Assembly (NCBI GenBank): GCA_965213675.1
Contig: OZ243916.1
Location: forward strand, 2,976,001 to 3,040,000
Source: an uncultured Candidatus Binatia bacterium
Lineage (GTDB): Bacteria > Desulfobacterota > Binatia > UBA9968 > JAJDTQ01
Length of the DNA stretch: 64,000 nt
Reading direction: 5' to 3'
The first letter of the stretch is position 1. Each line of letters opens with the position of its first letter. Positions 1 to 64,000 of this stretch are shown here, in pieces. A program made the translations under genes and the position numbers. The notes beneath the pieces were generated by a model. The model did no database searches. It was not told where the DNA came from and was given only the letters and a program-made list of their open reading frames with translations.

Positions 1-6
1 GGTGCG

Positions 7-33
7 GGGCCTCTTCGGAGGCCCTTGCTTTTT
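7..33 (+). terminator. GC hairpin with cUUCGg tetraloop followed by T-rich tract (intrinsic terminator-like)
   Basis: GGGCCTC-TTCG-GAGGCCC (7-24) then TTGCTTTTT. Confidence 0.6.
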
Positions 34-45
34 CAGCAGGCCTGC

Positions 46-668
46 ATGCGCACCATCGTCTATGTAGACGGCTTCAATCTCTACTACGGAGCCCTCAAGG
101 GTACGTCATGGAAGTGGCTGGACCTGGTCGCGCTCTTCGAGAAGGTTCTCCAGTCACACCACCAGATCCTCGCGGTCAAGTATTTCACGGCACGGGTTTC
201 GGGAACCGCCCGGGACCCGTCGAAACCACAACGGCAGGATGTCTATCTACGCGCGCTGCAGCGATACCGGCGAGAAGTCGCGGTGTCTTTCGGACATTTC
301 CTCAGTCACGCGGTGAGAGCCCCATTGGTACAGCCGGTTGGGACCTGCGCACTGTGGACGTGATCAGGACCGAGGAAAAGGGCTCCGATGTCAATCTCGC
401 CGTGCATCTCCTCAATGACGGCTGGTTGAGTGCCTACGACTGCGCCATTGTTGTGAGCAATGACAGTGACCTTGCCGAAGCAATGCGCTTGGTGAAACAA
501 CAACAGGGTAAGCGTATCGGGCTGGTCACGCCGGGCACAGGCCGTCCATCCCGGCAGCTTATTGCGCACGCGGACTTCACACGGAATATCCGGTCGAATG
601 CCCTGCGGCGCTCCCAGTTGCCGGATCCAATTCCCGGCACAAACATCCGCAGACCCTCCCGGTGGTAG
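46..668 (+). pseudogene. NYN (LabA/DUF88, PIN-like) domain protein, split by a frameshift near 340
   Basis: Frame 1 gives MRTIVYVDGFNLYYG...YFTARV; frame 3 continues ...EEKGSDVNLA...VVSNDSD. One extra G in GTTGGGAC (338-345) would join them. Confidence 0.8.
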
Positions 669-690
669 GGTGGCTACCCGCCACCCCTAC
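665..690. repeat. GTAG-type REP-like hairpin
   Basis: GTAGGGTGGC...GCCACCCCTAC imperfect palindrome overlapping the NYN stop; similar hairpins near 13051, 14366 and 32450. Confidence 0.45.
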
Positions 691-980
691 GGCAGCACAG
701 AGCGGGCCGACTATCACGGATTTCTCACGCGGGCCGGATGGCGAGAAACTCGTTCAGGCGCTCGCTCACGAGCCTACGCCGGTGTTCTCTTGGGGGCAGT
801 CTTATCGAGCCGAAAGAGGACGTTCTCTTTCGCGAAACCCTTAATCAAGAATTTCGGAATGTAGTGTTGAGGTTTAATCTGCCCGGACATGGCACCACAT
901 CAAGGATGGGAACTTGAGTGCTGGCTGGCGCAGTTCAGTGAGGAGATGGTGAGGGGGCGCCCCGAGACCCCTCGGAAACT

Positions 981-2144
981 TTACCCGTCCAGCTTGAACA
1001 ACCGTTCCGCATTGCCGTGGCGGATGAGCTCCTTGGTCTCTTCGGAGAGGTTCTGGTTTACGGCCAGGAGTTGGACGTCACGGAACTTCATGCTGCCGCC
1101 GGGGTCGTCGTGGGGGTAGTCGGTGGCGAACAGGAAGCGCTCGGGGCCGAGGAACTCGATGGCCTCGGGCAGGGCGGCTTCCTCGGTCTCGATGGTGAAG
1201 TAGAAGTTGTTGCGGAAGTAGTGGCTCGCGGGCTTCTTGTTTTTCTCCAGGAATACTTCGGGGCCGTAGAACGCCCGGTGGCGGCGCAGCTTGGCCTTGA
1301 CCCCGCGCATGACGTCGGCATCGGCGTCCCCGTCGTAGTCCACCGGAGGGCCGTTGAAGGCCGCGTCGAGCCTTTCCACCAGCGGCTTGATGAAGCCCGT
1401 GCCGGCCTCGGTGAAGATGAACTGGAGCCCGGGAAAGTCGTCCAGCAGGCCGCTGGTCACCAGCGACACCAGGCTCACCTGCCCCTCCTGCGGCGCGAAG
1501 AGGTAGAGGCCGTCCTTCTGGAAGTTGGGCAGATTGCTGATGCGGTGGCCGTGCTGGATGTTGTGCAGGAAGATGGGCATTTCCATCTCCTCGGCGCGCG
1601 CGAAGAACGGCCACAGCTCCTTGTGGCTGCCGAGGCTTTCTCCGTAGGGGTGGTCCTGGACCGGGTACACCTTGTCCAGCACCACCGCGCAGAACCCTTC
1701 TTTCCGGGCCCACTCCATCTCGCGGATGGCCGCGGGCACATCCTGGAGTTGCACGATGGCCACGCCGACGAGGCACTCGTGGCGCTCCATCATGCGCAGG
1801 TTGGACAGGTTGTAGGAGCGGGCAATGGCCGACGCCAGCGCCGGCTCGATCATGTACGTCCACCAGCCGGAGAATTGCGGCAGCACGAACTGCCGATCCA
1901 CCCCCAGTACGGGCAACTCGTCGAGCCGCACCTGGAGGTCCACCAGCCCCTTCATCTTGGCGCCGGAGCCGGGCGCGCCTAGCGGCGTTACGCCGGGAAC
2001 CTCGGGCGGCCCGCCCGGAAAGTCGATGTCGGCGAGCAGTCCGTCGTCGCTGTACCGTGGGATCGGCGCCTTGTCCCGGAACTCCTCGGGCATGTCGTCG
2101 AAGGCGTCGTTGGGCATGATATGGGTGTCGCAGTCGATGATCAC
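981..2144 (-). CDS. amidohydrolase family protein (Amidohydro_2)
   Basis: IIDCDTHI metal motif, FTEAG, C-terminal ATDYPHDD. Confidence 0.9.
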   Translation of the reverse strand: MIIDCDTHIMPNDAFDDMPEEFRDKAPIPRYSDDGLLADIDFPGGPPEVPGVTPLGAPGSGAKMKGLVDLQVRLDELPVLGVDRQFVLPQFSGWWTYMIEPALASAIARSYNLSNLRMMERHECLVGVAIVQLQDVPAAIREMEWARKEGFCAVVLDKVYPVQDHPYGESLGSHKELWPFFARAEEMEMPIFLHNIQHGHRISNLPNFQKDGLYLFAPQEGQVSLVSLVTSGLLDDFPGLQFIFTEAGTGFIKPLVERLDAAFNGPPVDYDGDADADVMRGVKAKLRRHRAFYGPEVFLEKNKKPASHYFRNNFYFTIETEEAALPEAIEFLGPERFLFATDYPHDDPGGSMKFRDVQLLAVNQNLSEETKELIRHGNAERLFKLDG

Positions 2145-2307
2145 TGTGGATTCCTCCTGGTCAATGAGTAGCTATTAGCGCCGTTGCGCGGCGTTGGCAA
2201 GTTTGCCGACTCCACGCGAGGAGGAGCCTACGGGTTCGCCCACGCGACCATAACTTGATCCCGCCGTTACCTGTCCTTAACGATCGCATGCCAGGCTTCC
2301 CTCAGGC

Positions 2308-3303
2308 ATGAGAGTCGCGGTCGCCACCGACGCTTGGGAACCACAGGTCAACGGCGTGGTGCGCACGCTGCAGCAGACGGGAGCGCACTTGGCGGAGTTG
2401 GGACACGAACCGCTCTTCGTAACGCCGTCGGACTTCACCACCGTCCCCTGCCCCACCTACCCGTCGATCCGGCTGGCGCTCCTTCCAGGCAAGGGAGTCG
2501 GACGAATCCTGCGGGATTTCGAGCCCGACTCTGTCCACATCGCCACCGAGGGACCCATCGGCCACGCCGTCCGCTCCTTCTGCCGTGGCGCCGGCATCCC
2601 CTTCACCACCTCGTTCCACACCCTGTTCCCCGAGTACCTTCGCGCGCGGGTTCCGTTTCCGGTGACCTGGTCGTACGCCTATCTCCGACGGTATCACGGC
2701 CGCGCCGCCCGCACCTTCGTGGCCACCCGCTCCCTGGCCGAGCACCTCCGGGGGCGTGGCTTCGACAACCTCGCCATCTGGGCCCTCGGCGTCGACACGG
2801 AGATGTTCAAGCCGGGCCCCAAGTCGTTCCTGCCGGGCCCGAGGCCGCTATCCATGTACATGGGGCGCGTGGCCGTGGAAAAGAACATCGCGGCGTTTCT
2901 CGATCTCGACCTGCCCGGGACCAAGTACGTGGTGGGCGACGGGCCCGACCTGAACGGCCTGCGTTCCAGGTACCCGGAGGTCCGGTTCACGGGACAGAAA
3001 CTCGGCGACGAGCTCGCGGCCCACGTGGCCGCCGCCGACGTGTTCGTTTTCCCGAGCCTGACGGATACCTTCGGGCTGGTCATGCTCGAAGCCATGGCCT
3101 GCGGCGTGCCCGTGGCCGCCTTTCCCGTCACCGGACCGTTGGACGTGGTCCGGAACGGTAAGACCGGCGTGCTGGACCGCGACCTGCGCACCGCGGTGCT
3201 CGGCGCCGTGGAGCTGGATCCCGGCGACTGCGTCGCGTACGCCGGGCAACACACATGGCTGGAGTGGACGAAACGGTTCGTTTCGCTACTGGTGCCGGTT
3301 TAA
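2308..3303 (+). CDS. GT4 glycosyltransferase, Agt-like glycolipid synthase
   Basis: TDAWEPQVNGVVRTL, HIATEGP, GRVAVEKN, DTFGLVMLEAMACG. Confidence 0.85.
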   Translation: MRVAVATDAWEPQVNGVVRTLQQTGAHLAELGHEPLFVTPSDFTTVPCPTYPSIRLALLPGKGVGRILRDFEPDSVHIATEGPIGHAVRSFCRGAGIPFTTSFHTLFPEYLRARVPFPVTWSYAYLRRYHGRAARTFVATRSLAEHLRGRGFDNLAIWALGVDTEMFKPGPKSFLPGPRPLSMYMGRVAVEKNIAAFLDLDLPGTKYVVGDGPDLNGLRSRYPEVRFTGQKLGDELAAHVAAADVFVFPSLTDTFGLVMLEAMACGVPVAAFPVTGPLDVVRNGKTGVLDRDLRTAVLGAVELDPGDCVAYAGQHTWLEWTKRFVSLLVPV

Positions 3304-3384
3304 CGACAACGCTGGCCCGCCGGTTGATTCGGTGCGGCAACAACTACCCTGCACGAAACGTCTCCTCGGAAACGGAACGTCACC

Positions 3385-4299
3385 TCAGGAATCGTCACCC
3401 CCCAACGTATGGACCTTCTCCAGCACCGCGTTGCGATGGTGGAGACCGCCGTTATGGGCGATCAACGGTACCGGTTCCAGCGCCGTTCCCGGGTCGCCTT
3501 GCCCGATCCGTTGCGTGTCCTGCCAGTGCAACAACTCCAGGCTCCCGTCGTCATGCTCCACCAGCGCGCTGTTGCTCTCCACCCAGTCCCCGCAGTTGCA
3601 GTAGGTGATGCCGTTCAATGGAATGATCTGGGGCCGGTGGATATGTCCGCAGATGACCCCGTCCACTCCCAGGCGGGCCGCCTCGAACGACACCGCCGCC
3701 TCGAAGTTGCTGATATAGCGCATGGCGTTCTTGACTTTGTGCTTGATGGCGCCGGCCAGGGACCAGTATGGGAGACCGAGCTTGCGGCGGACCAGGTTGA
3801 GCCGGGTGTTGATGCCCAGCAGCAGGTCGTAGGCGTGGCTGCCCAACAGCGCGATGGCCCTGGACGAACGCACCACGCTGTCGAACTGGTCCCCGTGGAT
3901 CACGAGAAAACGCTTGCCGTCGGCCTTGCGGTGGACGATGCGGTCCGCGATGCGGATGTTGCCGAAGGCCATGCCGTTGTAGTCCCGCAGCATCTCGTCA
4001 TGGTTGCCCGGCACGTAGATCACCTTGGTGCCGTATTTGGCCTTGCCGAGGATCGTTCGCAGAATGTTATTGTGGTCCTGGGGCCAGAAGGGCCGCTCTC
4101 GCACGGACCAGATGTCGATGATGTCACCGACCAGATAGAGAAACTCGCATTCCACCGAACGGAGGAAGGCCAGCAGGGACGTGGCGCTGCATCCGCGAAA
4201 TCCCAGGTGGATGTCGGATAGCCACACCGTGCGGTAGAATTGCGCAGCCGTTCCATTCTGATTCGACACGTTGCCACCTCCATTTGCGAGCATGGACAA
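3385..4299 (-). CDS. calcineurin-like metallophosphoesterase (UDP-2,3-diacylglucosamine diphosphatase/PlcP-like phospholipase C)
   Basis: SDIHLG, GDIID, GNHD, HGD, GHIH, NCGDW motifs; start uncertain. Confidence 0.85.
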   Translation of the reverse strand: MSMLANGGGNVSNQNGTAAQFYRTVWLSDIHLGFRGCSATSLLAFLRSVECEFLYLVGDIIDIWSVRERPFWPQDHNNILRTILGKAKYGTKVIYVPGNHDEMLRDYNGMAFGNIRIADRIVHRKADGKRFLVIHGDQFDSVVRSSRAIALLGSHAYDLLLGINTRLNLVRRKLGLPYWSLAGAIKHKVKNAMRYISNFEAAVSFEAARLGVDGVICGHIHRPQIIPLNGITYCNCGDWVESNSALVEHDDGSLELLHWQDTQRIGQGDPGTALEPVPLIAHNGGLHHRNAVLEKVHTLGGDDS

Positions 4300-4496
4300 G
4301 GCTCGGAGATCCGTGTCGTTCGCCCCGGATTCTCCTTGGCAAGGGTATCGTGTCGGTGTGTCGTCACGATGATGGGGTTGCGTCGGAAACGGGAAGTGTT
4401 TGTTGACGTTCTGTTACGCAACGAAGCGGACCAACGCGCCCGGACGGAGTGTCAGGTCGCGGGGCCTGTGCGGGCGGCGGCTCCGATTCCGGCGAC

Positions 4497-4637
4497 TCGT
4501 CCGCCCGCAGGACCGCGCGTCTGGACGCACCAGACCTTGCGTCCGGAGGCGTCGACACGTATGCCGAAGCCAGGCATGTGGCGGTTTCAGACCACGGTAT
4601 CGCCGGATTCGACCGACAGTGCGTCAACGGCGCGAAA
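4497..4637 (-). pseudogene. fragment of a tyrosine-integrase arm-binding domain (DUF4102-like)
   Basis: My minus-strand translation: RAVDALSVESGDTVV*NRHMPGFGIRVDASGRKVWCVQTRGPAG. The TGA (4587-4589) falls where Trp is expected; no catalytic domain follows. Confidence 0.65.
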
Positions 4638-4668
4638 AACATGATACGAATTGACAACGGTCCTCACC

Positions 4669-5385
4669 ATGTGCGGCCGATACACCCAGACGGCGAAGCT
4701 CCAGGACCTCGTAGACCGCTTCGGCATCGACGAGCCGGACTTCGATCCGGCGCCTCGGTATAACCTGGCGCCCAGCCAGGACGCGCCGGTGGTGGGAGTG
4801 AACCCGAAGACGCCGGATACCCGTGCCCTGCGGCTGATGCACTGGGGGCTTGTGCCTTACCACGCCAAGGACGCGGCCAGGCCAATTATCAACGCCCGGT
4901 CGGAAACCCTGGCCCAACGGCCCGCCTTCCGGAGCCTGCTACCGAGGCGCCGCTGTCTGGTGGCGGCCGACGGCTTCTACGAGTGGCGCAAGGAAGGCCG
5001 CGTCCGAACCCCCATGCGCTTCACCCTCAGAAGCGGAGAGCCGTTCGCCTTCGCCGGCCTTTGGGACCGATGGCTCCGGCCCGACGGAACCCCGCTCTAC
5101 TCGTTCACCATCGTCACCACGAGCCCCAACAGCCTCGTTGAGCCGGTGCACAACAGGATGCCCGTCATCCTGCGCCCGGAGGATGAGGCCAGGTGGCTCG
5201 ATCCCGCCATCACCGACTCGGCGGCGCTGTCACCACTGCTCAAACCCTACCCTGCCGAAATGATGGACGGGTACTGCGTCTCGCGGGCCGTCAACTCGCC
5301 CGTGAACGACTCGCCCGAGTGCATCGCGCCGGACGAAGCACCGCTTACCTTGCTACGTAAACCGAGCTTGAAGGCTGATCCATAA
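4669..5385 (+). CDS. SOS response-associated peptidase (SRAP/YedK)
   Basis: N-terminal MCGRY, RYNLAPSQ, INARSET, GFYEW, HNRMPVIL. Confidence 0.93.
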   Translation: MCGRYTQTAKLQDLVDRFGIDEPDFDPAPRYNLAPSQDAPVVGVNPKTPDTRALRLMHWGLVPYHAKDAARPIINARSETLAQRPAFRSLLPRRRCLVAADGFYEWRKEGRVRTPMRFTLRSGEPFAFAGLWDRWLRPDGTPLYSFTIVTTSPNSLVEPVHNRMPVILRPEDEARWLDPAITDSAALSPLLKPYPAEMMDGYCVSRAVNSPVNDSPECIAPDEAPLTLLRKPSLKADP

Positions 5386-5403
5386 AGGTATATTTTCTAT
5401 ACC

Positions 5404-5676
5404 GTGCCAGCATTCGAGTGCGATCAGCGGAAGAGCATACGAAACCTTGGGAAGCACGGGATCGATTTCGTCGCGGCGCAGGCACTTTGGGAGGACCCCG
5501 GGCGCGTCGAAATACCCGCGAGGACCACGGACGAGAAGCGGGTTCTTGTTGTCGGCCGCGTCGGCACCAAGCACTGATCCGCTGTAGTCACTCCCAGAGG
5601 GGATAGTGTTCGCATCATTTCGGTGCGCCGGTCTCGACCGGAGGAGGTAGCCATATATGAGAGCGAAGAAATTTGA
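5404..5676 (+). pseudogene. BrnT-family toxin with internal nonsense codon
   Basis: MPAFECDQRKSIRNLGKHGIDFVAAQALWED...GTKH*SAVVT...RIISVRRSR; TGA at 5575-5577; overlaps the antitoxin start. Confidence 0.8.
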
Positions 5677-5890
5677 TGCCGACTTCGACGCCGGCAAGGA
5701 CATAACCGCCGCTCTCGATTTGCCTGCCGCACGTCGTCCGGCTCGAAAACAACGACGGGTCAACGTGGATTTCCCGGTCTGGATGGTCGAATCCCTGGAC
5801 CGGGAGGCCAGTAGGCTCGGAGTCACTCGCCAATCGATCATCAAGCTCTGGTTGGCGGAGCGGCTGGAGCGGTCGGCCGCGAACGGCTGA
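5657..5890 (+). CDS. BrnA/CopG-family antitoxin
   Basis: MRAKKFDADFDAGKDI...RVNVDFPVWM...LGVTRQSIIKLWL (RHH); GGAGG upstream. Confidence 0.85.
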   Translation: MRAKKFDADFDAGKDITAALDLPAARRPARKQRRVNVDFPVWMVESLDREASRLGVTRQSIIKLWLAERLERSAANG

Positions 5891-5914
5891 AATGGCTGCC
5901 CTGATCCGCCACTG

Positions 5915-5969
5915 GGTCCCGGCCCCGGACCCCGGGTCAGGCCCGGGGAAACTTGATCCGGGGCCGGGA
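5915..5969. repeat. palindromic CCCGG(A/G)TCAAG-type repeat; related copy at 42067-42108
   Basis: TCCCGGCCCCGGA...TCCGGGGCCGGGA inverted repeat. Confidence 0.55.
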
Positions 5970-5982
5970 TGGGGAAAAGAGG

Positions 5983-6327
5983 CTACTTCGCCGCGCAGAC
6001 CATGATTTCCACCTGGGTGCCCGGGGTGAGCGCCACGCCGATGGCGGCCCGGGCCGGGAGGTTGTCCTTGTCGATCCAGGCCATCCAGGCCTCGTTCATC
6101 TCGTCCTTGGCGTCGATGTCGGCGAGATAGACGGTGGACGTGAGGATGCGGGACTTGTTGGTGCCAGCGAGGGCGAGGATCTCGTCGATCTTGGCCAGCA
6201 CCTGCTCGGTCTGGCCCTTCGTGGACAGGGACTTGTCGTCGGCCACCAGGCCGGACAGGTATACACGATCGCCGTGCACCACGGCGCGACTGTTCCAGAC
6301 TTGCGGTTTGATGTGTTCGATGCTCAT
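5983..6327 (-). CDS. RidA/YjgF family protein
   Basis: VYLSGLVA, QTEQVLAKID, MNEAW, PARAAIG, VEIMVCA. Confidence 0.9.
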   Translation of the reverse strand: MSIEHIKPQVWNSRAVVHGDRVYLSGLVADDKSLSTKGQTEQVLAKIDEILALAGTNKSRILTSTVYLADIDAKDEMNEAWMAWIDKDNLPARAAIGVALTPGTQVEIMVCAAK

Positions 6328-6486
6328 CGGAAGACAGCCTCCTTGTGAAGAATTTCCAGGACGCTATGTGTTCGCGCTCGCGATGTCAACGCAGAATGCA
6401 CGGTCCTATTTCACGTCACCTCCTCTAATCATCAGTCCGGGCCAAATTAAATTGCCTTCGAGGCGAATATCTGTCATGATCCCCAT

Positions 6487-7695
6487 ATGATTCACCGTTG
6501 TCGCATAAGCAACTTCCAATCCATCCGCGAAGAAGTGCAGCTTGATTTCCGTATTCCCCGCACCTGCCCCAACCTGCCGCGTTTCCGGCAAGCCCATTCG
6601 GGGAATGGCGTTCGCCTTCCCGGCGTGATCGCCTTCGTAGGGCCCAACGGCTCCGGTAAGACGACATTGCTGCGGGCCATAACCGAGTCCATCGAGTTTG
6701 CACATCGTTCGTTCGATCTGGGTGCGTCCCAAAACATCCCTTACTTCCTCCCGTTTCTTTCTTCGGAGGCGAAGGCCGCTCCAACACGGATTGAAATGGA
6801 CTTCGATGCAGCGTGGTTTTCCGCAGATTCCGGTGAACCGTCCCTCTGCCGGTATGCCCTGGAACTAGAGCGAAACGGTTCCGACCTCAACTCTGTGAGG
6901 GTTTACGCTGAAACGCTCCACACGTTCCCCAACGGGCGCCCTCGGCGAATGATAGAGCGGCGTGGCGACGGCCCGGTCTACGTTGCCAGTGGCCTCGGAA
7001 TACGGCGCGGTGACGACCGCCTCTCGTCCGTGCCTGCCAATGCGTCGGTAATCTCGACTCTCGCGCGTCTGGGGGTGGCTCCGTTCCCTTTGATTGCCGA
7101 GGATCTCGGGAACGTTCAAAGGAATCTCATTGGTTCATCACCTTGGCGACCTGATACCGAAACAGTGACGCGTTTCTACGGGGACCGCCCCGCGTTGCTG
7201 GACAAGCTGTCCGATCGGTTGCAGCGTTTCGATCTCGGGATACAGACCTTGAGGATCGCCGTGTTGCCTGACGGCCAGCCGATACTGCTTTGCGATCATC
7301 ATGGGTTGGACGTGCCCGTCGTCATTTCCCAGGAATCCACAGGTACCCGTCATCTCGTGCATGTGTTCCCCCAGCTCGACTTTGCGCTCCAAACCGGTCA
7401 CGTTGCGATCATGGACGCCCTGGATTCCGAGTTTCATACGGAGTTGGTCGCTGAAGTCTTGCGGTGGTTTCAACGTCCCGAGACCAATCCCCACGGCGCC
7501 CAGTTGATCTGCTCCCTACACAACCAGTCCGTCCTCGAAGAGCTTGAAAAGGAGGAACTCTTCATCGTCGAAAAGGGCCAGGATGGCGCCACCCGGGCGT
7601 ACGGTGCGAAGCAGGTGCACGGCCTCCGCCGGACGGAAGACCTCCACAAGCGATATCGTAGTGGCGTTCTGGGTGGACTTCCCACGTTCGGTTGA
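6487..7695 (+). CDS. RloA-like AAA_21 ABC-type ATPase
   Basis: NFQSI, Walker A GPNGSGKT, ESTGT signature, QLICSLH, C-terminal YRSGVLGGLP. Confidence 0.85.
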   Translation: MIHRCRISNFQSIREEVQLDFRIPRTCPNLPRFRQAHSGNGVRLPGVIAFVGPNGSGKTTLLRAITESIEFAHRSFDLGASQNIPYFLPFLSSEAKAAPTRIEMDFDAAWFSADSGEPSLCRYALELERNGSDLNSVRVYAETLHTFPNGRPRRMIERRGDGPVYVASGLGIRRGDDRLSSVPANASVISTLARLGVAPFPLIAEDLGNVQRNLIGSSPWRPDTETVTRFYGDRPALLDKLSDRLQRFDLGIQTLRIAVLPDGQPILLCDHHGLDVPVVISQESTGTRHLVHVFPQLDFALQTGHVAIMDALDSEFHTELVAEVLRWFQRPETNPHGAQLICSLHNQSVLEELEKEELFIVEKGQDGATRAYGAKQVHGLRRTEDLHKRYRSGVLGGLPTFG

Positions 7696-7698
7696 CGC

Positions 7699-8250
7699 AT
7701 GCCGCGCCCTCCGTCCATTCCCTCCCGCAAGCGCATCTTCGTTGGGACCGAGGGCGAGAGCGAACGGGCATTCGCCGCTTGGTTGCAGCAGTTGTGCAAT
7801 CAACTAAAACAGCCCGTGCACCTCGATATCTCCCTCGGCAGCGGCGGGGACTGCCTTCAGATAGTGGAAGATGCAATCGTCCGCTATCGAGAACGTTCGA
7901 AGCGACATGGCCGGTTTGCCGATGGTTGTGTGCTGCTCGACGCCGACCGCTTGCGTCGAGACCAGCGGCATGGTCGCGATCCCGAACCCGTCGCGTGTAG
8001 CGCAGGCCTACGCCTTGTTTTCCTCAAACCAAGAATCGAAGGGCTGTTGGTCCGTCTTCATCCCCGCTGTGAGAACCGTCAGTTGTCGGCCCGTAGTGTC
8101 GACGTAGAACTTCGCAGGCTATGGCCGGAGTATCGGAAACCTGCCTCGTCCCGCGCTTTGGCAGAGCGGTTCGGTCTGGATGATCTGCGGCGCGTTTGCC
8201 GTCGCGACGAGGGCTTGGCGGCGGTGCTGAAAGTGCTCGGTTTGGCATGA
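7699..8250 (+). CDS. RloB-like TOPRIM protein
   Basis: FVGTEGESE, LLDAD, P.IE..L..LH; starts 3 nt after the ATPase. Confidence 0.75.
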   Translation: MPRPPSIPSRKRIFVGTEGESERAFAAWLQQLCNQLKQPVHLDISLGSGGDCLQIVEDAIVRYRERSKRHGRFADGCVLLDADRLRRDQRHGRDPEPVACSAGLRLVFLKPRIEGLLVRLHPRCENRQLSARSVDVELRRLWPEYRKPASSRALAERFGLDDLRRVCRRDEGLAAVLKVLGLA

Positions 8251-8314
8251 CCCCGGAAGCCTTGGGGACGGGTGTTTGACTCGCACTCGTCGGCCACCCG
8301 GCCGTTGTACTGAA

Positions 8315-9772
8315 TCACTGTTTGTTGTCACCGTGTTGGGCTCCGTCCCTTTTCCCACGGCTGCGGAACAGCGACGCCGCCGCGGCCAGGGCGCACAGCA
8401 CTGCGGCGGTCAGGAACACGAGCTGGAAGGCGGTCACGAAGGCGCCCACCTCTCCCAGGTCCGCGTGGGCGACGCGCCAGCGTTCGAACATCAAGCTGGC
8501 GCCGGTGACGCCGAATACGATGCCGGCGGTGCGCATCATCTGGTTGATGCTGCCGGCGACGCCCTGGTGCTCGCGGGGGATGGCGCCCATGACGAAGCTC
8601 ATGTTGGGCACCTGGAAGGTGCCCAGGCCGAGTCCCACCAGGGCCAGGGACAGGGCCGCGGTGGGGTAGTCGGAGCCTGCGTCCAGGCCGCTGGCCAGCC
8701 ACAGGCCCACCGCCTGCACGGCCAGGCCCGCGGAGCTGAGCCCGGCGGTGCCGATGCGGTCGGACAAGCGGCCGGCGAAGGCGGCGGCAAAGATGGTCAT
8801 CACCGCGGGCGCGAAGATGAGGAGGCCGACCACAACCCCCCGGTAGCCCAGGATGTCCACGGCATAGTAGGGGACCAGCAAGCCGATGGGGAACCGGGTG
8901 GCGTTGGCCGCCAGGGTCAGCAGGTTGGCGAGGGTGAAGGCCGGCCAGCGGAACAGGTCGAGGTTGATGACGGGCGCGGCCACCCGCTTCTCGGTGACGA
9001 GGAAGACTACCAGGCTGACCGCCCCGGTCAGCGCCAGCGCGAGTACCTCCGGATCCGTCCAGCCGAGGTCGCGGCTCCGGGTCATGGCCAGCAGCAGCGC
9101 GCCGGCCGCCAGGGTGAGGGTTACGGCCCCCAGAAGGTCGAACCGCTCGCGGGAGGCCGCGCGTTCCACGGATTGCACGCGGCGGGAGGTGAACCAGGCG
9201 ATGACCAGGGCGGGAAGCGCCCGGTAGAAGTAGACGCCGCGCCAGCCGAAGGCGTCCACCAGCACGCCCCCCAGCAGCGGTCCCATGGCGTACCCCGTGG
9301 CCAGGTTCATCTGGTAGAACCCCAGCGCCTTTCCGCGCTCGGCGCCGCTGACGGCCAGGGTCACCAGCGCCGGCGCCGCGCCGAACACCAGCGCCACACC
9401 CACCCCCTGGAGCATCCGCCCCATGAGCAGCCAGGCGAAGGTCTGGGCGGAGCCGCAGACGACGAACGCCACGGCGCTGATCAGGAGGCCGATGGTGAGG
9501 ATGCGCCAGTGGCCAAAGATGTCCGCCAGCCGGCCGCAGCCCAGCAGCAGGCTGGCGTGTGTCAGCACGTAGCTCACCACCACCCACTGGATGGACAACA
9601 GGTTGATGTCGAACGCCGCGGTGATGGCCGGGAACGCGATGTTCACCGACGTGTCCGAAGACGCCAGCAGGCCGCCGAACCCTGCGATGAGCAGCGCCGG
9701 GTTGGACCAGATGCGGGTCGGCGGTGATGCCGAGTCGGACAAGGAACCCCGCCGATCAGGTTGTGCCAACAC
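8315..9772 (-). CDS. MFS transporter (DHA2/EmrB-like)
   Basis: DTSVNIAFP, GRLADIFG, ERFDLLG, many TM segments; start uncertain. Confidence 0.9.
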   Translation of the reverse strand: MLAQPDRRGSLSDSASPPTRIWSNPALLIAGFGGLLASSDTSVNIAFPAITAAFDINLLSIQWVVVSYVLTHASLLLGCGRLADIFGHWRILTIGLLISAVAFVVCGSAQTFAWLLMGRMLQGVGVALVFGAAPALVTLAVSGAERGKALGFYQMNLATGYAMGPLLGGVLVDAFGWRGVYFYRALPALVIAWFTSRRVQSVERAASRERFDLLGAVTLTLAAGALLLAMTRSRDLGWTDPEVLALALTGAVSLVVFLVTEKRVAAPVINLDLFRWPAFTLANLLTLAANATRFPIGLLVPYYAVDILGYRGVVVGLLIFAPAVMTIFAAAFAGRLSDRIGTAGLSSAGLAVQAVGLWLASGLDAGSDYPTAALSLALVGLGLGTFQVPNMSFVMGAIPREHQGVAGSINQMMRTAGIVFGVTGASLMFERWRVAHADLGEVGAFVTAFQLVFLTAAVLCALAAAASLFRSRGKRDGAQHGDNKQ

Positions 9773-9817
9773 TCGTGGGACAGCGGCGTTCCGTAATCGT
9801 CATTCCCGCGGATGCCC

Positions 9818-10636
9818 TCAACCGCAGCGTCCCGCCAGCCACTGTTCCAGCCGCTCGTTGTAGGCCTCGGGCCGCGTGCCGCGCATCATGTGGCCGATGC
9901 CTTCCCAGAACTCGAACACGACCCGCGGCGAGGCGATGCTCCTGAGATGGCCCAGCTCCTGGGCGAGGATGGCGCCGGGCTGCGGCGACACCGTGGCGTC
10001 TCCCACCAGGATCAGCGTCGGCACCTGGATGCGCTGCAGGCGCTCTTCGGACGCCAGCGCCCAGTCCCGGTTGTCGGTCAGGAGCCGTGTCAGGGCGTGG
10101 GGCGAGAAATGGCGGTTGCGGTAGACCTCCCAGTCCTCCTGCTCCGGCGAGAGTCCGCGCTCCCTGGCCTCGGCCCGGATTTCCTCCTCGGGCCGCGCGA
10201 GCCGCGCCAGGGCGCCGGGCAGGGCGGTGACGAAGGCGTGCTGCATGCGCCAGTAGACCGGATCCTCCAGGAAGGCGCGGGAGATGTCCTCGGGATGGTC
10301 CGACGCCAGTATGGTGCCGATGTTGCCGCCCCAGGAATGGCCGGCGTAGGCCGGGCGCTCGAGCTTCAGCTTGGCGATGAGCTGGTGCACGTCTTCGGCG
10401 AAGTCGCGCAGGCGGTAGCCGGTCATGGGCTTGTCCGACTCGCCGTGGCCCCGGAGGTCCGGCGCCACCACGTGGTAGCGGCCGGCGAAGTGCTCGGCCA
10501 CTCCCGCCCAGCCCAGGCTGTAGTTGGTCCAGCCGTGGACCAGCAGCAGGTCCGGGTCCGCGGGGTCGCCCCACTCCCGGTAGTGCATCCGGATGCCCTG
10601 AACCTCGGTGAAGCCGCTTCTGGGGTCTTGGGCCAT
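9818..10636 (-). CDS. alpha/beta hydrolase
   Basis: LLVHGW, PDLRGHGES, GHSWGG nucleophile elbow, GIGH. Confidence 0.9.
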   Translation of the reverse strand: MAQDPRSGFTEVQGIRMHYREWGDPADPDLLLVHGWTNYSLGWAGVAEHFAGRYHVVAPDLRGHGESDKPMTGYRLRDFAEDVHQLIAKLKLERPAYAGHSWGGNIGTILASDHPEDISRAFLEDPVYWRMQHAFVTALPGALARLARPEEEIRAEARERGLSPEQEDWEVYRNRHFSPHALTRLLTDNRDWALASEERLQRIQVPTLILVGDATVSPQPGAILAQELGHLRSIASPRVVFEFWEGIGHMMRGTRPEAYNERLEQWLAGRCG

Positions 10637-10724
10637 GATCGTCCCTCCATGTGCAACGGACGAGGATAGTGATACACGTTTTGGGAAGTTTTGAGCAATT
10701 GGGACGGAACCAAGAGGAGAGGAC

Positions 10725-12218
10725 ATGAGCCCGACCACAGACTCGTTCACGTTGCCGGAAACCACCATTGCGGATATCCACGCGGCCTACGCCGCCGGCA
10801 GCCTCACGGCGCGCCAACTGACGCAGATGTACATCGACCGCATCGAGTCCTATGACCGGGGAGGGCCCCGGATCAATTCCATCATTACCGTGAACCCGGC
10901 GGCGCTCGAGGAGGCGGACCGCCTGGACGCAGCGTTCAAGGGCACCGGGAAGGCGGGGCCGCTCCATGGCATCCCGGTGGTGATCAAGGACCAGGCGGAC
11001 GTGAAGGGGACCCCCACCACCCTGGGCTCCTTGCTGTTCAAGGATTACTACCCGGACCGGGACTGCCGGGTGGTGGAAAAGCTCAAGGAGGCCGGCGCCA
11101 TCGTATTGGCCAAGACCACCCTGGGCGAACTGGGCGCGGGCGACACCCACGGCTCCCTGTTCGGCTCCACCCGCAACCCCTACGACGTGCAACGCACCGT
11201 GGGCGGCTCGTCGGGCGGTTCCGGCGCCGCCGTCTCCGCCAATTTCGGCACCGTCGGGATCGGGCAGGAGGGACTGGCGTCCATCCGCCGGCCTTCCACC
11301 TGGAATTGCATCGCCGGTATGCGCCCCACGGCGGGCCTTGTGAGCCGTAGCGGCGTCTACTCCGGCTGGCCCCAGGAGGCGGGGTCGCTGGGTCCCATGG
11401 CGCGCACGGTCCGGGACATGGCGACGTTGCTGGACGTCATGGTGGGCTACGACGGCGAGGACCCGCTAACCTCCAGGGGGGTGGGACACGTGCCGCCGAG
11501 CTATACGGGTTTCCTGGACGCGGACGGTCTGCGGGGAGCACGGATCGGCATCCTGCGGACACCCATGGGCTACAACACCGACCCCGAGGCGGACGATTTC
11601 AAGAGCATCACCGGGGTCCTCGACAACGCGGTGGAGGAGCTGCGCGCCGCCGGCGCCGAGGTGGTGGACCCGGTGGAACTGGCGCGCCTGAACGAGTTGC
11701 TCGCCAAACGTTGCGCGGATCCCACCGCCGGGGAAAGGGCCTTCGACATCTACATGTCCCGGAGCGCCAACCCACCGTACCGGACCCGCGAGGACGCCAT
11801 GGCGTCGCCGGACTACCCCAGGCTCACGGCGCAGGTGCAGGCGCGCCTGCGCATCACCTCCGACCCCGCGGACCACTACGAATACCTGCTGGCCCGAGAC
11901 CATCTGATGATCCACCTGCTCAAGACCATGGCTGAGCACCGCCTGGACGCCATCGTGCACAAGGCCGTGGAGCACCAGCCCACGCTCATCGCCGACGGCG
12001 TGAAGCCGCCCTTCGTGAACCACAAGGGCGCGCCGCACCTGAACACGTTTCTCGTCTACGTGCCCACGGTCACGGTGCCCGCGGGATTCACCGCCGACGG
12101 CCTGCCTGCCGGCATCAGTTTCCTGGGACGGCCCTACGAAGATGGCCGAATGATCCGGCTGGCCTACGCCTACGAGCAGGCCACGCACCATCGGCGGCCG
12201 CCGGAGAGCACGTCGTAG
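10725..12218 (+). CDS. amidase signature family protein
   Basis: GPLHGIPVVIKD, GGSSGGS, ASIRRP. Confidence 0.92.
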   Translation: MSPTTDSFTLPETTIADIHAAYAAGSLTARQLTQMYIDRIESYDRGGPRINSIITVNPAALEEADRLDAAFKGTGKAGPLHGIPVVIKDQADVKGTPTTLGSLLFKDYYPDRDCRVVEKLKEAGAIVLAKTTLGELGAGDTHGSLFGSTRNPYDVQRTVGGSSGGSGAAVSANFGTVGIGQEGLASIRRPSTWNCIAGMRPTAGLVSRSGVYSGWPQEAGSLGPMARTVRDMATLLDVMVGYDGEDPLTSRGVGHVPPSYTGFLDADGLRGARIGILRTPMGYNTDPEADDFKSITGVLDNAVEELRAAGAEVVDPVELARLNELLAKRCADPTAGERAFDIYMSRSANPPYRTREDAMASPDYPRLTAQVQARLRITSDPADHYEYLLARDHLMIHLLKTMAEHRLDAIVHKAVEHQPTLIADGVKPPFVNHKGAPHLNTFLVYVPTVTVPAGFTADGLPAGISFLGRPYEDGRMIRLAYAYEQATHHRRPPESTS

Positions 12219-12283
12219 GAGATTTCCGACCCCCTCGTCATTCAAAAACTGCGGTCGGAACGAAATGGCAGGGACGCCCCGAA

Positions 12284-12390
12284 TCGTCATTCCCGCGAAA
12301 GCGGGAATCCAGGGGTGGCGAGGAGGGGTTCTACGGTGGTGCCTCCTCCGCCCAACCCCACCTGGATTCCCGCTTTCGCGGGAATGACGA
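12284..12390. repeat. MITE/REP-like element with 30-bp perfect terminal inverted repeats (GTCATTCCCGCGAAAGCGGGAATCC family)
   Basis: 12284-12313 is the exact reverse complement of 12361-12390. Confidence 0.9.
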
Positions 12391-12423
12391 GTAATGGATG
12401 GAACGTCGATGGAAGGAGCCGGC

Positions 12424-13053
12424 ATGCGAGAAAAGAAGAACGCGATCCAGTGGATCTATTCCTCGAAGAACAACACCGAGTTGGAGGAGCGCTACGACGA
12501 GTGGGCCGCTTCCTATGACCGGGACTTGAATGCCGACTTCGGCTGGTTGAGCCCGCGGAAGGCCGTGGATGCCTTCGCCAAACGGGTGCCCCGGCACGGT
12601 CGAATCCTGGACGCGGGCGCCGGCACGGGCATCGTGGGGGAGTTGCTGCACGATGCGGGTTTCGAGTTCCTGGTGGCCATGGACCTGTCACAGGGGATGT
12701 TGGACGAGGCGGCCCGCAAGGGCGTCTACAAGGAGTTCCACCGGATGGCCATGGGTGCCCCCCTGGACTTCCCGCCGCGGACCTTCGACGGTGTCATCAG
12801 CGTGGGCGTTTTTACCGTGGGGCACGCTCCGGCCGGCTCCTTCGACGAGTTGGTGCGCGTGACTCGTCCGGGCGGCCACATCGCCTTTTCGCTTCGCCCG
12901 GACACCTACGAGCAGGACGGCTTCCGGGACAAGCAGTCCTCGCTGGAGGCCGGGGGCAAGTGGCGGCTGGTGGAGGAGGGGGAGAAGTACCAGCCCATGC
13001 CCAAGGGAGAGCCCGACGTGTACCACCAGGTGTGGGTGTACCAGGTGCTGTAG
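12424..13053 (+). CDS. class I SAM-dependent methyltransferase
   Basis: YDEWAASYD, ILDAGAGTG, DLSQGML; GAAGGAG upstream. Confidence 0.9.
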   Translation: MREKKNAIQWIYSSKNNTELEERYDEWAASYDRDLNADFGWLSPRKAVDAFAKRVPRHGRILDAGAGTGIVGELLHDAGFEFLVAMDLSQGMLDEAARKGVYKEFHRMAMGAPLDFPPRTFDGVISVGVFTVGHAPAGSFDELVRVTRPGGHIAFSLRPDTYEQDGFRDKQSSLEAGGKWRLVEEGEKYQPMPKGEPDVYHQVWVYQVL

Positions 13054-13217
13054 GGCGGCGGGTTTCAAGCAGCCGCCCCGCATCCCGCCGTCGGTCGATA
13101 CGCCCGTTCCGGGCTCTCCGCCGTCCGGAGAAATCTTCGCGAATCCCTTGATGCGAAAAGGCCGGGAACGGTATAAGGGACACAAAACAGGGGCTATTCG
13201 AAGGAGGTAGAACGATC

Positions 13218-14336
13218 ATGTCCGGTCAACTCAATACACGCATTATCGACGGCGACGGCCACATCCTGGAGGACAACCCGGGAATCCTCGAGCACATGGA
13301 CGGGCCGTACCGGGACATCGCCGCCAAGAAGGGTATCATCTTCCCGCCCATCGACCATCTGCACGACGGCCGCGCGGTGGAGACGCCGCCGCTCCGGGAC
13401 GGACGCGAGAAGGTCGGCCCTGACGGTTGGCTGAGGTTCCTGGACGACGTGGGTATCGACTGGACGGTGATGTATCCGACCCAGGGGCTGGGCTACGGCA
13501 AGATCGTGAGCCTCGACTACGCCATCGCCGCCTGCAAGGCGTACAACGACTGGACGTACCACACGTATCTGCAGCGCGACCCGCGCTTCAACGCCATGGG
13601 CCTGATCCCCATGCAGGACCCGGAGGAGGCGGCCAAGGAATTGCGCCGCATCGTCACCGAATTGGGCATGATGGGCGCCATGATGCCGTCCAACGGCCTG
13701 CCGCTGCCGCTGGGCGCCAAGGCCTACTGGCCCATCTATGAGGAGGCGGACCGCCTGGGCTGCTGCCTTGCCGTGCACGGCGGCTGCCACGACCGCTTCG
13801 GGCTGGATCAAATGAACATGTACGTGCCCGTGCACGCGCTGGGGCACCCCTGGGGCATCGCCCTCAACTGCGCCAACATCCTCTACAACGGCATATTCGA
13901 CCGTTTCCCCAACGTGCGCATCGCCTTTCTCGAAGGCGGCGTGGCGTGGCTGCTGATGCTGCTGGAGCGGCTGCATGCATCCCACGAAACGCACTTCCAG
14001 TACATCCCTGACGGCGAGTTCAGCATCGGCGAGGATCAGGACCCGGCCAAGATCATCAAGCAGCTCATCGAGGAAGACCGCTTCTACCTGGGCATCGAGA
14101 CCGAGGAACTGACGCTGCCCTTCGCCATCAAGACCGTCGGGCACCGGCCGTTCCTGTACTCCTCGGACTTCCCCCACGAGGTCACCACCCAAAGTTGCAT
14201 CCACGACCTCGGCGAGCTGATGGAGAGCGAGGAGATCACCGGCGAGGACAAGGCCGCCATGCTCTACCGCAACGCGGAGCGGTTCTACAAGCCGGAGGGC
14301 ACGGGCGCGGAAGCCGCCAAGGCGGCCAAGGCATAG
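13218..14336 (+). CDS. amidohydrolase family protein
   Basis: IIDGDGHILE, AFLEGG, SSDFPH. Confidence 0.9.
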   Translation: MSGQLNTRIIDGDGHILEDNPGILEHMDGPYRDIAAKKGIIFPPIDHLHDGRAVETPPLRDGREKVGPDGWLRFLDDVGIDWTVMYPTQGLGYGKIVSLDYAIAACKAYNDWTYHTYLQRDPRFNAMGLIPMQDPEEAAKELRRIVTELGMMGAMMPSNGLPLPLGAKAYWPIYEEADRLGCCLAVHGGCHDRFGLDQMNMYVPVHALGHPWGIALNCANILYNGIFDRFPNVRIAFLEGGVAWLLMLLERLHASHETHFQYIPDGEFSIGEDQDPAKIIKQLIEEDRFYLGIETEELTLPFAIKTVGHRPFLYSSDFPHEVTTQSCIHDLGELMESEEITGEDKAAMLYRNAERFYKPEGTGAEAAKAAKA

Positions 14337-14445
14337 CCGGTTCCACAGGGCTTTCCCGAGCCTGAAGGGGCAGGGCGTAGGTCACGCTCTGCCCCTTTTA
14401 CAATGAACGTACGAGGGCGCGTGACGCCCCGAGAAGGAGAAGCCC

Positions 14446-15531
14446 ATGAACGAATGCCGCGCCGCCGTGGTGGTATCCCACAACGAACCGCTGGAAATAC
14501 AGAAAGTGCCGATCCCCGAACTGGAGCCGGGGGCGCTGTTGGTGCGCATCGATGCGTCCACGATCTGCGGCACCGACGTGCACCGCTGGCACGGCCCCCT
14601 GGGCGGCGGCGACTCGCTGCCCATCATCACCGGGCACGAGCCGTGCGGCTACATCGAGGAGATCAACGGCGAGCGCACCGACATCCTGGGCAAACGGGTG
14701 AAGCCCGGCGACCGCGTCGTGTGGAGCTACGTCGCCTGCGGCCATTGCTACTACTGCACCGTGGCGCTGCAGCCGTGCATCTGCCCGGGGCGGGCCTCCT
14801 GGGGGCACAACCGCAGCGATGAGTATCCTTATCTGCTGGGCAGCGTCTCCGAGTACATGTACGTGCCGCCGCCCTGCGAGATCATCAAGGTGCCCGAAGA
14901 TGTCACCTCGGCGTCCGCGGCCGCCTCGGCCTGCGCCTACCGCACGGTCATGCACGGCTACGACCGGCTCGGCGCCATCAAGAGCCACGAGACCGTGGTG
15001 ATCCAGGGCAGCGGCCCGCTGGGCAACTTCGCCACCGCGGTGGCCAAGGACCACGGCGCCAAACAGGTGCTGGTCATCGGCGCCCCGGCGGCGCGCCTGG
15101 AAGTGAGCAAGCGCATGGGCGCGGACGCGGTGCTGAACCTCGAAGAGGTCACCGACCCCAGGGACCGCCGCCAGTGGGTGCGCGACCACACCGACGGCCG
15201 CGGCGGCGATGTGGTTATCCAGGTGGCCAACAACATGGCTGTGCCGGAGGGGCTGACCCTGCTGCGCGGCGGCGGCACATTCGTCAACATCGGCGCCGGC
15301 GGCAAGGCCGACATCGGCGTACAGAATCTCCCCCAGGAAATGATCCTGCACACCATCCGCTCCGGCGAGCCGCGCCACTGGCTCCAGGCCATCGACTTCC
15401 TCTCCTCGCGCAAGGACACCTTCCCGTTCGAGGAAATGATCAGCGCCGAGTACAAACTGGACCAGGTGAACGAAGCGCTGCAGGCCATGGCGAAGTACGA
15501 GATCGTCAAGGGGGTCATCCACTTCAATTAG
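14446..15531 (+). CDS. zinc-binding (MDR) alcohol dehydrogenase
   Basis: ICGTD, GHE, CGHCYYC, GSGPLG. Confidence 0.92.
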   Translation: MNECRAAVVVSHNEPLEIQKVPIPELEPGALLVRIDASTICGTDVHRWHGPLGGGDSLPIITGHEPCGYIEEINGERTDILGKRVKPGDRVVWSYVACGHCYYCTVALQPCICPGRASWGHNRSDEYPYLLGSVSEYMYVPPPCEIIKVPEDVTSASAAASACAYRTVMHGYDRLGAIKSHETVVIQGSGPLGNFATAVAKDHGAKQVLVIGAPAARLEVSKRMGADAVLNLEEVTDPRDRRQWVRDHTDGRGGDVVIQVANNMAVPEGLTLLRGGGTFVNIGAGGKADIGVQNLPQEMILHTIRSGEPRHWLQAIDFLSSRKDTFPFEEMISAEYKLDQVNEALQAMAKYEIVKGVIHFN

Positions 15532-15711
15532 GAGCTTGCGCCGCGGGAATTCACGCAAGCTTCCAGGGTCGGCCAGCCGGATTGCCTGAACGAGTCTTGC
15601 ACGGGCGGCCGGCTGGTCGCCTCCATCCGTTCGATGGGAATTCGTAATGCGGATACCGGGACTGGCGGGGTCGGACCTTGTATATGGTATTTGCGAGCCA
15701 ACTAACTGATT
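15529..15711 (+). repeat. GGAGCYTGCGCCGC element (supplies the ADH TAG stop), ending in an IHF-like site
   Basis: TAGGAGCTTGCGCCGCGGGAATT...AGCTTCCAGGGTCGG...GGGGTCGGACCTTG; 15699-15711 reverse complement AATCAGTTAGTTG fits WATCARNNNNTTR. Confidence 0.7.
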
Positions 15712-15724
15712 ACAAGGAGATTTC

Positions 15725-16726
15725 ATGCGCACAATCGTGATGGGCACCGGTCCCATTGGGGGCATCATCGGCGGACGTCTGGCCCGGGACGGACAGGACG
15801 TCACCTTCGTGGACGTTGACCGGGAGCACGTCGCCGCCATCCGCGAGCACGGGCTTCAGGTGGACGTGCCCGACGGGGCGTTCAACGTAAAGGCAAACAT
15901 CGTCACTCCGGACGAGATCGAGGGCGCCTTCGACGCGGCGTTCATCGCCGTTCGCTGCAACTACACCCGCGACACGCTGAAGACCGTTGTGCCGCATCTG
16001 AAGGACGGCGCGCTGGTGGTGTCGATGCAGAACGGCATCAACGTCCCGCTTCTGGAGGAGGCGGTGGGCGCGGACCGGTCCGTGGGCATGGGCATCCGAA
16101 TGGGGAGCCGGCGCACGGCCCCCGGACGGGTTCACACCGCGACGCGCGGCCACCTCTACATCGGCCATTCCCACGGCCGCACGACGCCGCGGCTGGAAGA
16201 TCTCAACGCCGCGCTCGATGCGGTGATCCCCAGCGAGATCACCGACAACATCATCGGCGTGCTCTGGAGCAAGCTCACCTACACCTGCTACGGCTATTTC
16301 GGTTCACTGGCCAACAAGTCCATGGTGGAAAGCTGTGCCAGCCCTGACGACCGCCGGCTGCTGGTGGATTTCCTGGGCGAGGTGGTGGCTGTGGGCGCGA
16401 CCGCCGGCGCTCGGTTCATCCCATTGAGAGAGTACAATCCGCCGGACTTGCATCCTGACAAGCCGGTGGAAGCGCGCATGGCGATCGTGAACGGCTACGC
16501 CGAGTCCTGGCGGGACGATGACCTCAAGGGTCCGCTCCGGCAACTGCTGGCGGGGACACGGCTCGAAGTCGAGTTCACCTTGGGCCACGTGGTGCGTGAA
16601 AGCGCCCGGCTCGGATTGTCCACGCCGCTGTGCGATAACCTCCTGGCCATGCTTCTGGATCTGGAAGCCGGCAAGCGCCAACTCGGCCTCGCCAACTACG
16701 CCGAGTTGGCAGCCTGCCGGGCCTGA
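15725..16726 (+). CDS. ketopantoate reductase (ApbA/PanE) family protein
   Basis: GTGPIGG, SMQNG, WSKL. Confidence 0.85.
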   Translation: MRTIVMGTGPIGGIIGGRLARDGQDVTFVDVDREHVAAIREHGLQVDVPDGAFNVKANIVTPDEIEGAFDAAFIAVRCNYTRDTLKTVVPHLKDGALVVSMQNGINVPLLEEAVGADRSVGMGIRMGSRRTAPGRVHTATRGHLYIGHSHGRTTPRLEDLNAALDAVIPSEITDNIIGVLWSKLTYTCYGYFGSLANKSMVESCASPDDRRLLVDFLGEVVAVGATAGARFIPLREYNPPDLHPDKPVEARMAIVNGYAESWRDDDLKGPLRQLLAGTRLEVEFTLGHVVRESARLGLSTPLCDNLLAMLLDLEAGKRQLGLANYAELAACRA

Positions 16727-16740
16727 CCGACGCCCGCCTT

Positions 16741-17091
16741 CGTCATTCCGGCGAACCAAGCGGTGTCAAGACTCCGCTCGACCAGGACTTGGCGCCGCCG
16801 CTCGGTACCCGGCACGGCCGCTCCATAGCGGCACGGATACCCCATACCGTCATTCCCGCGGAAGAATCCAGGGGCAGTGGTGGGGCACTACTGGGGCGTT
16901 TGCCCGCCTCGCCGCCCTTGGTCCCGCCCCCGATCGGGGTCGAGGGCAAGCTTTCGCGGGAATGACGACCCGGGGTATTGGTGGCGATTCTCATCCATGT
17001 GGAGTTTGGCACAGCCTGTGTCGCGGGAATGGCGAATTCGTTACGTTTCCTCATGGCGAGCATTGGCACAGCATTTTTCGCAGGAATGACG
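16741..17091. repeat. cluster of degenerate GTCATTCCCGCG/GGGAATGAC palindromic repeats
   Basis: Arms at 16741, 16848-16967, about 17021 and about 17077; 16929-16967 is the reverse complement of the 40906 copy. Confidence 0.75.
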
Positions 17092-17156
17092 GCGGGAACG
17101 CGTTGCCGTCTAACTGAAATACGGACTTACCTACGGCTAGTGGAGGGATCTGTCAT

Positions 17157-18674
17157 ATGAAGCGCGCCGCGATGGGGTTGTTGGTTGTCGTCCTGTTGGC
17201 GGGCGTGACGGTCTACTGGCTGACGTTCATCCGGGTCACTAACGGCGGGTTGGCCTTCGAGAACAAACTGGCGATCCCCGAGCAGTTGTTCGGCACCGTC
17301 GTGGACGGACGCCGGCAGTTTCAACTGACCGTCGACGAGGGGACCCGGGAGTTCCTGCCGGGCAGGCAAACGCCGACGGCCGGCGTCAACGGCCCGTTTC
17401 TGGGGCCGACGCTGCGGTTGCGTCAGGGTGAGGACGTCGATCTGATCGTCCGGAACGAACTGGACGAGATGACCACCATGCACTGGCACGGAGCGCACGT
17501 TCCCGCCCGCATGGACGGCACGCCGCACCAGAAGATCCAGCCCGGGACATTGTGGACCGCCAGCTTCCAGGTCCATCAACAGGCCGCTCCGCTGTGGTAC
17601 CACCCGCATCCGCACGGCGCCACGGGGCGGCACGTCTATCAGGGCGTCGCGGGCTTCATGTGGATCGACGACGAGAACAGCGAGGCGCTGGATCTGCCCA
17701 AGACCTACGGCGTTGACGACATCCCACTCGTGATCCAGGACCGGCTGTTCGACGAGGACGGTGCGTTTGACTTTGCCATCAACCAAGGCGCCGTTTACGG
17801 CGACACCATGCTGGTCAACGGAACCTGGAGTCCGTTTATCGAGGTCGAGTCACGCCGCATTCGGCTCAGACTGTTGAACGGCTCGAACGCGCGCATCTAC
17901 TACATCGGCTTTGACGACAACCGCGCGTTTCACCAGGTCGCCACGGACGGCGGATTCCTCGAGACCCCCCTCCAAACCGACCGCGTGACCCTCGCTCCCG
18001 GCGAGCGGGCCGAGATCCTGGTGGACTTCAGCGATGGCGCCGGGGCGGTGTTGAAGAGCTACCCGGAAGCCGGGTTGCTGGAGACGATGGAGGCATTCTT
18101 CGGGGGGATCGGCAACGGGCACCTGGAGTTGTTGAAGATCGTTCCCCGGCCGGCAAAGCGCGCATCCCACGCACTGCCGGAGCGCCTCAACACCATCTCC
18201 CGCATCGATGCCTCACAAGCCGCGAAATCCCGGCCGATGGTTTTGGGAGGGCCGATCCAGGGCGCACAGGGAGGACGGTTTGCTGGAGGCGGACCGGGTC
18301 CGGGGCCGCCGATCAACGGCAAGATCATGGACATGGGGAGAATTGATGAGGTGGTGCGGCTGGGAGACATAGAGATCTGGGAAGTGGACAATCGCGGGGG
18401 TCAGGCTCACCCTTTCCACATCCACTTGGTGCAGTTCCAGATTCTCGACCGCAACGGCCAACTGCCCAGCGGCGCCGAGCTCGGCTGGAAGGACACGGTC
18501 CTGGTGCCTGCCGGTGACATCGTCCGGATCATCATGCCCTTCGATCGATATGCCGATCCGGAAACGCCGTACATGTACCACTGCCACATCATGGAACATG
18601 AAGATAACGGGATGATGGGACAGTTCCTGGTAGTGGAAGACCCGGAGCGACTCGCCAACCGTACTGGAGATTAG
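17157..18674 (+). CDS. multicopper oxidase (CueO/SufI-like) with N-terminal membrane anchor
   Basis: HWHG, WYHPH, HPFHIH, HCHIMEHED copper motifs. Confidence 0.93.
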   Translation: MKRAAMGLLVVVLLAGVTVYWLTFIRVTNGGLAFENKLAIPEQLFGTVVDGRRQFQLTVDEGTREFLPGRQTPTAGVNGPFLGPTLRLRQGEDVDLIVRNELDEMTTMHWHGAHVPARMDGTPHQKIQPGTLWTASFQVHQQAAPLWYHPHPHGATGRHVYQGVAGFMWIDDENSEALDLPKTYGVDDIPLVIQDRLFDEDGAFDFAINQGAVYGDTMLVNGTWSPFIEVESRRIRLRLLNGSNARIYYIGFDDNRAFHQVATDGGFLETPLQTDRVTLAPGERAEILVDFSDGAGAVLKSYPEAGLLETMEAFFGGIGNGHLELLKIVPRPAKRASHALPERLNTISRIDASQAAKSRPMVLGGPIQGAQGGRFAGGGPGPGPPINGKIMDMGRIDEVVRLGDIEIWEVDNRGGQAHPFHIHLVQFQILDRNGQLPSGAELGWKDTVLVPAGDIVRIIMPFDRYADPETPYMYHCHIMEHEDNGMMGQFLVVEDPERLANRTGD

Positions 18675-18772
18675 AACTCCGCAGGACAGGTAATCATGGA
18701 GACTTTTGCCCTAGGAGCTACAGTGAAGGCGGGCTGGTGGACAAATTTTACCTATAACCCCATAATATCCGG

Positions 18773-19984
18773 ATGCAGTACCCCAGGGCTCTGGCTGACC
18801 GGCTGCTCCGGCTCGCGGAGCACTTTCCGGCGGTGGTAGTCACCGGTGCGCGTCAGGCGGGCAAGACGACCCTGATGCGCGCCACCTTTCCGGATCATCA
18901 CTACGTCTCCCTGGACCTCCCCACCACGGCCGACCAGGCCGAACGCAATCCGGACCTGTTCCTGCACCACCATCCGGCGCCCGTGCTCATCGACGAGGTG
19001 CAGTACGCGCCCGGCCTGTTCCGCCACGTGAAGGCGGCGATCGACGACCGTCGCCATGACATGGGCCGCTACATCCTCACCGGCAGCCAGAACTTCACGC
19101 TCATGAAAGGGATCTCGGACAGTCTTGCGGGCCGTTGCGGGATCGTGGAGTTGGAAAACCTGGCGCTGCACGAGATCGACGCCGTGACCCCAACCGGTGA
19201 CGACGCGGCCAGCCTCGCCGGCCTGATGGCCCGGGGGCAGTTCCCGGAGTTGTGGCGCGAGCCGGAGCTGCCGGCGGCGGATTTTTTCGCTTCCTATCTG
19301 GCCACCTACCTCGAACGGGACGTGCGCCAGATCCTGAACGTGGCGAGTCTCCGGGATTTCGAGCGCTTCGTTCGCGTCCTGGCGGCGCGCTCGGCGGCCA
19401 TGCTCAACAAGAGCGACGTCGCACGGGACACCGGCGTGGCGGTGAAGACCATCGGCGAGTGGGTGAGCGTGCTCCAGGCGTCCGGCCAGATCGTCCTGCT
19501 GGAGCCCTGGCACGTGAGCTTCGGCAAACGAGTGGCGAAGACTCCGAAGGTCTATTTCCGCGACAGCGGCCTGCTCTGCTTTCTGCTGGGGCTTGACGCC
19601 TCCACACTGCTCACCTCGCCAGCCCTGGGCGCTGTATGGGAGACGTTCGTGTTCGCGGAGATGCGCAAGCTGAACGAGGCCGAGTCCGCGCCTGTCAACT
19701 TCTGGTACTATCGCGACCAGCGCGGCCAGGAGGTGGACTTCGTGCGCGACGCCGGCGGCGTCCTCGGCTTCATGGAGTGCAAGTGGACCGAGCGGCCCAC
19801 CCTGCGTGACGCGCGCGGGTTGCTGCGAGTGAACGCCGGGCTGGCCGCGTCCAACAGCCCTTGGCGCCCCGGCCCGCACTACGTCATCGGCCAGCCCGTG
19901 TCCAGCCATTCCCTGGGTGAGGGCGTGACCGCCGTGTCGCTGCGCGACCTCCCCGCCATCGTCTCCGGGAATCCGCTCGCCTGA
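18773..19984 (+). CDS. AAA_14 ATPase with C-terminal DUF4143 PD-(D/E)XK-like domain
   Basis: GARQAGKT, IDEVQ, LTGSQ, KTPKVYFRDSG, EVDF...ECK. Confidence 0.88.
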   Translation: MQYPRALADRLLRLAEHFPAVVVTGARQAGKTTLMRATFPDHHYVSLDLPTTADQAERNPDLFLHHHPAPVLIDEVQYAPGLFRHVKAAIDDRRHDMGRYILTGSQNFTLMKGISDSLAGRCGIVELENLALHEIDAVTPTGDDAASLAGLMARGQFPELWREPELPAADFFASYLATYLERDVRQILNVASLRDFERFVRVLAARSAAMLNKSDVARDTGVAVKTIGEWVSVLQASGQIVLLEPWHVSFGKRVAKTPKVYFRDSGLLCFLLGLDASTLLTSPALGAVWETFVFAEMRKLNEAESAPVNFWYYRDQRGQEVDFVRDAGGVLGFMECKWTERPTLRDARGLLRVNAGLAASNSPWRPGPHYVIGQPVSSHSLGEGVTAVSLRDLPAIVSGNPLA

Positions 19985-20093
19985 CCGGTTGCGCTGGACA
20001 TCGTTGCCTCTCCGCGCCCAAAGACATAGTAGTGGCACAGTCTGGAACGTCGGCTTCAGGCGGGATGAACGCCGCCAATGAGGAGAAACGCAC

Positions 20094-21074
20094 ATGGAGT
20101 ACCGCCAGTTCGCAACCACCGACTGCAAGGTGTCGCCCATGGGGCTCGGCTGTCTGAGCATGTCGGGCATGTACGGCGCCGGCAACGACGATGAATCCAT
20201 CGCCACACTGCACCGGGCCTTCGACCTCGGCATCAATTTCCTGGACACCTCCGCCAGCTATGGCAACGGCCACAACCACGAGCTCATCGGCAAGGCCATC
20301 AAGGGCCGGCGCGACCAGGTGGTGATCCACTCCAAGTCCGGCAGCCCGCGGTCCGCCGCTGGCGCCGGCCTCGACGGCGGCAGTTCGCCCGAGTACCTCG
20401 TCCAGACCTGCGAGGAGAGCCTCCAGCGGCTGGGCATCGACTGCCTGGACATGTACTGCATGTCCCGCATCGACCCCGCCGTCCCGGTGGAGGAATCGGT
20501 GGGCGGCATGGCGCGCTTGGTGGAGCAAGGCAAGACCCGTTACATCGGACTCTCCGAAGCCAGCGCCGATTCCATCCGCCGCGCCCAAAAGGTCCACCCC
20601 ATCGTCTCGCTCCAGATCGAATACTCACTCTGGTCCCGGGACCCCGAGCAGGGCAACATCGAGGCCTGCCGCGAGTTCGGCATGGGCCTCATGGCCTACT
20701 CGCCCCTGGGCCGCGGCTTCTTCGCCGGCGCCGTCCGCAGTCTCGACCAGCTCGCCGAACGCGACGGCCGCCGCAACCAGCCCCGCCTCCAACCGGGCAA
20801 CATCGAGCGCAACCTGGAACTGCTCGCCCAAGTGGACGAAGTCGCCAGGGAGAGGGGCATCACCACGACCCAGCTTGCCCTGGCTTGGCTCATGGCCCAA
20901 GGCCCCGACATCATCCCCATCCCCAGCAGCAAAAGCCGCAAGCACCTGGAGGAGAACATCAAAGCCGTTGAGGTGGAGTTGACGGAAGAGGACCTGCAGC
21001 GGCTGGACGCAATCCTCCCTTACGGCGCCGCCGCCGGCAACCGGACACGAGACATGAAACGGGTGAACGTGTAG
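20094..21074 (+). CDS. aldo/keto reductase
   Basis: GLGCLSMS, DTSASYG, IGLSE, YSPLGRG. Confidence 0.92.
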   Translation: MEYRQFATTDCKVSPMGLGCLSMSGMYGAGNDDESIATLHRAFDLGINFLDTSASYGNGHNHELIGKAIKGRRDQVVIHSKSGSPRSAAGAGLDGGSSPEYLVQTCEESLQRLGIDCLDMYCMSRIDPAVPVEESVGGMARLVEQGKTRYIGLSEASADSIRRAQKVHPIVSLQIEYSLWSRDPEQGNIEACREFGMGLMAYSPLGRGFFAGAVRSLDQLAERDGRRNQPRLQPGNIERNLELLAQVDEVARERGITTTQLALAWLMAQGPDIIPIPSSKSRKHLEENIKAVEVELTEEDLQRLDAILPYGAAAGNRTRDMKRVNV

Positions 21075-21192
21075 GTGCAAACTTGAAGCGGAATTTGATT
21101 TGCCTTAGTAACCGTAGAGCTTCGATTCTTGGCATTTGCAGGTCGATATAATCAATTTGAGGAAACAGGAGATAGGAGGGGAGGCCTATTGT

Positions 21193-21354
21193 ATGGCGGT
21201 TGAAGGCTCCGAACGACTCAAGAGTCTAGCGGAACGGGAAATTCGGAATGACGTAATGCATTTCGATCCGGACGGTATAGACCCTAATGACACGAATAAA
21301 CTGGAAGAGATCGCCCAATTCTTTCGCGACTTACGGCGTGTAGGAGCAATATAG
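21193..21354 (+). pseudogene. C-terminal remnant of a HEPN (RxxxxH) domain protein
   Basis: REIRNDVMHFDPDGI...FFRDL; no intact N-terminal part. Confidence 0.5.
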
Positions 21355-21798
21355 GTGCGGTCTAGGGCACTGTTGTGTTTTAGAGGACGCGGCAAAACCG
21401 ACACCCTTCTCCCTTACCCCGCTGTTGGCAACCGGGCACGAGATCCGGAAGTATGAAACCAGCCTACTCGAAGGGTTCAGGCCCACCGTCAATCTGAGGG
21501 ATACAGAGCCTGAGGAGAGGCTCGCCGAGGGGCTAAGCGTCCTACAACCGGGACCGTACGCGCGACAGCCTCCGCGGCCGGTCACCGCTCGACCGGCTGT
21601 AGGATCTCCTACGCGAGGCTCCTGCCGGCCAAGAGGGGTCGCCGCCGGCTAAGATCAGAATCGCGAGTTTAACTTGCCTCGGAAAGCTTGGCCCACAATT
21701 CACCCGGGTCGTCGTTGAGACCATGTAGGCAGACGACACAGATGGAGCAAGTGAACGTGTAGAAGGGCGTCGAAGATTACTTGGACTGGACACCGCTA

Positions 21799-22821
21799 TC
21801 AGTCCCGTTCGGGCTGGTTCGTCGACGGCTGTGCACAAACATTGGGTAGGCGGTCATTGATCGCGATTGCCAAGTCACAGCCGAAGTTTCGTGTGTTGTC
21901 GGTGACTACCGTCTGCGCTCCCGTCGCCGCGACATACGCAAGGGTTTCTTCGAAATCAGCGTGGTTCGACAAGGCCACGCGATAGGCCCGATCTGAAAAG
22001 ACCTTCAGCGGATGGTCGTGGTCGACCATGTACGCGCTACAGGTGACCATTGTCCCCTCGACTCGCTCGTTCTTGAAACCGTCGCCCTTTGAGTAGAGCC
22101 GCACATATGAACGCTGTTGCACGGCGTGCCTGCCGTCGGCGGAATCGAGCGGAACCAGTACTCCGGGCGCGAGGCCATGCTGCTGGTATACCTGCACGCG
22201 CCGGATTAGCCGCTCGGTGGCCAGAAGGGGAACGCCCACGTTGTCTCCAAGCACCTGCAAGGTGCGTTCGATGGTTCCGGGGTGGGCGTGGATATGGACT
22301 GAACCGTGCCGTAGTCTCGCACAGACTATTTCAGACAGGCAGGCTTCCGCTTGGTCCTGCGTGTAACCTCGGACGCTACGGGGGTTACCATAAGTACTGT
22401 CAACGACCAGTTCATCGACTTGGATCACGTTGTCGAGGGGCCATCCGAAGTCGCCGGAATATCCAATCCGATGACCGTCTGGCAACTCCAGGGCAACCTG
22501 ACACGATCCAAGCATGTGGTTCGATGGGACTAGATGTAACGTAAAGCCTTTTCCCAGATCATGCGCGACACCGCGTTCGACCGGGTGGAAGTTCTCTCGG
22601 TACTCCAGATCAGCATTGTACTCGGCAATGAGCAAAGCATAGGTCTCAGGGCTTAGCAGGAACTCCTGCAGCCCCTTGCTCTTGTTGAACGCACCCATGT
22701 GGTCTTCATGGACGTGTGTCTGGACACGGAAGCGGCAGCCATTAGCGAAACCGTCGCACACGACCATCTCGCCGAGGCAGACAGCGCCACTCTCCCGCAC
22801 GTCAACCATCGGGTCAGGCAT
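21799..22821 (-). CDS. metallo-beta-lactamase/beta-CASP-like nuclease (SNM1/Artemis-like motifs)
   Basis: THVHEDH, NHMLGS, YSGDF, DSTYG, SNHADF; ATG overlaps the upstream stop (ATGCCTGA). Confidence 0.82.
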   Translation of the reverse strand: MPDPMVDVRESGAVCLGEMVVCDGFANGCRFRVQTHVHEDHMGAFNKSKGLQEFLLSPETYALLIAEYNADLEYRENFHPVERGVAHDLGKGFTLHLVPSNHMLGSCQVALELPDGHRIGYSGDFGWPLDNVIQVDELVVDSTYGNPRSVRGYTQDQAEACLSEIVCARLRHGSVHIHAHPGTIERTLQVLGDNVGVPLLATERLIRRVQVYQQHGLAPGVLVPLDSADGRHAVQQRSYVRLYSKGDGFKNERVEGTMVTCSAYMVDHDHPLKVFSDRAYRVALSNHADFEETLAYVAATGAQTVVTDNTRNFGCDLAIAINDRLPNVCAQPSTNQPERD

Positions 22822-23524
22822 TTGCGACACACTCCGCAACAAAGGCGCGCAGCAGAGATTCAATGTCTTGCTTGCCGACATGCTTCATTGACACGCCAAA
22901 ACCCTCGTCCCCGACCAAGGTGAAAATTTTGGGGCCTAGGCGTCCTGACGCCCCCTTTAGCCCGATTTTCTCCACGCCCGCCGCCAACATTGCATCCCTT
23001 TCTCTTTGTGGAAGCTCCGCAAGAGCTCGCTGTGCACCGCGATCAAGTATGGTGCCGATGAACACGTAACGCCGGTCGATTGCTTGCCGCATGTTGATGA
23101 CTTCCTTCACGCACTCGCTGACCGGCCGTCGTGAGCGTTCGCGCAGTTGCACGACCTGTCGGACCTCTTTGCTATTCAGGCCGTTGGCGAGTATCGCTTC
23201 GGCGACCGTGCGTTGGTCGTCAGCTTTCGGAAGTCGGGTGAGTTCGGTAGCACATGAGAACCCCACGGCATCTCGAGGGCTGCCCCAACTTATCACGTGC
23301 CGGAGGTCGTCCGGGAGGTCAAGAATACGCAGGAAACGTCTAACGCCCGTCGCGTCGATCCAGGTCTCCTTTGCACATTCGTCAAGTGAACTGCCGGCAT
23401 CGCATGCCCGCTGCAGCAATGCACCGACTTCGACCGGCGAAAGTAGACGCTCCTTTCTATGTTTCCCGTAGCCGACCGACATCCGGAGACGTCCAAGTTC
23501 TAGAGGGCTCAGACCTGGGAGCAT
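22814..23524 (-). CDS. ParB/Spo0J-type HTH-domain protein lacking the N-terminal CTPase domain
   Basis: LSPVEVGA...VRRFLRILDLPD...A.L..L...ILANGLNSKEVRQVV aligns by eye with chromosomal ParB LNPIEEAA...VANALRLLSLPD...VMAKGLSTRETEALV. Confidence 0.65.
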   Translation of the reverse strand: MLPGLSPLELGRLRMSVGYGKHRKERLLSPVEVGALLQRACDAGSSLDECAKETWIDATGVRRFLRILDLPDDLRHVISWGSPRDAVGFSCATELTRLPKADDQRTVAEAILANGLNSKEVRQVVQLRERSRRPVSECVKEVINMRQAIDRRYVFIGTILDRGAQRALAELPQRERDAMLAAGVEKIGLKGASGRLGPKIFTLVGDEGFGVSMKHVGKQDIESLLRAFVAECVANA

Positions 23525-23538
23525 GATGGCTACTAATC

Positions 23539-24357
23539 TCAGAGTCCGCGGCCGGTCAGCGCCTCTTCGATGAGCATGACGGTCGCGTCTCCCTGGTTGG
23601 TGCCTTCTTCCCGGGCGACCTGCTGGATGGCACGATGCGTATCCTGTGTCACGGTAGCGACAACCTGGATGACCTTCGAGCCGGACTTCGCGCCCTCTAT
23701 AACCTCTACGACAGACTTGTCGGGATTGTCTCTTCGATCCTCCTCCACCTTCTTGCGTTGGGCTCCTGACATCGATGCCATCTCCTGGGCCAAGACAAGG
23801 GCGTCGTCGGTGTTGACCGCGCCGTCGTCGTCCGTTGCCGAATCCTGCGCACGCAGTGCGGCATTGACATCAACTTGTCCTTCGTCGACCAAGTCCTTCA
23901 GTTGTTTCACCAGCCGGGGGTACTTTACGTAGTCCCGCACTTCCCGATGGGGCAGGCCTGTTGTCTTGACCACGTCCTGAACGCTTCCGTATATGTTGTA
24001 AAGGTAAAGGATTCCATCCTTGAGTTCTTTGCCCGACAGCTTGCGACGTATTAGGTTTTCGGTGATGGAGATTGTCTTGGCCTCAGCCTGCCCGACTTGG
24101 CTGTCAAGCACGGCGGCCGAGATGGTGTCTCGATTCAGCATCTTGTAAGCGAGGAAGCGCCGCTGACCTGTAAGGATCTCCCATTTCCCGGGCTGTTGTT
24201 TCGACTTGCAAACCACGATCGGTTGCAGTAGCCCTTGCGCTTCGATACTTGCGGCGAGATCCTCAACGCCGGCCCCCGGGTTCTCTGTCCGGACCTGTCC
24301 CAGACCAATTACCAAGTCGTCGAGGGGTATTTCGCGGTAATCGATGATTTTTGCCAT
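23539..24357 (-). CDS. ParB/RepB/Spo0J family protein with RHH-like C-terminus
   Basis: LAASIEAQGLLQPIVV, ILTGQRRFLA, TENLIR; GGAG upstream. Confidence 0.85.
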   Translation of the reverse strand: MAKIIDYREIPLDDLVIGLGQVRTENPGAGVEDLAASIEAQGLLQPIVVCKSKQQPGKWEILTGQRRFLAYKMLNRDTISAAVLDSQVGQAEAKTISITENLIRRKLSGKELKDGILYLYNIYGSVQDVVKTTGLPHREVRDYVKYPRLVKQLKDLVDEGQVDVNAALRAQDSATDDDGAVNTDDALVLAQEMASMSGAQRKKVEEDRRDNPDKSVVEVIEGAKSGSKVIQVVATVTQDTHRAIQQVAREEGTNQGDATVMLIEEALTGRGL

Positions 24358-24361
24358 GGCT

Positions 24362-25774
24362 TTAGTCTCCTTCGGTTGCATTGGAAGAGGGCGAAAGGGT
24401 GCCCTCCGCAAGTTCTAAAATCTCCATGAGTTCGCGCTTGGTGAGTCGCCCGCGCACCGTCCCCACAGATTCGATGACCTCGTCGAATAGGGCCTCCTTC
24501 CGGTCGAGCACTGTAGCTATGCGCTCTTCGACCGAGTCTCGGACCAGGAAACGGATGACATGCAGCGGCCCTTCCCGTTCGAAGCGGTGCGCTCGGTAGA
24601 CTGCCTGGAACTCGACTGCAGGATTCCACCAGCGGTCGAACAGGACGGCGTGGGTCGCCTCCCCGAGGTTCAGGCCGACGCCGCCGGCACGAAGGGAAAT
24701 CAATAGTGCCCGCGGTGTTTGGCCTGTCCTGAACCGGTCGATAGAAATCTGTCTCTCGGCTGCCGGCATGGAACCGATCAGAAGGTCGTGGGGTATTCCG
24801 ATCCGCTGGGAAATCTGCCGAAGGGTCTGGACGAACTGCGAAAACACAATCATCCTCGCCGATTGCCCAGCGCCTTCGCAGATGGCTGTGAGGGCCTCCA
24901 GTTTCGATGAAGCACCGCTCTCGACGTCGTAGTTGCAGATCACCTTTAGTCGCGTAATGAGACCGAGCATGGCGGCGTTGGAGTCTTCCTTTTCCCCGCC
25001 GATTTGTGCCGTTCTGGCCGCCCACAGATCGTCGTAGGCGATCCGTTGTGGCGACGAGAGCTCGAGGTACAGATCCTGTACGATGACAGCCGGCAGTTCG
25101 GCCCGCACTTCACGTTTCCGCCGCCGCAGCATCATTGCCTCCAGCCTCTTGTTCAGCCGTGTTGCATCGGGATCCCGACGAATATCGGGGTCCAGGAAGG
25201 CGAGGATTGAGGCGACGTCTTCGCGGTCGTTTTCGAGCGGCGTCGCAGACAGTGCCCACGCACGTTTTCGCGGCAGCAGCCGGCAGGCGAGTGCCGTTGC
25301 GGAGTTCTTGTTCTTGATGCGTTGCGCTTCGTCCAGGATGACGAGATCGAACGTGCCTTTGGGAATCTGATCCAGTCCGTCTTGACGGATCTGTTCGTAA
25401 GAGGAGACGAGAACAGGGATCGGCAGCAGGTAGAATGCCTTCCGGCTGGCGGCCCCGCCCTGAAGCCGTCGCGTCGCCAGTGACGGTGCCCATGTAGTGA
25501 GTTCGGACATCCAGTTCAGCGTCAGCGAGGCCGGGGCCACGATCAAGGCTCGGTCGATCCCCTTTTGTCCATTGAGGAGAAGTGCAAGAGCGATTGCTGC
25601 CTGGACGGTTTTTCCCAATCCCATCTCGTCAGCGAGAAGGGCAGACGTGGACTGGTACAGGAATGCCACTCCCTCCCACTGGTACGTGTGAAGGGCGGCG
25701 GGGAGCATGAGTTGATCTTCGGCCGCGCTCCGGAGATCTTGCACGTCCAGCGTCACTCGAAGACCCACACCCAC
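24362..25774 (-). CDS. SNF2-family helicase/ATPase (compact two-domain form)
   Basis: LLADEMGLGKT, DEAQ, SATPLEN, SLRAGGVGLNL, WWNPAVEFQA..RAHR; start could be 25774, 25756 or 25709. Confidence 0.9.
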   Translation of the reverse strand: MGVGLRVTLDVQDLRSAAEDQLMLPAALHTYQWEGVAFLYQSTSALLADEMGLGKTVQAAIALALLLNGQKGIDRALIVAPASLTLNWMSELTTWAPSLATRRLQGGAASRKAFYLLPIPVLVSSYEQIRQDGLDQIPKGTFDLVILDEAQRIKNKNSATALACRLLPRKRAWALSATPLENDREDVASILAFLDPDIRRDPDATRLNKRLEAMMLRRRKREVRAELPAVIVQDLYLELSSPQRIAYDDLWAARTAQIGGEKEDSNAAMLGLITRLKVICNYDVESGASSKLEALTAICEGAGQSARMIVFSQFVQTLRQISQRIGIPHDLLIGSMPAAERQISIDRFRTGQTPRALLISLRAGGVGLNLGEATHAVLFDRWWNPAVEFQAVYRAHRFEREGPLHVIRFLVRDSVEERIATVLDRKEALFDEVIESVGTVRGRLTKRELMEILELAEGTLSPSSNATEGD

Positions 25775-25891
25775 ACGGCAGCTTCAGCGATATCTCGTTG
25801 GCATGTCTCGATAACCGCCCGCGAAATGTGCTGTGTCATCGAAGTTAGCCTGTGACCAGCGAACTGCAAATACATATGACTTCATTGACCA

Positions 25892-27664
25892 TTAGCTCTC
25901 CTCGCGTCCGGAAAAGCACCACACCTGAGCGGCCGCCTTTGCGAGGTCCCTTGAGCGTTCGGCCACCGCCGTCGGAGTCCACTCGTCATGTATAGCTACA
26001 TCGCGTGTCATTCCAAATGGGCTGGTCTCAAAAACAGCCTTCTTGGCGGCGAAGTTCGCGTTGAAACGGTGCCGTGCATGATTGCCGCTGTCGCCCAGCA
26101 ATGTCAGATTCCCGATTCGAGCAACCCAGTCCCGGAGGTCGTATCCCACCGACGTGAAGCCGGTCCAACCGGACCAGTAGGTCTCCGACTGCGGCAAGAT
26201 GTGTTCCACGGAACATCCTTCATAGTCGAATGCGCGGCCTTCACGTTCTTGCTTGCCGTTGATTCCGAACAACAGTCGTTTGGCTCGCCGGGAATCGGTC
26301 ATCTGAACATCGAGGAGGCGAGAAATAAATCGTGTGTCGTCCATTATCATCAAGTCATCACATTCTTCGAGATCTGTTTTTATGTCGAGGTCAGCGACCT
26401 TGCTACTGGTCGCGATTCTCCTGGCACAATTGGCAAAACCCGGCTCTACTCTGGATGGTTCGAATTTGGCCCCGCAGAAGGAGAGGCGCATCACGAAGGA
26501 AGAAAGGTCGCTGAGGCAGTGATGCGCGGCTTTGGCTACTGCTCTCCGGTACCGATCTTCGGCTTCGATGAACTTCCGTAACAATGCAAACATTAGCGGT
26601 TGCACGACCTTATAACCACCCAATTCCTGAATGAACACAGGCAGATTACGTTTGTGTCGGGTGGTGCCGGACGCCGTGCAGAAGGCATTAAGCAGTTCCT
26701 TGCTTGGGTTTGTGGCAGTGATAGTCCGGAACAGTTCCACGGCAGCGGGACTAGCAAGCTCATGGACTAGCGCGTAAACGTGCTTGTCTCCATCCGGTCG
26801 TCGCCCAGGATTGCGGATCTTCGCCCGAGTATCGCGATAAAAGCGGGTCTTCTGAAGATAGCCGTACCGACATTGAAAGAAACAGCGGAAATACTCTTGG
26901 GATCGCGTAGTGCTTCGAGTAGTTGCGAGGACGCTTTCAAGCTGCTCGTGGACGGTGGCGCGCCGCTCTGAGTCGGCAGGATCTGTGAAGTACGAGTAAA
27001 GGTGGTTTCGAATTAGATCAACGTCATCCAGTCGCTTGCCTCGTCCATTGAGGGCTTCGAAAACGGCATTGGCGTCCTCTGTCTTGGGGACGTAGAGGAC
27101 ACCAATCTCGACCTTCTGCGTCAGGAAATCGAAAAACGTTTGGGTCTCACTCGGCCCCATTGCGCTGACGAACAGGGCCACTTCGTTCCAGGCGGAGGTC
27201 AATTTGCCGTTCGTCCCGATGTCGAGGCCACGGATAATCTGAGTAAACCGCGATCGGTCTTGGCGTGGCGGCTCGACGCGAGGCACATCCCGGGTCGTGT
27301 CGTCGAAGTTGGTGACCGCGTTCTCCGGGCGATCGAACAGTACGCGCAACGCGAGCATTTCACGGCCAGCGTCCGTGTCGCGGTTATTTGCGAACCGCCG
27401 GCCGAATGCAGCAAAGAGTAGGGAGAGGGTGATCATGCGCTGCTGACCGTCGTTGATTTCCCAAACATCCTCACCCGCGACCAGCATAATGGACCCGAGG
27501 AAGTAACTTGCCCGATCTTCGTCCAGGGCTTCTTTGAGGTCGACCAACAACTCGGTGACCTGCTCTACGGTCCAGTCGTAATACCGCTGATGCCACGGCA
27601 CTGTGAACCGTCCCTTGAGGAAGAGCTCGGACACGAGCAATGCCTCTGACGTGATCTGGGTCAT
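25892..27664 (-). CDS. DUF262 + DUF1524 (HNH) protein, GmrSD/SspE-like
   Basis: VPWHQRYYDW, DGQQR, FEALNGRG, SVEHILPQ, IGNLTLL; ATGA-coupled to dndC. Confidence 0.88.
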   Translation of the reverse strand: MTQITSEALLVSELFLKGRFTVPWHQRYYDWTVEQVTELLVDLKEALDEDRASYFLGSIMLVAGEDVWEINDGQQRMITLSLLFAAFGRRFANNRDTDAGREMLALRVLFDRPENAVTNFDDTTRDVPRVEPPRQDRSRFTQIIRGLDIGTNGKLTSAWNEVALFVSAMGPSETQTFFDFLTQKVEIGVLYVPKTEDANAVFEALNGRGKRLDDVDLIRNHLYSYFTDPADSERRATVHEQLESVLATTRSTTRSQEYFRCFFQCRYGYLQKTRFYRDTRAKIRNPGRRPDGDKHVYALVHELASPAAVELFRTITATNPSKELLNAFCTASGTTRHKRNLPVFIQELGGYKVVQPLMFALLRKFIEAEDRYRRAVAKAAHHCLSDLSSFVMRLSFCGAKFEPSRVEPGFANCARRIATSSKVADLDIKTDLEECDDLMIMDDTRFISRLLDVQMTDSRRAKRLLFGINGKQEREGRAFDYEGCSVEHILPQSETYWSGWTGFTSVGYDLRDWVARIGNLTLLGDSGNHARHRFNANFAAKKAVFETSPFGMTRDVAIHDEWTPTAVAERSRDLAKAAAQVWCFSGREES

Positions 27665-28833
27665 AAGGGATGTACGGATTTGAGAAGGGCGAGTCGACCG
27701 TTTTCGGTGATCTCGTCACGCCACCAAACGTCTTCGATGCACTCGATCTCAGCAGGAGTGATAAGCGTGTCACCGACCATCTTCTCTAGTGCCAAAAGTC
27801 GTTCGAGAATTGTCCGGCGTACGGTTAAGCTAAATGGGCCGAATACTTGGGAACCGTCGGACCGGTTCCGAGGGTTACCGTCACGGCGCACGGGAAGTCG
27901 ATTGCTGTCATCCTCCCGCAAGGTGATGAGCCATTCGCGGAAGTCCGACAGGCGTTCCATCTTTGTGGCCTCCTCGTGCCCAGAATCGATCAGGCCCCGG
28001 ATGCTGCGGTCTTTGGCGACCACCGTACATGTCCAACAGCCGAATCGTGGGGAGGAACTGCCACATGATGGTGCGTCGTCTTGTGTCATTACTAGTGGAC
28101 ATTCTCCCCCTCCGGCTTGACGATAGAGAGTGATCAGCCGGCGATGGTTGCCGCCCCATGGTGGGCGGCGTTGCATCAATACCATCCAGACATCCTCATC
28201 GCTGAGGTCGGCAAGCGGGGAGAATATCCGACAGCCCTCCACAGAGTCGTGTTGATTGCTTTTCGTGGCAGACACTTTGCGACGGTCCATGCCTCGCTGC
28301 CGGTTCTGCGACTCGCTTCGCCGGGTCCCGATGAGGAGAATAGCTCCGCCGTGCTCTTTCACGAGGTCTCTTAACAGCCGGCTGGTCGGTCGTATTTTCA
28401 TCCGGTCCGTGCACCACCGAAAATTTCTGGTGGGCGGTATGTATCCACGTCCTATCACACTGACCCAAAATGTCTGATCGACGGCCGGTGTGGTAACGCG
28501 AATGTCAACAGGCATTTCCTGGTCCGCGGCGGCGTCTCCGATCACGTTGAGCGATCCTCGGAGATGCCGAATGACGAGCGGCGACTCGACTAGAGTATCA
28601 TTGCCGACGATGAAGATGGATCGCTGCCGTTGGTCTGTTGGTAGCCCGGCAACTGTTTCCCAAATCATCTGTAGGAGAAGGGTGGAGTCCTTCCCTCCAG
28701 AATAAGCAACAATCCAGGGATGGCTGTGCTTGCGACAGTACTCCCGTCGGAGGGTCTCTGCGATCTTCTTGAGTCGCGTCGGTAGACTCGTCAGGCTGTT
28801 ACTGGTCGAAGTTGAACTCGTTGGCGCTTTCAT
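27661..28833 (-). CDS. dndC: DndC-like PAPS-reductase-family sulfurtransferase (390 aa)
   Basis: PWIVAYSGGKDS PP-loop, NDTLVESP, IGRGYIPP, RWCTDRMKI, GECPL, SPRFGCWTCTVV. Confidence 0.88.
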   Translation of the reverse strand: MKAPTSSTSTSNSLTSLPTRLKKIAETLRREYCRKHSHPWIVAYSGGKDSTLLLQMIWETVAGLPTDQRQRSIFIVGNDTLVESPLVIRHLRGSLNVIGDAAADQEMPVDIRVTTPAVDQTFWVSVIGRGYIPPTRNFRWCTDRMKIRPTSRLLRDLVKEHGGAILLIGTRRSESQNRQRGMDRRKVSATKSNQHDSVEGCRIFSPLADLSDEDVWMVLMQRRPPWGGNHRRLITLYRQAGGGECPLVMTQDDAPSCGSSSPRFGCWTCTVVAKDRSIRGLIDSGHEEATKMERLSDFREWLITLREDDSNRLPVRRDGNPRNRSDGSQVFGPFSLTVRRTILERLLALEKMVGDTLITPAEIECIEDVWWRDEITENGRLALLKSVHPL

Positions 28834-29975
28834 GCCGTAATGCTCCGAAGGGTTGACACAGCGTCATTGACGCGTTGTCCAGCGAAGTCGACCTCTGCCT
28901 CTGTAGTATAGCGACCAACGCTGAATCGTACGGAGGAGAGTGCCAGCGTTTCGATGACACCGAGTCCCTCCAGCACGTGTGATGGCTCAATTGACGCCGC
29001 CGTGCATGCGGAACCTGCCGAGATCGCAATATCGCCAAGAGCAAGCATCAACGACTCGGCTTCCACGCCGGGAAAGGCAATGTTCAAGATGCCTGGGACT
29101 CGCGCGGTAAGGTTGCCGTTGATGACCGCCGCCTCAATCCCGTCCAACCAGCCAAGGAGGCGTCGGTCGATGGCTGCTACCCGCTCCGCATCGCTACTCT
29201 GACAGTCATTGATGAGCCGCGCCGCGGCTCCTAGACCAACGACCTGATGGGTCGCCAGCGTCCCAGCCCGCAGCCCGCCTTCCTGTCCGCCCCCGTGGGT
29301 CTGGGGCACGAGCAAGGGCCGGACGGAGCGGCGCACAAATAGAGCACCGACACCTTTCGGGCCATATATCTTGTGGCCACTCAATGACAGGAGGTCTACT
29401 CCCATGAGCGAGACATCGATCGGGAGTCGTGCGGCGCTCTGTACGGCGTCGACATGAAACAGTGTGCCGTTTTTCCTTACCACGCGCGCTATGCTCGGGA
29501 TATCAGTAACAGTCCCAACCTCATTGTTTACGTGCATAAGAGAGACTAGCGCGGTGTCCGGTCGAAGATCCGCGCGGACGACATCGGGCGTGATCATGCC
29601 ATCGGCGTCAGGTGTGAGGTAGGTCACCGCCACGCCCTGGCCAGAGAGCCAGTCTGCGGTATCGAGTACTGCCTTATGCTCTAGTGAGGAGACGAGGAGA
29701 TGTCGACCGCGTACGCTAGGCGATAGCATTACTCCCTTGATGGCCAAATTGATCGCCTCTGTCGCACCGGAGGTCCAGAAGATTTCATCGGCATCTGCGC
29801 CGATCAACCGCGAGACATGCCCGCGGGCATCCTCAATAGCCTCTGAAGCTGCATGCCCAAAGCGGTGGGTGACGGAATGCGGGTTCCCGAAGACGCCGTC
29901 GGCTGTCAGAAACTTGACCATCGTGTTCGCGACTTCCGGTGCAACAGGGGTCGTCGCGGCGTAGTCTAGGTACAC
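28830..29975 (-). CDS. dndA: cysteine desulfurase (DndA/IscS-like)
   Basis: YLDYAATTP, SGATE, DAVQ, SGHKIYGPKG, SAGSAC; ATGA overlap with dndC; start GTG 29975 uncertain. Confidence 0.85.
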   Translation of the reverse strand: MYLDYAATTPVAPEVANTMVKFLTADGVFGNPHSVTHRFGHAASEAIEDARGHVSRLIGADADEIFWTSGATEAINLAIKGVMLSPSVRGRHLLVSSLEHKAVLDTADWLSGQGVAVTYLTPDADGMITPDVVRADLRPDTALVSLMHVNNEVGTVTDIPSIARVVRKNGTLFHVDAVQSAARLPIDVSLMGVDLLSLSGHKIYGPKGVGALFVRRSVRPLLVPQTHGGGQEGGLRAGTLATHQVVGLGAAARLINDCQSSDAERVAAIDRRLLGWLDGIEAAVINGNLTARVPGILNIAFPGVEAESLMLALGDIAISAGSACTAASIEPSHVLEGLGVIETLALSSVRFSVGRYTTEAEVDFAGQRVNDAVSTLRSITA

Positions 29976-30246
29976 GCCCTCTTCTGGATACGATACCCAC
30001 TCGTCGCCTACGGAAGACAGTTTTCGATGTGTTTTCAATAAGTTACTCGGTCTATGAGGTGCCCCCGTGGCCCTTCCCAACCCTAATAGACTCGGCGGCT
30101 CTACCGTTCTAGTCCGTTTGGAATGAATCCACACATATGGATGTAAATGCAAAACTGATGCCAGTGTCTGTTGGGTCGAGTCTCGCAGATTTCCTTCGGT
30201 GGTTCAACGTATTGTTCTCGACGACCGCTTTACCTGCACTCCCCAC

Positions 30247-31032
30247 TCAGGACATCAACCGCCCGCCGGAAACGTTCAACGCCTCGCCGGTCGTGTGTGA
30301 GGAATCGCTCGACGCCAGGAAGAGGGCGGCATTCGCCACCTCTTCGTGCAGTGCGTGCTTCCGTAGCGGGGTGTGGGCCAGGACGCCCTCCCACAACTCC
30401 TCGAAGGAGACGCCGAGGCCCTTGGCGCGGTCGTGGTACATTTCCCGCAGGTCGGCTTCGTCCATGCCGCCGGGGCAGATGACGTTGGCGCGCACGCCCG
30501 AGGGCCCGGCCTCCTTGGCGATGGTCTGGGTGAGGCCCAGAAGGCCCCACTTGGCAGCGCACAGGGAGCCGCGCAGGGCCATGCCCTCGCGTCCGGCAGT
30601 GCCGGAGATGCTGACGATGCTGCCGCGCTTCTGCTCGATCATCACCGGCAGCGCCGCCTTGCAGCAGAGGAAGATCGCCTTGAGGTTGACGTTGAGGACC
30701 TGATCCCACTCGTCCTCGGTGATCTCGTGCACCTCGACCATGGGCCCGCGGAAGCCGACGCTGTTGACAAGGATGTCCAGCCGGCCCAAGCGGCTCACCA
30801 CGTCGGCCACCATCCCGTCCATCTGCGCCGCGTCCGTGGCATCGGCCGTCATGGCTACGGCCTCGCCGCCCTTCTGTCCGATGGCTTGGACGACCCCGTC
30901 GAGCTCCGGCTCCATCTTCTCGAGATCCACCAGAACGATCTTTGCGCCCTCACCCGCGAAGGTGTGGGCGATGGCCTCGCCGATGCCGCGGGCGCCGCCG
31001 ACGATGACTGCAACCTGGTCTGCCAGTTTCAT
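30247..31032 (-). CDS. SDR family oxidoreductase
   Basis: GGARGIG, NSVG, NVICPG; the YxxxK position reads LCAAK (atypical). Confidence 0.9.
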   Translation of the reverse strand: MKLADQVAVIVGGARGIGEAIAHTFAGEGAKIVLVDLEKMEPELDGVVQAIGQKGGEAVAMTADATDAAQMDGMVADVVSRLGRLDILVNSVGFRGPMVEVHEITEDEWDQVLNVNLKAIFLCCKAALPVMIEQKRGSIVSISGTAGREGMALRGSLCAAKWGLLGLTQTIAKEAGPSGVRANVICPGGMDEADLREMYHDRAKGLGVSFEELWEGVLAHTPLRKHALHEEVANAALFLASSDSSHTTGEALNVSGGRLMS

Positions 31033-31163
31033 GCGTTCCTCCCAGCCTTGGTCGCCGTGATTGTTGAGGGATGTTTCATATCAATGATGGTAGTGACGGG
31101 TTCGGCGCCCTCCACTTGAACCACGGGTTCAGGCGCGAAAGTACCACCGCCGTCACGAATGCA

Positions 31164-32147
31164 TCAAGCCGCCCCCAGCGCCGTCACCACGGCGATGACT
31201 CCGGCCACGGTGACGCCGGAGAAGATCGTGGTCCAGAACACCACGTCGCCGGTGAGCTCGGCGTCGCCGTCGAGCTCGATGGTGAGGATGAGGGTGTTGA
31301 CGGCGGTGGGGGCGGCGGCGCCGATGATGAGGTGGGCGCCGGGCCAGGGCCAGAGGCCCAAGGCGTAGGCCGCGGCGCCGATGAGCGCGGGCAAGGCCAG
31401 AAGCTTGACGAACGCGACGGGCACGACCTCCCGCCACCGGCGCCAGCGGGCGCCCTTGGCAAGCTGGGCGCCCAGGGCCACGAGCATCATGGGCACCAGC
31501 GCCCCGGACAGCGAGCGCAGCGGGAAGGACGCCCACACCGGCAGGAAGTCCACGCCGTTGAAAGATCGCAGACGGATCTCCCGCAGCACGAACGAGCTCA
31601 CCAGCGCATAGGGTATGGGAAGCTTGAGGATTCCCAGCGCCTCCCGCGCGTGGCCGCCCTTGGCCACCGCCAGCACCGCGTAGCCCAGGATCCAGACCAG
31701 CAGGTTGCTGAGCATGACGACCAGCGCCTGCACGTGCAGCCCGGCCTCGGTGTTGGGCTGGCCCGCGAACAGCGTGCCGCCCTCGACGTAGAGCAGGTGG
31801 GCCACCGGGATGCCGAAGTTGCCGGCGTTGAAAACGATGCTGCCGAGGATGACGGCGGCAATGGTCTTGTTGGGCGCGCCGATGGCGCGGCTACTGGTGA
31901 ACAGCAGTACCCCCAGGACTCCCAGGACGATCAGGAACACCAGGGCGATGAGCCCGATCTGGCCCCAGGGGATGTCGCTGTCGTAGATCTTCACCAGCAG
32001 GAACGACGGCACCAGCAGGTACATGCTGATGCGGGCGAGGGTCTCCAGGCTCAACGACTGGTAGCGCTGCAGCAGCGTGCCGAAGCCCACCATGAGCAGC
32101 AGCGGCAGCAGGATGTTGTAGAGGATCTGGCCGGTGTGGTGCAGCAT
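31164..32147 (-). CDS. AEC (auxin efflux carrier) family transporter
   Basis: FNAGNFGIP, LGAQL, AAPTA, multiple TMs. Confidence 0.85.
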   Translation of the reverse strand: MLHHTGQILYNILLPLLLMVGFGTLLQRYQSLSLETLARISMYLLVPSFLLVKIYDSDIPWGQIGLIALVFLIVLGVLGVLLFTSSRAIGAPNKTIAAVILGSIVFNAGNFGIPVAHLLYVEGGTLFAGQPNTEAGLHVQALVVMLSNLLVWILGYAVLAVAKGGHAREALGILKLPIPYALVSSFVLREIRLRSFNGVDFLPVWASFPLRSLSGALVPMMLVALGAQLAKGARWRRWREVVPVAFVKLLALPALIGAAAYALGLWPWPGAHLIIGAAAPTAVNTLILTIELDGDAELTGDVVFWTTIFSGVTVAGVIAVVTALGAA

Positions 32148-32247
32148 GATGGGTCGTACTATCCACCAGCGTCCCGGACCGCGACATGGTGTCGCATTTC
32201 GAGAATACGTTGACTCATGCGCGGAGGACTTGTTTTCGGCAAGGCTT

Positions 32248-32304
32248 CCTTCGACTTCGCTTTGCGAAGCCCAGGACAGGCTTGTCGAAGGGTTCAGGAC
32301 GAGC
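32248..32304. repeat. CTTCGAC...CAGGACGA(A/G)C-type palindromic repeat; related copies near 44805 and 46158
   Basis: CCTTCGAC...GTCGAAGG inverted repeat with TCAGGACGAGC tail; 46158-46192 reads CTTCGA...GCTCAGGACGAACGG. Confidence 0.55.
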
Positions 32305-32501
32305 AGTGGCGGGCAACACGCGAGGAAGACGCCGACGCTTCGGGGATTCCCGCGTGAACGGGTCCCCGAAGCCGGTTGGTGAAAGGGTCCAGGACTCGGG
32401 ACGGGTCTGTGTCCGGGGCCTGTATCGACGGGCAGCGCGGTGCGGACTCAGGCGGGTTCGACACCCGCCCCTGCATCCGCGGCGTCCCTCGGCGTGGACT
32501 C

Positions 32502-32990
32502 CTACCCCGCGGACTCGGCAAAGAACTTGCCGGGCATCTCGATGGGCGTCAGGGTCTTGTTCTCGACGGAATCGGAGGGCAGCGGCTTGCCGTCCGGGCG
32601 GAGGCGCGCGTCGTCACCGCGCTGGGGCTTGGCGTCGATGCCGCAGCCGATGCGCAGGACCACGAGGTTGTCGTCGCCGGTATTGAGATAGCGGTAGTAC
32701 GCGCCCTTGGGGATCATCACGCCCTGGTACTTGTCGATGGTCAGTTCGTTGCCCTTCTCGTCGAACACCGACATCTGGCCTTCCAGCACCACGAACGAAT
32801 GGTCCTCGTCCAGGTGGCAGTGGACCGCGTTCTCGCCCCCCTCGGAATTGATCTTGGTGTGGATCCACATGTTGTCGGTCTTGGCCACGAGCTGCGTGAC
32901 CCGGCCCTGTTGCATGTAGGGGGTCTTGAGCGAATACCTGTAAGCCCTGGGCCTTTCCTCGACTTCCTGCTTCTCGGCGACTGCTTCCAT
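32502..32990 (-). CDS. cupin domain protein
   Basis: ENAVHCH...HSFVVLEG, IPKGAYY. Confidence 0.8.
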   Translation of the reverse strand: MEAVAEKQEVEERPRAYRYSLKTPYMQQGRVTQLVAKTDNMWIHTKINSEGGENAVHCHLDEDHSFVVLEGQMSVFDEKGNELTIDKYQGVMIPKGAYYRYLNTGDDNLVVLRIGCGIDAKPQRGDDARLRPDGKPLPSDSVENKTLTPIEMPGKFFAESAG

Positions 32991-33069
32991 GGTGAACTCC
33001 TTTCCGAACGTTTCGTGTTCTTTCCGTCAATGAGGATGGCCCGCACGCGCGGGTCCTGCGCCTGTTCCC

Positions 33070-34131
33070 TCAGGCGTTGACGCCCTCCAGCTTGAGGTCG
33101 TAGAGCTTCAGCACGTTCTCGCGCACCACCTTGCGGAAGATGTCCGCAGGCAGGTGCCCCAGCTCGTCGGTGATGACTTGGCGCGAATGCGGCCAGGTGG
33201 ACGCCGCGTGCGGGTAGTCGTTGGACCACATGCAGGTCTCGCTGCCCCACCAGTCCAGCAGCCGGCCGCCGGTGGGGTCGCTGAAGAAGGTGGCGTAGAA
33301 CTGCTCGTTGCAGTACTCGCTGGGAAGCTTCTTCATGTGCGGCAGCGGCGCCTTGGTGGCGTGGCGCTTGAAGTACTTGTCCCACTCGTGGAGGTAGAAC
33401 GGGATCCATGAGATCTCGTTCTCCACGTACACGAACTTGAGGTCCGGATAGTTGGACATGGGGCCGCCGAAGACCAGCTCGAACAGGGTGTTGGCGGCGT
33501 CCGCCAGCTTCTGGTTGACGGTCATGCGGTAGACGTCCAGGCCTTCCCTGTCGTACCGGCTGTAGTTGAACCCCGTCAGGATGTGCAGGTTGACGGGCAT
33601 CTTGAGGTCCTGCGCGGCCTCCCAGAACGGGTTGTAGTGGTCACTGGTGAAGGGAAGGTGATCCGGCGGCACCTGCCAGATGAGGCAGCCCACGAGCCCG
33701 GCCTTCTTGCAGCGCTCCAGTTCCTTGATGGCATTGTCGATGTTGTAGAGCGAGATCGACGGCACGCCCACGAGCTTGTGGGGGTGCACCTTGCAGTAGT
33801 CGATGAGCCAGTCGTTTGCGAGCTCGAAGCAGGCTTCCTGAAGCTCCGCGTCCTCCAGGGCGAACAGGCGGAGGCCCAGGGTCGGGTACAGCACCTCGGC
33901 GGATACTCCGTCCACTGCCATCTCCTCGACCCGCGCCTTGGGATCGTGGCCGCCCGGCTTCTCGCCGATGGCGTTGCGCGGCGGGAACTCGGGATAGCGC
34001 CCCTTGAAGCTCTCCGGCAGATTGTTCACCCACAGGTCCGTGGGCTCCATGATGTGGGAGTCCGCGGAAACGATGATTTCGCTGGCCAGGTCCAGGTCTG
34101 TGTTTGTGTCGGTCGGCATGCTTACGCTCAA
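33070..34131 (-). CDS. amidohydrolase family protein
   Basis: SADSHIMEP, YPT, VNLH, WSNDYPH; start may be 34119. Confidence 0.9.
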   Translation of the reverse strand: MSVSMPTDTNTDLDLASEIIVSADSHIMEPTDLWVNNLPESFKGRYPEFPPRNAIGEKPGGHDPKARVEEMAVDGVSAEVLYPTLGLRLFALEDAELQEACFELANDWLIDYCKVHPHKLVGVPSISLYNIDNAIKELERCKKAGLVGCLIWQVPPDHLPFTSDHYNPFWEAAQDLKMPVNLHILTGFNYSRYDREGLDVYRMTVNQKLADAANTLFELVFGGPMSNYPDLKFVYVENEISWIPFYLHEWDKYFKRHATKAPLPHMKKLPSEYCNEQFYATFFSDPTGGRLLDWWGSETCMWSNDYPHAASTWPHSRQVITDELGHLPADIFRKVVRENVLKLYDLKLEGVNA

Positions 34132-34471
34132 GGTTCGATCCTCCTCGTTCTATTGTTTTTCAGGTTCTTCTTATGCCTTTTCGGGCCGTCTTGTCCACCA
34201 CAGGACACGACCCTCGACCAGCGCGCCCTGCCGCGCCCGCCGCCGCGATTCCGAGCCTGCCACGGAGTCTCCGGCCCATCACCTGTCTCAGGTTCACCAC
34301 CGCGTGATCCCGGCTCCACCACCCCTCCCGGACCTGACCGGGGATCCCGAGGCGCGAACGGTGTCCCGCGTCCTATCTTGCGCCAATGCATTCCAGGCGC
34401 GCGTTGTGTTATGAAACCCTCGGTGCGGTGGCGCGAGGCTCCACCGCGGAATCCATCCCCGGAGGCAACCC

Positions 34472-35425
34472 ATGACGACCCTGATCACCGGCGCCGGACT
34501 GGTGGGCTCTCAGATCGCGCGCATCCTCGTGCAGCAGGGCGAGAAGCCGGTGCTGTTCGATATCGCACCCAACCTGACGGCGCTGGCCGACGTGGTGGAC
34601 GTGGGCAGCGTGTCGTTGTTTCGCGGCGACCTGCTGAATCCCTTCGACCTCGGCAAGGTCATCAACGAGCACAGCGTCACCCGCATCGTGCACACCGCCG
34701 CATATCCCAACCTCGGCACCGGCGCCCAGGAGAACCCCTACGGCGCCATTCAGGTGAATATCATGGGCACGGCCAACGTGCTGGAGGCGGCGCGGCTCCA
34801 CGGCGCCGAGCGGGTGGTGATGATCAGCACCGCCGCGGTGGCCCGGGGCGTAGCCGGCGGCGAGGACAACGGCGACCGCAGCAAGGAGGAAGCGCTGCCG
34901 CGGCCCAACTCCTTCTACTCCGCCACCAAGTGGGCGGGCGAGAACCTGGGCTACAACTACGCCCGCTCCCACGGCGTGGACTTCCGCGCCGTGCGTTTCC
35001 CGAACGTGTGCGGCCCCTGGATACCCGGCGGCGGCGGCCGCCCCAGCGCCATGTTCCGCACCTTGGTGGAGAAGTCCGTGGACGGCGTCGAACACACCAT
35101 ACCGCCCGGCACCATGGAGTGGCTCTACTCCAAGGACGCCGCCCGGGGCGTGGTCCTGGCCCTTGAGACTGAAGGCGTCAAGAGCCGCGTCTTCAACCTG
35201 AGCGTCGGTAAGCCCTACGACAACCAGGAGCTTATCGACATCTTCAAGCAGGTGGTCCCCGGCGCCCGGCTCGGCATCGACCAGAGCGCCGCCACTTCGC
35301 AGACCTCCTCGGTCTTCCTGGACATCACCCGCGCCCGGACCGAGTTGGGCTTCGACGCCGAGTACGACATCCCCGCGGCTGTGACGGACTTCGTGGGATG
35401 GTATCGGCGGCTCAAGGCGCGATGA
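34472..35425 (+). CDS. NAD-dependent epimerase/dehydratase
   Basis: ITGAGLVG, VNIMGT.NVLEAA, YSATK. Confidence 0.9.
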   Translation: MTTLITGAGLVGSQIARILVQQGEKPVLFDIAPNLTALADVVDVGSVSLFRGDLLNPFDLGKVINEHSVTRIVHTAAYPNLGTGAQENPYGAIQVNIMGTANVLEAARLHGAERVVMISTAAVARGVAGGEDNGDRSKEEALPRPNSFYSATKWAGENLGYNYARSHGVDFRAVRFPNVCGPWIPGGGGRPSAMFRTLVEKSVDGVEHTIPPGTMEWLYSKDAARGVVLALETEGVKSRVFNLSVGKPYDNQELIDIFKQVVPGARLGIDQSAATSQTSSVFLDITRARTELGFDAEYDIPAAVTDFVGWYRRLKAR

Positions 35426-35497
35426 TCCACACGGGCTGGTTTCATGCGCCTTCGCCGAAGGATCGGGTGATCACTGGGTGACAAAGAGGACAATGCC

Positions 35498-36373
35498 ATG
35501 ACCGATACCCCTGAGTACGTCCCTCCCAAAGTCTGGACCTGGGAACGCGAGAACGGCGGCCGGTTCGCCAACATCAACCGGCCTGTTTCCGGCGCGACCC
35601 ATGAGAAGGAGCTGCCACGCGGCAAGCACCCGTTGCAGATCTACTCGCTGGGCACCCCCAACGGGGTGAAGGTGACCATCATGCTGGAGGAGCTGCTGGC
35701 GGCCGGGCACGGCGGCGCGGAGTACGATGCCTGGCTCATCAACATCCGCGAGGGCGACCAGTTCGGCTCCGGGTTCGTGGCCATCAATCCCAACTCCAAG
35801 ATCCCGGCGCTGGTGGACTACTCCATGCCCGCGCCCACACGGGTGTTCGAGTCGGGTTCGATCCTTCTCTACCTGGCCGACAAGTTCGGCGCCTTCGTCC
35901 CGGGGGACCCGTCGGAGCGTGCCGAGTGCCTGTCATGGCTGTTCTGGCAGATGGGCTCCGCCCCCTATCTCGGCGGCGGCTTCGGCCACTTCTACGCCTA
36001 CGCCCCCTCCAAGATGGAGTATCCCATCGATCGTTTCACCATGGAGGTGAAGCGCCAGCTCGACGTCCTGGACAAGCGCCTGGCCGACAACCGCTACGCC
36101 GCGGGCGACGTCTACACCATCGCCGACATGGCCATCTGGCCCTGGTACGGCATCCTCACCACCGGCAGCCTCTACGGCGCCGCCGAGTTTCTGGACATCC
36201 AGACCTACACCCACGTCCTGCGCTGGTTCGACGAAGTCGCGGCGCGCGAGGCGGTGAAGCGCGGACGGATCGTCAACAAGTCCTCCGGCCCGCTCGATCA
36301 GCAGCTCCGCGAGCGCCACGACGCGTCGGACTTTGAGTTGAGGACGCAGGACAAGCTCGAGGCGGCGGAGTAG
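35498..36373 (+). CDS. yghU: glutathione-dependent disulfide-bond oxidoreductase (GST, YghU)
   Basis: YVPPKVWTW, INRP.SGA, SLGTPNGVKV, NPNSKIPAL, GGGFGHFYAYAP. Confidence 0.93.
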   Translation: MTDTPEYVPPKVWTWERENGGRFANINRPVSGATHEKELPRGKHPLQIYSLGTPNGVKVTIMLEELLAAGHGGAEYDAWLINIREGDQFGSGFVAINPNSKIPALVDYSMPAPTRVFESGSILLYLADKFGAFVPGDPSERAECLSWLFWQMGSAPYLGGGFGHFYAYAPSKMEYPIDRFTMEVKRQLDVLDKRLADNRYAAGDVYTIADMAIWPWYGILTTGSLYGAAEFLDIQTYTHVLRWFDEVAAREAVKRGRIVNKSSGPLDQQLRERHDASDFELRTQDKLEAAE

Positions 36374-36419
36374 CCCACCCTCTGGACACCGAGGCAAAGC
36401 GAGAACTGGCGGGCGTCGT

Positions 36420-37725
36420 ATGCCCCGGTGACGACACGCACCGGGAATCGGCCGTCACTTGGCGCCGGCTATTCGCCGTATTCTGGCGCATCGGGATCCT
36501 TTCCTTTGGCGGCCCGGCGGCGCAGATCGCGCTCATGCACCGGGTCCTGGTGGAAGAGGAAGGGTGGCTCGACGAGCCCAGGTTCCTGGGCGCGCTCAGC
36601 TTCTGCATGCTGCTGCCCGGCCCCGAGGCCATGCAACTCGCCACCTACTCGGGGTGGCAGCTTCGGGGCGTGCCCGGCGGGTTGGTGGCAGGCCTCCTGT
36701 TCGTGGTTCCGGGCGCCCTGGTGGTGCTCGGGTTGGCGATGCTCTACGCGGTCGGGGGCGATCTGCCGCTGGTGGCCGCGCTGTTCCTGGGGATCAAGGG
36801 CGCGGTCCTGGTCATCGTGATCGAGGCCTTGCTGAGGGTGGCGAACCGAGCACTGCATTCGGCCGTGCACTGGATCGTCGCGGGCTTGGCCTTCGTCGGA
36901 ATCTTCTTTCTGTCGGTCCCGTTCCCCGTCATTATCTTGATAGCCGCCCTGGTCGGATTTCTCCTGCTGGGCGGCCAGGGCACCACAGAGACCGCGGCCG
37001 GACGGGGTGGCGGATCGGTGTCCGGCACGGCGCGGACGGTGGCTTTTTGGATGGCTGTCTGGTGGACGCCGGTGCTGCTACTGATGGCCTTGGGCGGCTA
37101 CGATATCCTGGTCCAGATCGGCAACTTCTTCTCCCGTCTCGCGGTGGTCACCTTCGGCGGCGCCTACGCCGTGCTGGCCTACCTGGCGCAGGACGTGGTG
37201 ACCCATAAGGGCTGGTTGACGGCCGGTGAGATGATGGACGGTCTGGGGTTGGCGGAAACCACCCCGGGGCCGCTGATCCTGGTGACGGAGTTCGTCGGTT
37301 ACATCGCGGCATACCGGGCCGGCGGGTTGAGCATGGGAATCGCCGGAGCCCTGGTCACGCTATGGGTGACGTTCGCGCCCTGTTTTCTGTGGATATTCGC
37401 CGGCGCGCCCTACATCGAGCAGCTCACGGCCCAGCCCCGGCTCAAGGGCGCCCTGGAGGCCATCACCGCGGCGGTGGTGGGCGTCATGCTCAACCTTTCC
37501 ATTTGGTTCAGCCTGCATGTCCTGTTCGCTGAGCTGTCGTCGCACCAGAGCGGCCCGGTCAAGCTCCTGGTGCCGGACTGGTATTCCCTGGACTGGCGGG
37601 TTGTGGCGGTGGGCGCCGTGAGCGCGATCATGCTCCTCTGGCGGCACCAGTCCCTCATGAGAACCCTGGCCGTCGCGGCGCTGATGGGTATGGGGTTCGG
37701 CGCGATGGGTTACCTTGAGGGATGA
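36420..37725 (+). CDS. chrA: chromate efflux transporter (long-chain ChrA); 5' end anomalous
   Basis: SFGGPAAQIA (upstream of the first in-frame ATG, 36535), LPGPEA, TFGGAY, ETTPGP. Confidence 0.85.
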
Positions 37726-37734
37726 CGGGATGCG

Positions 37735-37770
37735 AGGAGCTTGCGCCGCAGGAATTGGCGAAAGCGAAAA
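37735..37770 (+). repeat. GGAGCYTGCGCCGCAGGAATT element copy
   Basis: AGGAGCTTGCGCCGCAGGAATTGGCGAAAGCGAAAA. Confidence 0.75.
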
Positions 37771-37818
37771 TCCGTTATCGCCAATGCTCGAGATGGGAGA
37801 ACGCTTTCTCGTCAACCC

Positions 37819-38850
37819 TCACAGGTTGTACAGTGCCCGCGCGTTCCCGCCGCAGATCTTGGCTTTGACCTCCGGGCTGAGCCTCGGGTCGTTGGCGACG
37901 CCGTCGATGGCCAGAAGCTCGGTGGCGCTGTCGGCGTGGCCGTAGTCGGTGCCCACCACCAAGTGGTCCTCGCCGGCGTTGTCGATGACGTAGGGAAGGT
38001 CGTCGGTGGTCTCGCAGCCGACCCATATCCGGTTCCTTGCCAGCAATTCGTTCCGGTGGCACCCCTGCTCCTTTACGTAGGGACGCTTGAACAGGTCGGT
38101 CAGGGCGTAGGGCAGCCACTGTGAGCTGACCTCCAGGAACGCCATCTTGAGTTGCGGGAATCGTTCGGGGATTCCACCCGCGACGATGGTGTGGAACGCC
38201 CCCACCACCACCAGCTTGAACTTCGAGAAGGCCACGGGCTCGTACTTGTAGTAGTCGAACAGGACGGAACTGCCGTTGGATGCGTGGATGCACACCGGCA
38301 TGTCCAGCCGGCCGCCGGCGTCGTACACTGGATAGAAAAAGGGATCGTTCAGCAGACGGTCGCCCTCCGAGCCGCGCATGTAGATGCCCACCGCGCCGTT
38401 CTCCTTGGCCAGCCGGGCTTCCTCGTATACCTGTTCCGGGCTGAGAAGCGGCGCCATGGCCACCCAGCGCAAGCGGTTGTCCGACTGTTTCCAGCACTCG
38501 CCCATCCAGCGGTTGTAGCTGCGGCACAACGCCAGCTCGATCTCCGGCCGGGGCGTGAGCGGGATTATGAAGATGGTGGGAAAGATCACCTGGACGTCCA
38601 CCCTGAGATCGTCCATGTGCCTGAGCCGCGCGGCCACGTCGCGCAGTTCGCGGGACTCCAGCGGCGTGTCCTTGCCCACGTTGCGGGTCTTGAGCCGCAG
38701 GGTTCCGTCCACCAGCCAGTACTCGTCCCCGGAGCCCGAGCCGTTGGTGGAGCCGACGACCTCGGGCCGGAACTTCCGGTCGGCGCCGTCCATGAATGCC
38801 CAGGTTTCCTCGGTCTCGAGGACGTGAGCGTCTGCGTCGATTCTGAGCAT
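37819..38850 (-). CDS. amidohydrolase family protein
   Basis: IDADAHVLE, FPT, AFLE, GTDYGH. Confidence 0.9.
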   Translation of the reverse strand: MLRIDADAHVLETEETWAFMDGADRKFRPEVVGSTNGSGSGDEYWLVDGTLRLKTRNVGKDTPLESRELRDVAARLRHMDDLRVDVQVIFPTIFIIPLTPRPEIELALCRSYNRWMGECWKQSDNRLRWVAMAPLLSPEQVYEEARLAKENGAVGIYMRGSEGDRLLNDPFFYPVYDAGGRLDMPVCIHASNGSSVLFDYYKYEPVAFSKFKLVVVGAFHTIVAGGIPERFPQLKMAFLEVSSQWLPYALTDLFKRPYVKEQGCHRNELLARNRIWVGCETTDDLPYVIDNAGEDHLVVGTDYGHADSATELLAIDGVANDPRLSPEVKAKICGGNARALYNL

Positions 38851-39049
38851 TTCGGTTCCCTCCCCCAGTGGGATTGCATTGACACAGGCCGGTCGCCGGA
38901 CTGATATCCGTGTCGTCTATCCGAAGTCCGGGAATGAATCAATGGGGACGGTCTCGGTTTGGTCTCTCCGCAGGCAAGCCGCGGCGGTCGCTCCCACTTG
39001 GCCCAATGCTCCTGTGGCGGGTGCAGGAAAAAGGACCGCCCCATGCTGT

Positions 39050-39475
39050 TCAGATGCTGAGGACAAACTCGTGAGCCTTGGTCATTTCAAAATCGCATTT
39101 GCACAGCACGTCTCGTCCAAGCAGCGCGTCAACAGCGGAGGTTGTCGCCAGTTCGACAAGGCGGATTTCCGAGGCAAGGTAACTCTGACCGTGGGGTTGC
39201 TCGAAGTACAACACGACGTCACCGTCATACCAATTCGTAGGTTGAGTCCCATGGATGGATTGGGTTGGCCATTTTCCCCGGATAGGCAAACCCACGCGCT
39301 CCGCAATCGTTGCCTTGATGCTGGTTCTGGAAGCACCTGTGTCCAACAGAGCCTTGACCCTGACGATATTGGGAACAGGTCCCGTCTGTCGAGATAGGAA
39401 GGAATTGGGCTTGGCTATCCCGATCCCTACGATGATACCGGTGAGCGGATCGAAGCTCCCCCTAAGGGACGACAT
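39050..39475 (-). CDS. retropepsin-like (clan AA) aspartyl protease
   Basis: ALLDTGAS and ALLGRDVL motifs. Confidence 0.85.
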   Translation of the reverse strand: MSSLRGSFDPLTGIIVGIGIAKPNSFLSRQTGPVPNIVRVKALLDTGASRTSIKATIAERVGLPIRGKWPTQSIHGTQPTNWYDGDVVLYFEQPHGQSYLASEIRLVELATTSAVDALLGRDVLCKCDFEMTKAHEFVLSI

Positions 39476-39731
39476 GCGAGAACCATCCAAGATCTACCGC
39501 CTCACCGGTTACTTCCTGGACGGAAAACAGGCCGTCGCCAAAGGTGCGTTCACCATGCTGTGCGGCTTCTCTTGCGCTGGAGAAGAACTCAATGATCTCC
39601 TCGTCTCGTAGAAGAGCAAATTGGCCAGGATTGGTCTTGAGGAGCTCAGGGAGCCGTTTGTTGAAGGCTTCGTAATTGGCGTCTACTGTTTCCTGAATTC
39701 TGGAGCGGGTAGGACCTTCGAACTTGACCAT
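39462..39731 (-). CDS. small DUF5678-like protein
   Basis: NYEAF...LPELL...GQFALLRDEEII; GGAGG RBS; overlaps the protease start by 14 nt. Confidence 0.65.
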   Translation of the reverse strand: MVKFEGPTRSRIQETVDANYEAFNKRLPELLKTNPGQFALLRDEEIIEFFSSAREAAQHGERTFGDGLFSVQEVTGEAVDLGWFSHVVP

Positions 39732-40020
39732 GGCAACCTCCATACGCTGGTACGTACCTCCGACGATACAGGACGTAGCTCGCCATACTCGGCGGATGCC
39801 ACCTGCCCCTTAGTACTCGGGGTATTCTTTTGAAGTCAATGGGTGGGTTGCAAGCCCTTGTTTTTATTGTGTCGAAAGCCAGTCTGGATCAGTCCTTCCC
39901 CGCAGGTTTGGTATGAAAGTTCAGCTTCCCCACTGTTCCATTCTCCTCCGTGTGCGGCACGATCTGAGGCCAGATGACGAGGCGAATCTGAATGTCAAAA
40001 ACAGACTGAGGCAGCACCCA

Positions 40021-40836
40021 TCAGCGGCCCTTCCACACCGGCGGCCGCTTCGCCACGAAGGCCCGCGGCCCTTCCTTGCTGTCGTCGGTGGTGAGCACGA
40101 GGGTGGCGAGGTCGGACTCCAGGCGCAGCGCCTGCTCCAGCGGCAGGCCCTGGCCCTTGTGGACCGACTCCTTGATGTACCGCAGGGCCAGGGGAGCGCC
40201 CTTGGCGAAGGATGCCGCCATCTCCTCGCCGGCGCCCGTCAACTCATCCACCGGCACCAGCTTGTTGACGAGTCCGATGCGGTAAGCTTCCTGAGCGTCC
40301 ACGAGCGACCCGGAAAGACACATCTCCATAGCCTTGGCCGAGCCCACGAGGCGGGCCAGCCGCTGCGTCCCGCCCGATGCCGGCATGAAGCCGAGCCGGA
40401 CCTCGGTCACCCCCATGCGGGCGTTCTCCGCGGCGATGCGGATGTCGCAGGCCATGGCGATCAACAAGCCGGCCCCGACCGCGTAGCCGTGCAGCAGCGC
40501 GATGGCAGGCTTCTGCACCAAGGCCACGGCGTCGATGGGCGAATGGACCCCCGGCGCCTGCCTGGCCTGCCGCGCTTCCAGCGGAGACGCGGCTGCCTCT
40601 GCCGCCTCGGCGTTGCGGCTGGCCCGCTCCTTGATGTCGCCGCCCACCGTGAAGGCCTTCTCGCCGGCGCCCCGGAAGAGCACCACCTGGACGTTCCGGT
40701 CCGCTTCCGCCCGGGCGCAGTATTCGATGATGAGCTGCCGCATCTCCTCGTTGATGGCGTTCAGCGCCTCCGGGCGGTTCAGGGTGATCCAGGCGGTCTG
40801 GTCCTTTACTTCGTAGAGAACCTTGTCGTCGGCCAT
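40021..40836 (-). CDS. enoyl-CoA hydratase/isomerase
   Basis: ITLNRPEALNA, AFTVGGDIKE, ACDIRIA, GGTQRL. Confidence 0.92.
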   Translation of the reverse strand: MADDKVLYEVKDQTAWITLNRPEALNAINEEMRQLIIEYCARAEADRNVQVVLFRGAGEKAFTVGGDIKERASRNAEAAEAAASPLEARQARQAPGVHSPIDAVALVQKPAIALLHGYAVGAGLLIAMACDIRIAAENARMGVTEVRLGFMPASGGTQRLARLVGSAKAMEMCLSGSLVDAQEAYRIGLVNKLVPVDELTGAGEEMAASFAKGAPLALRYIKESVHKGQGLPLEQALRLESDLATLVLTTDDSKEGPRAFVAKRPPVWKGR

Positions 40837-40904
40837 CGGTTATGTCTCCTCTGTGTGGAGTCGTGAAGGAGTCGCCTCTCTCCTCCGTCAGTCTCATTTC
40901 TCTT

Positions 40905-40968
40905 CCGTCATTCCCGCGAAAGCTTGCCCTCGACCCCGATCGAGGGCAAGCTCTCGCGGGAATGACGG
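40905..40968. repeat. 64-nt palindromic GTCATTCCCGCG-family element
   Basis: CCGTCATTCCCGCGAAAGCTTGCCCTCGA...TCGAGGGCAAGCTCTCGCGGGAATGACGG. Confidence 0.9.
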
Positions 40969-41034
40969 TACGGAGCTTGGTAGCACTTCCCTGTCAGTGA
41001 CGGGATTCGATGCCTCCGCGCCAATCCCACTGGC

Positions 41035-42042
41035 TCAGACTGTGCCGCGGTCGAGCCGGTAGACCCGCGCGGCGGTGTCGTGGAACAGCGCTGTTCGTTC
41101 CGCGTCGGAGTATCCCCGTGACATGATCTTGAATGCGTTCCAGATGGGTACGTAGGAGTAGGACACCCGGTCCACCGGGAAGTTGCTTTCGAACATGCAG
41201 CGGCCGGCGCCGAACTTCTCGATGCAGTGCTCGAAGTAGGGCCGCATGGCCTCGGCCAATTCGGCGGAACCGGGCTCGGGCTCGCGCATATGCCAGTCGT
41301 AGCCGGAGCGGAGGGAACCGACACCGCCCAGCTTAAGCGCCACGTTGGGGCACGACGATAGCGCCGCGATGTCCGCGCTCCAGGCCCGGAACACCTCGTC
41401 GCGCCGTCCCTTGTAGGGGCCCAGCCCCAGAGGCCCGCCGATGTGGTCGAGGATGATGGGCACGTCCGGGAAATCCCGGGCCAGCTCCACCAACTCCGGA
41501 AGCTGCGGGTGATAGAGCCAGGCGTCGAAGCTCAGCCCCAGGCGCTGCAGGCGCGCGAAGCCCTTGCGGACCTCGGGGTCCCTGAGCAGGCCCGACCGCG
41601 CCACGCTCCGGAACGAGTCCGAGGCGTCCCACATGGTGGAATAGCGGATGCCGCGCAGCCGGGTGGGGCTGGCCTCCAGGTGCGCTTCCAGGACGGCGGC
41701 CACGGCGTCGCCAAGGGTCAGGTCGGCGTAGGCTACGATAGCGGCCGCCACGGTTGCGGGCGTACCCGTGGGCGAGCTCTCGGATGCGATGCCCTCCAGG
41801 AACTCCGTCTCGCCCACCGGCTGCAACTCCGCCGGCCCTTCTTCGCGGTACATCGCCCCGCACTCCACCGCCACACTGGAGACGATGCGATGGCCGGCCG
41901 AGGCGTCGCGCAGGAAATCGTCGAGCAGGTACGGGTTGTTGGGGCGCCGCCACAGGTGGTGGTGCGGGTCGCAGATGGGGAGGTTGGGTTCCAGCGGGGC
42001 CTCGTCGGGCGTGTCTGTTGCAGGATCGGTCAATTTCGGCAC
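41035..42042 (-). CDS. amidohydrolase family protein (lactonase-like)
   Basis: DPHHHLW, ILDHIGG, RCMFESNFPVD. Confidence 0.9.
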   Translation of the reverse strand: MPKLTDPATDTPDEAPLEPNLPICDPHHHLWRRPNNPYLLDDFLRDASAGHRIVSSVAVECGAMYREEGPAELQPVGETEFLEGIASESSPTGTPATVAAAIVAYADLTLGDAVAAVLEAHLEASPTRLRGIRYSTMWDASDSFRSVARSGLLRDPEVRKGFARLQRLGLSFDAWLYHPQLPELVELARDFPDVPIILDHIGGPLGLGPYKGRRDEVFRAWSADIAALSSCPNVALKLGGVGSLRSGYDWHMREPEPGSAELAEAMRPYFEHCIEKFGAGRCMFESNFPVDRVSYSYVPIWNAFKIMSRGYSDAERTALFHDTAARVYRLDRGTV

Positions 42043-42214
42043 CTCAAGTCCCGGTCACTGCTCGCTGGACCCCGGGTCAAGCTTGCCCCGGGCTTTGACC
42101 CGGGGCCCATGGTGACGGGCAGGAGGGCGGTTTCGGTGCTCGCACTGCCCGGCCGGGTTTGGTAGACAGGGGTTTGCCTTCATCGGACGAGCCGATTCCG
42201 GCTGAGGAGGTCGC

Positions 42215-43471
42215 GTGGATTTCGAGCTGGCCCATTACCCTGTCCGGTCCCTTTCCTGGGGCGCCAAGACCGAATATCGAGAAGGCGAACTCATTGTCAA
42301 CCGCGAGGCGCTGCGCGCCGAACTGCTGGCGGAACCGCTCATTGATGACGTCGAGCTGAGCATCGTCCGGCCTGGCGAGCGCACCCGGGTGCTCCACGTG
42401 GTGGACATCGTCGAGCCGCGCTGGAAGGACCCGGAACGCGGCGGCGCGTTCCCCGGCAGCCTCGGACCGTTGTACCAGTGCGGCCTCGGCCGCACCCACG
42501 CGCTGGACGGCGTGGCCGTGGTGACGTCCGGTTCCCTGCCCCGGTCCGAGGAGGCCATCATCGACATGTGCGGCCCCGGCAGCGAGCTCAGCCGGTTCGG
42601 CCAAATGCCCGGGCTGGTGGTGCTGCCCAAGGCGCGGGACGGATCCGACCCGGGCGAGTTCGGCCTCGCGCTCATGCGCGCCGGGCTTCGCACGGCCGTC
42701 CTCCTGGCCCAGACCACGCGAGGGGTGGAGCCGGCCCGCAACGAAAGGTTCTCCCTGGAACTTGGACGCAATGCGTCGGCGGACCTGCCGCGTATCGGCT
42801 ACCTGAGCTTTTCGTACTCCCACGGCATCGGCCGCCAGAAGCTCTTCTACGGCGTGAGCACCAAGGACATGGTACCCAGCGTGGTGCATCCCAACGAGCT
42901 GCTGGACGGGGCGCTGGTGAACGACGGCTATACCAAGCCCACCAAGAACGCCACCCACGACATCCTGAACCACCCGATGATCCGGGAGCTCCACCGCCGC
43001 CACAACCGCGACCTCGTGTTCGCGGGCATGGTCATCGCCAACCACCACGCCACCTACGACGAGAAGGCGGCCACGGCGTGGCACGCGGCGCGCCTGCTCA
43101 GACACGTGGTGGCGGCCGAGGCGGTGGTCATCACCAAGGACGGCGGCGGCCAGGCGGACGTGGACCTGATGCTGGCCTGCCGGGCCTGCGAGGAAGTGGG
43201 CCTGCGCACGGTGTTGGTGGCCAAGGAGGAGTCCGGCGGCGACGGTCCGGCGTTGGTGGACGTGGCGCCCCAGGCGGACGCCATGGTGAGCGTGGGCAAC
43301 TGTCCCGAGAAGGTCCGCCTCGAAGAGTCCATGGAATGTGTCATCGGCGGCGACGCCTTTCTCGGCGCCATCCACGGGGACGTGGCCGGGACAGTGGAGA
43401 TCCCGGTCCAGAACATCATCGGCGCCATCGATCCCATCGGCGGCTCGACGCTGACGGCCCGGCCGGGGTAG
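42215..43471 (+). CDS. glycine/sarcosine/betaine reductase component B alpha/beta subunit (GrdE/GrdI-like)
   Basis: DIVEPRWK, GRTHAL, IIDMCGPG, HPNELLDGA, NHPMI.EL, AMVSVGN; GAGGAGG RBS. Confidence 0.85.
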   Translation: MDFELAHYPVRSLSWGAKTEYREGELIVNREALRAELLAEPLIDDVELSIVRPGERTRVLHVVDIVEPRWKDPERGGAFPGSLGPLYQCGLGRTHALDGVAVVTSGSLPRSEEAIIDMCGPGSELSRFGQMPGLVVLPKARDGSDPGEFGLALMRAGLRTAVLLAQTTRGVEPARNERFSLELGRNASADLPRIGYLSFSYSHGIGRQKLFYGVSTKDMVPSVVHPNELLDGALVNDGYTKPTKNATHDILNHPMIRELHRRHNRDLVFAGMVIANHHATYDEKAATAWHAARLLRHVVAAEAVVITKDGGGQADVDLMLACRACEEVGLRTVLVAKEESGGDGPALVDVAPQADAMVSVGNCPEKVRLEESMECVIGGDAFLGAIHGDVAGTVEIPVQNIIGAIDPIGGSTLTARPG

Positions 43472-43482
43472 GGAGGAGCAAG

Positions 43483-44772
43483 ATGAAACGAATCGTCCAC
43501 TACGTGAACCAGTTCTTTGCCGGTGTCGGCGGGGAGGAAGTCGCGGGTTCCCCGCCCGGCGCGCTGAAGGGCGCGGTGGGGCCGGGCAGGCTGCTGCAGA
43601 ACCTGCTGGGAGAGGGCGGCGGCATCGTCGCCACGGTTTACTGCGGCGACGACCACTTCTCCGAGAACGAGGAGGCGGCTACGGCCCGGCTGCTGGAACT
43701 CGTGAAGGCGGCCGAGCCGGACCTCCTGTTCGCGGGGCCGGCCTTCGGCTCGGGGCGCTACGGGCTGGCGTGCGCGGGGATGTGCCGGGCGGTGGGCGCC
43801 GAGTTGGGATTACCGGTGCTGACCGCCATGTCGCCGTCCAACCCGGGGGCGGACACGATCCGGAGCGAGGTCCCGGTGGTCGGGACCGGGGAGTCGTCGG
43901 GCGACATGCGCGCCGCCATCGAGGCTGCCGCGGCCGTGATCGTGAAGATGCTCGCTGGCGAAATCGTGGCTCCAGGCAGCGACGAGAGCCTGATCCCCCG
44001 CGGCGGCCGCTGGAACACGCGGGTGTCCAAGCGCGCGGCGGAGCGGGCCGTGGACCTGCTGCTGGCCAAGGTCGCGGGCGGACCGATGGAGACGGAGATC
44101 CCGCTGCCGGCATTCCAGGAGGTGGCGCCGGCGCCGGGCATCCGCGACCTCGGCCACGCCAAGATCGCGCTGGTCACCACCGGCGGCCTGGTCCCCCGTG
44201 GCAACCCCGATGGCATCAAATCGTACCTGTCCACGCACTTTGGCGCTTACGACATGACGGAACGGGAACGCCTCACCGGGGAGGAATTCGAATCGGTGCA
44301 CGGCGGGTTCTTCACCGCCATGGTGAACGAGGATCCCAACCGGCTGATTCCTTTGGACGCGCTGCGCCAGGCGGTGCGCGCGGGCTCGGTGGGCGCGCTG
44401 CACGAGCGCTTCTATTCCACCACGGGCAACGGCACTCCTGTCGAGACCGCCGCGGATATGGCGCGGGACATCGCCGCATCGCTGGAGGAGGACCGTGTCG
44501 ACGGCGTCCTCCTTACCTCCGCGTGAGGCACCTGCACTCGCTGCGGCGCAGCGATGGCCAAGGAACTGGAACGAAGCGGCATCCCGACGGTGCATGTGAC
44601 CAATCTCGTCTCGGTGTCGGAGAACACCGGCGCCAAGCGGATCATGTCGGGACGGGCCATTCCCCACGTGTTCGGCGACCCGTCTCTGGAGGCGGATGAA
44701 GAGCGGCGGCTGCGGCAACGGCTGGTGGAGCAGGCGCTGGACCTGCTGCGGGCGCAGGAGGGCGTGTCGTGA
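43483..44772 (+). CDS. grdB: glycine/betaine/sarcosine reductase selenoprotein B (GrdB-like), Sec at codon 348
   Basis: HYVNQFFAG, GPAFGSGRYG, TTGGLVPRGNPD, LTSA-UGA-GTCTRC; the frame continues through TGA 44524-44526 to the stop at 44772. Confidence 0.9.
44538..44554 (+). promoter_or_regulatory. bacterial SECIS-like hairpin
   Basis: TCGCTGC-GGC-GCAGCGA stem begins 11 nt after the UGA, with G in the apical loop. Confidence 0.7.
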
Positions 44773-44945
44773 GGGGCCGCCCCTGATCCGCTCTGGCTTC
44801 CCGCCCCTGAGCGAAGCCGCAGGCACGCCTCCGCCGGATTGACGGGAGGGGCTGACCCGGCCGAGGCACCTCGAGCCAATCCATCCTTGACATGCGCGCC
44901 GTAAAGTCGGTTAATCGCCCCATCTAACCCAAGAGGAGGCAACTC

Positions 44946-45992
44946 ATGGTTCGGAGAATTCTCGTTCTGATGGCAGGGCTGATGCTGCTGGCGGGCCCGG
45001 CATGGGCCGACTCGGTGGCGGATTTCTACAAGGGCAAGACCATTCGTATCGTCGTGGGCTATGGTCCCGGAGGCACCACCGACCTGACCACCCGGCTGAT
45101 CGCGCCGGTGCTGCACAAGTACATTCCGGGAAGTCCGCGGATCGTGGTCCAGAACAAGCCGGGCGGCGGCAGCATGCTGGCGGCCAATACGGTGTTCAAC
45201 AACGAGCGCAGGGACGGCACCGTGATCGCGGGCGTCAGCAGCAGTCTCGTGTTGAAGCAGGCTCGCGGCGTGAAGGGGATCCGGTTCGACGGCAAGGATT
45301 TCAATTGGGTCGCGAGCGCCTTCCGGGCCAACTCCGCGTGCGCGGTGCGGGCGGATGCGGGCGTGAAGACGTGGGCGGATGCGGTGAATACCAAGAAACA
45401 GCTCATCATGTCGAGCTTCGACAAGGGCGGCTTGTCCCACCTGGAGCCGATCATCTTAAACGCGGTTTTCGGCAGCAACTTCAAGGCCGTCACGGGATTT
45501 CCCAGCGGCGGCGCGCAGCGCCTGGCGGTGAAGAACGGCGAGGTGAACGGCTTCTGCACGACCTTTCAGACGATGCAGAGCACCGAGATCGCCATGTTCG
45601 AGGGTGAGGCGAAATGCTGCCGGGTGCTCATCATCGCCGGTGAGGAGAAGGCCGACCATCCCCTGCTGAAGGGCGTGCCCGCGGCTGAGGCGCTGGCCAA
45701 GGAACTTGGCAAGAGCGCGGAAGAGTTGGCCATGCTGAGGGCGATGAACGCCACCAACCAGATCAGCATTGTCCACACGCTTCCGCCCGGAGTGCCGGCG
45801 GACCGCGTCGAGGCCATGCGCGACGCCTTTGCCAAGGCGTACAGCGACCCGCAGGTCCAGGCCTTGGCGAAGAAGCAGAATCGGAATCTGCAGCCAAGGC
45901 GCGGCGACAACGTGGCCGATGTCGTCAACGACTTGCTCGGCACTCCCAAGTCCGTGATGGACCGGATCAAGGCGCTCATCGCGAAGGGCTGA
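44946..45992 (+). CDS. tctC: tripartite tricarboxylate transporter substrate-binding protein (TctC/Bug)
   Basis: Signal peptide, FYKGKTI, GYGPGG.TD, NKPGGG, GEVNG. Confidence 0.85.
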   Translation: MVRRILVLMAGLMLLAGPAWADSVADFYKGKTIRIVVGYGPGGTTDLTTRLIAPVLHKYIPGSPRIVVQNKPGGGSMLAANTVFNNERRDGTVIAGVSSSLVLKQARGVKGIRFDGKDFNWVASAFRANSACAVRADAGVKTWADAVNTKKQLIMSSFDKGGLSHLEPIILNAVFGSNFKAVTGFPSGGAQRLAVKNGEVNGFCTTFQTMQSTEIAMFEGEAKCCRVLIIAGEEKADHPLLKGVPAAEALAKELGKSAEELAMLRAMNATNQISIVHTLPPGVPADRVEAMRDAFAKAYSDPQVQALAKKQNRNLQPRRGDNVADVVNDLLGTPKSVMDRIKALIAKG

Positions 45993-46217
45993 GTCCGGCG
46001 GCGTGCGCCGGCCGATGGATCGTGTGCGGAACCGGGGTCCGGTTCGCGTTTGCCGCTGGCGGACGCGGGCCGGTTTCCCGATCCTCCGAGTTCAGTCTCC
46101 AACCGGAAGACGGTTGCACCAGCCGGTCCCGTTGGGAGTCTGCAGGAGCCTGTTGGTCTTCGATGCCGCTTCGCTACGCTCAGGACGAACGGTGTAGGCT
46201 GACACTCTCATAGCACC

Positions 46218-47723
46218 ATGCTCGAAGCCTTAGTTACGGGTCTGCTCCAAGTATTCAATCAGACGACGTTCCTGCTGATGCTGGTGGGCATCTTCCTGGG
46301 CTTCATCGTCGGGATTCTGCCCGGCATCGGCAGCCCCGGGGCGGTGGCTCTCATGCTGCCGTTCATCTTCACCATGGACCCGGTGCAGGCGTTTGCCTTC
46401 CTGCTCGGGATGTACGCGGTCACCGGCACCACCGGCGACATTACCTCGATCCTGTTCGGCGTGCCCGGGGAGGTGGTGTCCACGGCCACCATCATCGACG
46501 GGCACCCCATGGCCAAGAAAGGCGAGGCCGGCCGCGCCCTGGGTGCGGCGCTCATGAGTTCGCTCGTGGGGGCCATCGTGGGCGCCTTCTCCCTGGCCGC
46601 GGCCATCCCCATCGTCACCCCGCTGGTACTGTCCTTCAAATCGCCGGAATTCTTCTCCCTGGCGATCCTGGGTATCTGTTTTCTCGCGGCGTTGAGCGGC
46701 GACAACAAGCTCAAGGGAGTGCTGGCCGGCGGGCTCGGACTGGTGCTCTCCACCGTCGGCCTGGATTACCAGGAGAACATCGAGCGCTACACGTTCGGGT
46801 TGGTGAACCTGTGGGAAGGGGTCGGGCTCATCGCCGCGGCCGTGGGATTGTTCGCGGTGCCCGAGATCGTGGAACTTTGGGTCAAGGGTTCCAGCATCGC
46901 GGAGGCCAAGGTGGGCAAGCTCGGCGGCGTGTGGCAGGGTGTCAAGGACACCTTCACGCACATCGGCATCACCGTCCGCTGCAGCATGATCGGCACGTTC
47001 TTCGGGCTTGTGCCCGGAGTGAGTGCCGCCCTGTCCCAGTGGGTGTCCTACGCCCACGCGGTCCAGAGCACCCGGGACCGCAGCGGCTTCGGCAAGGGAG
47101 ATGTCCGCGGGGTGCTGGGGCCCGGCGCGGCCAACAACTCCGGTATCGGCGCGGCCATGATTCCCACCGTGGCGTTCGGCGTGCCCGGCAGCGCCACCAC
47201 CGCCATCCTGCTGGGCGCCTTCATCATCCAGGGGTTGCAACCCGGGCCGAAGATGCTCACCGAGCATCTGTCCCTGACCTTCTCGTTCGTCTGGCTCATC
47301 GTCATCTCCAACATCATCACGGTGACGCTGTGCCTGCTTTTCCTGAACCAGTTGGCCAAGATCACCCAGATTCGCGGGTCGCTGCTGATTCCCGCCCTGT
47401 TCATGCTCATTTTCCTGGCGGGCTTCGCCAACACCAATTCCTATTTCGCCATGACCACTACGCTCGTGTTCGGCGTTGCCGGCGTGGTCATGGTGAACCG
47501 CGGCTGGCCTCGTCCGCCGCTGGTGCTGGGTCTGGTGCTGGGGTCGCTGGTGGAGCGGAACCTGTTCATCTCGTACGAGATCTACGGGCTCTGGTTCCTG
47601 ACGCGACCCATCGTCATGGTGACCTTCGGGGTTGCCCTGGTGGTGATCTTCCTTCCCGGACTGCAGGACTGGATGGCCAAGCGCGCCAAGCCCGACGAGG
47701 AAATCGTTGCGCAATCGGACTGA
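46218..47723 (+). CDS. tctA: tripartite tricarboxylate transporter large subunit TctA
   Basis: GILPGIG, DGHPMAKKG.AGRAL, AANN, GVPGS, GLQPGP. Confidence 0.92.
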   Translation: MLEALVTGLLQVFNQTTFLLMLVGIFLGFIVGILPGIGSPGAVALMLPFIFTMDPVQAFAFLLGMYAVTGTTGDITSILFGVPGEVVSTATIIDGHPMAKKGEAGRALGAALMSSLVGAIVGAFSLAAAIPIVTPLVLSFKSPEFFSLAILGICFLAALSGDNKLKGVLAGGLGLVLSTVGLDYQENIERYTFGLVNLWEGVGLIAAAVGLFAVPEIVELWVKGSSIAEAKVGKLGGVWQGVKDTFTHIGITVRCSMIGTFFGLVPGVSAALSQWVSYAHAVQSTRDRSGFGKGDVRGVLGPGAANNSGIGAAMIPTVAFGVPGSATTAILLGAFIIQGLQPGPKMLTEHLSLTFSFVWLIVISNIITVTLCLLFLNQLAKITQIRGSLLIPALFMLIFLAGFANTNSYFAMTTTLVFGVAGVVMVNRGWPRPPLVLGLVLGSLVERNLFISYEIYGLWFLTRPIVMVTFGVALVVIFLPGLQDWMAKRAKPDEEIVAQSD

Positions 47724-48252
47724 CATCACCATCGGTGCCTTGCTGGTGGTGCTGCTCTCGTGGGCGGTGTGGGAGGCCCAGGACTGGCCGGCGCGCACCC
47801 GGTTCTTCCCCTTGGCCATCGGTTATCCGGTGCTGGTGATGGCGGTGATGCATCTGGCCTACAGTCTGTGGCTCGGACTGCGGCCGCCCGTGCCCGCGAG
47901 CGCGGCGGAAACGAGCCAGGCGGCGATGGATGAGGGTCCTCCCATGGATCCGGCCCTCGTGCGCCGGCGCACCCTCGAGATATCCGTCTGGGCCGTGCTC
48001 TTCGCGCTGGGCCTGTGGCTGCTGGGGTTCAAGGTGGGCGGGCTCGTCATTCCACCGATCTTCCTGCGCTTCCAGGCGCGCGAGACCTGGCGGACGAGCG
48101 TCCTGTACGGCTTCGTCGTCTATCTGTTCTTCTGGGGCGGTCTGGAGCGAGCCCTGTCGTTCCCCCTGCCTCCCGGCCGCATCGCCTACTCCCTGGGGCT
48201 CTATTCCTTCGATTCCTATCTGACGGATCCGCTCCTCAACCTGTTCCGGTAA
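47707..48252 (+). CDS. tctB: tripartite tricarboxylate transporter small subunit TctB
   Basis: About 4 TMs, FFP, LLGF, LPPG; overlaps the tctA end. Confidence 0.82.
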   Translation: MRNRTDITIGALLVVLLSWAVWEAQDWPARTRFFPLAIGYPVLVMAVMHLAYSLWLGLRPPVPASAAETSQAAMDEGPPMDPALVRRRTLEISVWAVLFALGLWLLGFKVGGLVIPPIFLRFQARETWRTSVLYGFVVYLFFWGGLERALSFPLPPGRIAYSLGLYSFDSYLTDPLLNLFR

Positions 48253-49063
48253 CGGGGCCGGCCGGTGCGGCCGCGCTCCAGTACTCGTGAAAATGATGAA
48301 CCGGACTGTGCCCGCGACCGATGGAAAAAGCGTGGCTGATGGCCTGGGTGATGAATTCCTTGGCCTCGGCCACGGCGGCGTCCACGGGCTTGCCCTGGGC
48401 CAGAGCGCAGGCCAGCGCCGCGGAGTAGGTGCATCCGGTGCCGTGCGTGTGCTTCGTTCGTACTCGCGGAGCGGAAAACACGCGGAATACCTTCCCGTCG
48501 TGGAAGACGTCGTCGGCGGCGCCACGGCGATGACCTCCCTTGACCACGACGCTCCGTGCGCCCATGTCGACCATGCGGCGGGCCATGTCCCTGATGGCAT
48601 TGACGCTGGTCCCGGCCGTGCCGGTCAGCGCCTGGGCTTCGGGAAGGTTTGGTGTGACGATGGTCGCCAGCGGGAAGAGATGCGTCTTCAGCGCTTGGAC
48701 GGCGTTCTCCTGAAGCAGCCGGTGGCCGCTGGTGGCTACCATGACCGGGTCCACCACCAGGCGTTCAATACGGTGCTCGCGGACCTTCCCGGCTACCACG
48801 CGGATGATCCGGGCGTTGGCGAGCATGCCGGTCTTGACTGCGTCGGCGCCGATGTCCTCCAGGACGGCATCGATCTGGGCGGCGACCACGGATGCCGGCG
48901 TTTCGAGAACCCGCGTCACCCCGGTGGTGTTCTGGGCAGTGATGGCCGTGACCACGGACGTGCCGTAAACGCCCAGGGCGGCAAATGTCTTGAGGTCGGC
49001 TTGAAGGCCGGCACCGGCGCCGGAGTCCGACCCGGCGATGGTCAGCGCTTTGCGTACCTTCAC
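48236..49063 (-). CDS. thiD: hydroxymethylpyrimidine/phosphomethylpyrimidine kinase
   Basis: LTIAGSDSGAGAGLQADLK, KTGML, DPVM, TPNLPEA, HGTGCT; start approximate. Confidence 0.95.
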   Translation of the reverse strand: MKVRKALTIAGSDSGAGAGLQADLKTFAALGVYGTSVVTAITAQNTTGVTRVLETPASVVAAQIDAVLEDIGADAVKTGMLANARIIRVVAGKVREHRIERLVVDPVMVATSGHRLLQENAVQALKTHLFPLATIVTPNLPEAQALTGTAGTSVNAIRDMARRMVDMGARSVVVKGGHRRGAADDVFHDGKVFRVFSAPRVRTKHTHGTGCTYSAALACALAQGKPVDAAVAEAKEFITQAISHAFSIGRGHSPVHHFHEYWSAAAPAGPVTGTG

Positions 49064-49193
49064 TCGACGGCTCTTCTCCAGGTCCACATCGTCCTCCGCA
49101 ACCGGAATCTGGCGAGTGGGTCGTTCTGAAGCCCGACACCCCGGAGTCCGATTTCCCAGGCTGTGTCGAAACCCTTTCGAACCGGGGACAGCG

Positions 49194-49215
49194 AATTCCT
49201 GCGGCGCAGGCTCCT
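49194..49215 (-). repeat. GGAGCYTGCGCCGCAGGAATT element copy
   Basis: AATTCCTGCGGCGCAGGCTCCT. Confidence 0.75.
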
Positions 49216-49379
49216 CGGCCATAGTCCTTGCCGCGTGGATCGGATCATCTCAATGAGTACCCTTCCCCACCGGCCGACACAAACGCACGTATATCACCAG
49301 CGCCAGTGATGTCGCCGGCGCAAATGGTGTTTGACATCCCTGCCGTTTCCTGATGGCATAACCGGCCACGGGTGATGCC

Positions 49380-49970
49380 ATGCAAGACATGCTTTCGAAA
49401 GACCGCCTTCAGGGTTTCTTCCTCAACATGACCCGGCAGTGTTTCGGCGAACTGGGCATTCGTGACGCGGAGGTGACGGGTTACGTCGCCGATGTGCTGA
49501 CGGAGTTCGCCCGCAGCGACCGCCTGTTCCGCGTACGTTCCCGGAAGCAGCACCGGTTGGAGAGCGTGGTGGAGATGCTGGCGGACGAGCATGCGGTGCT
49601 GCCGGATGGGACCCCTGCGTTCGCTGGCGAGAACACGCTGATGCGGGAACGGCGGTTCCGCAAGTACCTTGGCGATTACACCTTGTTCATGAGCGGGGTG
49701 TTTCGCTCCTACGTCGAGCGCGGCGGTTACCTGGACTACTATATCCGGGAAGGCAGCCGCTCCTACATGAAGGTTTCCGAGGTGGATCTGTCGCTCTATC
49801 GCACCGGCTTCCTGCTGTTCCAGGAGCTTTCGGAGAAGTTCGAGTACTTCTCCGGTGCGCTTGATTACATGCACAAGGCCTACTTCGCGGACTCGCCCAA
49901 AAAGGATCCGTTCTCCGGTTTTCTCAAGCAGATCGAAGGATGGATGAAGGTGAACGTCACCGAGAACTGA
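49380..49970 (+). CDS. hypothetical protein upstream of mltG
   Basis: Host-like codon usage; LGDYTLFMSGVF...YIREGSRSY; no function recognised. Confidence 0.75.
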   Translation: MQDMLSKDRLQGFFLNMTRQCFGELGIRDAEVTGYVADVLTEFARSDRLFRVRSRKQHRLESVVEMLADEHAVLPDGTPAFAGENTLMRERRFRKYLGDYTLFMSGVFRSYVERGGYLDYYIREGSRSYMKVSEVDLSLYRTGFLLFQELSEKFEYFSGALDYMHKAYFADSPKKDPFSGFLKQIEGWMKVNVTEN

Positions 49971-49988
49971 CGCCGCCGGAGCCCCTCC

Positions 49989-50999
49989 TTGACCAGACCC
50001 TTTCTTCTTGCCGGGGGTGTTCTCCTGTGGGTAGCCTTGTTCGTCGCGGGCTATCTGTGCGCCTATCTGTGGACGCCGTACCGGGGACACTCGACGGTAA
50101 CCGAAATCGAGATCCGCAAGGGCGACTCGTTCGCCGCCATCACGCAAGAGTTGAGTGGCAAGGGGGTGATTTCCCAGTGGCGGCCCCTCATGCTGTGGGC
50201 GCAGCTTCTTGGCGCGGACAAGAAGGTGCATCCCGGTCTGTACCGCTTCGACGGGGCCGTCTCTCCCACACGGGTATTGGCTCACCTTGTGGACGGCAGG
50301 AGCGTCCGTTACAAGGTGACCGTTCCCGAGGGCCTGACGGTCCGGCAGATCGCCAATCTGCTGGAGCGGCGGAGCCGGGCGTCGGCGGCGGGGTTTCTCA
50401 CTGCGGCGATGAACCCGACGTTGCTCGAACCGTTGGGAGCCGACAGTCTGGAGGGCTACCTGTTCCCCGCGACCTACAAGTTCACCGCGCTGGCCACCGA
50501 GGAGCACATCGTCAAGACCATGCTGGAGACCTTCGAGCGCCGGTTCACGACGGAAATGGAGGCGCGCGGTCGCGACCTCGGAATGACCCGGCACCAAGTG
50601 GTCACCCTCGCCTCCATCATCGAGAAGGAAGGCGGACCCCATGACGAATGGGCGATGGTGTCCGCCGTCTTCCACAACCGCATGAAGCGAGGAATGCGGC
50701 TCCAGAGCGATCCCACGGTCATCTACGGCCTGGATGATTTCGACGGAAACTTGACGCGCCGGCACCTGCGGACGCCCGGCCCCTACAACACGTATACGAT
50801 TCACGGTCTGCCGCCGGGTCCCATCGCCAATCCCGGTCTGGCCGCGATCAACGCGGCATTGTTCCCCGCCGCGGTGGATTATCTGTATTTCGTCTCCAAG
50901 AACAACGGCAGCCACCACTTTTCCGTCACCCTGCGCGAGCACAACAAGGCCGTGGCCCGATACCAGCGCAACGGACGCCGCGGGCGCGGCGAGCAGTGA
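49989..50999 (+). CDS. mltG: endolytic transglycosylase MltG
   Basis: VTVPEG, LEGYLFP.TY, LASIIEKE, LQSDPT, YNTY...GLPPGPI. Confidence 0.95.
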   Translation: MTRPFLLAGGVLLWVALFVAGYLCAYLWTPYRGHSTVTEIEIRKGDSFAAITQELSGKGVISQWRPLMLWAQLLGADKKVHPGLYRFDGAVSPTRVLAHLVDGRSVRYKVTVPEGLTVRQIANLLERRSRASAAGFLTAAMNPTLLEPLGADSLEGYLFPATYKFTALATEEHIVKTMLETFERRFTTEMEARGRDLGMTRHQVVTLASIIEKEGGPHDEWAMVSAVFHNRMKRGMRLQSDPTVIYGLDDFDGNLTRRHLRTPGPYNTYTIHGLPPGPIANPGLAAINAALFPAAVDYLYFVSKNNGSHHFSVTLREHNKAVARYQRNGRRGRGEQ

Positions 51000-51012
51000 C
51001 TCCGTGATTATT

Positions 51013-51039
51013 CCAGGAGCCTGCGGCGCAGGCTCCTGG
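51013..51039. repeat. 27-nt palindrome made of two fused element ends
   Basis: CCAGGAGCCTGCG-G-CGCAGGCTCCTGG. Confidence 0.85.
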
Positions 51040-51100
51040 CCACGGCATGGTTGCGGTGGCCAAGGGTGTCAGAAAGTCCGGAGGCTGATAAGCTGATTGG

Positions 51101-51475
51101 ATGATTCCGGGTGTTTCTCTTGAGCCGGTAGATGTGAACGACACGCCGGGCGTTCCAGAGGCGCTGGCGCGGAGTTCCGGCATGTTCGCCCTGCGCGTGC
51201 ACGGCGATTCCCTGATCGAGGAACAGATCTGTGACGGCGACACGGTCCTGGTTCAGTCCGTTCCCGCCGCGCGTGACGGCGACACGGTGGTGGCGGTGGT
51301 GCAGGGCGAGGCCACGATCAAGCGATGGTCCCGCGAGGCCGGGAGCGTGCTGCTACGTTCCACCACTGAACGGTCGGAACCCATCGTGTCCGAGGAAGAC
51401 GACGTGGAGATTCGCGGCGTGGTGGTCGCGGTGGTCCGGAAGTACCAGGAGCCTGTCGGGTCTATCGAATCGTAG
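51101..51475 (+). CDS. S24 peptidase (LexA/UmuD C-terminal domain only; possibly truncated lexA)
   Basis: FALRVHGDS, DGDTV, EATIKR, IRGVVVAV.R; no HTH and no Ala-Gly cleavage site. Confidence 0.7.
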   Translation: MIPGVSLEPVDVNDTPGVPEALARSSGMFALRVHGDSLIEEQICDGDTVLVQSVPAARDGDTVVAVVQGEATIKRWSREAGSVLLRSTTERSEPIVSEEDDVEIRGVVVAVVRKYQEPVGSIES

Positions 51476-51605
51476 CGAGAGGCAGAGAAAGGCCAGTTTC
51501 GGGCGGATTTGAAGAGAATATTGGTAGTATTGGACGAAAATCCAACCGGAAATGGACCCATTCCGCTGCCTCGCAGTAGATTCTTGATAAACCCCACAAG
51601 CTCCC
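51447..51605. mobile_element. MITE-like imperfect palindrome with GGAGC(C/T)TGT termini
   Basis: GGAGCCTGTCGGGTCTATC...GATAAACCCCACAAGCTCC, with internal GCGAGAGGCAG/CTGCCTCGC pairing. Confidence 0.7.
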
Positions 51606-51710
51606 GGCTCTCAGTCCGTGTCGTTCACGGACTTCTTCCCCGCGGGCGCTTCCACTCTACCGGTTCCGGACGGGAAACGGGTTGAACACCATGAACAGGA
51701 GAAACCGTCG

Positions 51711-53774
51711 ATGAACCGCCTGGCCAACGAAACGAGCCCGTATCTGTTGCAGCACGCCGGCAATCCGGTGGACTGGTACCCTTGGGGCGAGGAAGCCTTC
51801 GCCAAGGCGCGGGCGGAAGACAAGCCCGTCCTCCTGAGCATCGGCTACTCGGCGTGCCACTGGTGTCACGTGATGGAGCACGAGTCGTTCGAGAACGACG
51901 CCATTGCGGCGCTGATGAACGAGAGCTTCGTCAGCATCAAGGTGGATCGGGAAGAGCGTCCCGACCTGGACGAGATCTACATGAACGCCGTGCAGATGCT
52001 GACCCGTCGGGGCGGCTGGCCCATGACAGTGTTTCTCACTCCCGAGGGGAAGCCTTTCTTCGGCGGCACCTACTACCCGCCCGAGGACCGGCAGGGCATG
52101 CCCGGCTTCCCGCGCGTACTCCAGGCGGTGGTGGAAGCCTACCGGAACAAACCTCAGGACGTGGCCCGGAACGTCGACCAGATCGTCGCCGCGCTGGATC
52201 GCATGAGCGTGCTCAGCGAGACGGGGCGGGAGATGAGCGTGGAGGTGGTGACGGGCGGGGCCGAGGGACTCACGTCCGCCTACGACGCCGCCCATGGCGG
52301 TTTCGGCCGTGCGCCCAAGTTCCCCAACGCCGGCGTGTTCAACCTGTTCCTCCGCGCCTACCGCCTGTCGGGCAACCAGCGCTACCTGGAGATGATCACC
52401 GAGACCCTCCGGAAGATGGCCGAGGGCGGCATGTACGATCAGCTTGGCGGCGGTTTTCACCGCTACTCGGTGGACGACAAGTGGCTCGTGCCCCACTTCG
52501 AGAAAATGCTCTACGACAACGGTCAGCTCGCGCAGGTCTACGCCGAGGCCTACCGCATCACGGGGGACGGCTTCTTCAAGCGCATCGTCGAGGAAACCGT
52601 GGAATACGTGCTGCGCGAGATGTGCCAGCCGGAGGGGGGATTCTACTCCGCCCAGGACGCGGACAGTGAGGGGGAAGAAGGCAAGTTCTTCGTGTGGACG
52701 CGCGCAGATGTCCTGGACCTTCTTGGCAAAGAGCGCGGCGACGTGTTCTGCCGGGTCTATGACGTGAGCGACGTTGGCAACTTCGAGGGCAAGAACATCC
52801 TCCATCCGGTGCTGACCGTCGAGCAGGCGGCCCGATACTTTCGCAAGGAGGAACGGGAAATCGAGGCCATCCTGGCGAAGTGCCGGGCGGCACTGTTCGA
52901 GGAGCGAGAGAAGCGGGTCAAGCCGTTCCGGGACGAAAAGGTTGTTCTTTCGTGGAACGGCTTGATGCTTTCGGGCGTGGCCGCAGCCTACGCCATCACC
53001 GGCGACGCGCGCATCCGCGAGGCGGGCGCGCGCACGGTGGATTTCATCTGCACGCGCATGTTCGAAAACGGCCTGCTGCGGCACACCTGGAAGGACGGTC
53101 AGGCCAAGCTGCTGGGCTATCTCGACGACTACGCATTTTTCATCGCCGGCCTGTTGGACTTCTTCGAGGCGACCTTCGAGCCCGAGCTGCTGGAACGCTC
53201 CAAGGCATTGGTGCGAACCATGCTGGATGAGTTCTGGGATGACGAGAACGGCGGGTTCTTCTACACGGGGAAGTCCCACGAACAGCTCATCAGCCGGACC
53301 AAACCCGGGTTCGACAGCTCCATTCCCTCGGGCAACTCGGTGGCGGTCATGGACCTGCTGCGGCTCCACCACTACACAGGGGACCCGGACTTGCTCGACC
53401 GCGCTGGAAAGACCCTGCGCCTGCACTACGACGCCATGGCCAAGGAACCCTTCGGCCTGTCCAACATGCTCGGGGCGCTGGACTACCATCTCTCGCGGCC
53501 CGCGGAGATCGTGCTGGTGGCGGCCAGGGAGGATGAGGAGGCGCGCTCGCTGGCAGGCGAGATCCAGCAATGCTACCTGCCCAACAAGACGTTTCAGTGG
53601 GTGAGCCCCGATGCCCGGCTGGAGGAGATTTCGCCGCTGCTGGAAGGGAAAACGCAGATCGGCGGCAAGCCCACGGTTTACGTGTGCCGCAACTTTACCT
53701 GCGCGCCGCCGGTGACGGACTGGGAGGGGCTGAAACCGCTGCTGGAAGAGGAAACCGGGGGACATGACGGCTAG
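51711..53774 (+). CDS. thioredoxin-domain protein, YyaL/SSP411 (DUF255) family
   Basis: [42 protein letters not shown]. Confidence 0.93.
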
Positions 53775-53859
53775 GAGCCTGCGCCGCAGGAATTTAGAGC
53801 GGTCCAGCTTCCAGGGGTCGGACCTTGGGCTGTGTTTCATGTAGCGTAACTTGTTGAAT
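53772..53859 (+). repeat. GGAGCYTGCGCCGCAGGAATT element (supplies TAG stop) with IHF-like site
   Basis: TAGGAGCCTGCGCCGCAGGAATT...AGCTTCCAGGGGTCGGACCTTG...TAACTTGTTGAAT. Confidence 0.75.
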
Positions 53860-53877
53860 TAACTGCGGGATAACAAG

Positions 53878-54972
53878 ATGATGGACAAAATAAAAATAGG
53901 CGTCATCGGCGCCAACCCGACGCGCGGCTGGGGACCGCGGGCACATCTCCCTGCCATCGTGGCGAGCCGGGATGTCGAGCTGACGGCGGTGTGCACGACG
54001 CGAAGGGAGAGCGCGGAAGAATCGGCCGCCAAGTTCAGTGCGAAGCTGGCGTTCCATGACTATCGCGAAATGCTGGCATGTCCGGACGTCGAGGCGGTGG
54101 CGGTGCTATTGCGGGTGCCGCTCCACTACCAAGTGACGATGGACGCCCTGAACGCGGGCAAGCATGTCCTCACCGAGTGGCCGCTGGGAAGGACCCGCGC
54201 GGAGGCGGTGGAAATGCGTGACCTGGCCGAGGTCAAAGGCGTGAGGCACATGGTCGGCCTGCAGGCCAGGGCCAATCCCGCCATCGTTCATGCCAGGGAG
54301 TTGGTGGCAAACGGTTACGTGGGCGAAGTCATGGCGTGCCACGTGAGCGTCGCCCGTGGCGGCGTGCTGCAGCGTCCGTCGGATCGGACCTGGCAGGCGG
54401 ACAATGCGCTGGGCGCCACCACCCTGACCATCGCGTGCGGGCACACCATCGACGCACTCCGTTACGTGGCGGGAAACTTCAGTCTGGTGTCGGGCCTGGT
54501 CAGCACTCAGGCGCGCCAGTGGTACGAGACCGACACCCGGCGGTACGTGGACGTCACCGGCCCGGACAACGTGCTCGTGAGCGGCCGGCTGTCCAACGGC
54601 GCGGTGGCGTCGGTTCACGTAGCGGCCGTCCCTTTTGGCGTTGGTGGGTACCGCATGGAGATCTACGGGAGGGAGGGCACGCTGGTGGCATCGTCGGGCA
54701 ACACGCCGCAACTCAAGGTGGTGCGTCTTCAGGGCGCCCGTGGCGGCATTTCGGGTATCCAGGATCTGGAGGTGCCGGCCGACCGGATGCATGCGCCAGC
54801 GGAGACGCCCGAGGGAGAGCCCAGGAACGTGGGCGAAATGTACGTCCGGTTCGCCGACGCCATACGGACCGGCGGCAAGTGCGATCCCGACTTTAACGAC
54901 GCCGTGGACACGCACCGGCTTATCGACGCCATCGCGGAGGCGTCGGAAAAAGGTCGGGCAGTGACACTGTAA
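53878..54972 (+). CDS. Gfo/Idh/MocA oxidoreductase
   Basis: IGVIGA, AGKHVLTEWP, GHTID. Confidence 0.9.
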   Translation: MMDKIKIGVIGANPTRGWGPRAHLPAIVASRDVELTAVCTTRRESAEESAAKFSAKLAFHDYREMLACPDVEAVAVLLRVPLHYQVTMDALNAGKHVLTEWPLGRTRAEAVEMRDLAEVKGVRHMVGLQARANPAIVHARELVANGYVGEVMACHVSVARGGVLQRPSDRTWQADNALGATTLTIACGHTIDALRYVAGNFSLVSGLVSTQARQWYETDTRRYVDVTGPDNVLVSGRLSNGAVASVHVAAVPFGVGGYRMEIYGREGTLVASSGNTPQLKVVRLQGARGGISGIQDLEVPADRMHAPAETPEGEPRNVGEMYVRFADAIRTGGKCDPDFNDAVDTHRLIDAIAEASEKGRAVTL

Positions 54973-55008
54973 CTTGCGCTCTCGCGAGTTCCTGCGGCGC
55001 AAGCTCCC
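54973..55008 (-). repeat. GGAGCYTGCGCCGCAGGAA element copy, inverted relative to 53772
   Basis: Reverse complement GGGAGCTTGCGCCGCAGGAACTCGCGAGAGCGCAAG. Confidence 0.75.
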
Positions 55009-55016
55009 AAGGCTGT

Positions 55017-56084
55017 TTAACGATGCGACGTGCGCCGTGTGGCTGCGGCGCGGGCGAGGTCTTCGAGCATGGGGACGGTGGTTTCCCAGTCGATGCAGGC
55101 GTCGGTCACGCTCTGACCATAGGTGAGCGGCGTGCCGGCGTCGATGTCCTGGCGGCCGGCGACGAGGTGGCTTTCCATCATGACGCCGCAGACGTTGTCG
55201 GAGCCCGAGGCGATCTGGGTGCACACGTCGGCGCATACTTCGGGTTGGCGCCGGTAGTCCTTCTGGCTGTTGCCGTGACTGCAATCCACCAGAATCCGGT
55301 GCGGCAGATCGGCGGCGCGCAGCGTTTCAGCGGTTTGGTCGATGACGCTCCGGTCGTAGTTGGGGCCGGCAGTGGAGCCGCGCAGGATGATGTGGCAACT
55401 CGCGTTTCCGGAGGTGGAGATGATCGCGGCGATTCCCTGATTGGTGACGCCGAGAAAATGGTGCGGGTGGTGCGCGGCGCGCACGCCGTCGATGGCGATC
55501 TGGATCGAGCCGCTGGTGCCGTTCTTGAAACCGACGGGCATGGAGAGGCCCGAGGCCAGTTCGCGGTGGACCTGGCTCTCGGCGGTTCGCGCGCCGATGG
55601 CGCCCCACGACACGAGGTCGGCGGTGAACTGCGGAGTGATGGTGTCGAGGAACTCGGAACCCGCTGGCACTCCCATGTTCGCGAGCTCCAGCAAGAGCCC
55701 CCGGGCTGTCCGTAACCCCTTGTTTATGTTGAACTGGCCATCGAGGTTGGGGTCGTTGATCAACCCCTTCCAGCCGACCGTGGTGCGCGGCTTTTCGAAG
55801 TAGACGCGCATGATGATGTAGAGGTCCTCGGCGAGTCGATGCGCTTCCCGTTGGAGCCGGCCGGCGTACTCCAGGGCCGCGTCCGTATCGTGAATGGAGC
55901 ATGGGCCGGCAACCACCAGCAGTCGTCGATCCCGTCCGTTGAGAATTTCGTCGATGTCGCGTCGCGCCTGGGTCACCGTGGCCGTGGCTTGGTGGGTAAT
56001 CGGCAGTTCCTCGTGGACCAAGGTCATTGGCGACACCAGAGGGCGCAGGTTTTCGATTCGGAGGTCGTAGGTAGTTCGTTCCAT
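55017..56084 (-). CDS. DAHP synthase, class I alpha (AroF/G/H type)
   Basis: GPCSIHD, MRVYFEKPRT, GAIGART.ESQ.HR, DCSHGNS, YGQS.TD.C. Confidence 0.95.
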   Translation of the reverse strand: MERTTYDLRIENLRPLVSPMTLVHEELPITHQATATVTQARRDIDEILNGRDRRLLVVAGPCSIHDTDAALEYAGRLQREAHRLAEDLYIIMRVYFEKPRTTVGWKGLINDPNLDGQFNINKGLRTARGLLLELANMGVPAGSEFLDTITPQFTADLVSWGAIGARTAESQVHRELASGLSMPVGFKNGTSGSIQIAIDGVRAAHHPHHFLGVTNQGIAAIISTSGNASCHIILRGSTAGPNYDRSVIDQTAETLRAADLPHRILVDCSHGNSQKDYRRQPEVCADVCTQIASGSDNVCGVMMESHLVAGRQDIDAGTPLTYGQSVTDACIDWETTVPMLEDLARAAATRRTSHR

Positions 56085-56248
56085 GGCGTTAAGTGGGGTA
56101 TTTAACACAGTTTTTCAGGATAGGCGAATAAGCGAAACGGGCGAGCGGGCGCCGTCCCCGGAGGTGAGGCGGACGCGCGATTCAGCGGGATGGGATATAA
56201 TGGTGCCGGATGCGGGGGGAACGGACTCGGGCATCGGAGTCGTTGCGT

Positions 56249-57616
56249 ATGTATCGGGCGGATACCATTGCGGCAGTAGCGACGCCCCCGGGCGAAGGGG
56301 GAGTGGCCATGGTGCGTTTGAGCGGACCGGAGGCCAAACGCATCGCACTGGAGGTCCTTGTCGCGAAGGATACCCGTTGGGAATCGCACCGCCTGTACCA
56401 CGGGAGGGTACGGGACCCCGGCAGCGGCGCCGTGGTGGATGAGGTGATGTTTGCTTTCCTTGGGGAACCCCGGAGCTATACGGGCGAGGACAGCGTCGAG
56501 ATCTACTGCCACGGGAGCCCATTCGTGGTGCGGCAAGTGCTCGGAGTGACGCTCGCGCGCGGCGCGCGGCACGCGGAACCGGGGGAGTTCACCAAGAGAG
56601 CCTATTTGAACGGGCGATTGGATTTGCCTCAAGCCGAAGCGGTGTTGGATTTGATCCGCTCACGCACGGACAAGGCAGCCGGGGTCGCCTTGGGCCAGAT
56701 GGAAGGTGGCCTTTCGCAGGAGGTTCAGGCTCTTCGCGAACAATTGGTGGATGTTCTCGTGCAGGTGGAGGCGGCCATTGATTTCCCGGAGGAAGAGATC
56801 GAGCTGCTTCAGCGTGAGGCGTTGGGACGGAAGGTAGCCGGGGTGGCCAAACGGGTTGCCAGCCTTGCCGGCAGTTACGAATGGGGCCGTTTGATTCGTG
56901 AAGGCGTGCGCGTGTGCATCGTGGGCCGGCCCAACGTCGGCAAGTCGAGTTTGCTGAACGCGCTGCTGGGGGAGGATCGAGCCATCGTTACGGCCACGCC
57001 AGGCACGACGCGTGACTTCATCGAGGAGACGGTGAACGTCAACGGCCTGCCCGTGGTGCTGTGGGACACGGCAGGCATCCGGCACGGAACCCAAGGCGTG
57101 GAACAACTTGGCATCGACGTTACCCTCAGGAGGCTGTCCGAGAGTCAGGGGTGCATGCTGGTCCTCGACGGGTCGGCGCCACTTGGCCCCGAGGATATGA
57201 ATGTGATGGATCTCGTGCGCCATATGGCGGGCCTCGTGGTCGTCAACAAGTCCGATCTGGAAGAGTGCATTGAGCGCTCCGCGGTGACCCAGCGTCTGCC
57301 GCACCTGCGCCAAGTGGCGGTGTCGGCATTGACGGGGGACGGGCTGGATGCTTTGAGAGGTGCGTTGCGGGATTGCTTTCTGGAGTCAGTGGAGGAGCCG
57401 GAGGTCGTCGTGACGAACGTGCGTCACAAGGCGGCCCTGGACCGGGCGAAGGAGAGTCTCGTGGACGTGCATCGCGCCATCGCGCAGGGCCTTCCCGCCG
57501 ATATCGTGGCAGTGGATCTGCAAGGGGCGCGTGACAGCCTGGAGGAGATTGTCGGCACCGTCACCAATGAGGATATCCTTGACCGTATCTTCTCGCAGTT
57601 CTGTATCGGCAAGTGA
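56249..57616 (+). CDS. mnmE: tRNA modification GTPase MnmE
   Basis: DTIAAVATP, GRPNVGKS, PGTTRD, DTAG, terminal FCIGK. Confidence 0.97.
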   Translation: MYRADTIAAVATPPGEGGVAMVRLSGPEAKRIALEVLVAKDTRWESHRLYHGRVRDPGSGAVVDEVMFAFLGEPRSYTGEDSVEIYCHGSPFVVRQVLGVTLARGARHAEPGEFTKRAYLNGRLDLPQAEAVLDLIRSRTDKAAGVALGQMEGGLSQEVQALREQLVDVLVQVEAAIDFPEEEIELLQREALGRKVAGVAKRVASLAGSYEWGRLIREGVRVCIVGRPNVGKSSLLNALLGEDRAIVTATPGTTRDFIEETVNVNGLPVVLWDTAGIRHGTQGVEQLGIDVTLRRLSESQGCMLVLDGSAPLGPEDMNVMDLVRHMAGLVVVNKSDLEECIERSAVTQRLPHLRQVAVSALTGDGLDALRGALRDCFLESVEEPEVVVTNVRHKAALDRAKESLVDVHRAIAQGLPADIVAVDLQGARDSLEEIVGTVTNEDILDRIFSQFCIGK

Positions 57617-57685
57617 CGGCCTCGCAAGTTCCGGAAGCGGGTCGCGCAGTTGGTCACAATCGCGCATCAGTCCATTAAGCAGGGG

Positions 57686-59584
57686 ATGTTTCACGTGAAA
57701 CAATCGTACCGAGGATCCGACAGGATCTACGACGTTATCGTTGTCGGCGCGGGGCATGCAGGAATCGAGGCCGCGCTGGTGGCGGCCCGTATGGGATTCG
57801 ACACCCTGATGTTGACGTTGAACCTGGACCATATCGGGCAGATGTCCTGTAATCCTGCCATCGGGGGAATCGGAAAAGGTCACTTGGTCAAGGAAATCGA
57901 CGCCCTTGGCGGTGAGATGGCACGGGCCATCGACGAGACCGGAATACAGTTCCGCGTATTGAACACCAAGAAGGGACCGGCGGTGAGGGCTTCTCGCGCC
58001 CAGGCCGACAAGGCCCAGTACCGCCAGCGGATGAAGCGCGTCGTAGAGCGGTGCGAGAATCTAAGCCTCAAGCAAGCGAGCGTGGAGCGGTTGTTGCACC
58101 ACGGTGGCAGAGTTGGCGGGGTGGAAACACAGATGGGGGAGGTGTTTGAAGCCAGGAAGACGATACTGACCACAGGTACGTTTCTTCAAGGCCTCATCCA
58201 TGTTGGGGACCGCAACTATTCGGGCGGTCGCGCCGGCGACTTCGCGGCCCAAGGACTCAGCAAGTCCCTCAGCGACCTGGGCTTGCGCCTCGGTCGCCTC
58301 AAGACCGGCACTTGTCCCCGGTTACATGCCGATTCCATCGACTATTCCAGGTTGAATGTCCAGCATGGGGACGAGAATCCGGTGCCGTTCTCCTTCGGCA
58401 CACCCCGCATAGACCAGCGGCAGATCCCTTGCCACGTCACCTATACCAGTCCAGACACCCACGACATCATTCGGGGCGCCATTCATCGTTCACCCATGTA
58501 CTCGGGAGCGATCCAGAGCCGAGGGCCACGCTACTGTCCCTCCATTGAGGACAAGGTCGTACGCTTCCCGGACAAGCAGCGTCACCAGATCTTTCTGGAA
58601 CCCGAAGGTCGCGATACCGTGGAGGTCTACCCCAACGGGATCTCCACCAGTCTACCCCTCGACACGCAGGTGGAAATGGTGCACAGCATCCAGGGCCTCG
58701 AGAACGCGGAGATCATGCGGCCCGGCTATGCCATCGAGTACGATTACGTGGAGCCTACGCAACTGAAGTCGAGCCTGGAAACCAAGGGCCTTGCCGATCT
58801 TTTCCTTGCCGGCCAGATCAATGGGACCACCGGTTACGAGGAGGCCGCGAGCCAGGGCCTCATGGCGGGAATCAACGCCTGCTTGAGCCTCCGAGGCGAG
58901 GAACCGCTCGTGCTGTCCCGCGACCAGGCGTACTTGGGTGTCCTGATCGATGACCTCGTCACCAAGGGGACTGACGGGGAGCCCTACCGGATGTTCACCT
59001 CCAGGGCCGAGTACCGCCTGCTGCTGCGCGAGGACAACGCCGATCTCCGGCTCACCGAGCTGGGCCATCGCATCGGTTCCGTCACGCCGGCGGCCCATGA
59101 TCGCACCGTTCAGAAGAAGGCAAGGATCGCACACTGGAGCGTGAAACTGGAGAATTTCCGCGTCAGTCCAACACCCGTTGTACAAGCGCAACTGAACGGC
59201 CTCGGCACCGCGCCCATTCGCAACAGCACGTCCTTGGCGCAATTGCTCCGCCGCCCAGAGATCACGTTCGCCGATCTTGGAGCGTTCTGCCACGAGTTGA
59301 CGGAGGTCCCCGCCGATGTGGCGCTCCAGGTGGAGGTGTCCGCAAAGTACAGGGGTTATGTTGATCGCCAGACGCAGGGTTTGAAACGCTTTCAGAAGCT
59401 GGAAAACGTGGTCCTGCCGGAGGATATCGATTACGGAACCATCGATGGGCTCTCACAAGAGATCAAGGAGAAGCTCACGCGCGTGCGGCCGCGTTCGTTG
59501 GGGCAAGCCTATCGGATCGCGGGAGTGACGCCGGCCGCGATCTCCGTGCTCTCGTTGTATGTGTACAAGTTGAAGGCAAGCTGA
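57686..59584 (+). CDS. mnmG: tRNA uridine 5-carboxymethylaminomethyl modification enzyme MnmG
   Basis: GAGHAG, MSCNPAIGG, PRYCPSIEDK, GQINGTTGYEEA, MFTSRAEYRL. Confidence 0.97.
   Translation: MFHVKQSYRGSDRIYDVIVVGAGHAGIEAALVAARMGFDTLMLTLNLDHIGQMSCNPAIGGIGKGHLVKEIDALGGEMARAIDETGIQFRVLNTKKGPAVRASRAQADKAQYRQRMKRVVERCENLSLKQASVERLLHHGGRVGGVETQMGEVFEARKTILTTGTFLQGLIHVGDRNYSGGRAGDFAAQGLSKSLSDLGLRLGRLKTGTCPRLHADSIDYSRLNVQHGDENPVPFSFGTPRIDQRQIPCHVTYTSPDTHDIIRGAIHRSPMYSGAIQSRGPRYCPSIEDKVVRFPDKQRHQIFLEPEGRDTVEVYPNGISTSLPLDTQVEMVHSIQGLENAEIMRPGYAIEYDYVEPTQLKSSLETKGLADLFLAGQINGTTGYEEAASQGLMAGINACLSLRGEEPLVLSRDQAYLGVLIDDLVTKGTDGEPYRMFTSRAEYRLLLREDNADLRLTELGHRIGSVTPAAHDRTVQKKARIAHWSVKLENFRVSPTPVVQAQLNGLGTAPIRNSTSLAQLLRRPEITFADLGAFCHELTEVPADVALQVEVSAKYRGYVDRQTQGLKRFQKLENVVLPEDIDYGTIDGLSQEIKEKLTRVRPRSLGQAYRIAGVTPAAISVLSLYVYKLKAS
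57687..57702. promoter_or_regulatory. parS site
   Basis: Perfect TGTTTCACGTGAAACA. Confidence 0.93.
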
Positions 59585-59709
59585 GGCCCGAGCCTACCAG
59601 GTCGCTTCCAGAACTGGTGTGGCGTTTCGACAAAATGTGGACCTGGAGGGTTGTAAATGACTGCGTCCGGCTCGTGGTTACCCACGGCCGTTGCCAGGTA
59701 ATCTGACCC

Positions 59710-60375
59710 GTGTCGCCGAGAAGCTTCCCGAGCAACGACCAACTCATGATCGAAGGAGCGAGATCCTTCGATCTTGAGTTGTCACCTCACCAGGTTGCGG
59801 CCTTTGCCAGTTATCGAGGCCTCCTTTCCGTGTGGGGTGGTCGGCTCAACCTCACGGCCATTTTTGAAGGCTCAATGGTCGCACGGTTGCATTTTCTGGA
59901 CTCGCTTGCGGTGGCGCCCCATTTGACCCCGACGGGCCCCGTGATGGACATCGGCAGCGGCGCTGGTTTCCCTGGGATTCCCATCAAACTCGTCTGTCCG
60001 GACAAAGCGGTCTACCTCGTGGAGCCGCGCCGCCGGCGTGCGAATTTCCTCCGGCACGTGATTCGCGAACTGCGGTTGACCGGGGTCCATGTGATCGAGA
60101 GCCGCCTTGAGGAGTTGCCGCGGGAAGACGTCCCGCCAATGATGGAGACGGTTACCCGCGGGTTCTCCGACATCCGTGGGTTCATCAAGACGAGTGGGAA
60201 GTTGCTCGACCGTGGCGGTCAATGCCTTCTGATGCAAGGTCCCAAGGGCCCTGCGACATTGGAGGACCTGCAGGGTTGGATCTCCCGATGCGGTTTCGTG
60301 GAGCACAGAACCCTTCAGTTCTCGTTACCCTTCGGGACTGAGCAACGAACAGTGATTGCTCTGAGCAAGGCGTGA
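59710..60375 (+). CDS. rsmG: 16S rRNA m7G527 methyltransferase RsmG
   Basis: NLTAI, HFLDSL, DIGSGAGFPG, QRTVI; start may be 59746. Confidence 0.93.
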   Translation: MSPRSFPSNDQLMIEGARSFDLELSPHQVAAFASYRGLLSVWGGRLNLTAIFEGSMVARLHFLDSLAVAPHLTPTGPVMDIGSGAGFPGIPIKLVCPDKAVYLVEPRRRRANFLRHVIRELRLTGVHVIESRLEELPREDVPPMMETVTRGFSDIRGFIKTSGKLLDRGGQCLLMQGPKGPATLEDLQGWISRCGFVEHRTLQFSLPFGTEQRTVIALSKA

Positions 60376-60405
60376 CGGGATGGCGCTTGGCGGGGAGCCG
60401 ATGCC

Positions 60406-60440
60406 AGGAGCTTGCGCCCACGGGATTCACGGATGCAAAT
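60406..60440 (+). repeat. degenerate GGAGCTTGCGCC element copy
   Basis: AGGAGCTTGCGCCCACGGGATTCACG compared with the 15530 copy. Confidence 0.6.
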
Positions 60441-60478
60441 CCGTTTTCATCTTTCCCTTCGACGGCTCTGTTTCGTCA

Positions 60479-60494
60479 TGTTTCACGTGAAACA
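60479..60494. promoter_or_regulatory. parS site upstream of parA
   Basis: Perfect TGTTTCACGTGAAACA. Confidence 0.93.
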
Positions 60495-60574
60495 GGCCCC
60501 TTCCCTTCAGTGAGCCCGCGTGTTACCATACCCTGTGCCCGGTCGTCACCTAACCTATTGAATATTAAAGAGTT

Positions 60575-61360
60575 TTGGGCAGGATATTCGCAATAGCCAG
60601 TCAGAAGGGCGGAGTTGGGAAGACCACCACCGCCGTGAATCTGGGAGCTTCCCTGGCCGTTGCCAACAAGCGCACGCTCTTGGTGGATATGGACCCCCAG
60701 GGCAACAGCACAACGGGTTTCGGGGTCGACCGGGAGGCGCTCAACAAGAGTATCTACGATGTGATGATCGAGGACTGTTTCGCTACCGAGGCGCTGTGTG
60801 CGACGGAACTCCCGCTTCTCTTCCTGTTGCCGGCCCACCGTGATCTTGTGAGCGCCGAACTGCAGTTGATGGACATGGAGAACCGCGTCGGCCGGCTCCG
60901 AAGTGCTCTGGATACTATCAAGAACCGGTTCGACTATGTGTTGCTGGATTGCCCTCCGTCCCTGGGGCTGCTCACACTCAATGCGTTGGTGGCCGCCGAT
61001 TCGTTGCTGGTGCCGCTTCAGTGTGAGTACTATGCCCTGGAAGGTCTCAGCGCGATTCTTGACACCATGAAACGCGTTCAGGGCGCGTACAATCCGGACT
61101 TGGGTCTCGAAGGCGTTGTCCTCTGCATGTACGACGTCCGCAGTAATCTTTCCGCGCAGGTAGCCGAAGATGTCCGCAGCCATTTTCCGCAACATGTATT
61201 CCAGAGTATCATTCCCAGAAACGTCCGCCTGAGCGAGAGCCCCAGTCACGGCAGGCCGGCCCTGCTTTACGACCCAAGGTCCAAGGGGGCACAGGCCTAC
61301 CTCGCTCTTGCTGCCGAAGTCATGGACCGCCAGAAGGAATCCATCCATGCAGAAGCCTAG
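60575..61360 (+). CDS. parA: chromosome partitioning ATPase ParA/Soj
   Basis: QKGGVGKTT, DMDPQGN, DCPPSLG, QCEYYALEG, IPRNVRLSE.P; TTG start. Confidence 0.96.
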   Translation: MGRIFAIASQKGGVGKTTTAVNLGASLAVANKRTLLVDMDPQGNSTTGFGVDREALNKSIYDVMIEDCFATEALCATELPLLFLLPAHRDLVSAELQLMDMENRVGRLRSALDTIKNRFDYVLLDCPPSLGLLTLNALVAADSLLVPLQCEYYALEGLSAILDTMKRVQGAYNPDLGLEGVVLCMYDVRSNLSAQVAEDVRSHFPQHVFQSIIPRNVRLSESPSHGRPALLYDPRSKGAQAYLALAAEVMDRQKESIHAEA

Positions 61361-62210
61361 ACTGGGTCGCGGGCTCGACGCCCTGCTGCCGAAGAGCACT
61401 CCGACGGCGCGGGAGCCCGTGTCGGAGCGCGTGCCCACGGCGGTTCATCCTTCGTCGATCATCCCCAATCCGAACCAGCCTCGAAGGGTCTTTGACGACG
61501 CCAAGATCGACGAACTGGCCAAGTCCATCGACGCCAGTGGCATGTTGCAGCCCTTGGTCGTGCGCATGAGCCCCAACGGCTACGAGTTGATCGCCGGCGA
61601 GCGCCGCCTGCGCGCCGTCCAGCGTCTGGGACTCTCGGAAGTACCTGTAATCATTCATGAAACATCGGATCCCAGCACTCTGTTGCTGGCGTTGGTCGAG
61701 AACCTTCAACGCGAGGATCTGAATCCCATCGAGGAAGCAGCCGCCTTCGCGGAATTGCAGGAGCAGTTCAGCTTGACCCAGGAACAGGTCGCCGGAAAGG
61801 TAGGGAGAAGCCGTTCCGCGGTAGCCAATGCCCTGCGACTCCTGTCACTTCCCGACCAAATCAAGCAACATGTGGCGCGCCGCAAGTTACCCGCCGGCCA
61901 AGCCCGGGCGCTCCTTGCCCTGGACGATCGCAAGATGCTGGCGGCAGCCGCGAACGAGGTCATGGCCAAGGGCTTGTCCACCCGCGAAACCGAGGCTTTG
62001 GTCAAGCGGCTCAAGAGTCAGCGACGCCCCAAACCCGAAGATCGATTGGACCCCGATCTCACAAGTCTGATCGAGACGTTGCAGCGTCGCCTCGGCACCC
62101 GCGTCCGGCTGACGCATCGCGCCCGCGAAGGCAAGGGGAAGCTGGAGATTGAATACTACTCGCAGGACGACCTGGGGCGGATCACGGACATGATGATGGG
62201 GAACGTTTAG
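61347..62210 (+). CDS. parB: chromosome partitioning protein ParB/Spo0J
   Basis: LGRGLDAL, QPRR.F, GERRLRA, ENLQREDL, SRSAVAN.LRL. Confidence 0.96.
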   Translation: MQKPRLGRGLDALLPKSTPTAREPVSERVPTAVHPSSIIPNPNQPRRVFDDAKIDELAKSIDASGMLQPLVVRMSPNGYELIAGERRLRAVQRLGLSEVPVIIHETSDPSTLLLALVENLQREDLNPIEEAAAFAELQEQFSLTQEQVAGKVGRSRSAVANALRLLSLPDQIKQHVARRKLPAGQARALLALDDRKMLAAAANEVMAKGLSTRETEALVKRLKSQRRPKPEDRLDPDLTSLIETLQRRLGTRVRLTHRAREGKGKLEIEYYSQDDLGRITDMMMGNV

Positions 62211-62621
62211 ATTGGCACGGACTCGGAGCTGGGGGTCGCAATGTTCAGTGCGGCGTGTCATCTTTTTGACGGGCTGCGCCGTTCCGAGCGTTGAGTTCGG
62301 CGCCGTCTTTGACAAGGTCAGGCTCGGATGTTATAGACCCCTTTCGCAGCTGGCAGTTCAACGAGGTTGCCTGCGTCCGACTGCATGGGCAGACCCGCCC
62401 AAAGCGACCCGCTTGGGCCGGGTTTCGTGTAACTAGTGGAATTATCGGGGCTTTTACGTCGTCCGAACTGTGGTCGCGGCGGCATGCCATCGGCCAATCT
62501 GAGAGGGAACGACGGGCAAAGGCGCTGCCCTGACGACATTCGATTTACGCCATCTCGGAACTCGGACAGCCCGGATTTCCGGGGTGCTTCCGCCGTTCGT
62601 TTTCGGCACCCAACTCGCGGC

Positions 62622-63050
62622 ATGATCAACGTCGACTTATCCTTGGTGGTTCAAATCGTCCTGTTCCTGATCCTGTGGAGCATCCTGCGTCGGGTGCTTT
62701 TCGGGCCGGTGGGGCGGCTGATGGCGGAGCGGGAGCGCCGGACGGAGGGAGCGCACGCGGAGGCGCGTACGCTGACCGATGAAGGAAAGGCGCTGCAGGA
62801 ACAGTACGACGCCGCCATCGCCAAGGCGCGGGCGGAGGGTGAAGCGATCAAGGGTGAGATCCGGGAAGAAGCGCTCAAGGCGCGCAACGTGATCCTCTCC
62901 CAGGGGCGCGACGCGGCGACGCAAAAGATTCAGGAGATTCGCGAAGAGGTTCGCCGGGAGATGGACGCGGCGCTCGAGGTCGCTTCAAGCAATGCCGAGG
63001 TGCTGGCGCAAGAGATGGCGGAGAAGGTGCTGGGCCGGAAGCTGACATGA
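62622..63050 (+). CDS. ATP synthase F0 subunit b'
   Basis: N-terminal TM (VQIVLFLIL), LFGPV, ER, coiled coil; first of two b genes. Confidence 0.88.
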   Translation: MINVDLSLVVQIVLFLILWSILRRVLFGPVGRLMAERERRTEGAHAEARTLTDEGKALQEQYDAAIAKARAEGEAIKGEIREEALKARNVILSQGRDAATQKIQEIREEVRREMDAALEVASSNAEVLAQEMAEKVLGRKLT

Positions 63051-63589
63051 GCATCGTGACGGAAATGTTCGTGTCCGTGGCGTGGGCCGCCACCGGCGGT
63101 GACGCACACACGCCGTCGATCACGGAGTTGGTTTTCCCGCTGATCAACTTCCTGATCTTCGCGTACCTGATCAAACGCTTCGGTCTTCCACTCATCCGGG
63201 AACATCTCAAGCAGCGGCGCGAAGGGCTGATCGCTGCCGTGGATACGGCTCAGAAGGCCAAGGCGGAGGCCGACGGATACGTCCGGAAGTATCAGGAATT
63301 ATTGAAGGTTCTCGACGAGGAGTGCGAGCGGATTCGCGAGGGTTTGCGGGCCGAGGGAGAGCGCGAGCGGGTGCGGATGGTGGCGGAAGCCGAGGAGTCC
63401 GCGACCAAGCTGATGGCCGATGCCGACTTTCTGGCCGAGCAGGAGGTCAAGATGGCGCGCCAGCACATCCGCGCCGAGATGGCCTCCCTCGCGGAGGCGG
63501 CCGCCATGGAGGCGCTCCAGCAGCACATCAGCGCGGCCGACCAGGATCGCATGGTGGAGGGTTTCTCCCAGCAAATTCAGCAGCTTTGA
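63047..63589 (+). CDS. atpF: ATP synthase F0 subunit b
   Basis: INFLIF TM, coiled coil, DQDRMV; ATGA overlap. Confidence 0.88.
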   Translation: MSIVTEMFVSVAWAATGGDAHTPSITELVFPLINFLIFAYLIKRFGLPLIREHLKQRREGLIAAVDTAQKAKAEADGYVRKYQELLKVLDEECERIREGLRAEGERERVRMVAEAEESATKLMADADFLAEQEVKMARQHIRAEMASLAEAAAMEALQQHISAADQDRMVEGFSQQIQQL

Positions 63590-63676
63590 CGCCGTGCCGG
63601 GAGTCTGGCCGTAATCCGGCGGCGCTTCGAAAAGGGCATGGCGCCGCCACCGAGAGAATCCCAGGATCTACATCCG

Positions 63677-64000
63677 ATGACCGCAGGAAAGATCAGCCGC
63701 CGCTATGCCAGGGCGATCTTCGAGCTAGCCACGGGACGCGAGGAAGCCGTCGCAACGGAACTCGACGGGTTTGTCGAGGCGTACGGGCAGCCCGACCTCA
63801 GGCATGTGTTGGGCAACCCGGCCTTCAACGTGGAACGCCGCAAGGCGATCATCGTCGAACTGGCGGGACGGATGGGACTGTCAGAATTGACCACGCACTT
63901 CGTTTTGCTGCTGTTGGCGCGGGAGCGTCTCGACGGGCTTCCGTCCATCGCGCGGCATTACCACCGTCTGCTGGACGACGCGCGCGGACGTGTCAACGCC
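63677..64000 (+). CDS. atpH: ATP synthase F1 delta subunit (partial, runs off the window)
   Basis: MTAGKISRRYARAIFELA...LGNP...RERL. Confidence 0.9.
   Translation, partial: MTAGKISRRYARAIFELATGREEAVATELDGFVEAYGQPDLRHVLGNPAFNVERRKAIIVELAGRMGLSELTTHFVLLLLARERLDGLPSIARHYHRLLDDARGRVNA

Follow-up and report, generated by a model that had tools for sequence, protein, structure and literature searches.

A mobile seven-gene cassette in a Candidatus Binatia genome appears to represent a new architecture of immunity by sulfur-based self-marking of DNA

Introduction

Seven co-oriented genes lie on the minus strand, between positions 21799 and 29975, of a 64,000-nucleotide stretch of DNA (the window) from an uncultured Candidatus Binatia bacterium. 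The first two resemble the phosphorothioation genes dndA and dndC, and they are followed by genes for a DUF262-HNH protein, an SNF2-family ATPase, two ParB-like proteins and a nuclease. The question raised by the locus is whether these genes form one system, and whether such a system could write sulfur into DNA without the usual Dnd partners.

According to excerpts of PMC10853773, a Dnd modification apparatus that lacked DndD and DndE would not function. In the Tdp system, tdpC alone is described as sufficient for phosphorothioate synthesis (excerpts of PMC12914056), a precedent for a single-enzyme writer with which a locus lacking DndD and DndE can be compared. Passages of PMC11662687 describe DndI as a mark-sensing ATPase-nickase, a phosphorothioate-sensing effector, and report that dndI is co-transcribed with dndFGH in Salmonella. 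Neighbourhoods of dndC and DUF262 genes are mentioned in passing in the published literature, and no description of the seven-gene cassette was found there.

Results

Layout of the locus

Open reading frames read from the sequence confirmed all seven genes (Table 1), and every overlap and gap listed in an earlier, sequence-only reading of the window agrees with it. Translation most likely starts at a GTG at 29975 for gene 1 and at ATG codons at 24357 and 22821 for genes 5 and 7, as judged from the sequence. The DndA/DndC and DndC/DUF262 junctions are ATGA overlaps, 4 nt separate SNF2 from ParB1 and 14 nt ParB1 from ParB2, and the ParB2 and nuclease genes overlap by 8 nt. A promoter scan of the gap between genes 3 and 4 gave nothing above chance. 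As that reading had also stated, none of the seven proteins matched the PADLOC or NCBIfam models for DndB/DGQHR, DndD, DndE, SspB or SspC.

Table 1. Features of the cassette and its surroundings (window positions)
Gene	Feature	Coordinates	Longest ORF	Strand	Basis
1	DndA/IscS-type cysteine desulfurase	28830..29975	28830-30152	-	Pfam, PADLOC
2	Short DndC, 390 aa, PP-loop ATP pyrophosphatase domain	27661..28833	27661-28833	-	TIGR03183, PADLOC
3	DndI-like GmrSD-type protein: N-terminal DUF262 NTPase, C-terminal DUF1524 HNH nuclease	25892..27664	25892-27664	-	Pfam, profile search
	Inter-block gap, 117 nt, DUF262 to SNF2; divides two sub-modules	25775..25891		.	
4	Minimal SNF2-family ATPase, 470 aa, no accessory domain	24362..25774	24362-25774	-	Pfam
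5	ParB1: ParB N-terminal nucleotide-binding domain and HTH DNA-binding domain	23539..24357	23539-24411	-	Pfam, TIGR00180, profile search
6	ParB2: ParB paralogue, HTH DNA-binding domain only, small alpha/beta C-terminal domain	22814..23524	22814-23524	-	Pfam, AlphaFold2, VIA-align
7	Beta-CASP metallo-beta-lactamase-fold nuclease, 340 aa	21799..22821	21799-22881	-	AlphaFold2, Foldseek
	Inserted island: cassette and 724-nt unique spacer (21075-21798)	21075..30245		.	Congener comparison, GC

Writer genes and the DndI-like protein

DndA matches Pfam Aminotran_5 (2e-82, residues 60-422 of the long ORF) and the PADLOC models SspA (5.7e-144) and DndA (5.3e-141), and its NCBIfam matches to IscS and DndA all fall under the equivalog cut-offs. 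The translation contains SGHK and SAGSAC stretches, presumably the PLP lysine and the catalytic cysteine. The second protein scores 340.3 bits against TIGR03183 (cut-off 290.4), spanning positions 6-350 of 447 only, and 7e-113 against PADLOC DndC. Unlike canonical DndC, it has no C-terminal tail of ~90-110 aa; aligned with full-length DndCs, it retains SGGKDS, C141, C245, C257, C266 and C269.

Gene 3 encodes both halves of a GmrSD-type protein (Pfam GmrSD_N 3e-25, GmrSD_C 1e-17), with PADLOC matches to HEC-06/Orf5 and, confined to the N-terminus, to SspE. A profile of 25 orthologues matches DndI (PDB 9JFL) with an E value of 2.3e-27 over positions 9-268 and 474-589, and SspE at 2.3e-15 over the N-terminus only. 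DGQQR (72-76), E487, H488 and N519 are invariant, and the mark-sensing residue Y25 of DndI, as given in passages of PMC11662687, aligns to a histidine that is invariant in the cassette's protein. The DUF262-HNH effector proposed earlier is thus DndI-like over its whole length, and this part is not new, since DndI has already been published as an effector.

SNF2, ParB and nuclease genes

The SNF2 protein (Pfam SNF2-rel_dom 8e-45, Helicase_C 9e-19) resembles DpdE, ZorD and DrmD of PADLOC in the helicase cores only. Across 26 sequences, GLGKT 52-56, D148, Q151, T178, P179, R394, H396 and R397 do not vary. ParB1 matches Pfam ParB_N (3e-13) and TIGR00180 (62.8 bits, cut-off 58.45), and its profile aligns over positions 6-164 with the CTP-binding Noc/ParB structures 7OL9 and 7BNK (E 1e-19 to 3e-16). 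Its invariant residues are G64, Q65, R66, R67, A70, E100, N101 and R104, which we take to be the CTP motifs.

The two ParB-like proteins are not the canonical pair that had been supposed, as ParB2 is a DNA-binding domain only, with HTH_ParB (1e-5) as its sole Pfam match. Its AlphaFold2 model (pLDDT 92.9) superposes on residues 103-208 of Spo0J 1VZ0 (VIA-align Z 12.1, rmsd 2.2 over 105 residues) and on the KorB DNA-binding domain (Z 9.7); for residues 148-236 the best structural match was Z 6.2 or less. The nuclease has no Pfam match, and its only NCBIfam relation is a weak one to ligase-associated exonuclease (48 bits, cut-off 325). Foldseek with its AlphaFold2 model (pLDDT 90.7) returned aCPSF1 3AF6 (2.8e-16) as well as CPSF73, Artemis, SNM1A, Apollo and RNase J (TM 0.61-0.75). 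All 35 sequences compared share H36, H38, D40, H41, H102, D124 and H287. ParB2 and the nuclease occur as natural fusions: P0124, of 582 aa, aligns with ParB2 over the latter's full length (38% identity, E 3e-48) and, after that, with the entire nuclease; four member sequences of 582 aa on five contigs make up its cluster, and P0126 is a second, partial fusion. ParB2 probably provides the nuclease with a DNA-binding partner. PADLOC, a check proposed with the earlier reading, has no model for either protein.

Recurrence and co-inheritance

The cassette order is also present in dozens of other species. Sixty-six loci were recovered via the nuclease, one genome per species, and 59 of them (L014-L072) were analysed. 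The seven families recur in 57, 51, 49, 49, 48, 43 and 39 of the 59 loci and the next family in 6, so that the recurrence search called for earlier returned a discrete cassette. A DndC homologue lies inside the fetched flanks at 52 of 59 loci, and the short DndC at 45 from many phyla. Each of these 45 has the DndI-like gene, 43 have SNF2, ParB1, ParB2 and the nuclease (two are without SNF2), and 38 have DndA (seven are without an adjacent DndA). All seven genes are colinear in 35 loci; in a further two the full set is present, one block being inverted. The nuclease was the entry point to nearly all of these loci, so that writers lacking the module would have gone largely unseen in this set. 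Among the best 80 metagenome relatives in a DndC-anchored search, 62 had canonical DndC followed by DndD and two were of the short type, and at both of these two loci, on which this check of the short type rests, DndC was followed by DndI-like-SNF2-ParB1-ParB2-nuclease.

DndD and DndE were found at none of the 45 short-DndC loci. A profile search in trans gave nothing over cut-off in the window's own genome or in four of four other short-cassette genomes, and the positive-control genome (G065) gave 503 bits for DndD and 91.7 bits for DndE; the search of the genome that the sequence-only reading had suggested thus bore out the absence. Across the 59 loci, DndD/E occur at six (L060, L065, L066, L070, L071 and L072), with one further putative DndE match (L039), and so are far from being a feature of all homologous loci. 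At L060, L065, L070 and L071 the SNF2-ParB-ParB-nuclease genes adjoin full-length DndC, DndD and DndE; at L072 DndC-DndD-DndE adjoins ParB-ParB-nuclease without SNF2. DndB is present in L065, L066, L070 and L071, and at L067 the ParB-ParB-nuclease trio adjoins a PAPS reductase and a Pbe-like set. SNF2 had been suggested to replace the DndD/SspC motor; since the four-gene module stands beside complete Dnd sets, it is not simply such a substitute. It is a separable partner of phosphorothioation genes: the modularity considered earlier as an alternative stands, and the notion of an unrelated neighbour does not.

Inserted island

GC is 0.56-0.61 over 20-30 kb and ~0.65 on both flanks. On either side lie an aldo/keto reductase gene, with its end at 21074, and an SDR gene, which begins at ~30232-30246; in three congeners (G022, G017 and G009) these two genes are separated by just 767-1114 nt, which marks a low-GC insertion of 9.2 kb. 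The gene order is repeated in 4 of 27 congeners searched, at the same site in two (G012, G005) and at another place in two (G003, G002). The cassette is a horizontally spread island that has been exchanged between phyla.

Discussion

Our preferred reading of the cassette, at a probability of roughly 0.55, is a mobile modification-restriction system of the phosphorothioate type in which two effectors accompany a minimal writer. DndA would draw sulfur from cysteine, and the short DndC, with its PP-loop and DndC cysteines kept, would put it into DNA without the DndD ATPase or the DndE DNA binder of canonical Dnd systems. The DndI-like protein, which stands at the DndD-DndE position of canonical relatives, would by analogy with DndI and SspE use its NTPase domain to sense marked DNA, and would nick unmarked DNA. 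The second effector sub-module, placed like dndFGH beside dndI in Salmonella (passages of PMC11662687), may combine ParB1 as an NTP-gated DNA clamp, ParB2 as an adaptor that binds DNA and is physically linked to the beta-CASP nuclease, and an SNF2 motor that propels the complex along DNA. The writer and effector sides are inherited together, and the cassette would defend against phage. SNF2 and ParB may also have taken over the writer's target finding after DndD and DndE were lost; the canonical variants that hold the module together with DndD/E argue against replacement. Against the modification-restriction reading as a whole stand the need for DndD and DndE stated in excerpts of PMC10853773, the long stem and missing tail of the short DndC, the invariant histidine at the Y25 position of the DndI-like protein, and the short-type loci without SNF2 (2 of 45) or without an adjacent DndA (7 of 45).

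Alternatively, two independent systems could be mere neighbours within a defence island, with the SNF2-ParB-ParB-nuclease set needing no sulfur mark. The 117-nt gap, the only sizeable one, parts the two blocks, and it is at this point that other genomes have the cassette split or inverted, the DndA-DndC-DndI-like block being inverted relative to the other in L035 and L048. The module is found with different writer sets, and the fetched flanks of three loci (L024, L063 and L069) gave no match to DndC or DndA. Pairwise distances among the seven genes correlate (r 0.62-0.91), slightly more within blocks (0.79-0.91) than between them (0.62-0.85). However, a Mantel test between the sub-modules gave r 0.805 on 24 loci, a value that none of 2000 permutations attained, the module was present at both short-type loci of the DndC-anchored search, and DndC is frequent near the module yet present in just 6 of 401 genomes of the phylum, the window's own included. 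Among the seven loci without DndC, L067 has its PAPS reductase, L039 and L068 have DndA, L069 has a dnd-associated methyltransferase, and the L046 contig is 4 kb long. Independence therefore appears unlikely.

It is also rather doubtful that the four-gene module maintains or repairs phosphorothioated DNA, processing sulfur-linked lesions or breaks as SNM1/Artemis-type nucleases do, instead of restricting. Its tight tie to several kinds of writer would suit such a role, as would the repair nucleases Artemis, SNM1A and Apollo among the nearest folds, a nearest NCBIfam model (far under cut-off) from the DNA damage response, and the dedicated DndI-like effector that the cassette already has. Against this stand the exchange of the low-GC island between phyla, the other phosphorothioate-linked restriction genes that flank the cassette (PT-DNA_restrict at five loci, a DGQHR protein at four) and the place of dndFGH that the module holds, although a repair role is still compatible with each.

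Improbable, in our view, is a short DndC that no longer makes DNA phosphorothioate (instead another sulfur modification or a small molecule, or a relic), beside nucleases that are modification-independent or type IV. GmrSD-family enzymes, recognised here by their Pfam names, are typically modification-dependent nucleases. The short DndCs form a 42-row clade (SH-aLRT 100) whose stem measures 3.03 changes per site, and this very long stem and the lost tail mean that chemistry or substrate may have changed. DndD and DndE, which passages of PMC10853773 call indispensable, are absent. Yet all catalytic and cluster residues are invariant across 18 short DndCs with a mean column identity of 69%, which makes a relic less likely. 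A dedicated desulfurase is retained at 38 of 45 loci, the neighbours are all DNA-acting proteins, and TdpC offers the precedent noted above.

Mobile-element housekeeping, with ParBs for partition and helicase and nuclease for replication or transfer, is highly improbable: ParB1 passes a partition-protein domain model and L063 adjoins an integrase and RepB primase with an insertion sequence within the cassette, but none of the ORFs in the window's island encodes ParA, an integrase or a protein for replication or transfer, families of these kinds do not recur among the loci, relatives of the nuclease are absent from 72,556 plasmid records, 50,697 phage records and IMG/VR contigs, and the linkage is to dnd genes.

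The preferred reading is therefore that of a writer and two effectors spread as one island, and the cassette appears to be a new architecture of immunity in which DNA is self-marked with sulfur.

Results

Gene layout and genomic setting

ORF calls and translations place seven genes on the minus strand, in agreement with the sequence-only reading in both number and position. The first three genes (DndA, a short DndC and a DndI-like DUF262-HNH protein) are here termed the writer block and the last four (SNF2, ParB1, ParB2 and a beta-CASP nuclease) the module; the trio is the module without SNF2. The claimed junctions are also read from the sequence: ATGA stop/start overlaps at DndA/DndC and DndC/DUF262, gaps of 4 nt between SNF2 and ParB1 and 14 nt between ParB1 and ParB2, and an 8-nt overlap of ParB2 with the nuclease gene, while the gap from the DUF262 gene to SNF2, estimated at about 120 nt, measures 117 nt. 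GC content is 0.56-0.61 across 20-30 kb and ∼0.65 in both flanks. A scan for promoters and terminators returned nothing above chance.

Three congeners (G022, G017 and G009) lack the cassette, and in them the aldo/keto reductase and SDR genes that flank it in the window are only 767-1114 nt apart; the region between these genes in the window is therefore an insertion. The cassette occupies the same site in G012 and G005, and lies elsewhere in G003 and G002. The spacer next to the nuclease gene is missing from G012, where ∼100 nt are found; in its own assembly it matches only itself and a strain variant on contig C18, and it has no match in related loci or in Rfam. C18 (44 kb, same assembly) encodes SNF2, ParB1 and nuclease proteins that are 100% identical to those of the window, with flanks at 92-97%, which indicates that the assembly mixes strains (8% contamination) or that part of the cassette was exchanged recently. 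As a colinear strain variant, C18 was rejected as an independent second copy and left uncounted.

Elsewhere in the window, a low-GC patch encodes an ATPase whose best PADLOC match is AbiLi (9.9e-55), with weaker matches to AriA, PtuA and GajA, and which may be another defence gene; the two neighbouring ORFs have no PADLOC match. The mnmE/mnmG pair and the rise in GC skew suggest that the window is near the replication origin.

Coordinates of features in the window and in related loci
Feature	Sequence	Position	Strand	Remarks
Cassette	window	21799-29975	-	seven genes
DndA start (likely)	window	29975	-	GTG
ParB1 start (likely)	window	24357	-	ATG
Nuclease start (likely)	window	22821	-	ATG
Insertion	window	21075-30245		
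Spacer	window	21075-21798		724 nt, GC 0.548, between nuclease and aldo/keto reductase genes
Region scanned with Rfam	window	20500-31000		no match at E<=0.1
Region colinear with C18	window	3129-42791		85-100% identity
AAA_21/AAA_23 ATPase	window	6487-7695	+	GC 0.595
ATPase neighbour ORF	window	6134-6490		
ATPase neighbour ORF	window	7699-8250		
mnmE and mnmG	window	56210-59584	+	side by side
GC skew rise	window	54-58 kb		sharp
Pbe-like set and trio	L067 (Latescibacterota)	1905-8260		298-aa PAPS reductase, PLD-helicase, AAA_23 ATPase, 151-aa protein, then ParB1-ParB2-nuclease
DndC and GmrSD-like gene	L138 (short metagenome contig)	1737-3714		47% and 25% identity
Second DndC-like, ParB-like and DGQHR genes	L012 (G003)	18184-19530		PAPS-reductase/DndC-like gene distant, 30% identity
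Second DndC-like, ParB-like and DGQHR genes	L017	12375-13688		
Cassette remnant	L063	4479-9989		

The writer proteins and the DndI-like protein

Gene 1 encodes an IscS/DndA-type desulfurase (Aminotran_5, 2e-82; PADLOC DndA, 5e-141, and SspA, 6e-144). Its NCBIfam scores for IscS and DndA both stay under the equivalog cut-offs, so that it is assigned to neither subfamily. Gene 2 exceeds the cut-off of the curated DndC model TIGR03183 (340 bits; cut-off 290), with coverage of positions 6-350 of 447 only. PADLOC gives 7e-113 for DndC against 1e-6 for SspD; its BrxP match is weak (1e-10). Aligned with full-length DndCs, the protein stops ∼90-110 residues early at its C-terminus and keeps SGGKDS and Cys141, 245, 257, 266 and 269, all of which are invariant in short DndCs. 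In the DndC tree, 42 short DndCs group together with an SH-aLRT support of 100, and the stem that leads to them carries 3.03 changes per site; such high sequence divergence counts against a writer function. DndC is rare, being found in 6/401 genomes sampled from the phylum, the own genome included.

Gene 3 carries both GmrSD domains, an N-terminal DUF262 and a C-terminal DUF1524 HNH. A profile of 25 orthologues matches DndI (PDB 9JFL, 596 aa) end-to-end across both domains (E 2.3e-27); the SspE match is confined to the N-terminus. The DGQQR and HNH residues are invariant among the orthologues. DndI is described as a mark-sensing nickase with Y25 as the reported sensing residue (PMC11662687). 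Y25 aligns with an invariant His25, which adjoins an invariant Trp24, and this substitution may speak against a mark-sensing role for gene 3.

The SNF2-ParB-ParB-nuclease module

Gene 4 encodes an SNF2 core without further domains, in which the ATPase motifs are invariant; its best PADLOC matches are DpdE and ZorD. The two following genes had been read as a ParB pair, which fits the first in full and the second in part. ParB1 has an N-domain and an HTH, scores above the cut-offs of ParB_N (50 bits; cut-off 26.3) and TIGR00180 (62.8; cut-off 58.45), and its profile matches CTP-binding Noc/ParB structures (E 1e-19); its GQRRxxA and ENLxR motifs, which we take to be the CTP motifs, are invariant. 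ParB2 lacks the N-domain and consists of the ParB DNA-binding domain, which aligns with Spo0J residues 103-208 (VIA-align Z 12.1, rmsd 2.2 over 105 residues; Foldseek E only ∼2e-3), and an alpha/beta C-terminal domain (148-236) with only middling VIA-align matches.

Gene 7 has no Pfam match. Its model is confident (pLDDT 90.7) and has the predicted fold of a beta-CASP nuclease, the metallo-beta-lactamase fold with a CASP insert and an HxHxDH site, in line with the earlier assignment to the MBL nucleases. Foldseek matches it to aCPSF1 (2.8e-16) and to CPSF73, Artemis, SNM1A, Apollo and RNase J (E 2.8e-16 to 1e-12). The HxHxDH residues (H36, H38, D40, H41) are invariant. Across the cassette, the catalytic residues are intact.

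Fusions join ParB2 to the nuclease. In P0124, a nuclease-library cluster representative of 582 aa, the whole of ParB2 (38% identity, E 3e-48) comes first and the complete nuclease after it; the cluster comprises 4 sequences of this length, from 5 contigs. In P0126, another representative, the nuclease is fused to the C-terminal part of ParB2. These are the two ParB2 fusions among the best 150 of 256 nuclease representatives in the exhaustive library; a search of the word-indexed library for longer relatives gave no nuclease fusions. Because of these fusions, the sequences support a putative role of ParB2 as the DNA-binding partner of the nuclease.

No DndD or DndE above the cut-offs in five short-cassette genomes

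The absence of DndD and DndE from the operon had been claimed from the sequence, and it extends to the own genome (97.7% complete, 8% contamination), where DndD has no match at E<=0.001 and DndE has no match. In four other genomes with short cassettes the best DndD match was 62.6 bits (cut-off 246), and none for DndE was over the cut-off. The positive control, the genome of L060, which carries a full dnd set, gave 503 bits for DndD and 91.7 bits for DndE. Likewise, 0/45 loci with a short-type DndC have a match to DndD or DndE. The own-genome search also found no DGQHR protein, and for PT-DNA_restrict only HNH fragments under the cut-off. Among the seven cassette proteins, PADLOC found no match to the SspB, SspC, DndF, DndG or DndH models.

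The cassette recurs across phyla and is linked to phosphorothioation genes

In a word-indexed protein library 1204 proteins are related to the nuclease at E<=1e-3, and the exhaustive library contributes 256 cluster representatives at E<=1e-30; nearly all are of ∼340 aa. No relatives were found in plasmids, phages or IMG/VR. Of the words sampled from the cassette, two runs labelled as viral metagenomes (X5 and X8) contain 0.36 and 0.08, and no RNA run is among the listed carriers. With one genome per species scanned, 66 loci emerged, which their record titles assign to Binatia, Acidobacteriota, Latescibacterota, Gemmatimonadota, Rhodothermota, Bacteroidota, Thermodesulfobacteriota, Alpha- and Gammaproteobacteria, Chloroflexota, Planctomycetota, Verrucomicrobiota and Actinomycetota. 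Seven of these are fragments or weak matches only, and the analysed set comprises the other 59 (L014-L072). Many of the host MAGs with short cassettes (L014-L062) bear names that we take to be those of marine sponge or coral symbionts.

Clustering of the 1091 ORFs of the 59 loci yielded exactly seven recurrent families (in 57, 51, 49, 49, 48, 43 and 39 loci), the next being found in 6. A short-type DndC is present in 45/59 loci (tblastn, at least 59.9% identity to that of the window). The DndI-like gene accompanies it in all 45, the complete module in 43 (L029 and L040 lack SNF2), and DndA in 38. All seven genes are colinear in 35 loci; in two more (L035 and L048) the full set is present and the writer block runs in the opposite orientation. 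The gene order singled out in the sequence-only reading thus recurs in dozens of loci. Nuclease identity between phyla is 58-73%.

Across 24 loci, pairwise distances of all seven genes correlate (r 0.62-0.91), and the Mantel correlation of writer block against four-gene block (r 0.805) was reached in 0/2000 permutations. The DndC tree scrambles host phyla, which is evidence of horizontal transfer and shows that the co-inheritance of the blocks is not due to host kinship; the seven genes have been transferred together.

In five canonical variants (L060, L065, L070, L071 and L072, the last without SNF2), the module lies beside a complete DndC-DndD-DndE set (full-length DndC, 571 bits over positions 2-447; DndD, 503 bits; DndE, 91 bits). 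DndB is found in L065, L066, L070 and L071 (423 bits in L070), and the DndI-like gene is absent from these loci as well as from L060 and L072. The order in L060 is DndC-DndD-DndE-SNF2-ParB1-ParB2-nuclease-DndA, and therefore the DndI-like gene of the window sits in the slot of DndD-DndE. The dnd_assoc_3 model matched in 0/5 canonical-variant genomes, the controls being equally silent. Recurrent neighbours of the nuclease loci include a dnd-associated methyltransferase (6 loci), a phosphorothioated-DNA-binding restriction endonuclease (5 loci) and a DGQHR protein (4 loci). In L067 the genes upstream of the trio form a Pbe-like set, and there is no SNF2 gene.

These variants with canonical dnd genes or a Pbe-like set, together with the phosphorothioate-linked neighbours, bear on an alternative raised earlier, a truncated dnd cluster joined to a separate four-gene defence module. 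The part that stands is separability, since the same module is found beside canonical dnd sets; what does not stand is independence from phosphorothioation genes. The trio, in most cases joined by SNF2, therefore partners such genes as a separable unit.

When DndC replaced the nuclease as the anchor, metagenome contigs yielded 568 relatives. Among the best 80 of these, a canonical DndC is followed by DndD in 62, and two (L108 and L109) are of the short type, in both cases followed by DndI-like-SNF2-ParB1-ParB2-nuclease. In L138 from the same scan, DndC is followed by a distant GmrSD-like gene, not DndD, and the locus may represent a different DUF262-type dnd variant. Besides its cassette, G003 has nearby a second, distant DndC-like gene, a DGQHR-domain protein and a further ParB-like gene with 36% identity, which may form another ParB-plus-PP-loop pair. 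A tyrosine integrase and a RepB primase adjoin the remnant in L063, in which a DDE transposase is inserted between the ParB2 and nuclease genes.

Discussion

Relation to known systems

The cassette probably belongs to phosphorothioate-based modification-restriction; its new features are a putative writer lacking DndD/E and an uncharacterised motor-clamp-nuclease partner. A close parallel is the IscS-DndBCDE-DndI system described for Salmonella enterica, which shares the desulfurase, DndC and a DUF262-HNH protein (∼590-596 aa), and in which dndI is co-transcribed with the translocase-nickase module dndFGH, much as SNF2-ParB-ParB-nuclease lies downstream in the cassette (PMC11662687). In contrast to that system, the cassette has no DndB, DndD or DndE, its DndC is tailless, and its downstream module, in which no protein matches a DndF/G/H model, is unrelated to DndFGH. 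Canonical DndABCDE-DndFGH likewise has DndA, DndC and the logic of a writer with a motor-nuclease effector in common with the cassette, which however misses DndD/DndE in cis and in trans and draws its effectors from other families. Variants of the module adjoin full DndBCDE sets, as in canonical Dnd.

SspABCD-SspE also combines a desulfurase, a PP-loop enzyme and a mark-sensing DUF262-HNH nickase, and in Ssp DndD and DndE are reportedly replaced by an ATPase that is not of the ABC type and by a distinct DNA-binding protein (PMC10853773). The PP-loop enzyme of the cassette is, however, of the DndC type and not the SspD type. DndCDEA-PbeABCD resembles the cassette as a four-gene effector cassette on dnd genes that is exchanged between phyla and domains (PMC6459918). 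As described there, the set consists of a PLD-helicase (PbeA), an SMC-like ATPase (PbeC) and two small proteins, PbeB and PbeD, of 66 and 152 aa, and it includes no ParB, SNF2 core or beta-CASP protein (PMC6459918). None of the Pbe domains is found in the cassette, and identity of the module with PbeABCD was rejected on architecture; a Pbe-like set and the trio do occur together in L067.

TdpABC, with TdpC as writer and TdpAB as effector, and BREX type 4 show phosphorothioate writers without DndD/E, as the putative writer of the cassette would be; the likeness to Tdp is drawn from its published description (PMC12914056). The cassette has no PglZ, BrxC or BrxL, which sets it apart from BREX type 4. 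In the same paper, dndC neighbourhoods that contain P-loop and DUF262 genes are named as candidates for systems not yet described, and the words SNF2 and ParB are absent from its main text (PMC12914056). Genes weakly similar to dndA, dndB and dndC are reported from sponge-associated archaea, where the dndB-like genes carry DUF262 and DUF1524 (PMC6790972). No published description of DndC combined with SNF2, ParB and a beta-CASP protein was found, although supplementary neighbourhood tables may list such loci. ParB2 and the nuclease are without a model in PADLOC (2023), and none of its systems covers the seven genes.

The Dpd 7-deazaguanine system includes a ParB-like protein, DpdB, and an SNF2 helicase, DpdE. 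It is a DNA-modification defence in which, as in the cassette, a ParB-superfamily protein occurs with an SNF2 helicase. However, the match is limited to the helicase core and lies in the C-terminal part of ∼860-1290-aa proteins, the cassette has no TGT enzyme, and ParB1 is of the partition-ParB type and not the DGQHR type.

Proposed mechanism and significance

In the mechanism that we propose, DndA and the short DndC would place sulfur in the DNA backbone, and the DndI-like protein would sense the mark and nick unmarked DNA, as shown for DndI (PMC11662687). SNF2-ParB1-ParB2-nuclease would act as a second, tracking effector, holding the place that dndFGH has next to dndI in Salmonella. More speculatively, the SNF2 and ParB proteins may, after the loss of DndD/E, also find the targets of the writer, and nuclease-resistant sulfur links might stall the beta-CASP enzyme on self DNA. 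A writer without DndD/E runs against the view that Dnd modification does not work without these proteins (PMC10853773). A minimal writer nevertheless has precedent, because tdpC alone is reported as sufficient in the Tdp system, and in BREX type 4 brxP works together with brxC as the phosphorothioate writer (PMC12914056).

On the most far-reaching reading, the cassette would be a fifth phosphorothioation architecture in which, after loss of DndD/DndE, a nucleotide-gated ParB clamp and an SNF2 motor guide the minimal DndA/DndC writer to its sites and, with ParB2 as the tether, direct a beta-CASP nuclease against DNA that lacks the mark. We hold this reading tentatively, at a probability of roughly 0.3. 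If true, one tracking machine would serve both marking and killing, comparable to type I restriction enzymes, and immunity would have its first example of a ParB nucleotide switch that tells self from non-self.

Phosphorothioation is, to our knowledge, the only natural modification of the DNA backbone. The cassette bears on how its writers choose their sites and on its minimal machinery, for which it offers a compact test object of eight kilobases. A conserved and widely exchanged cassette with DndA/DndC and without DndD/DndE stands directly against the published expectation (PMC10853773). With 58-73% nuclease identity between phyla, it is an actively exchanged trait of uncultured lineages. 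In at least a dozen phyla, the SNF2-ParB-ParB-beta-CASP module accompanies phosphorothioation gene sets of several kinds; if it is an effector, the ParB nucleotide switch would have a role in immunity besides those in chromosome segregation and gene silencing.
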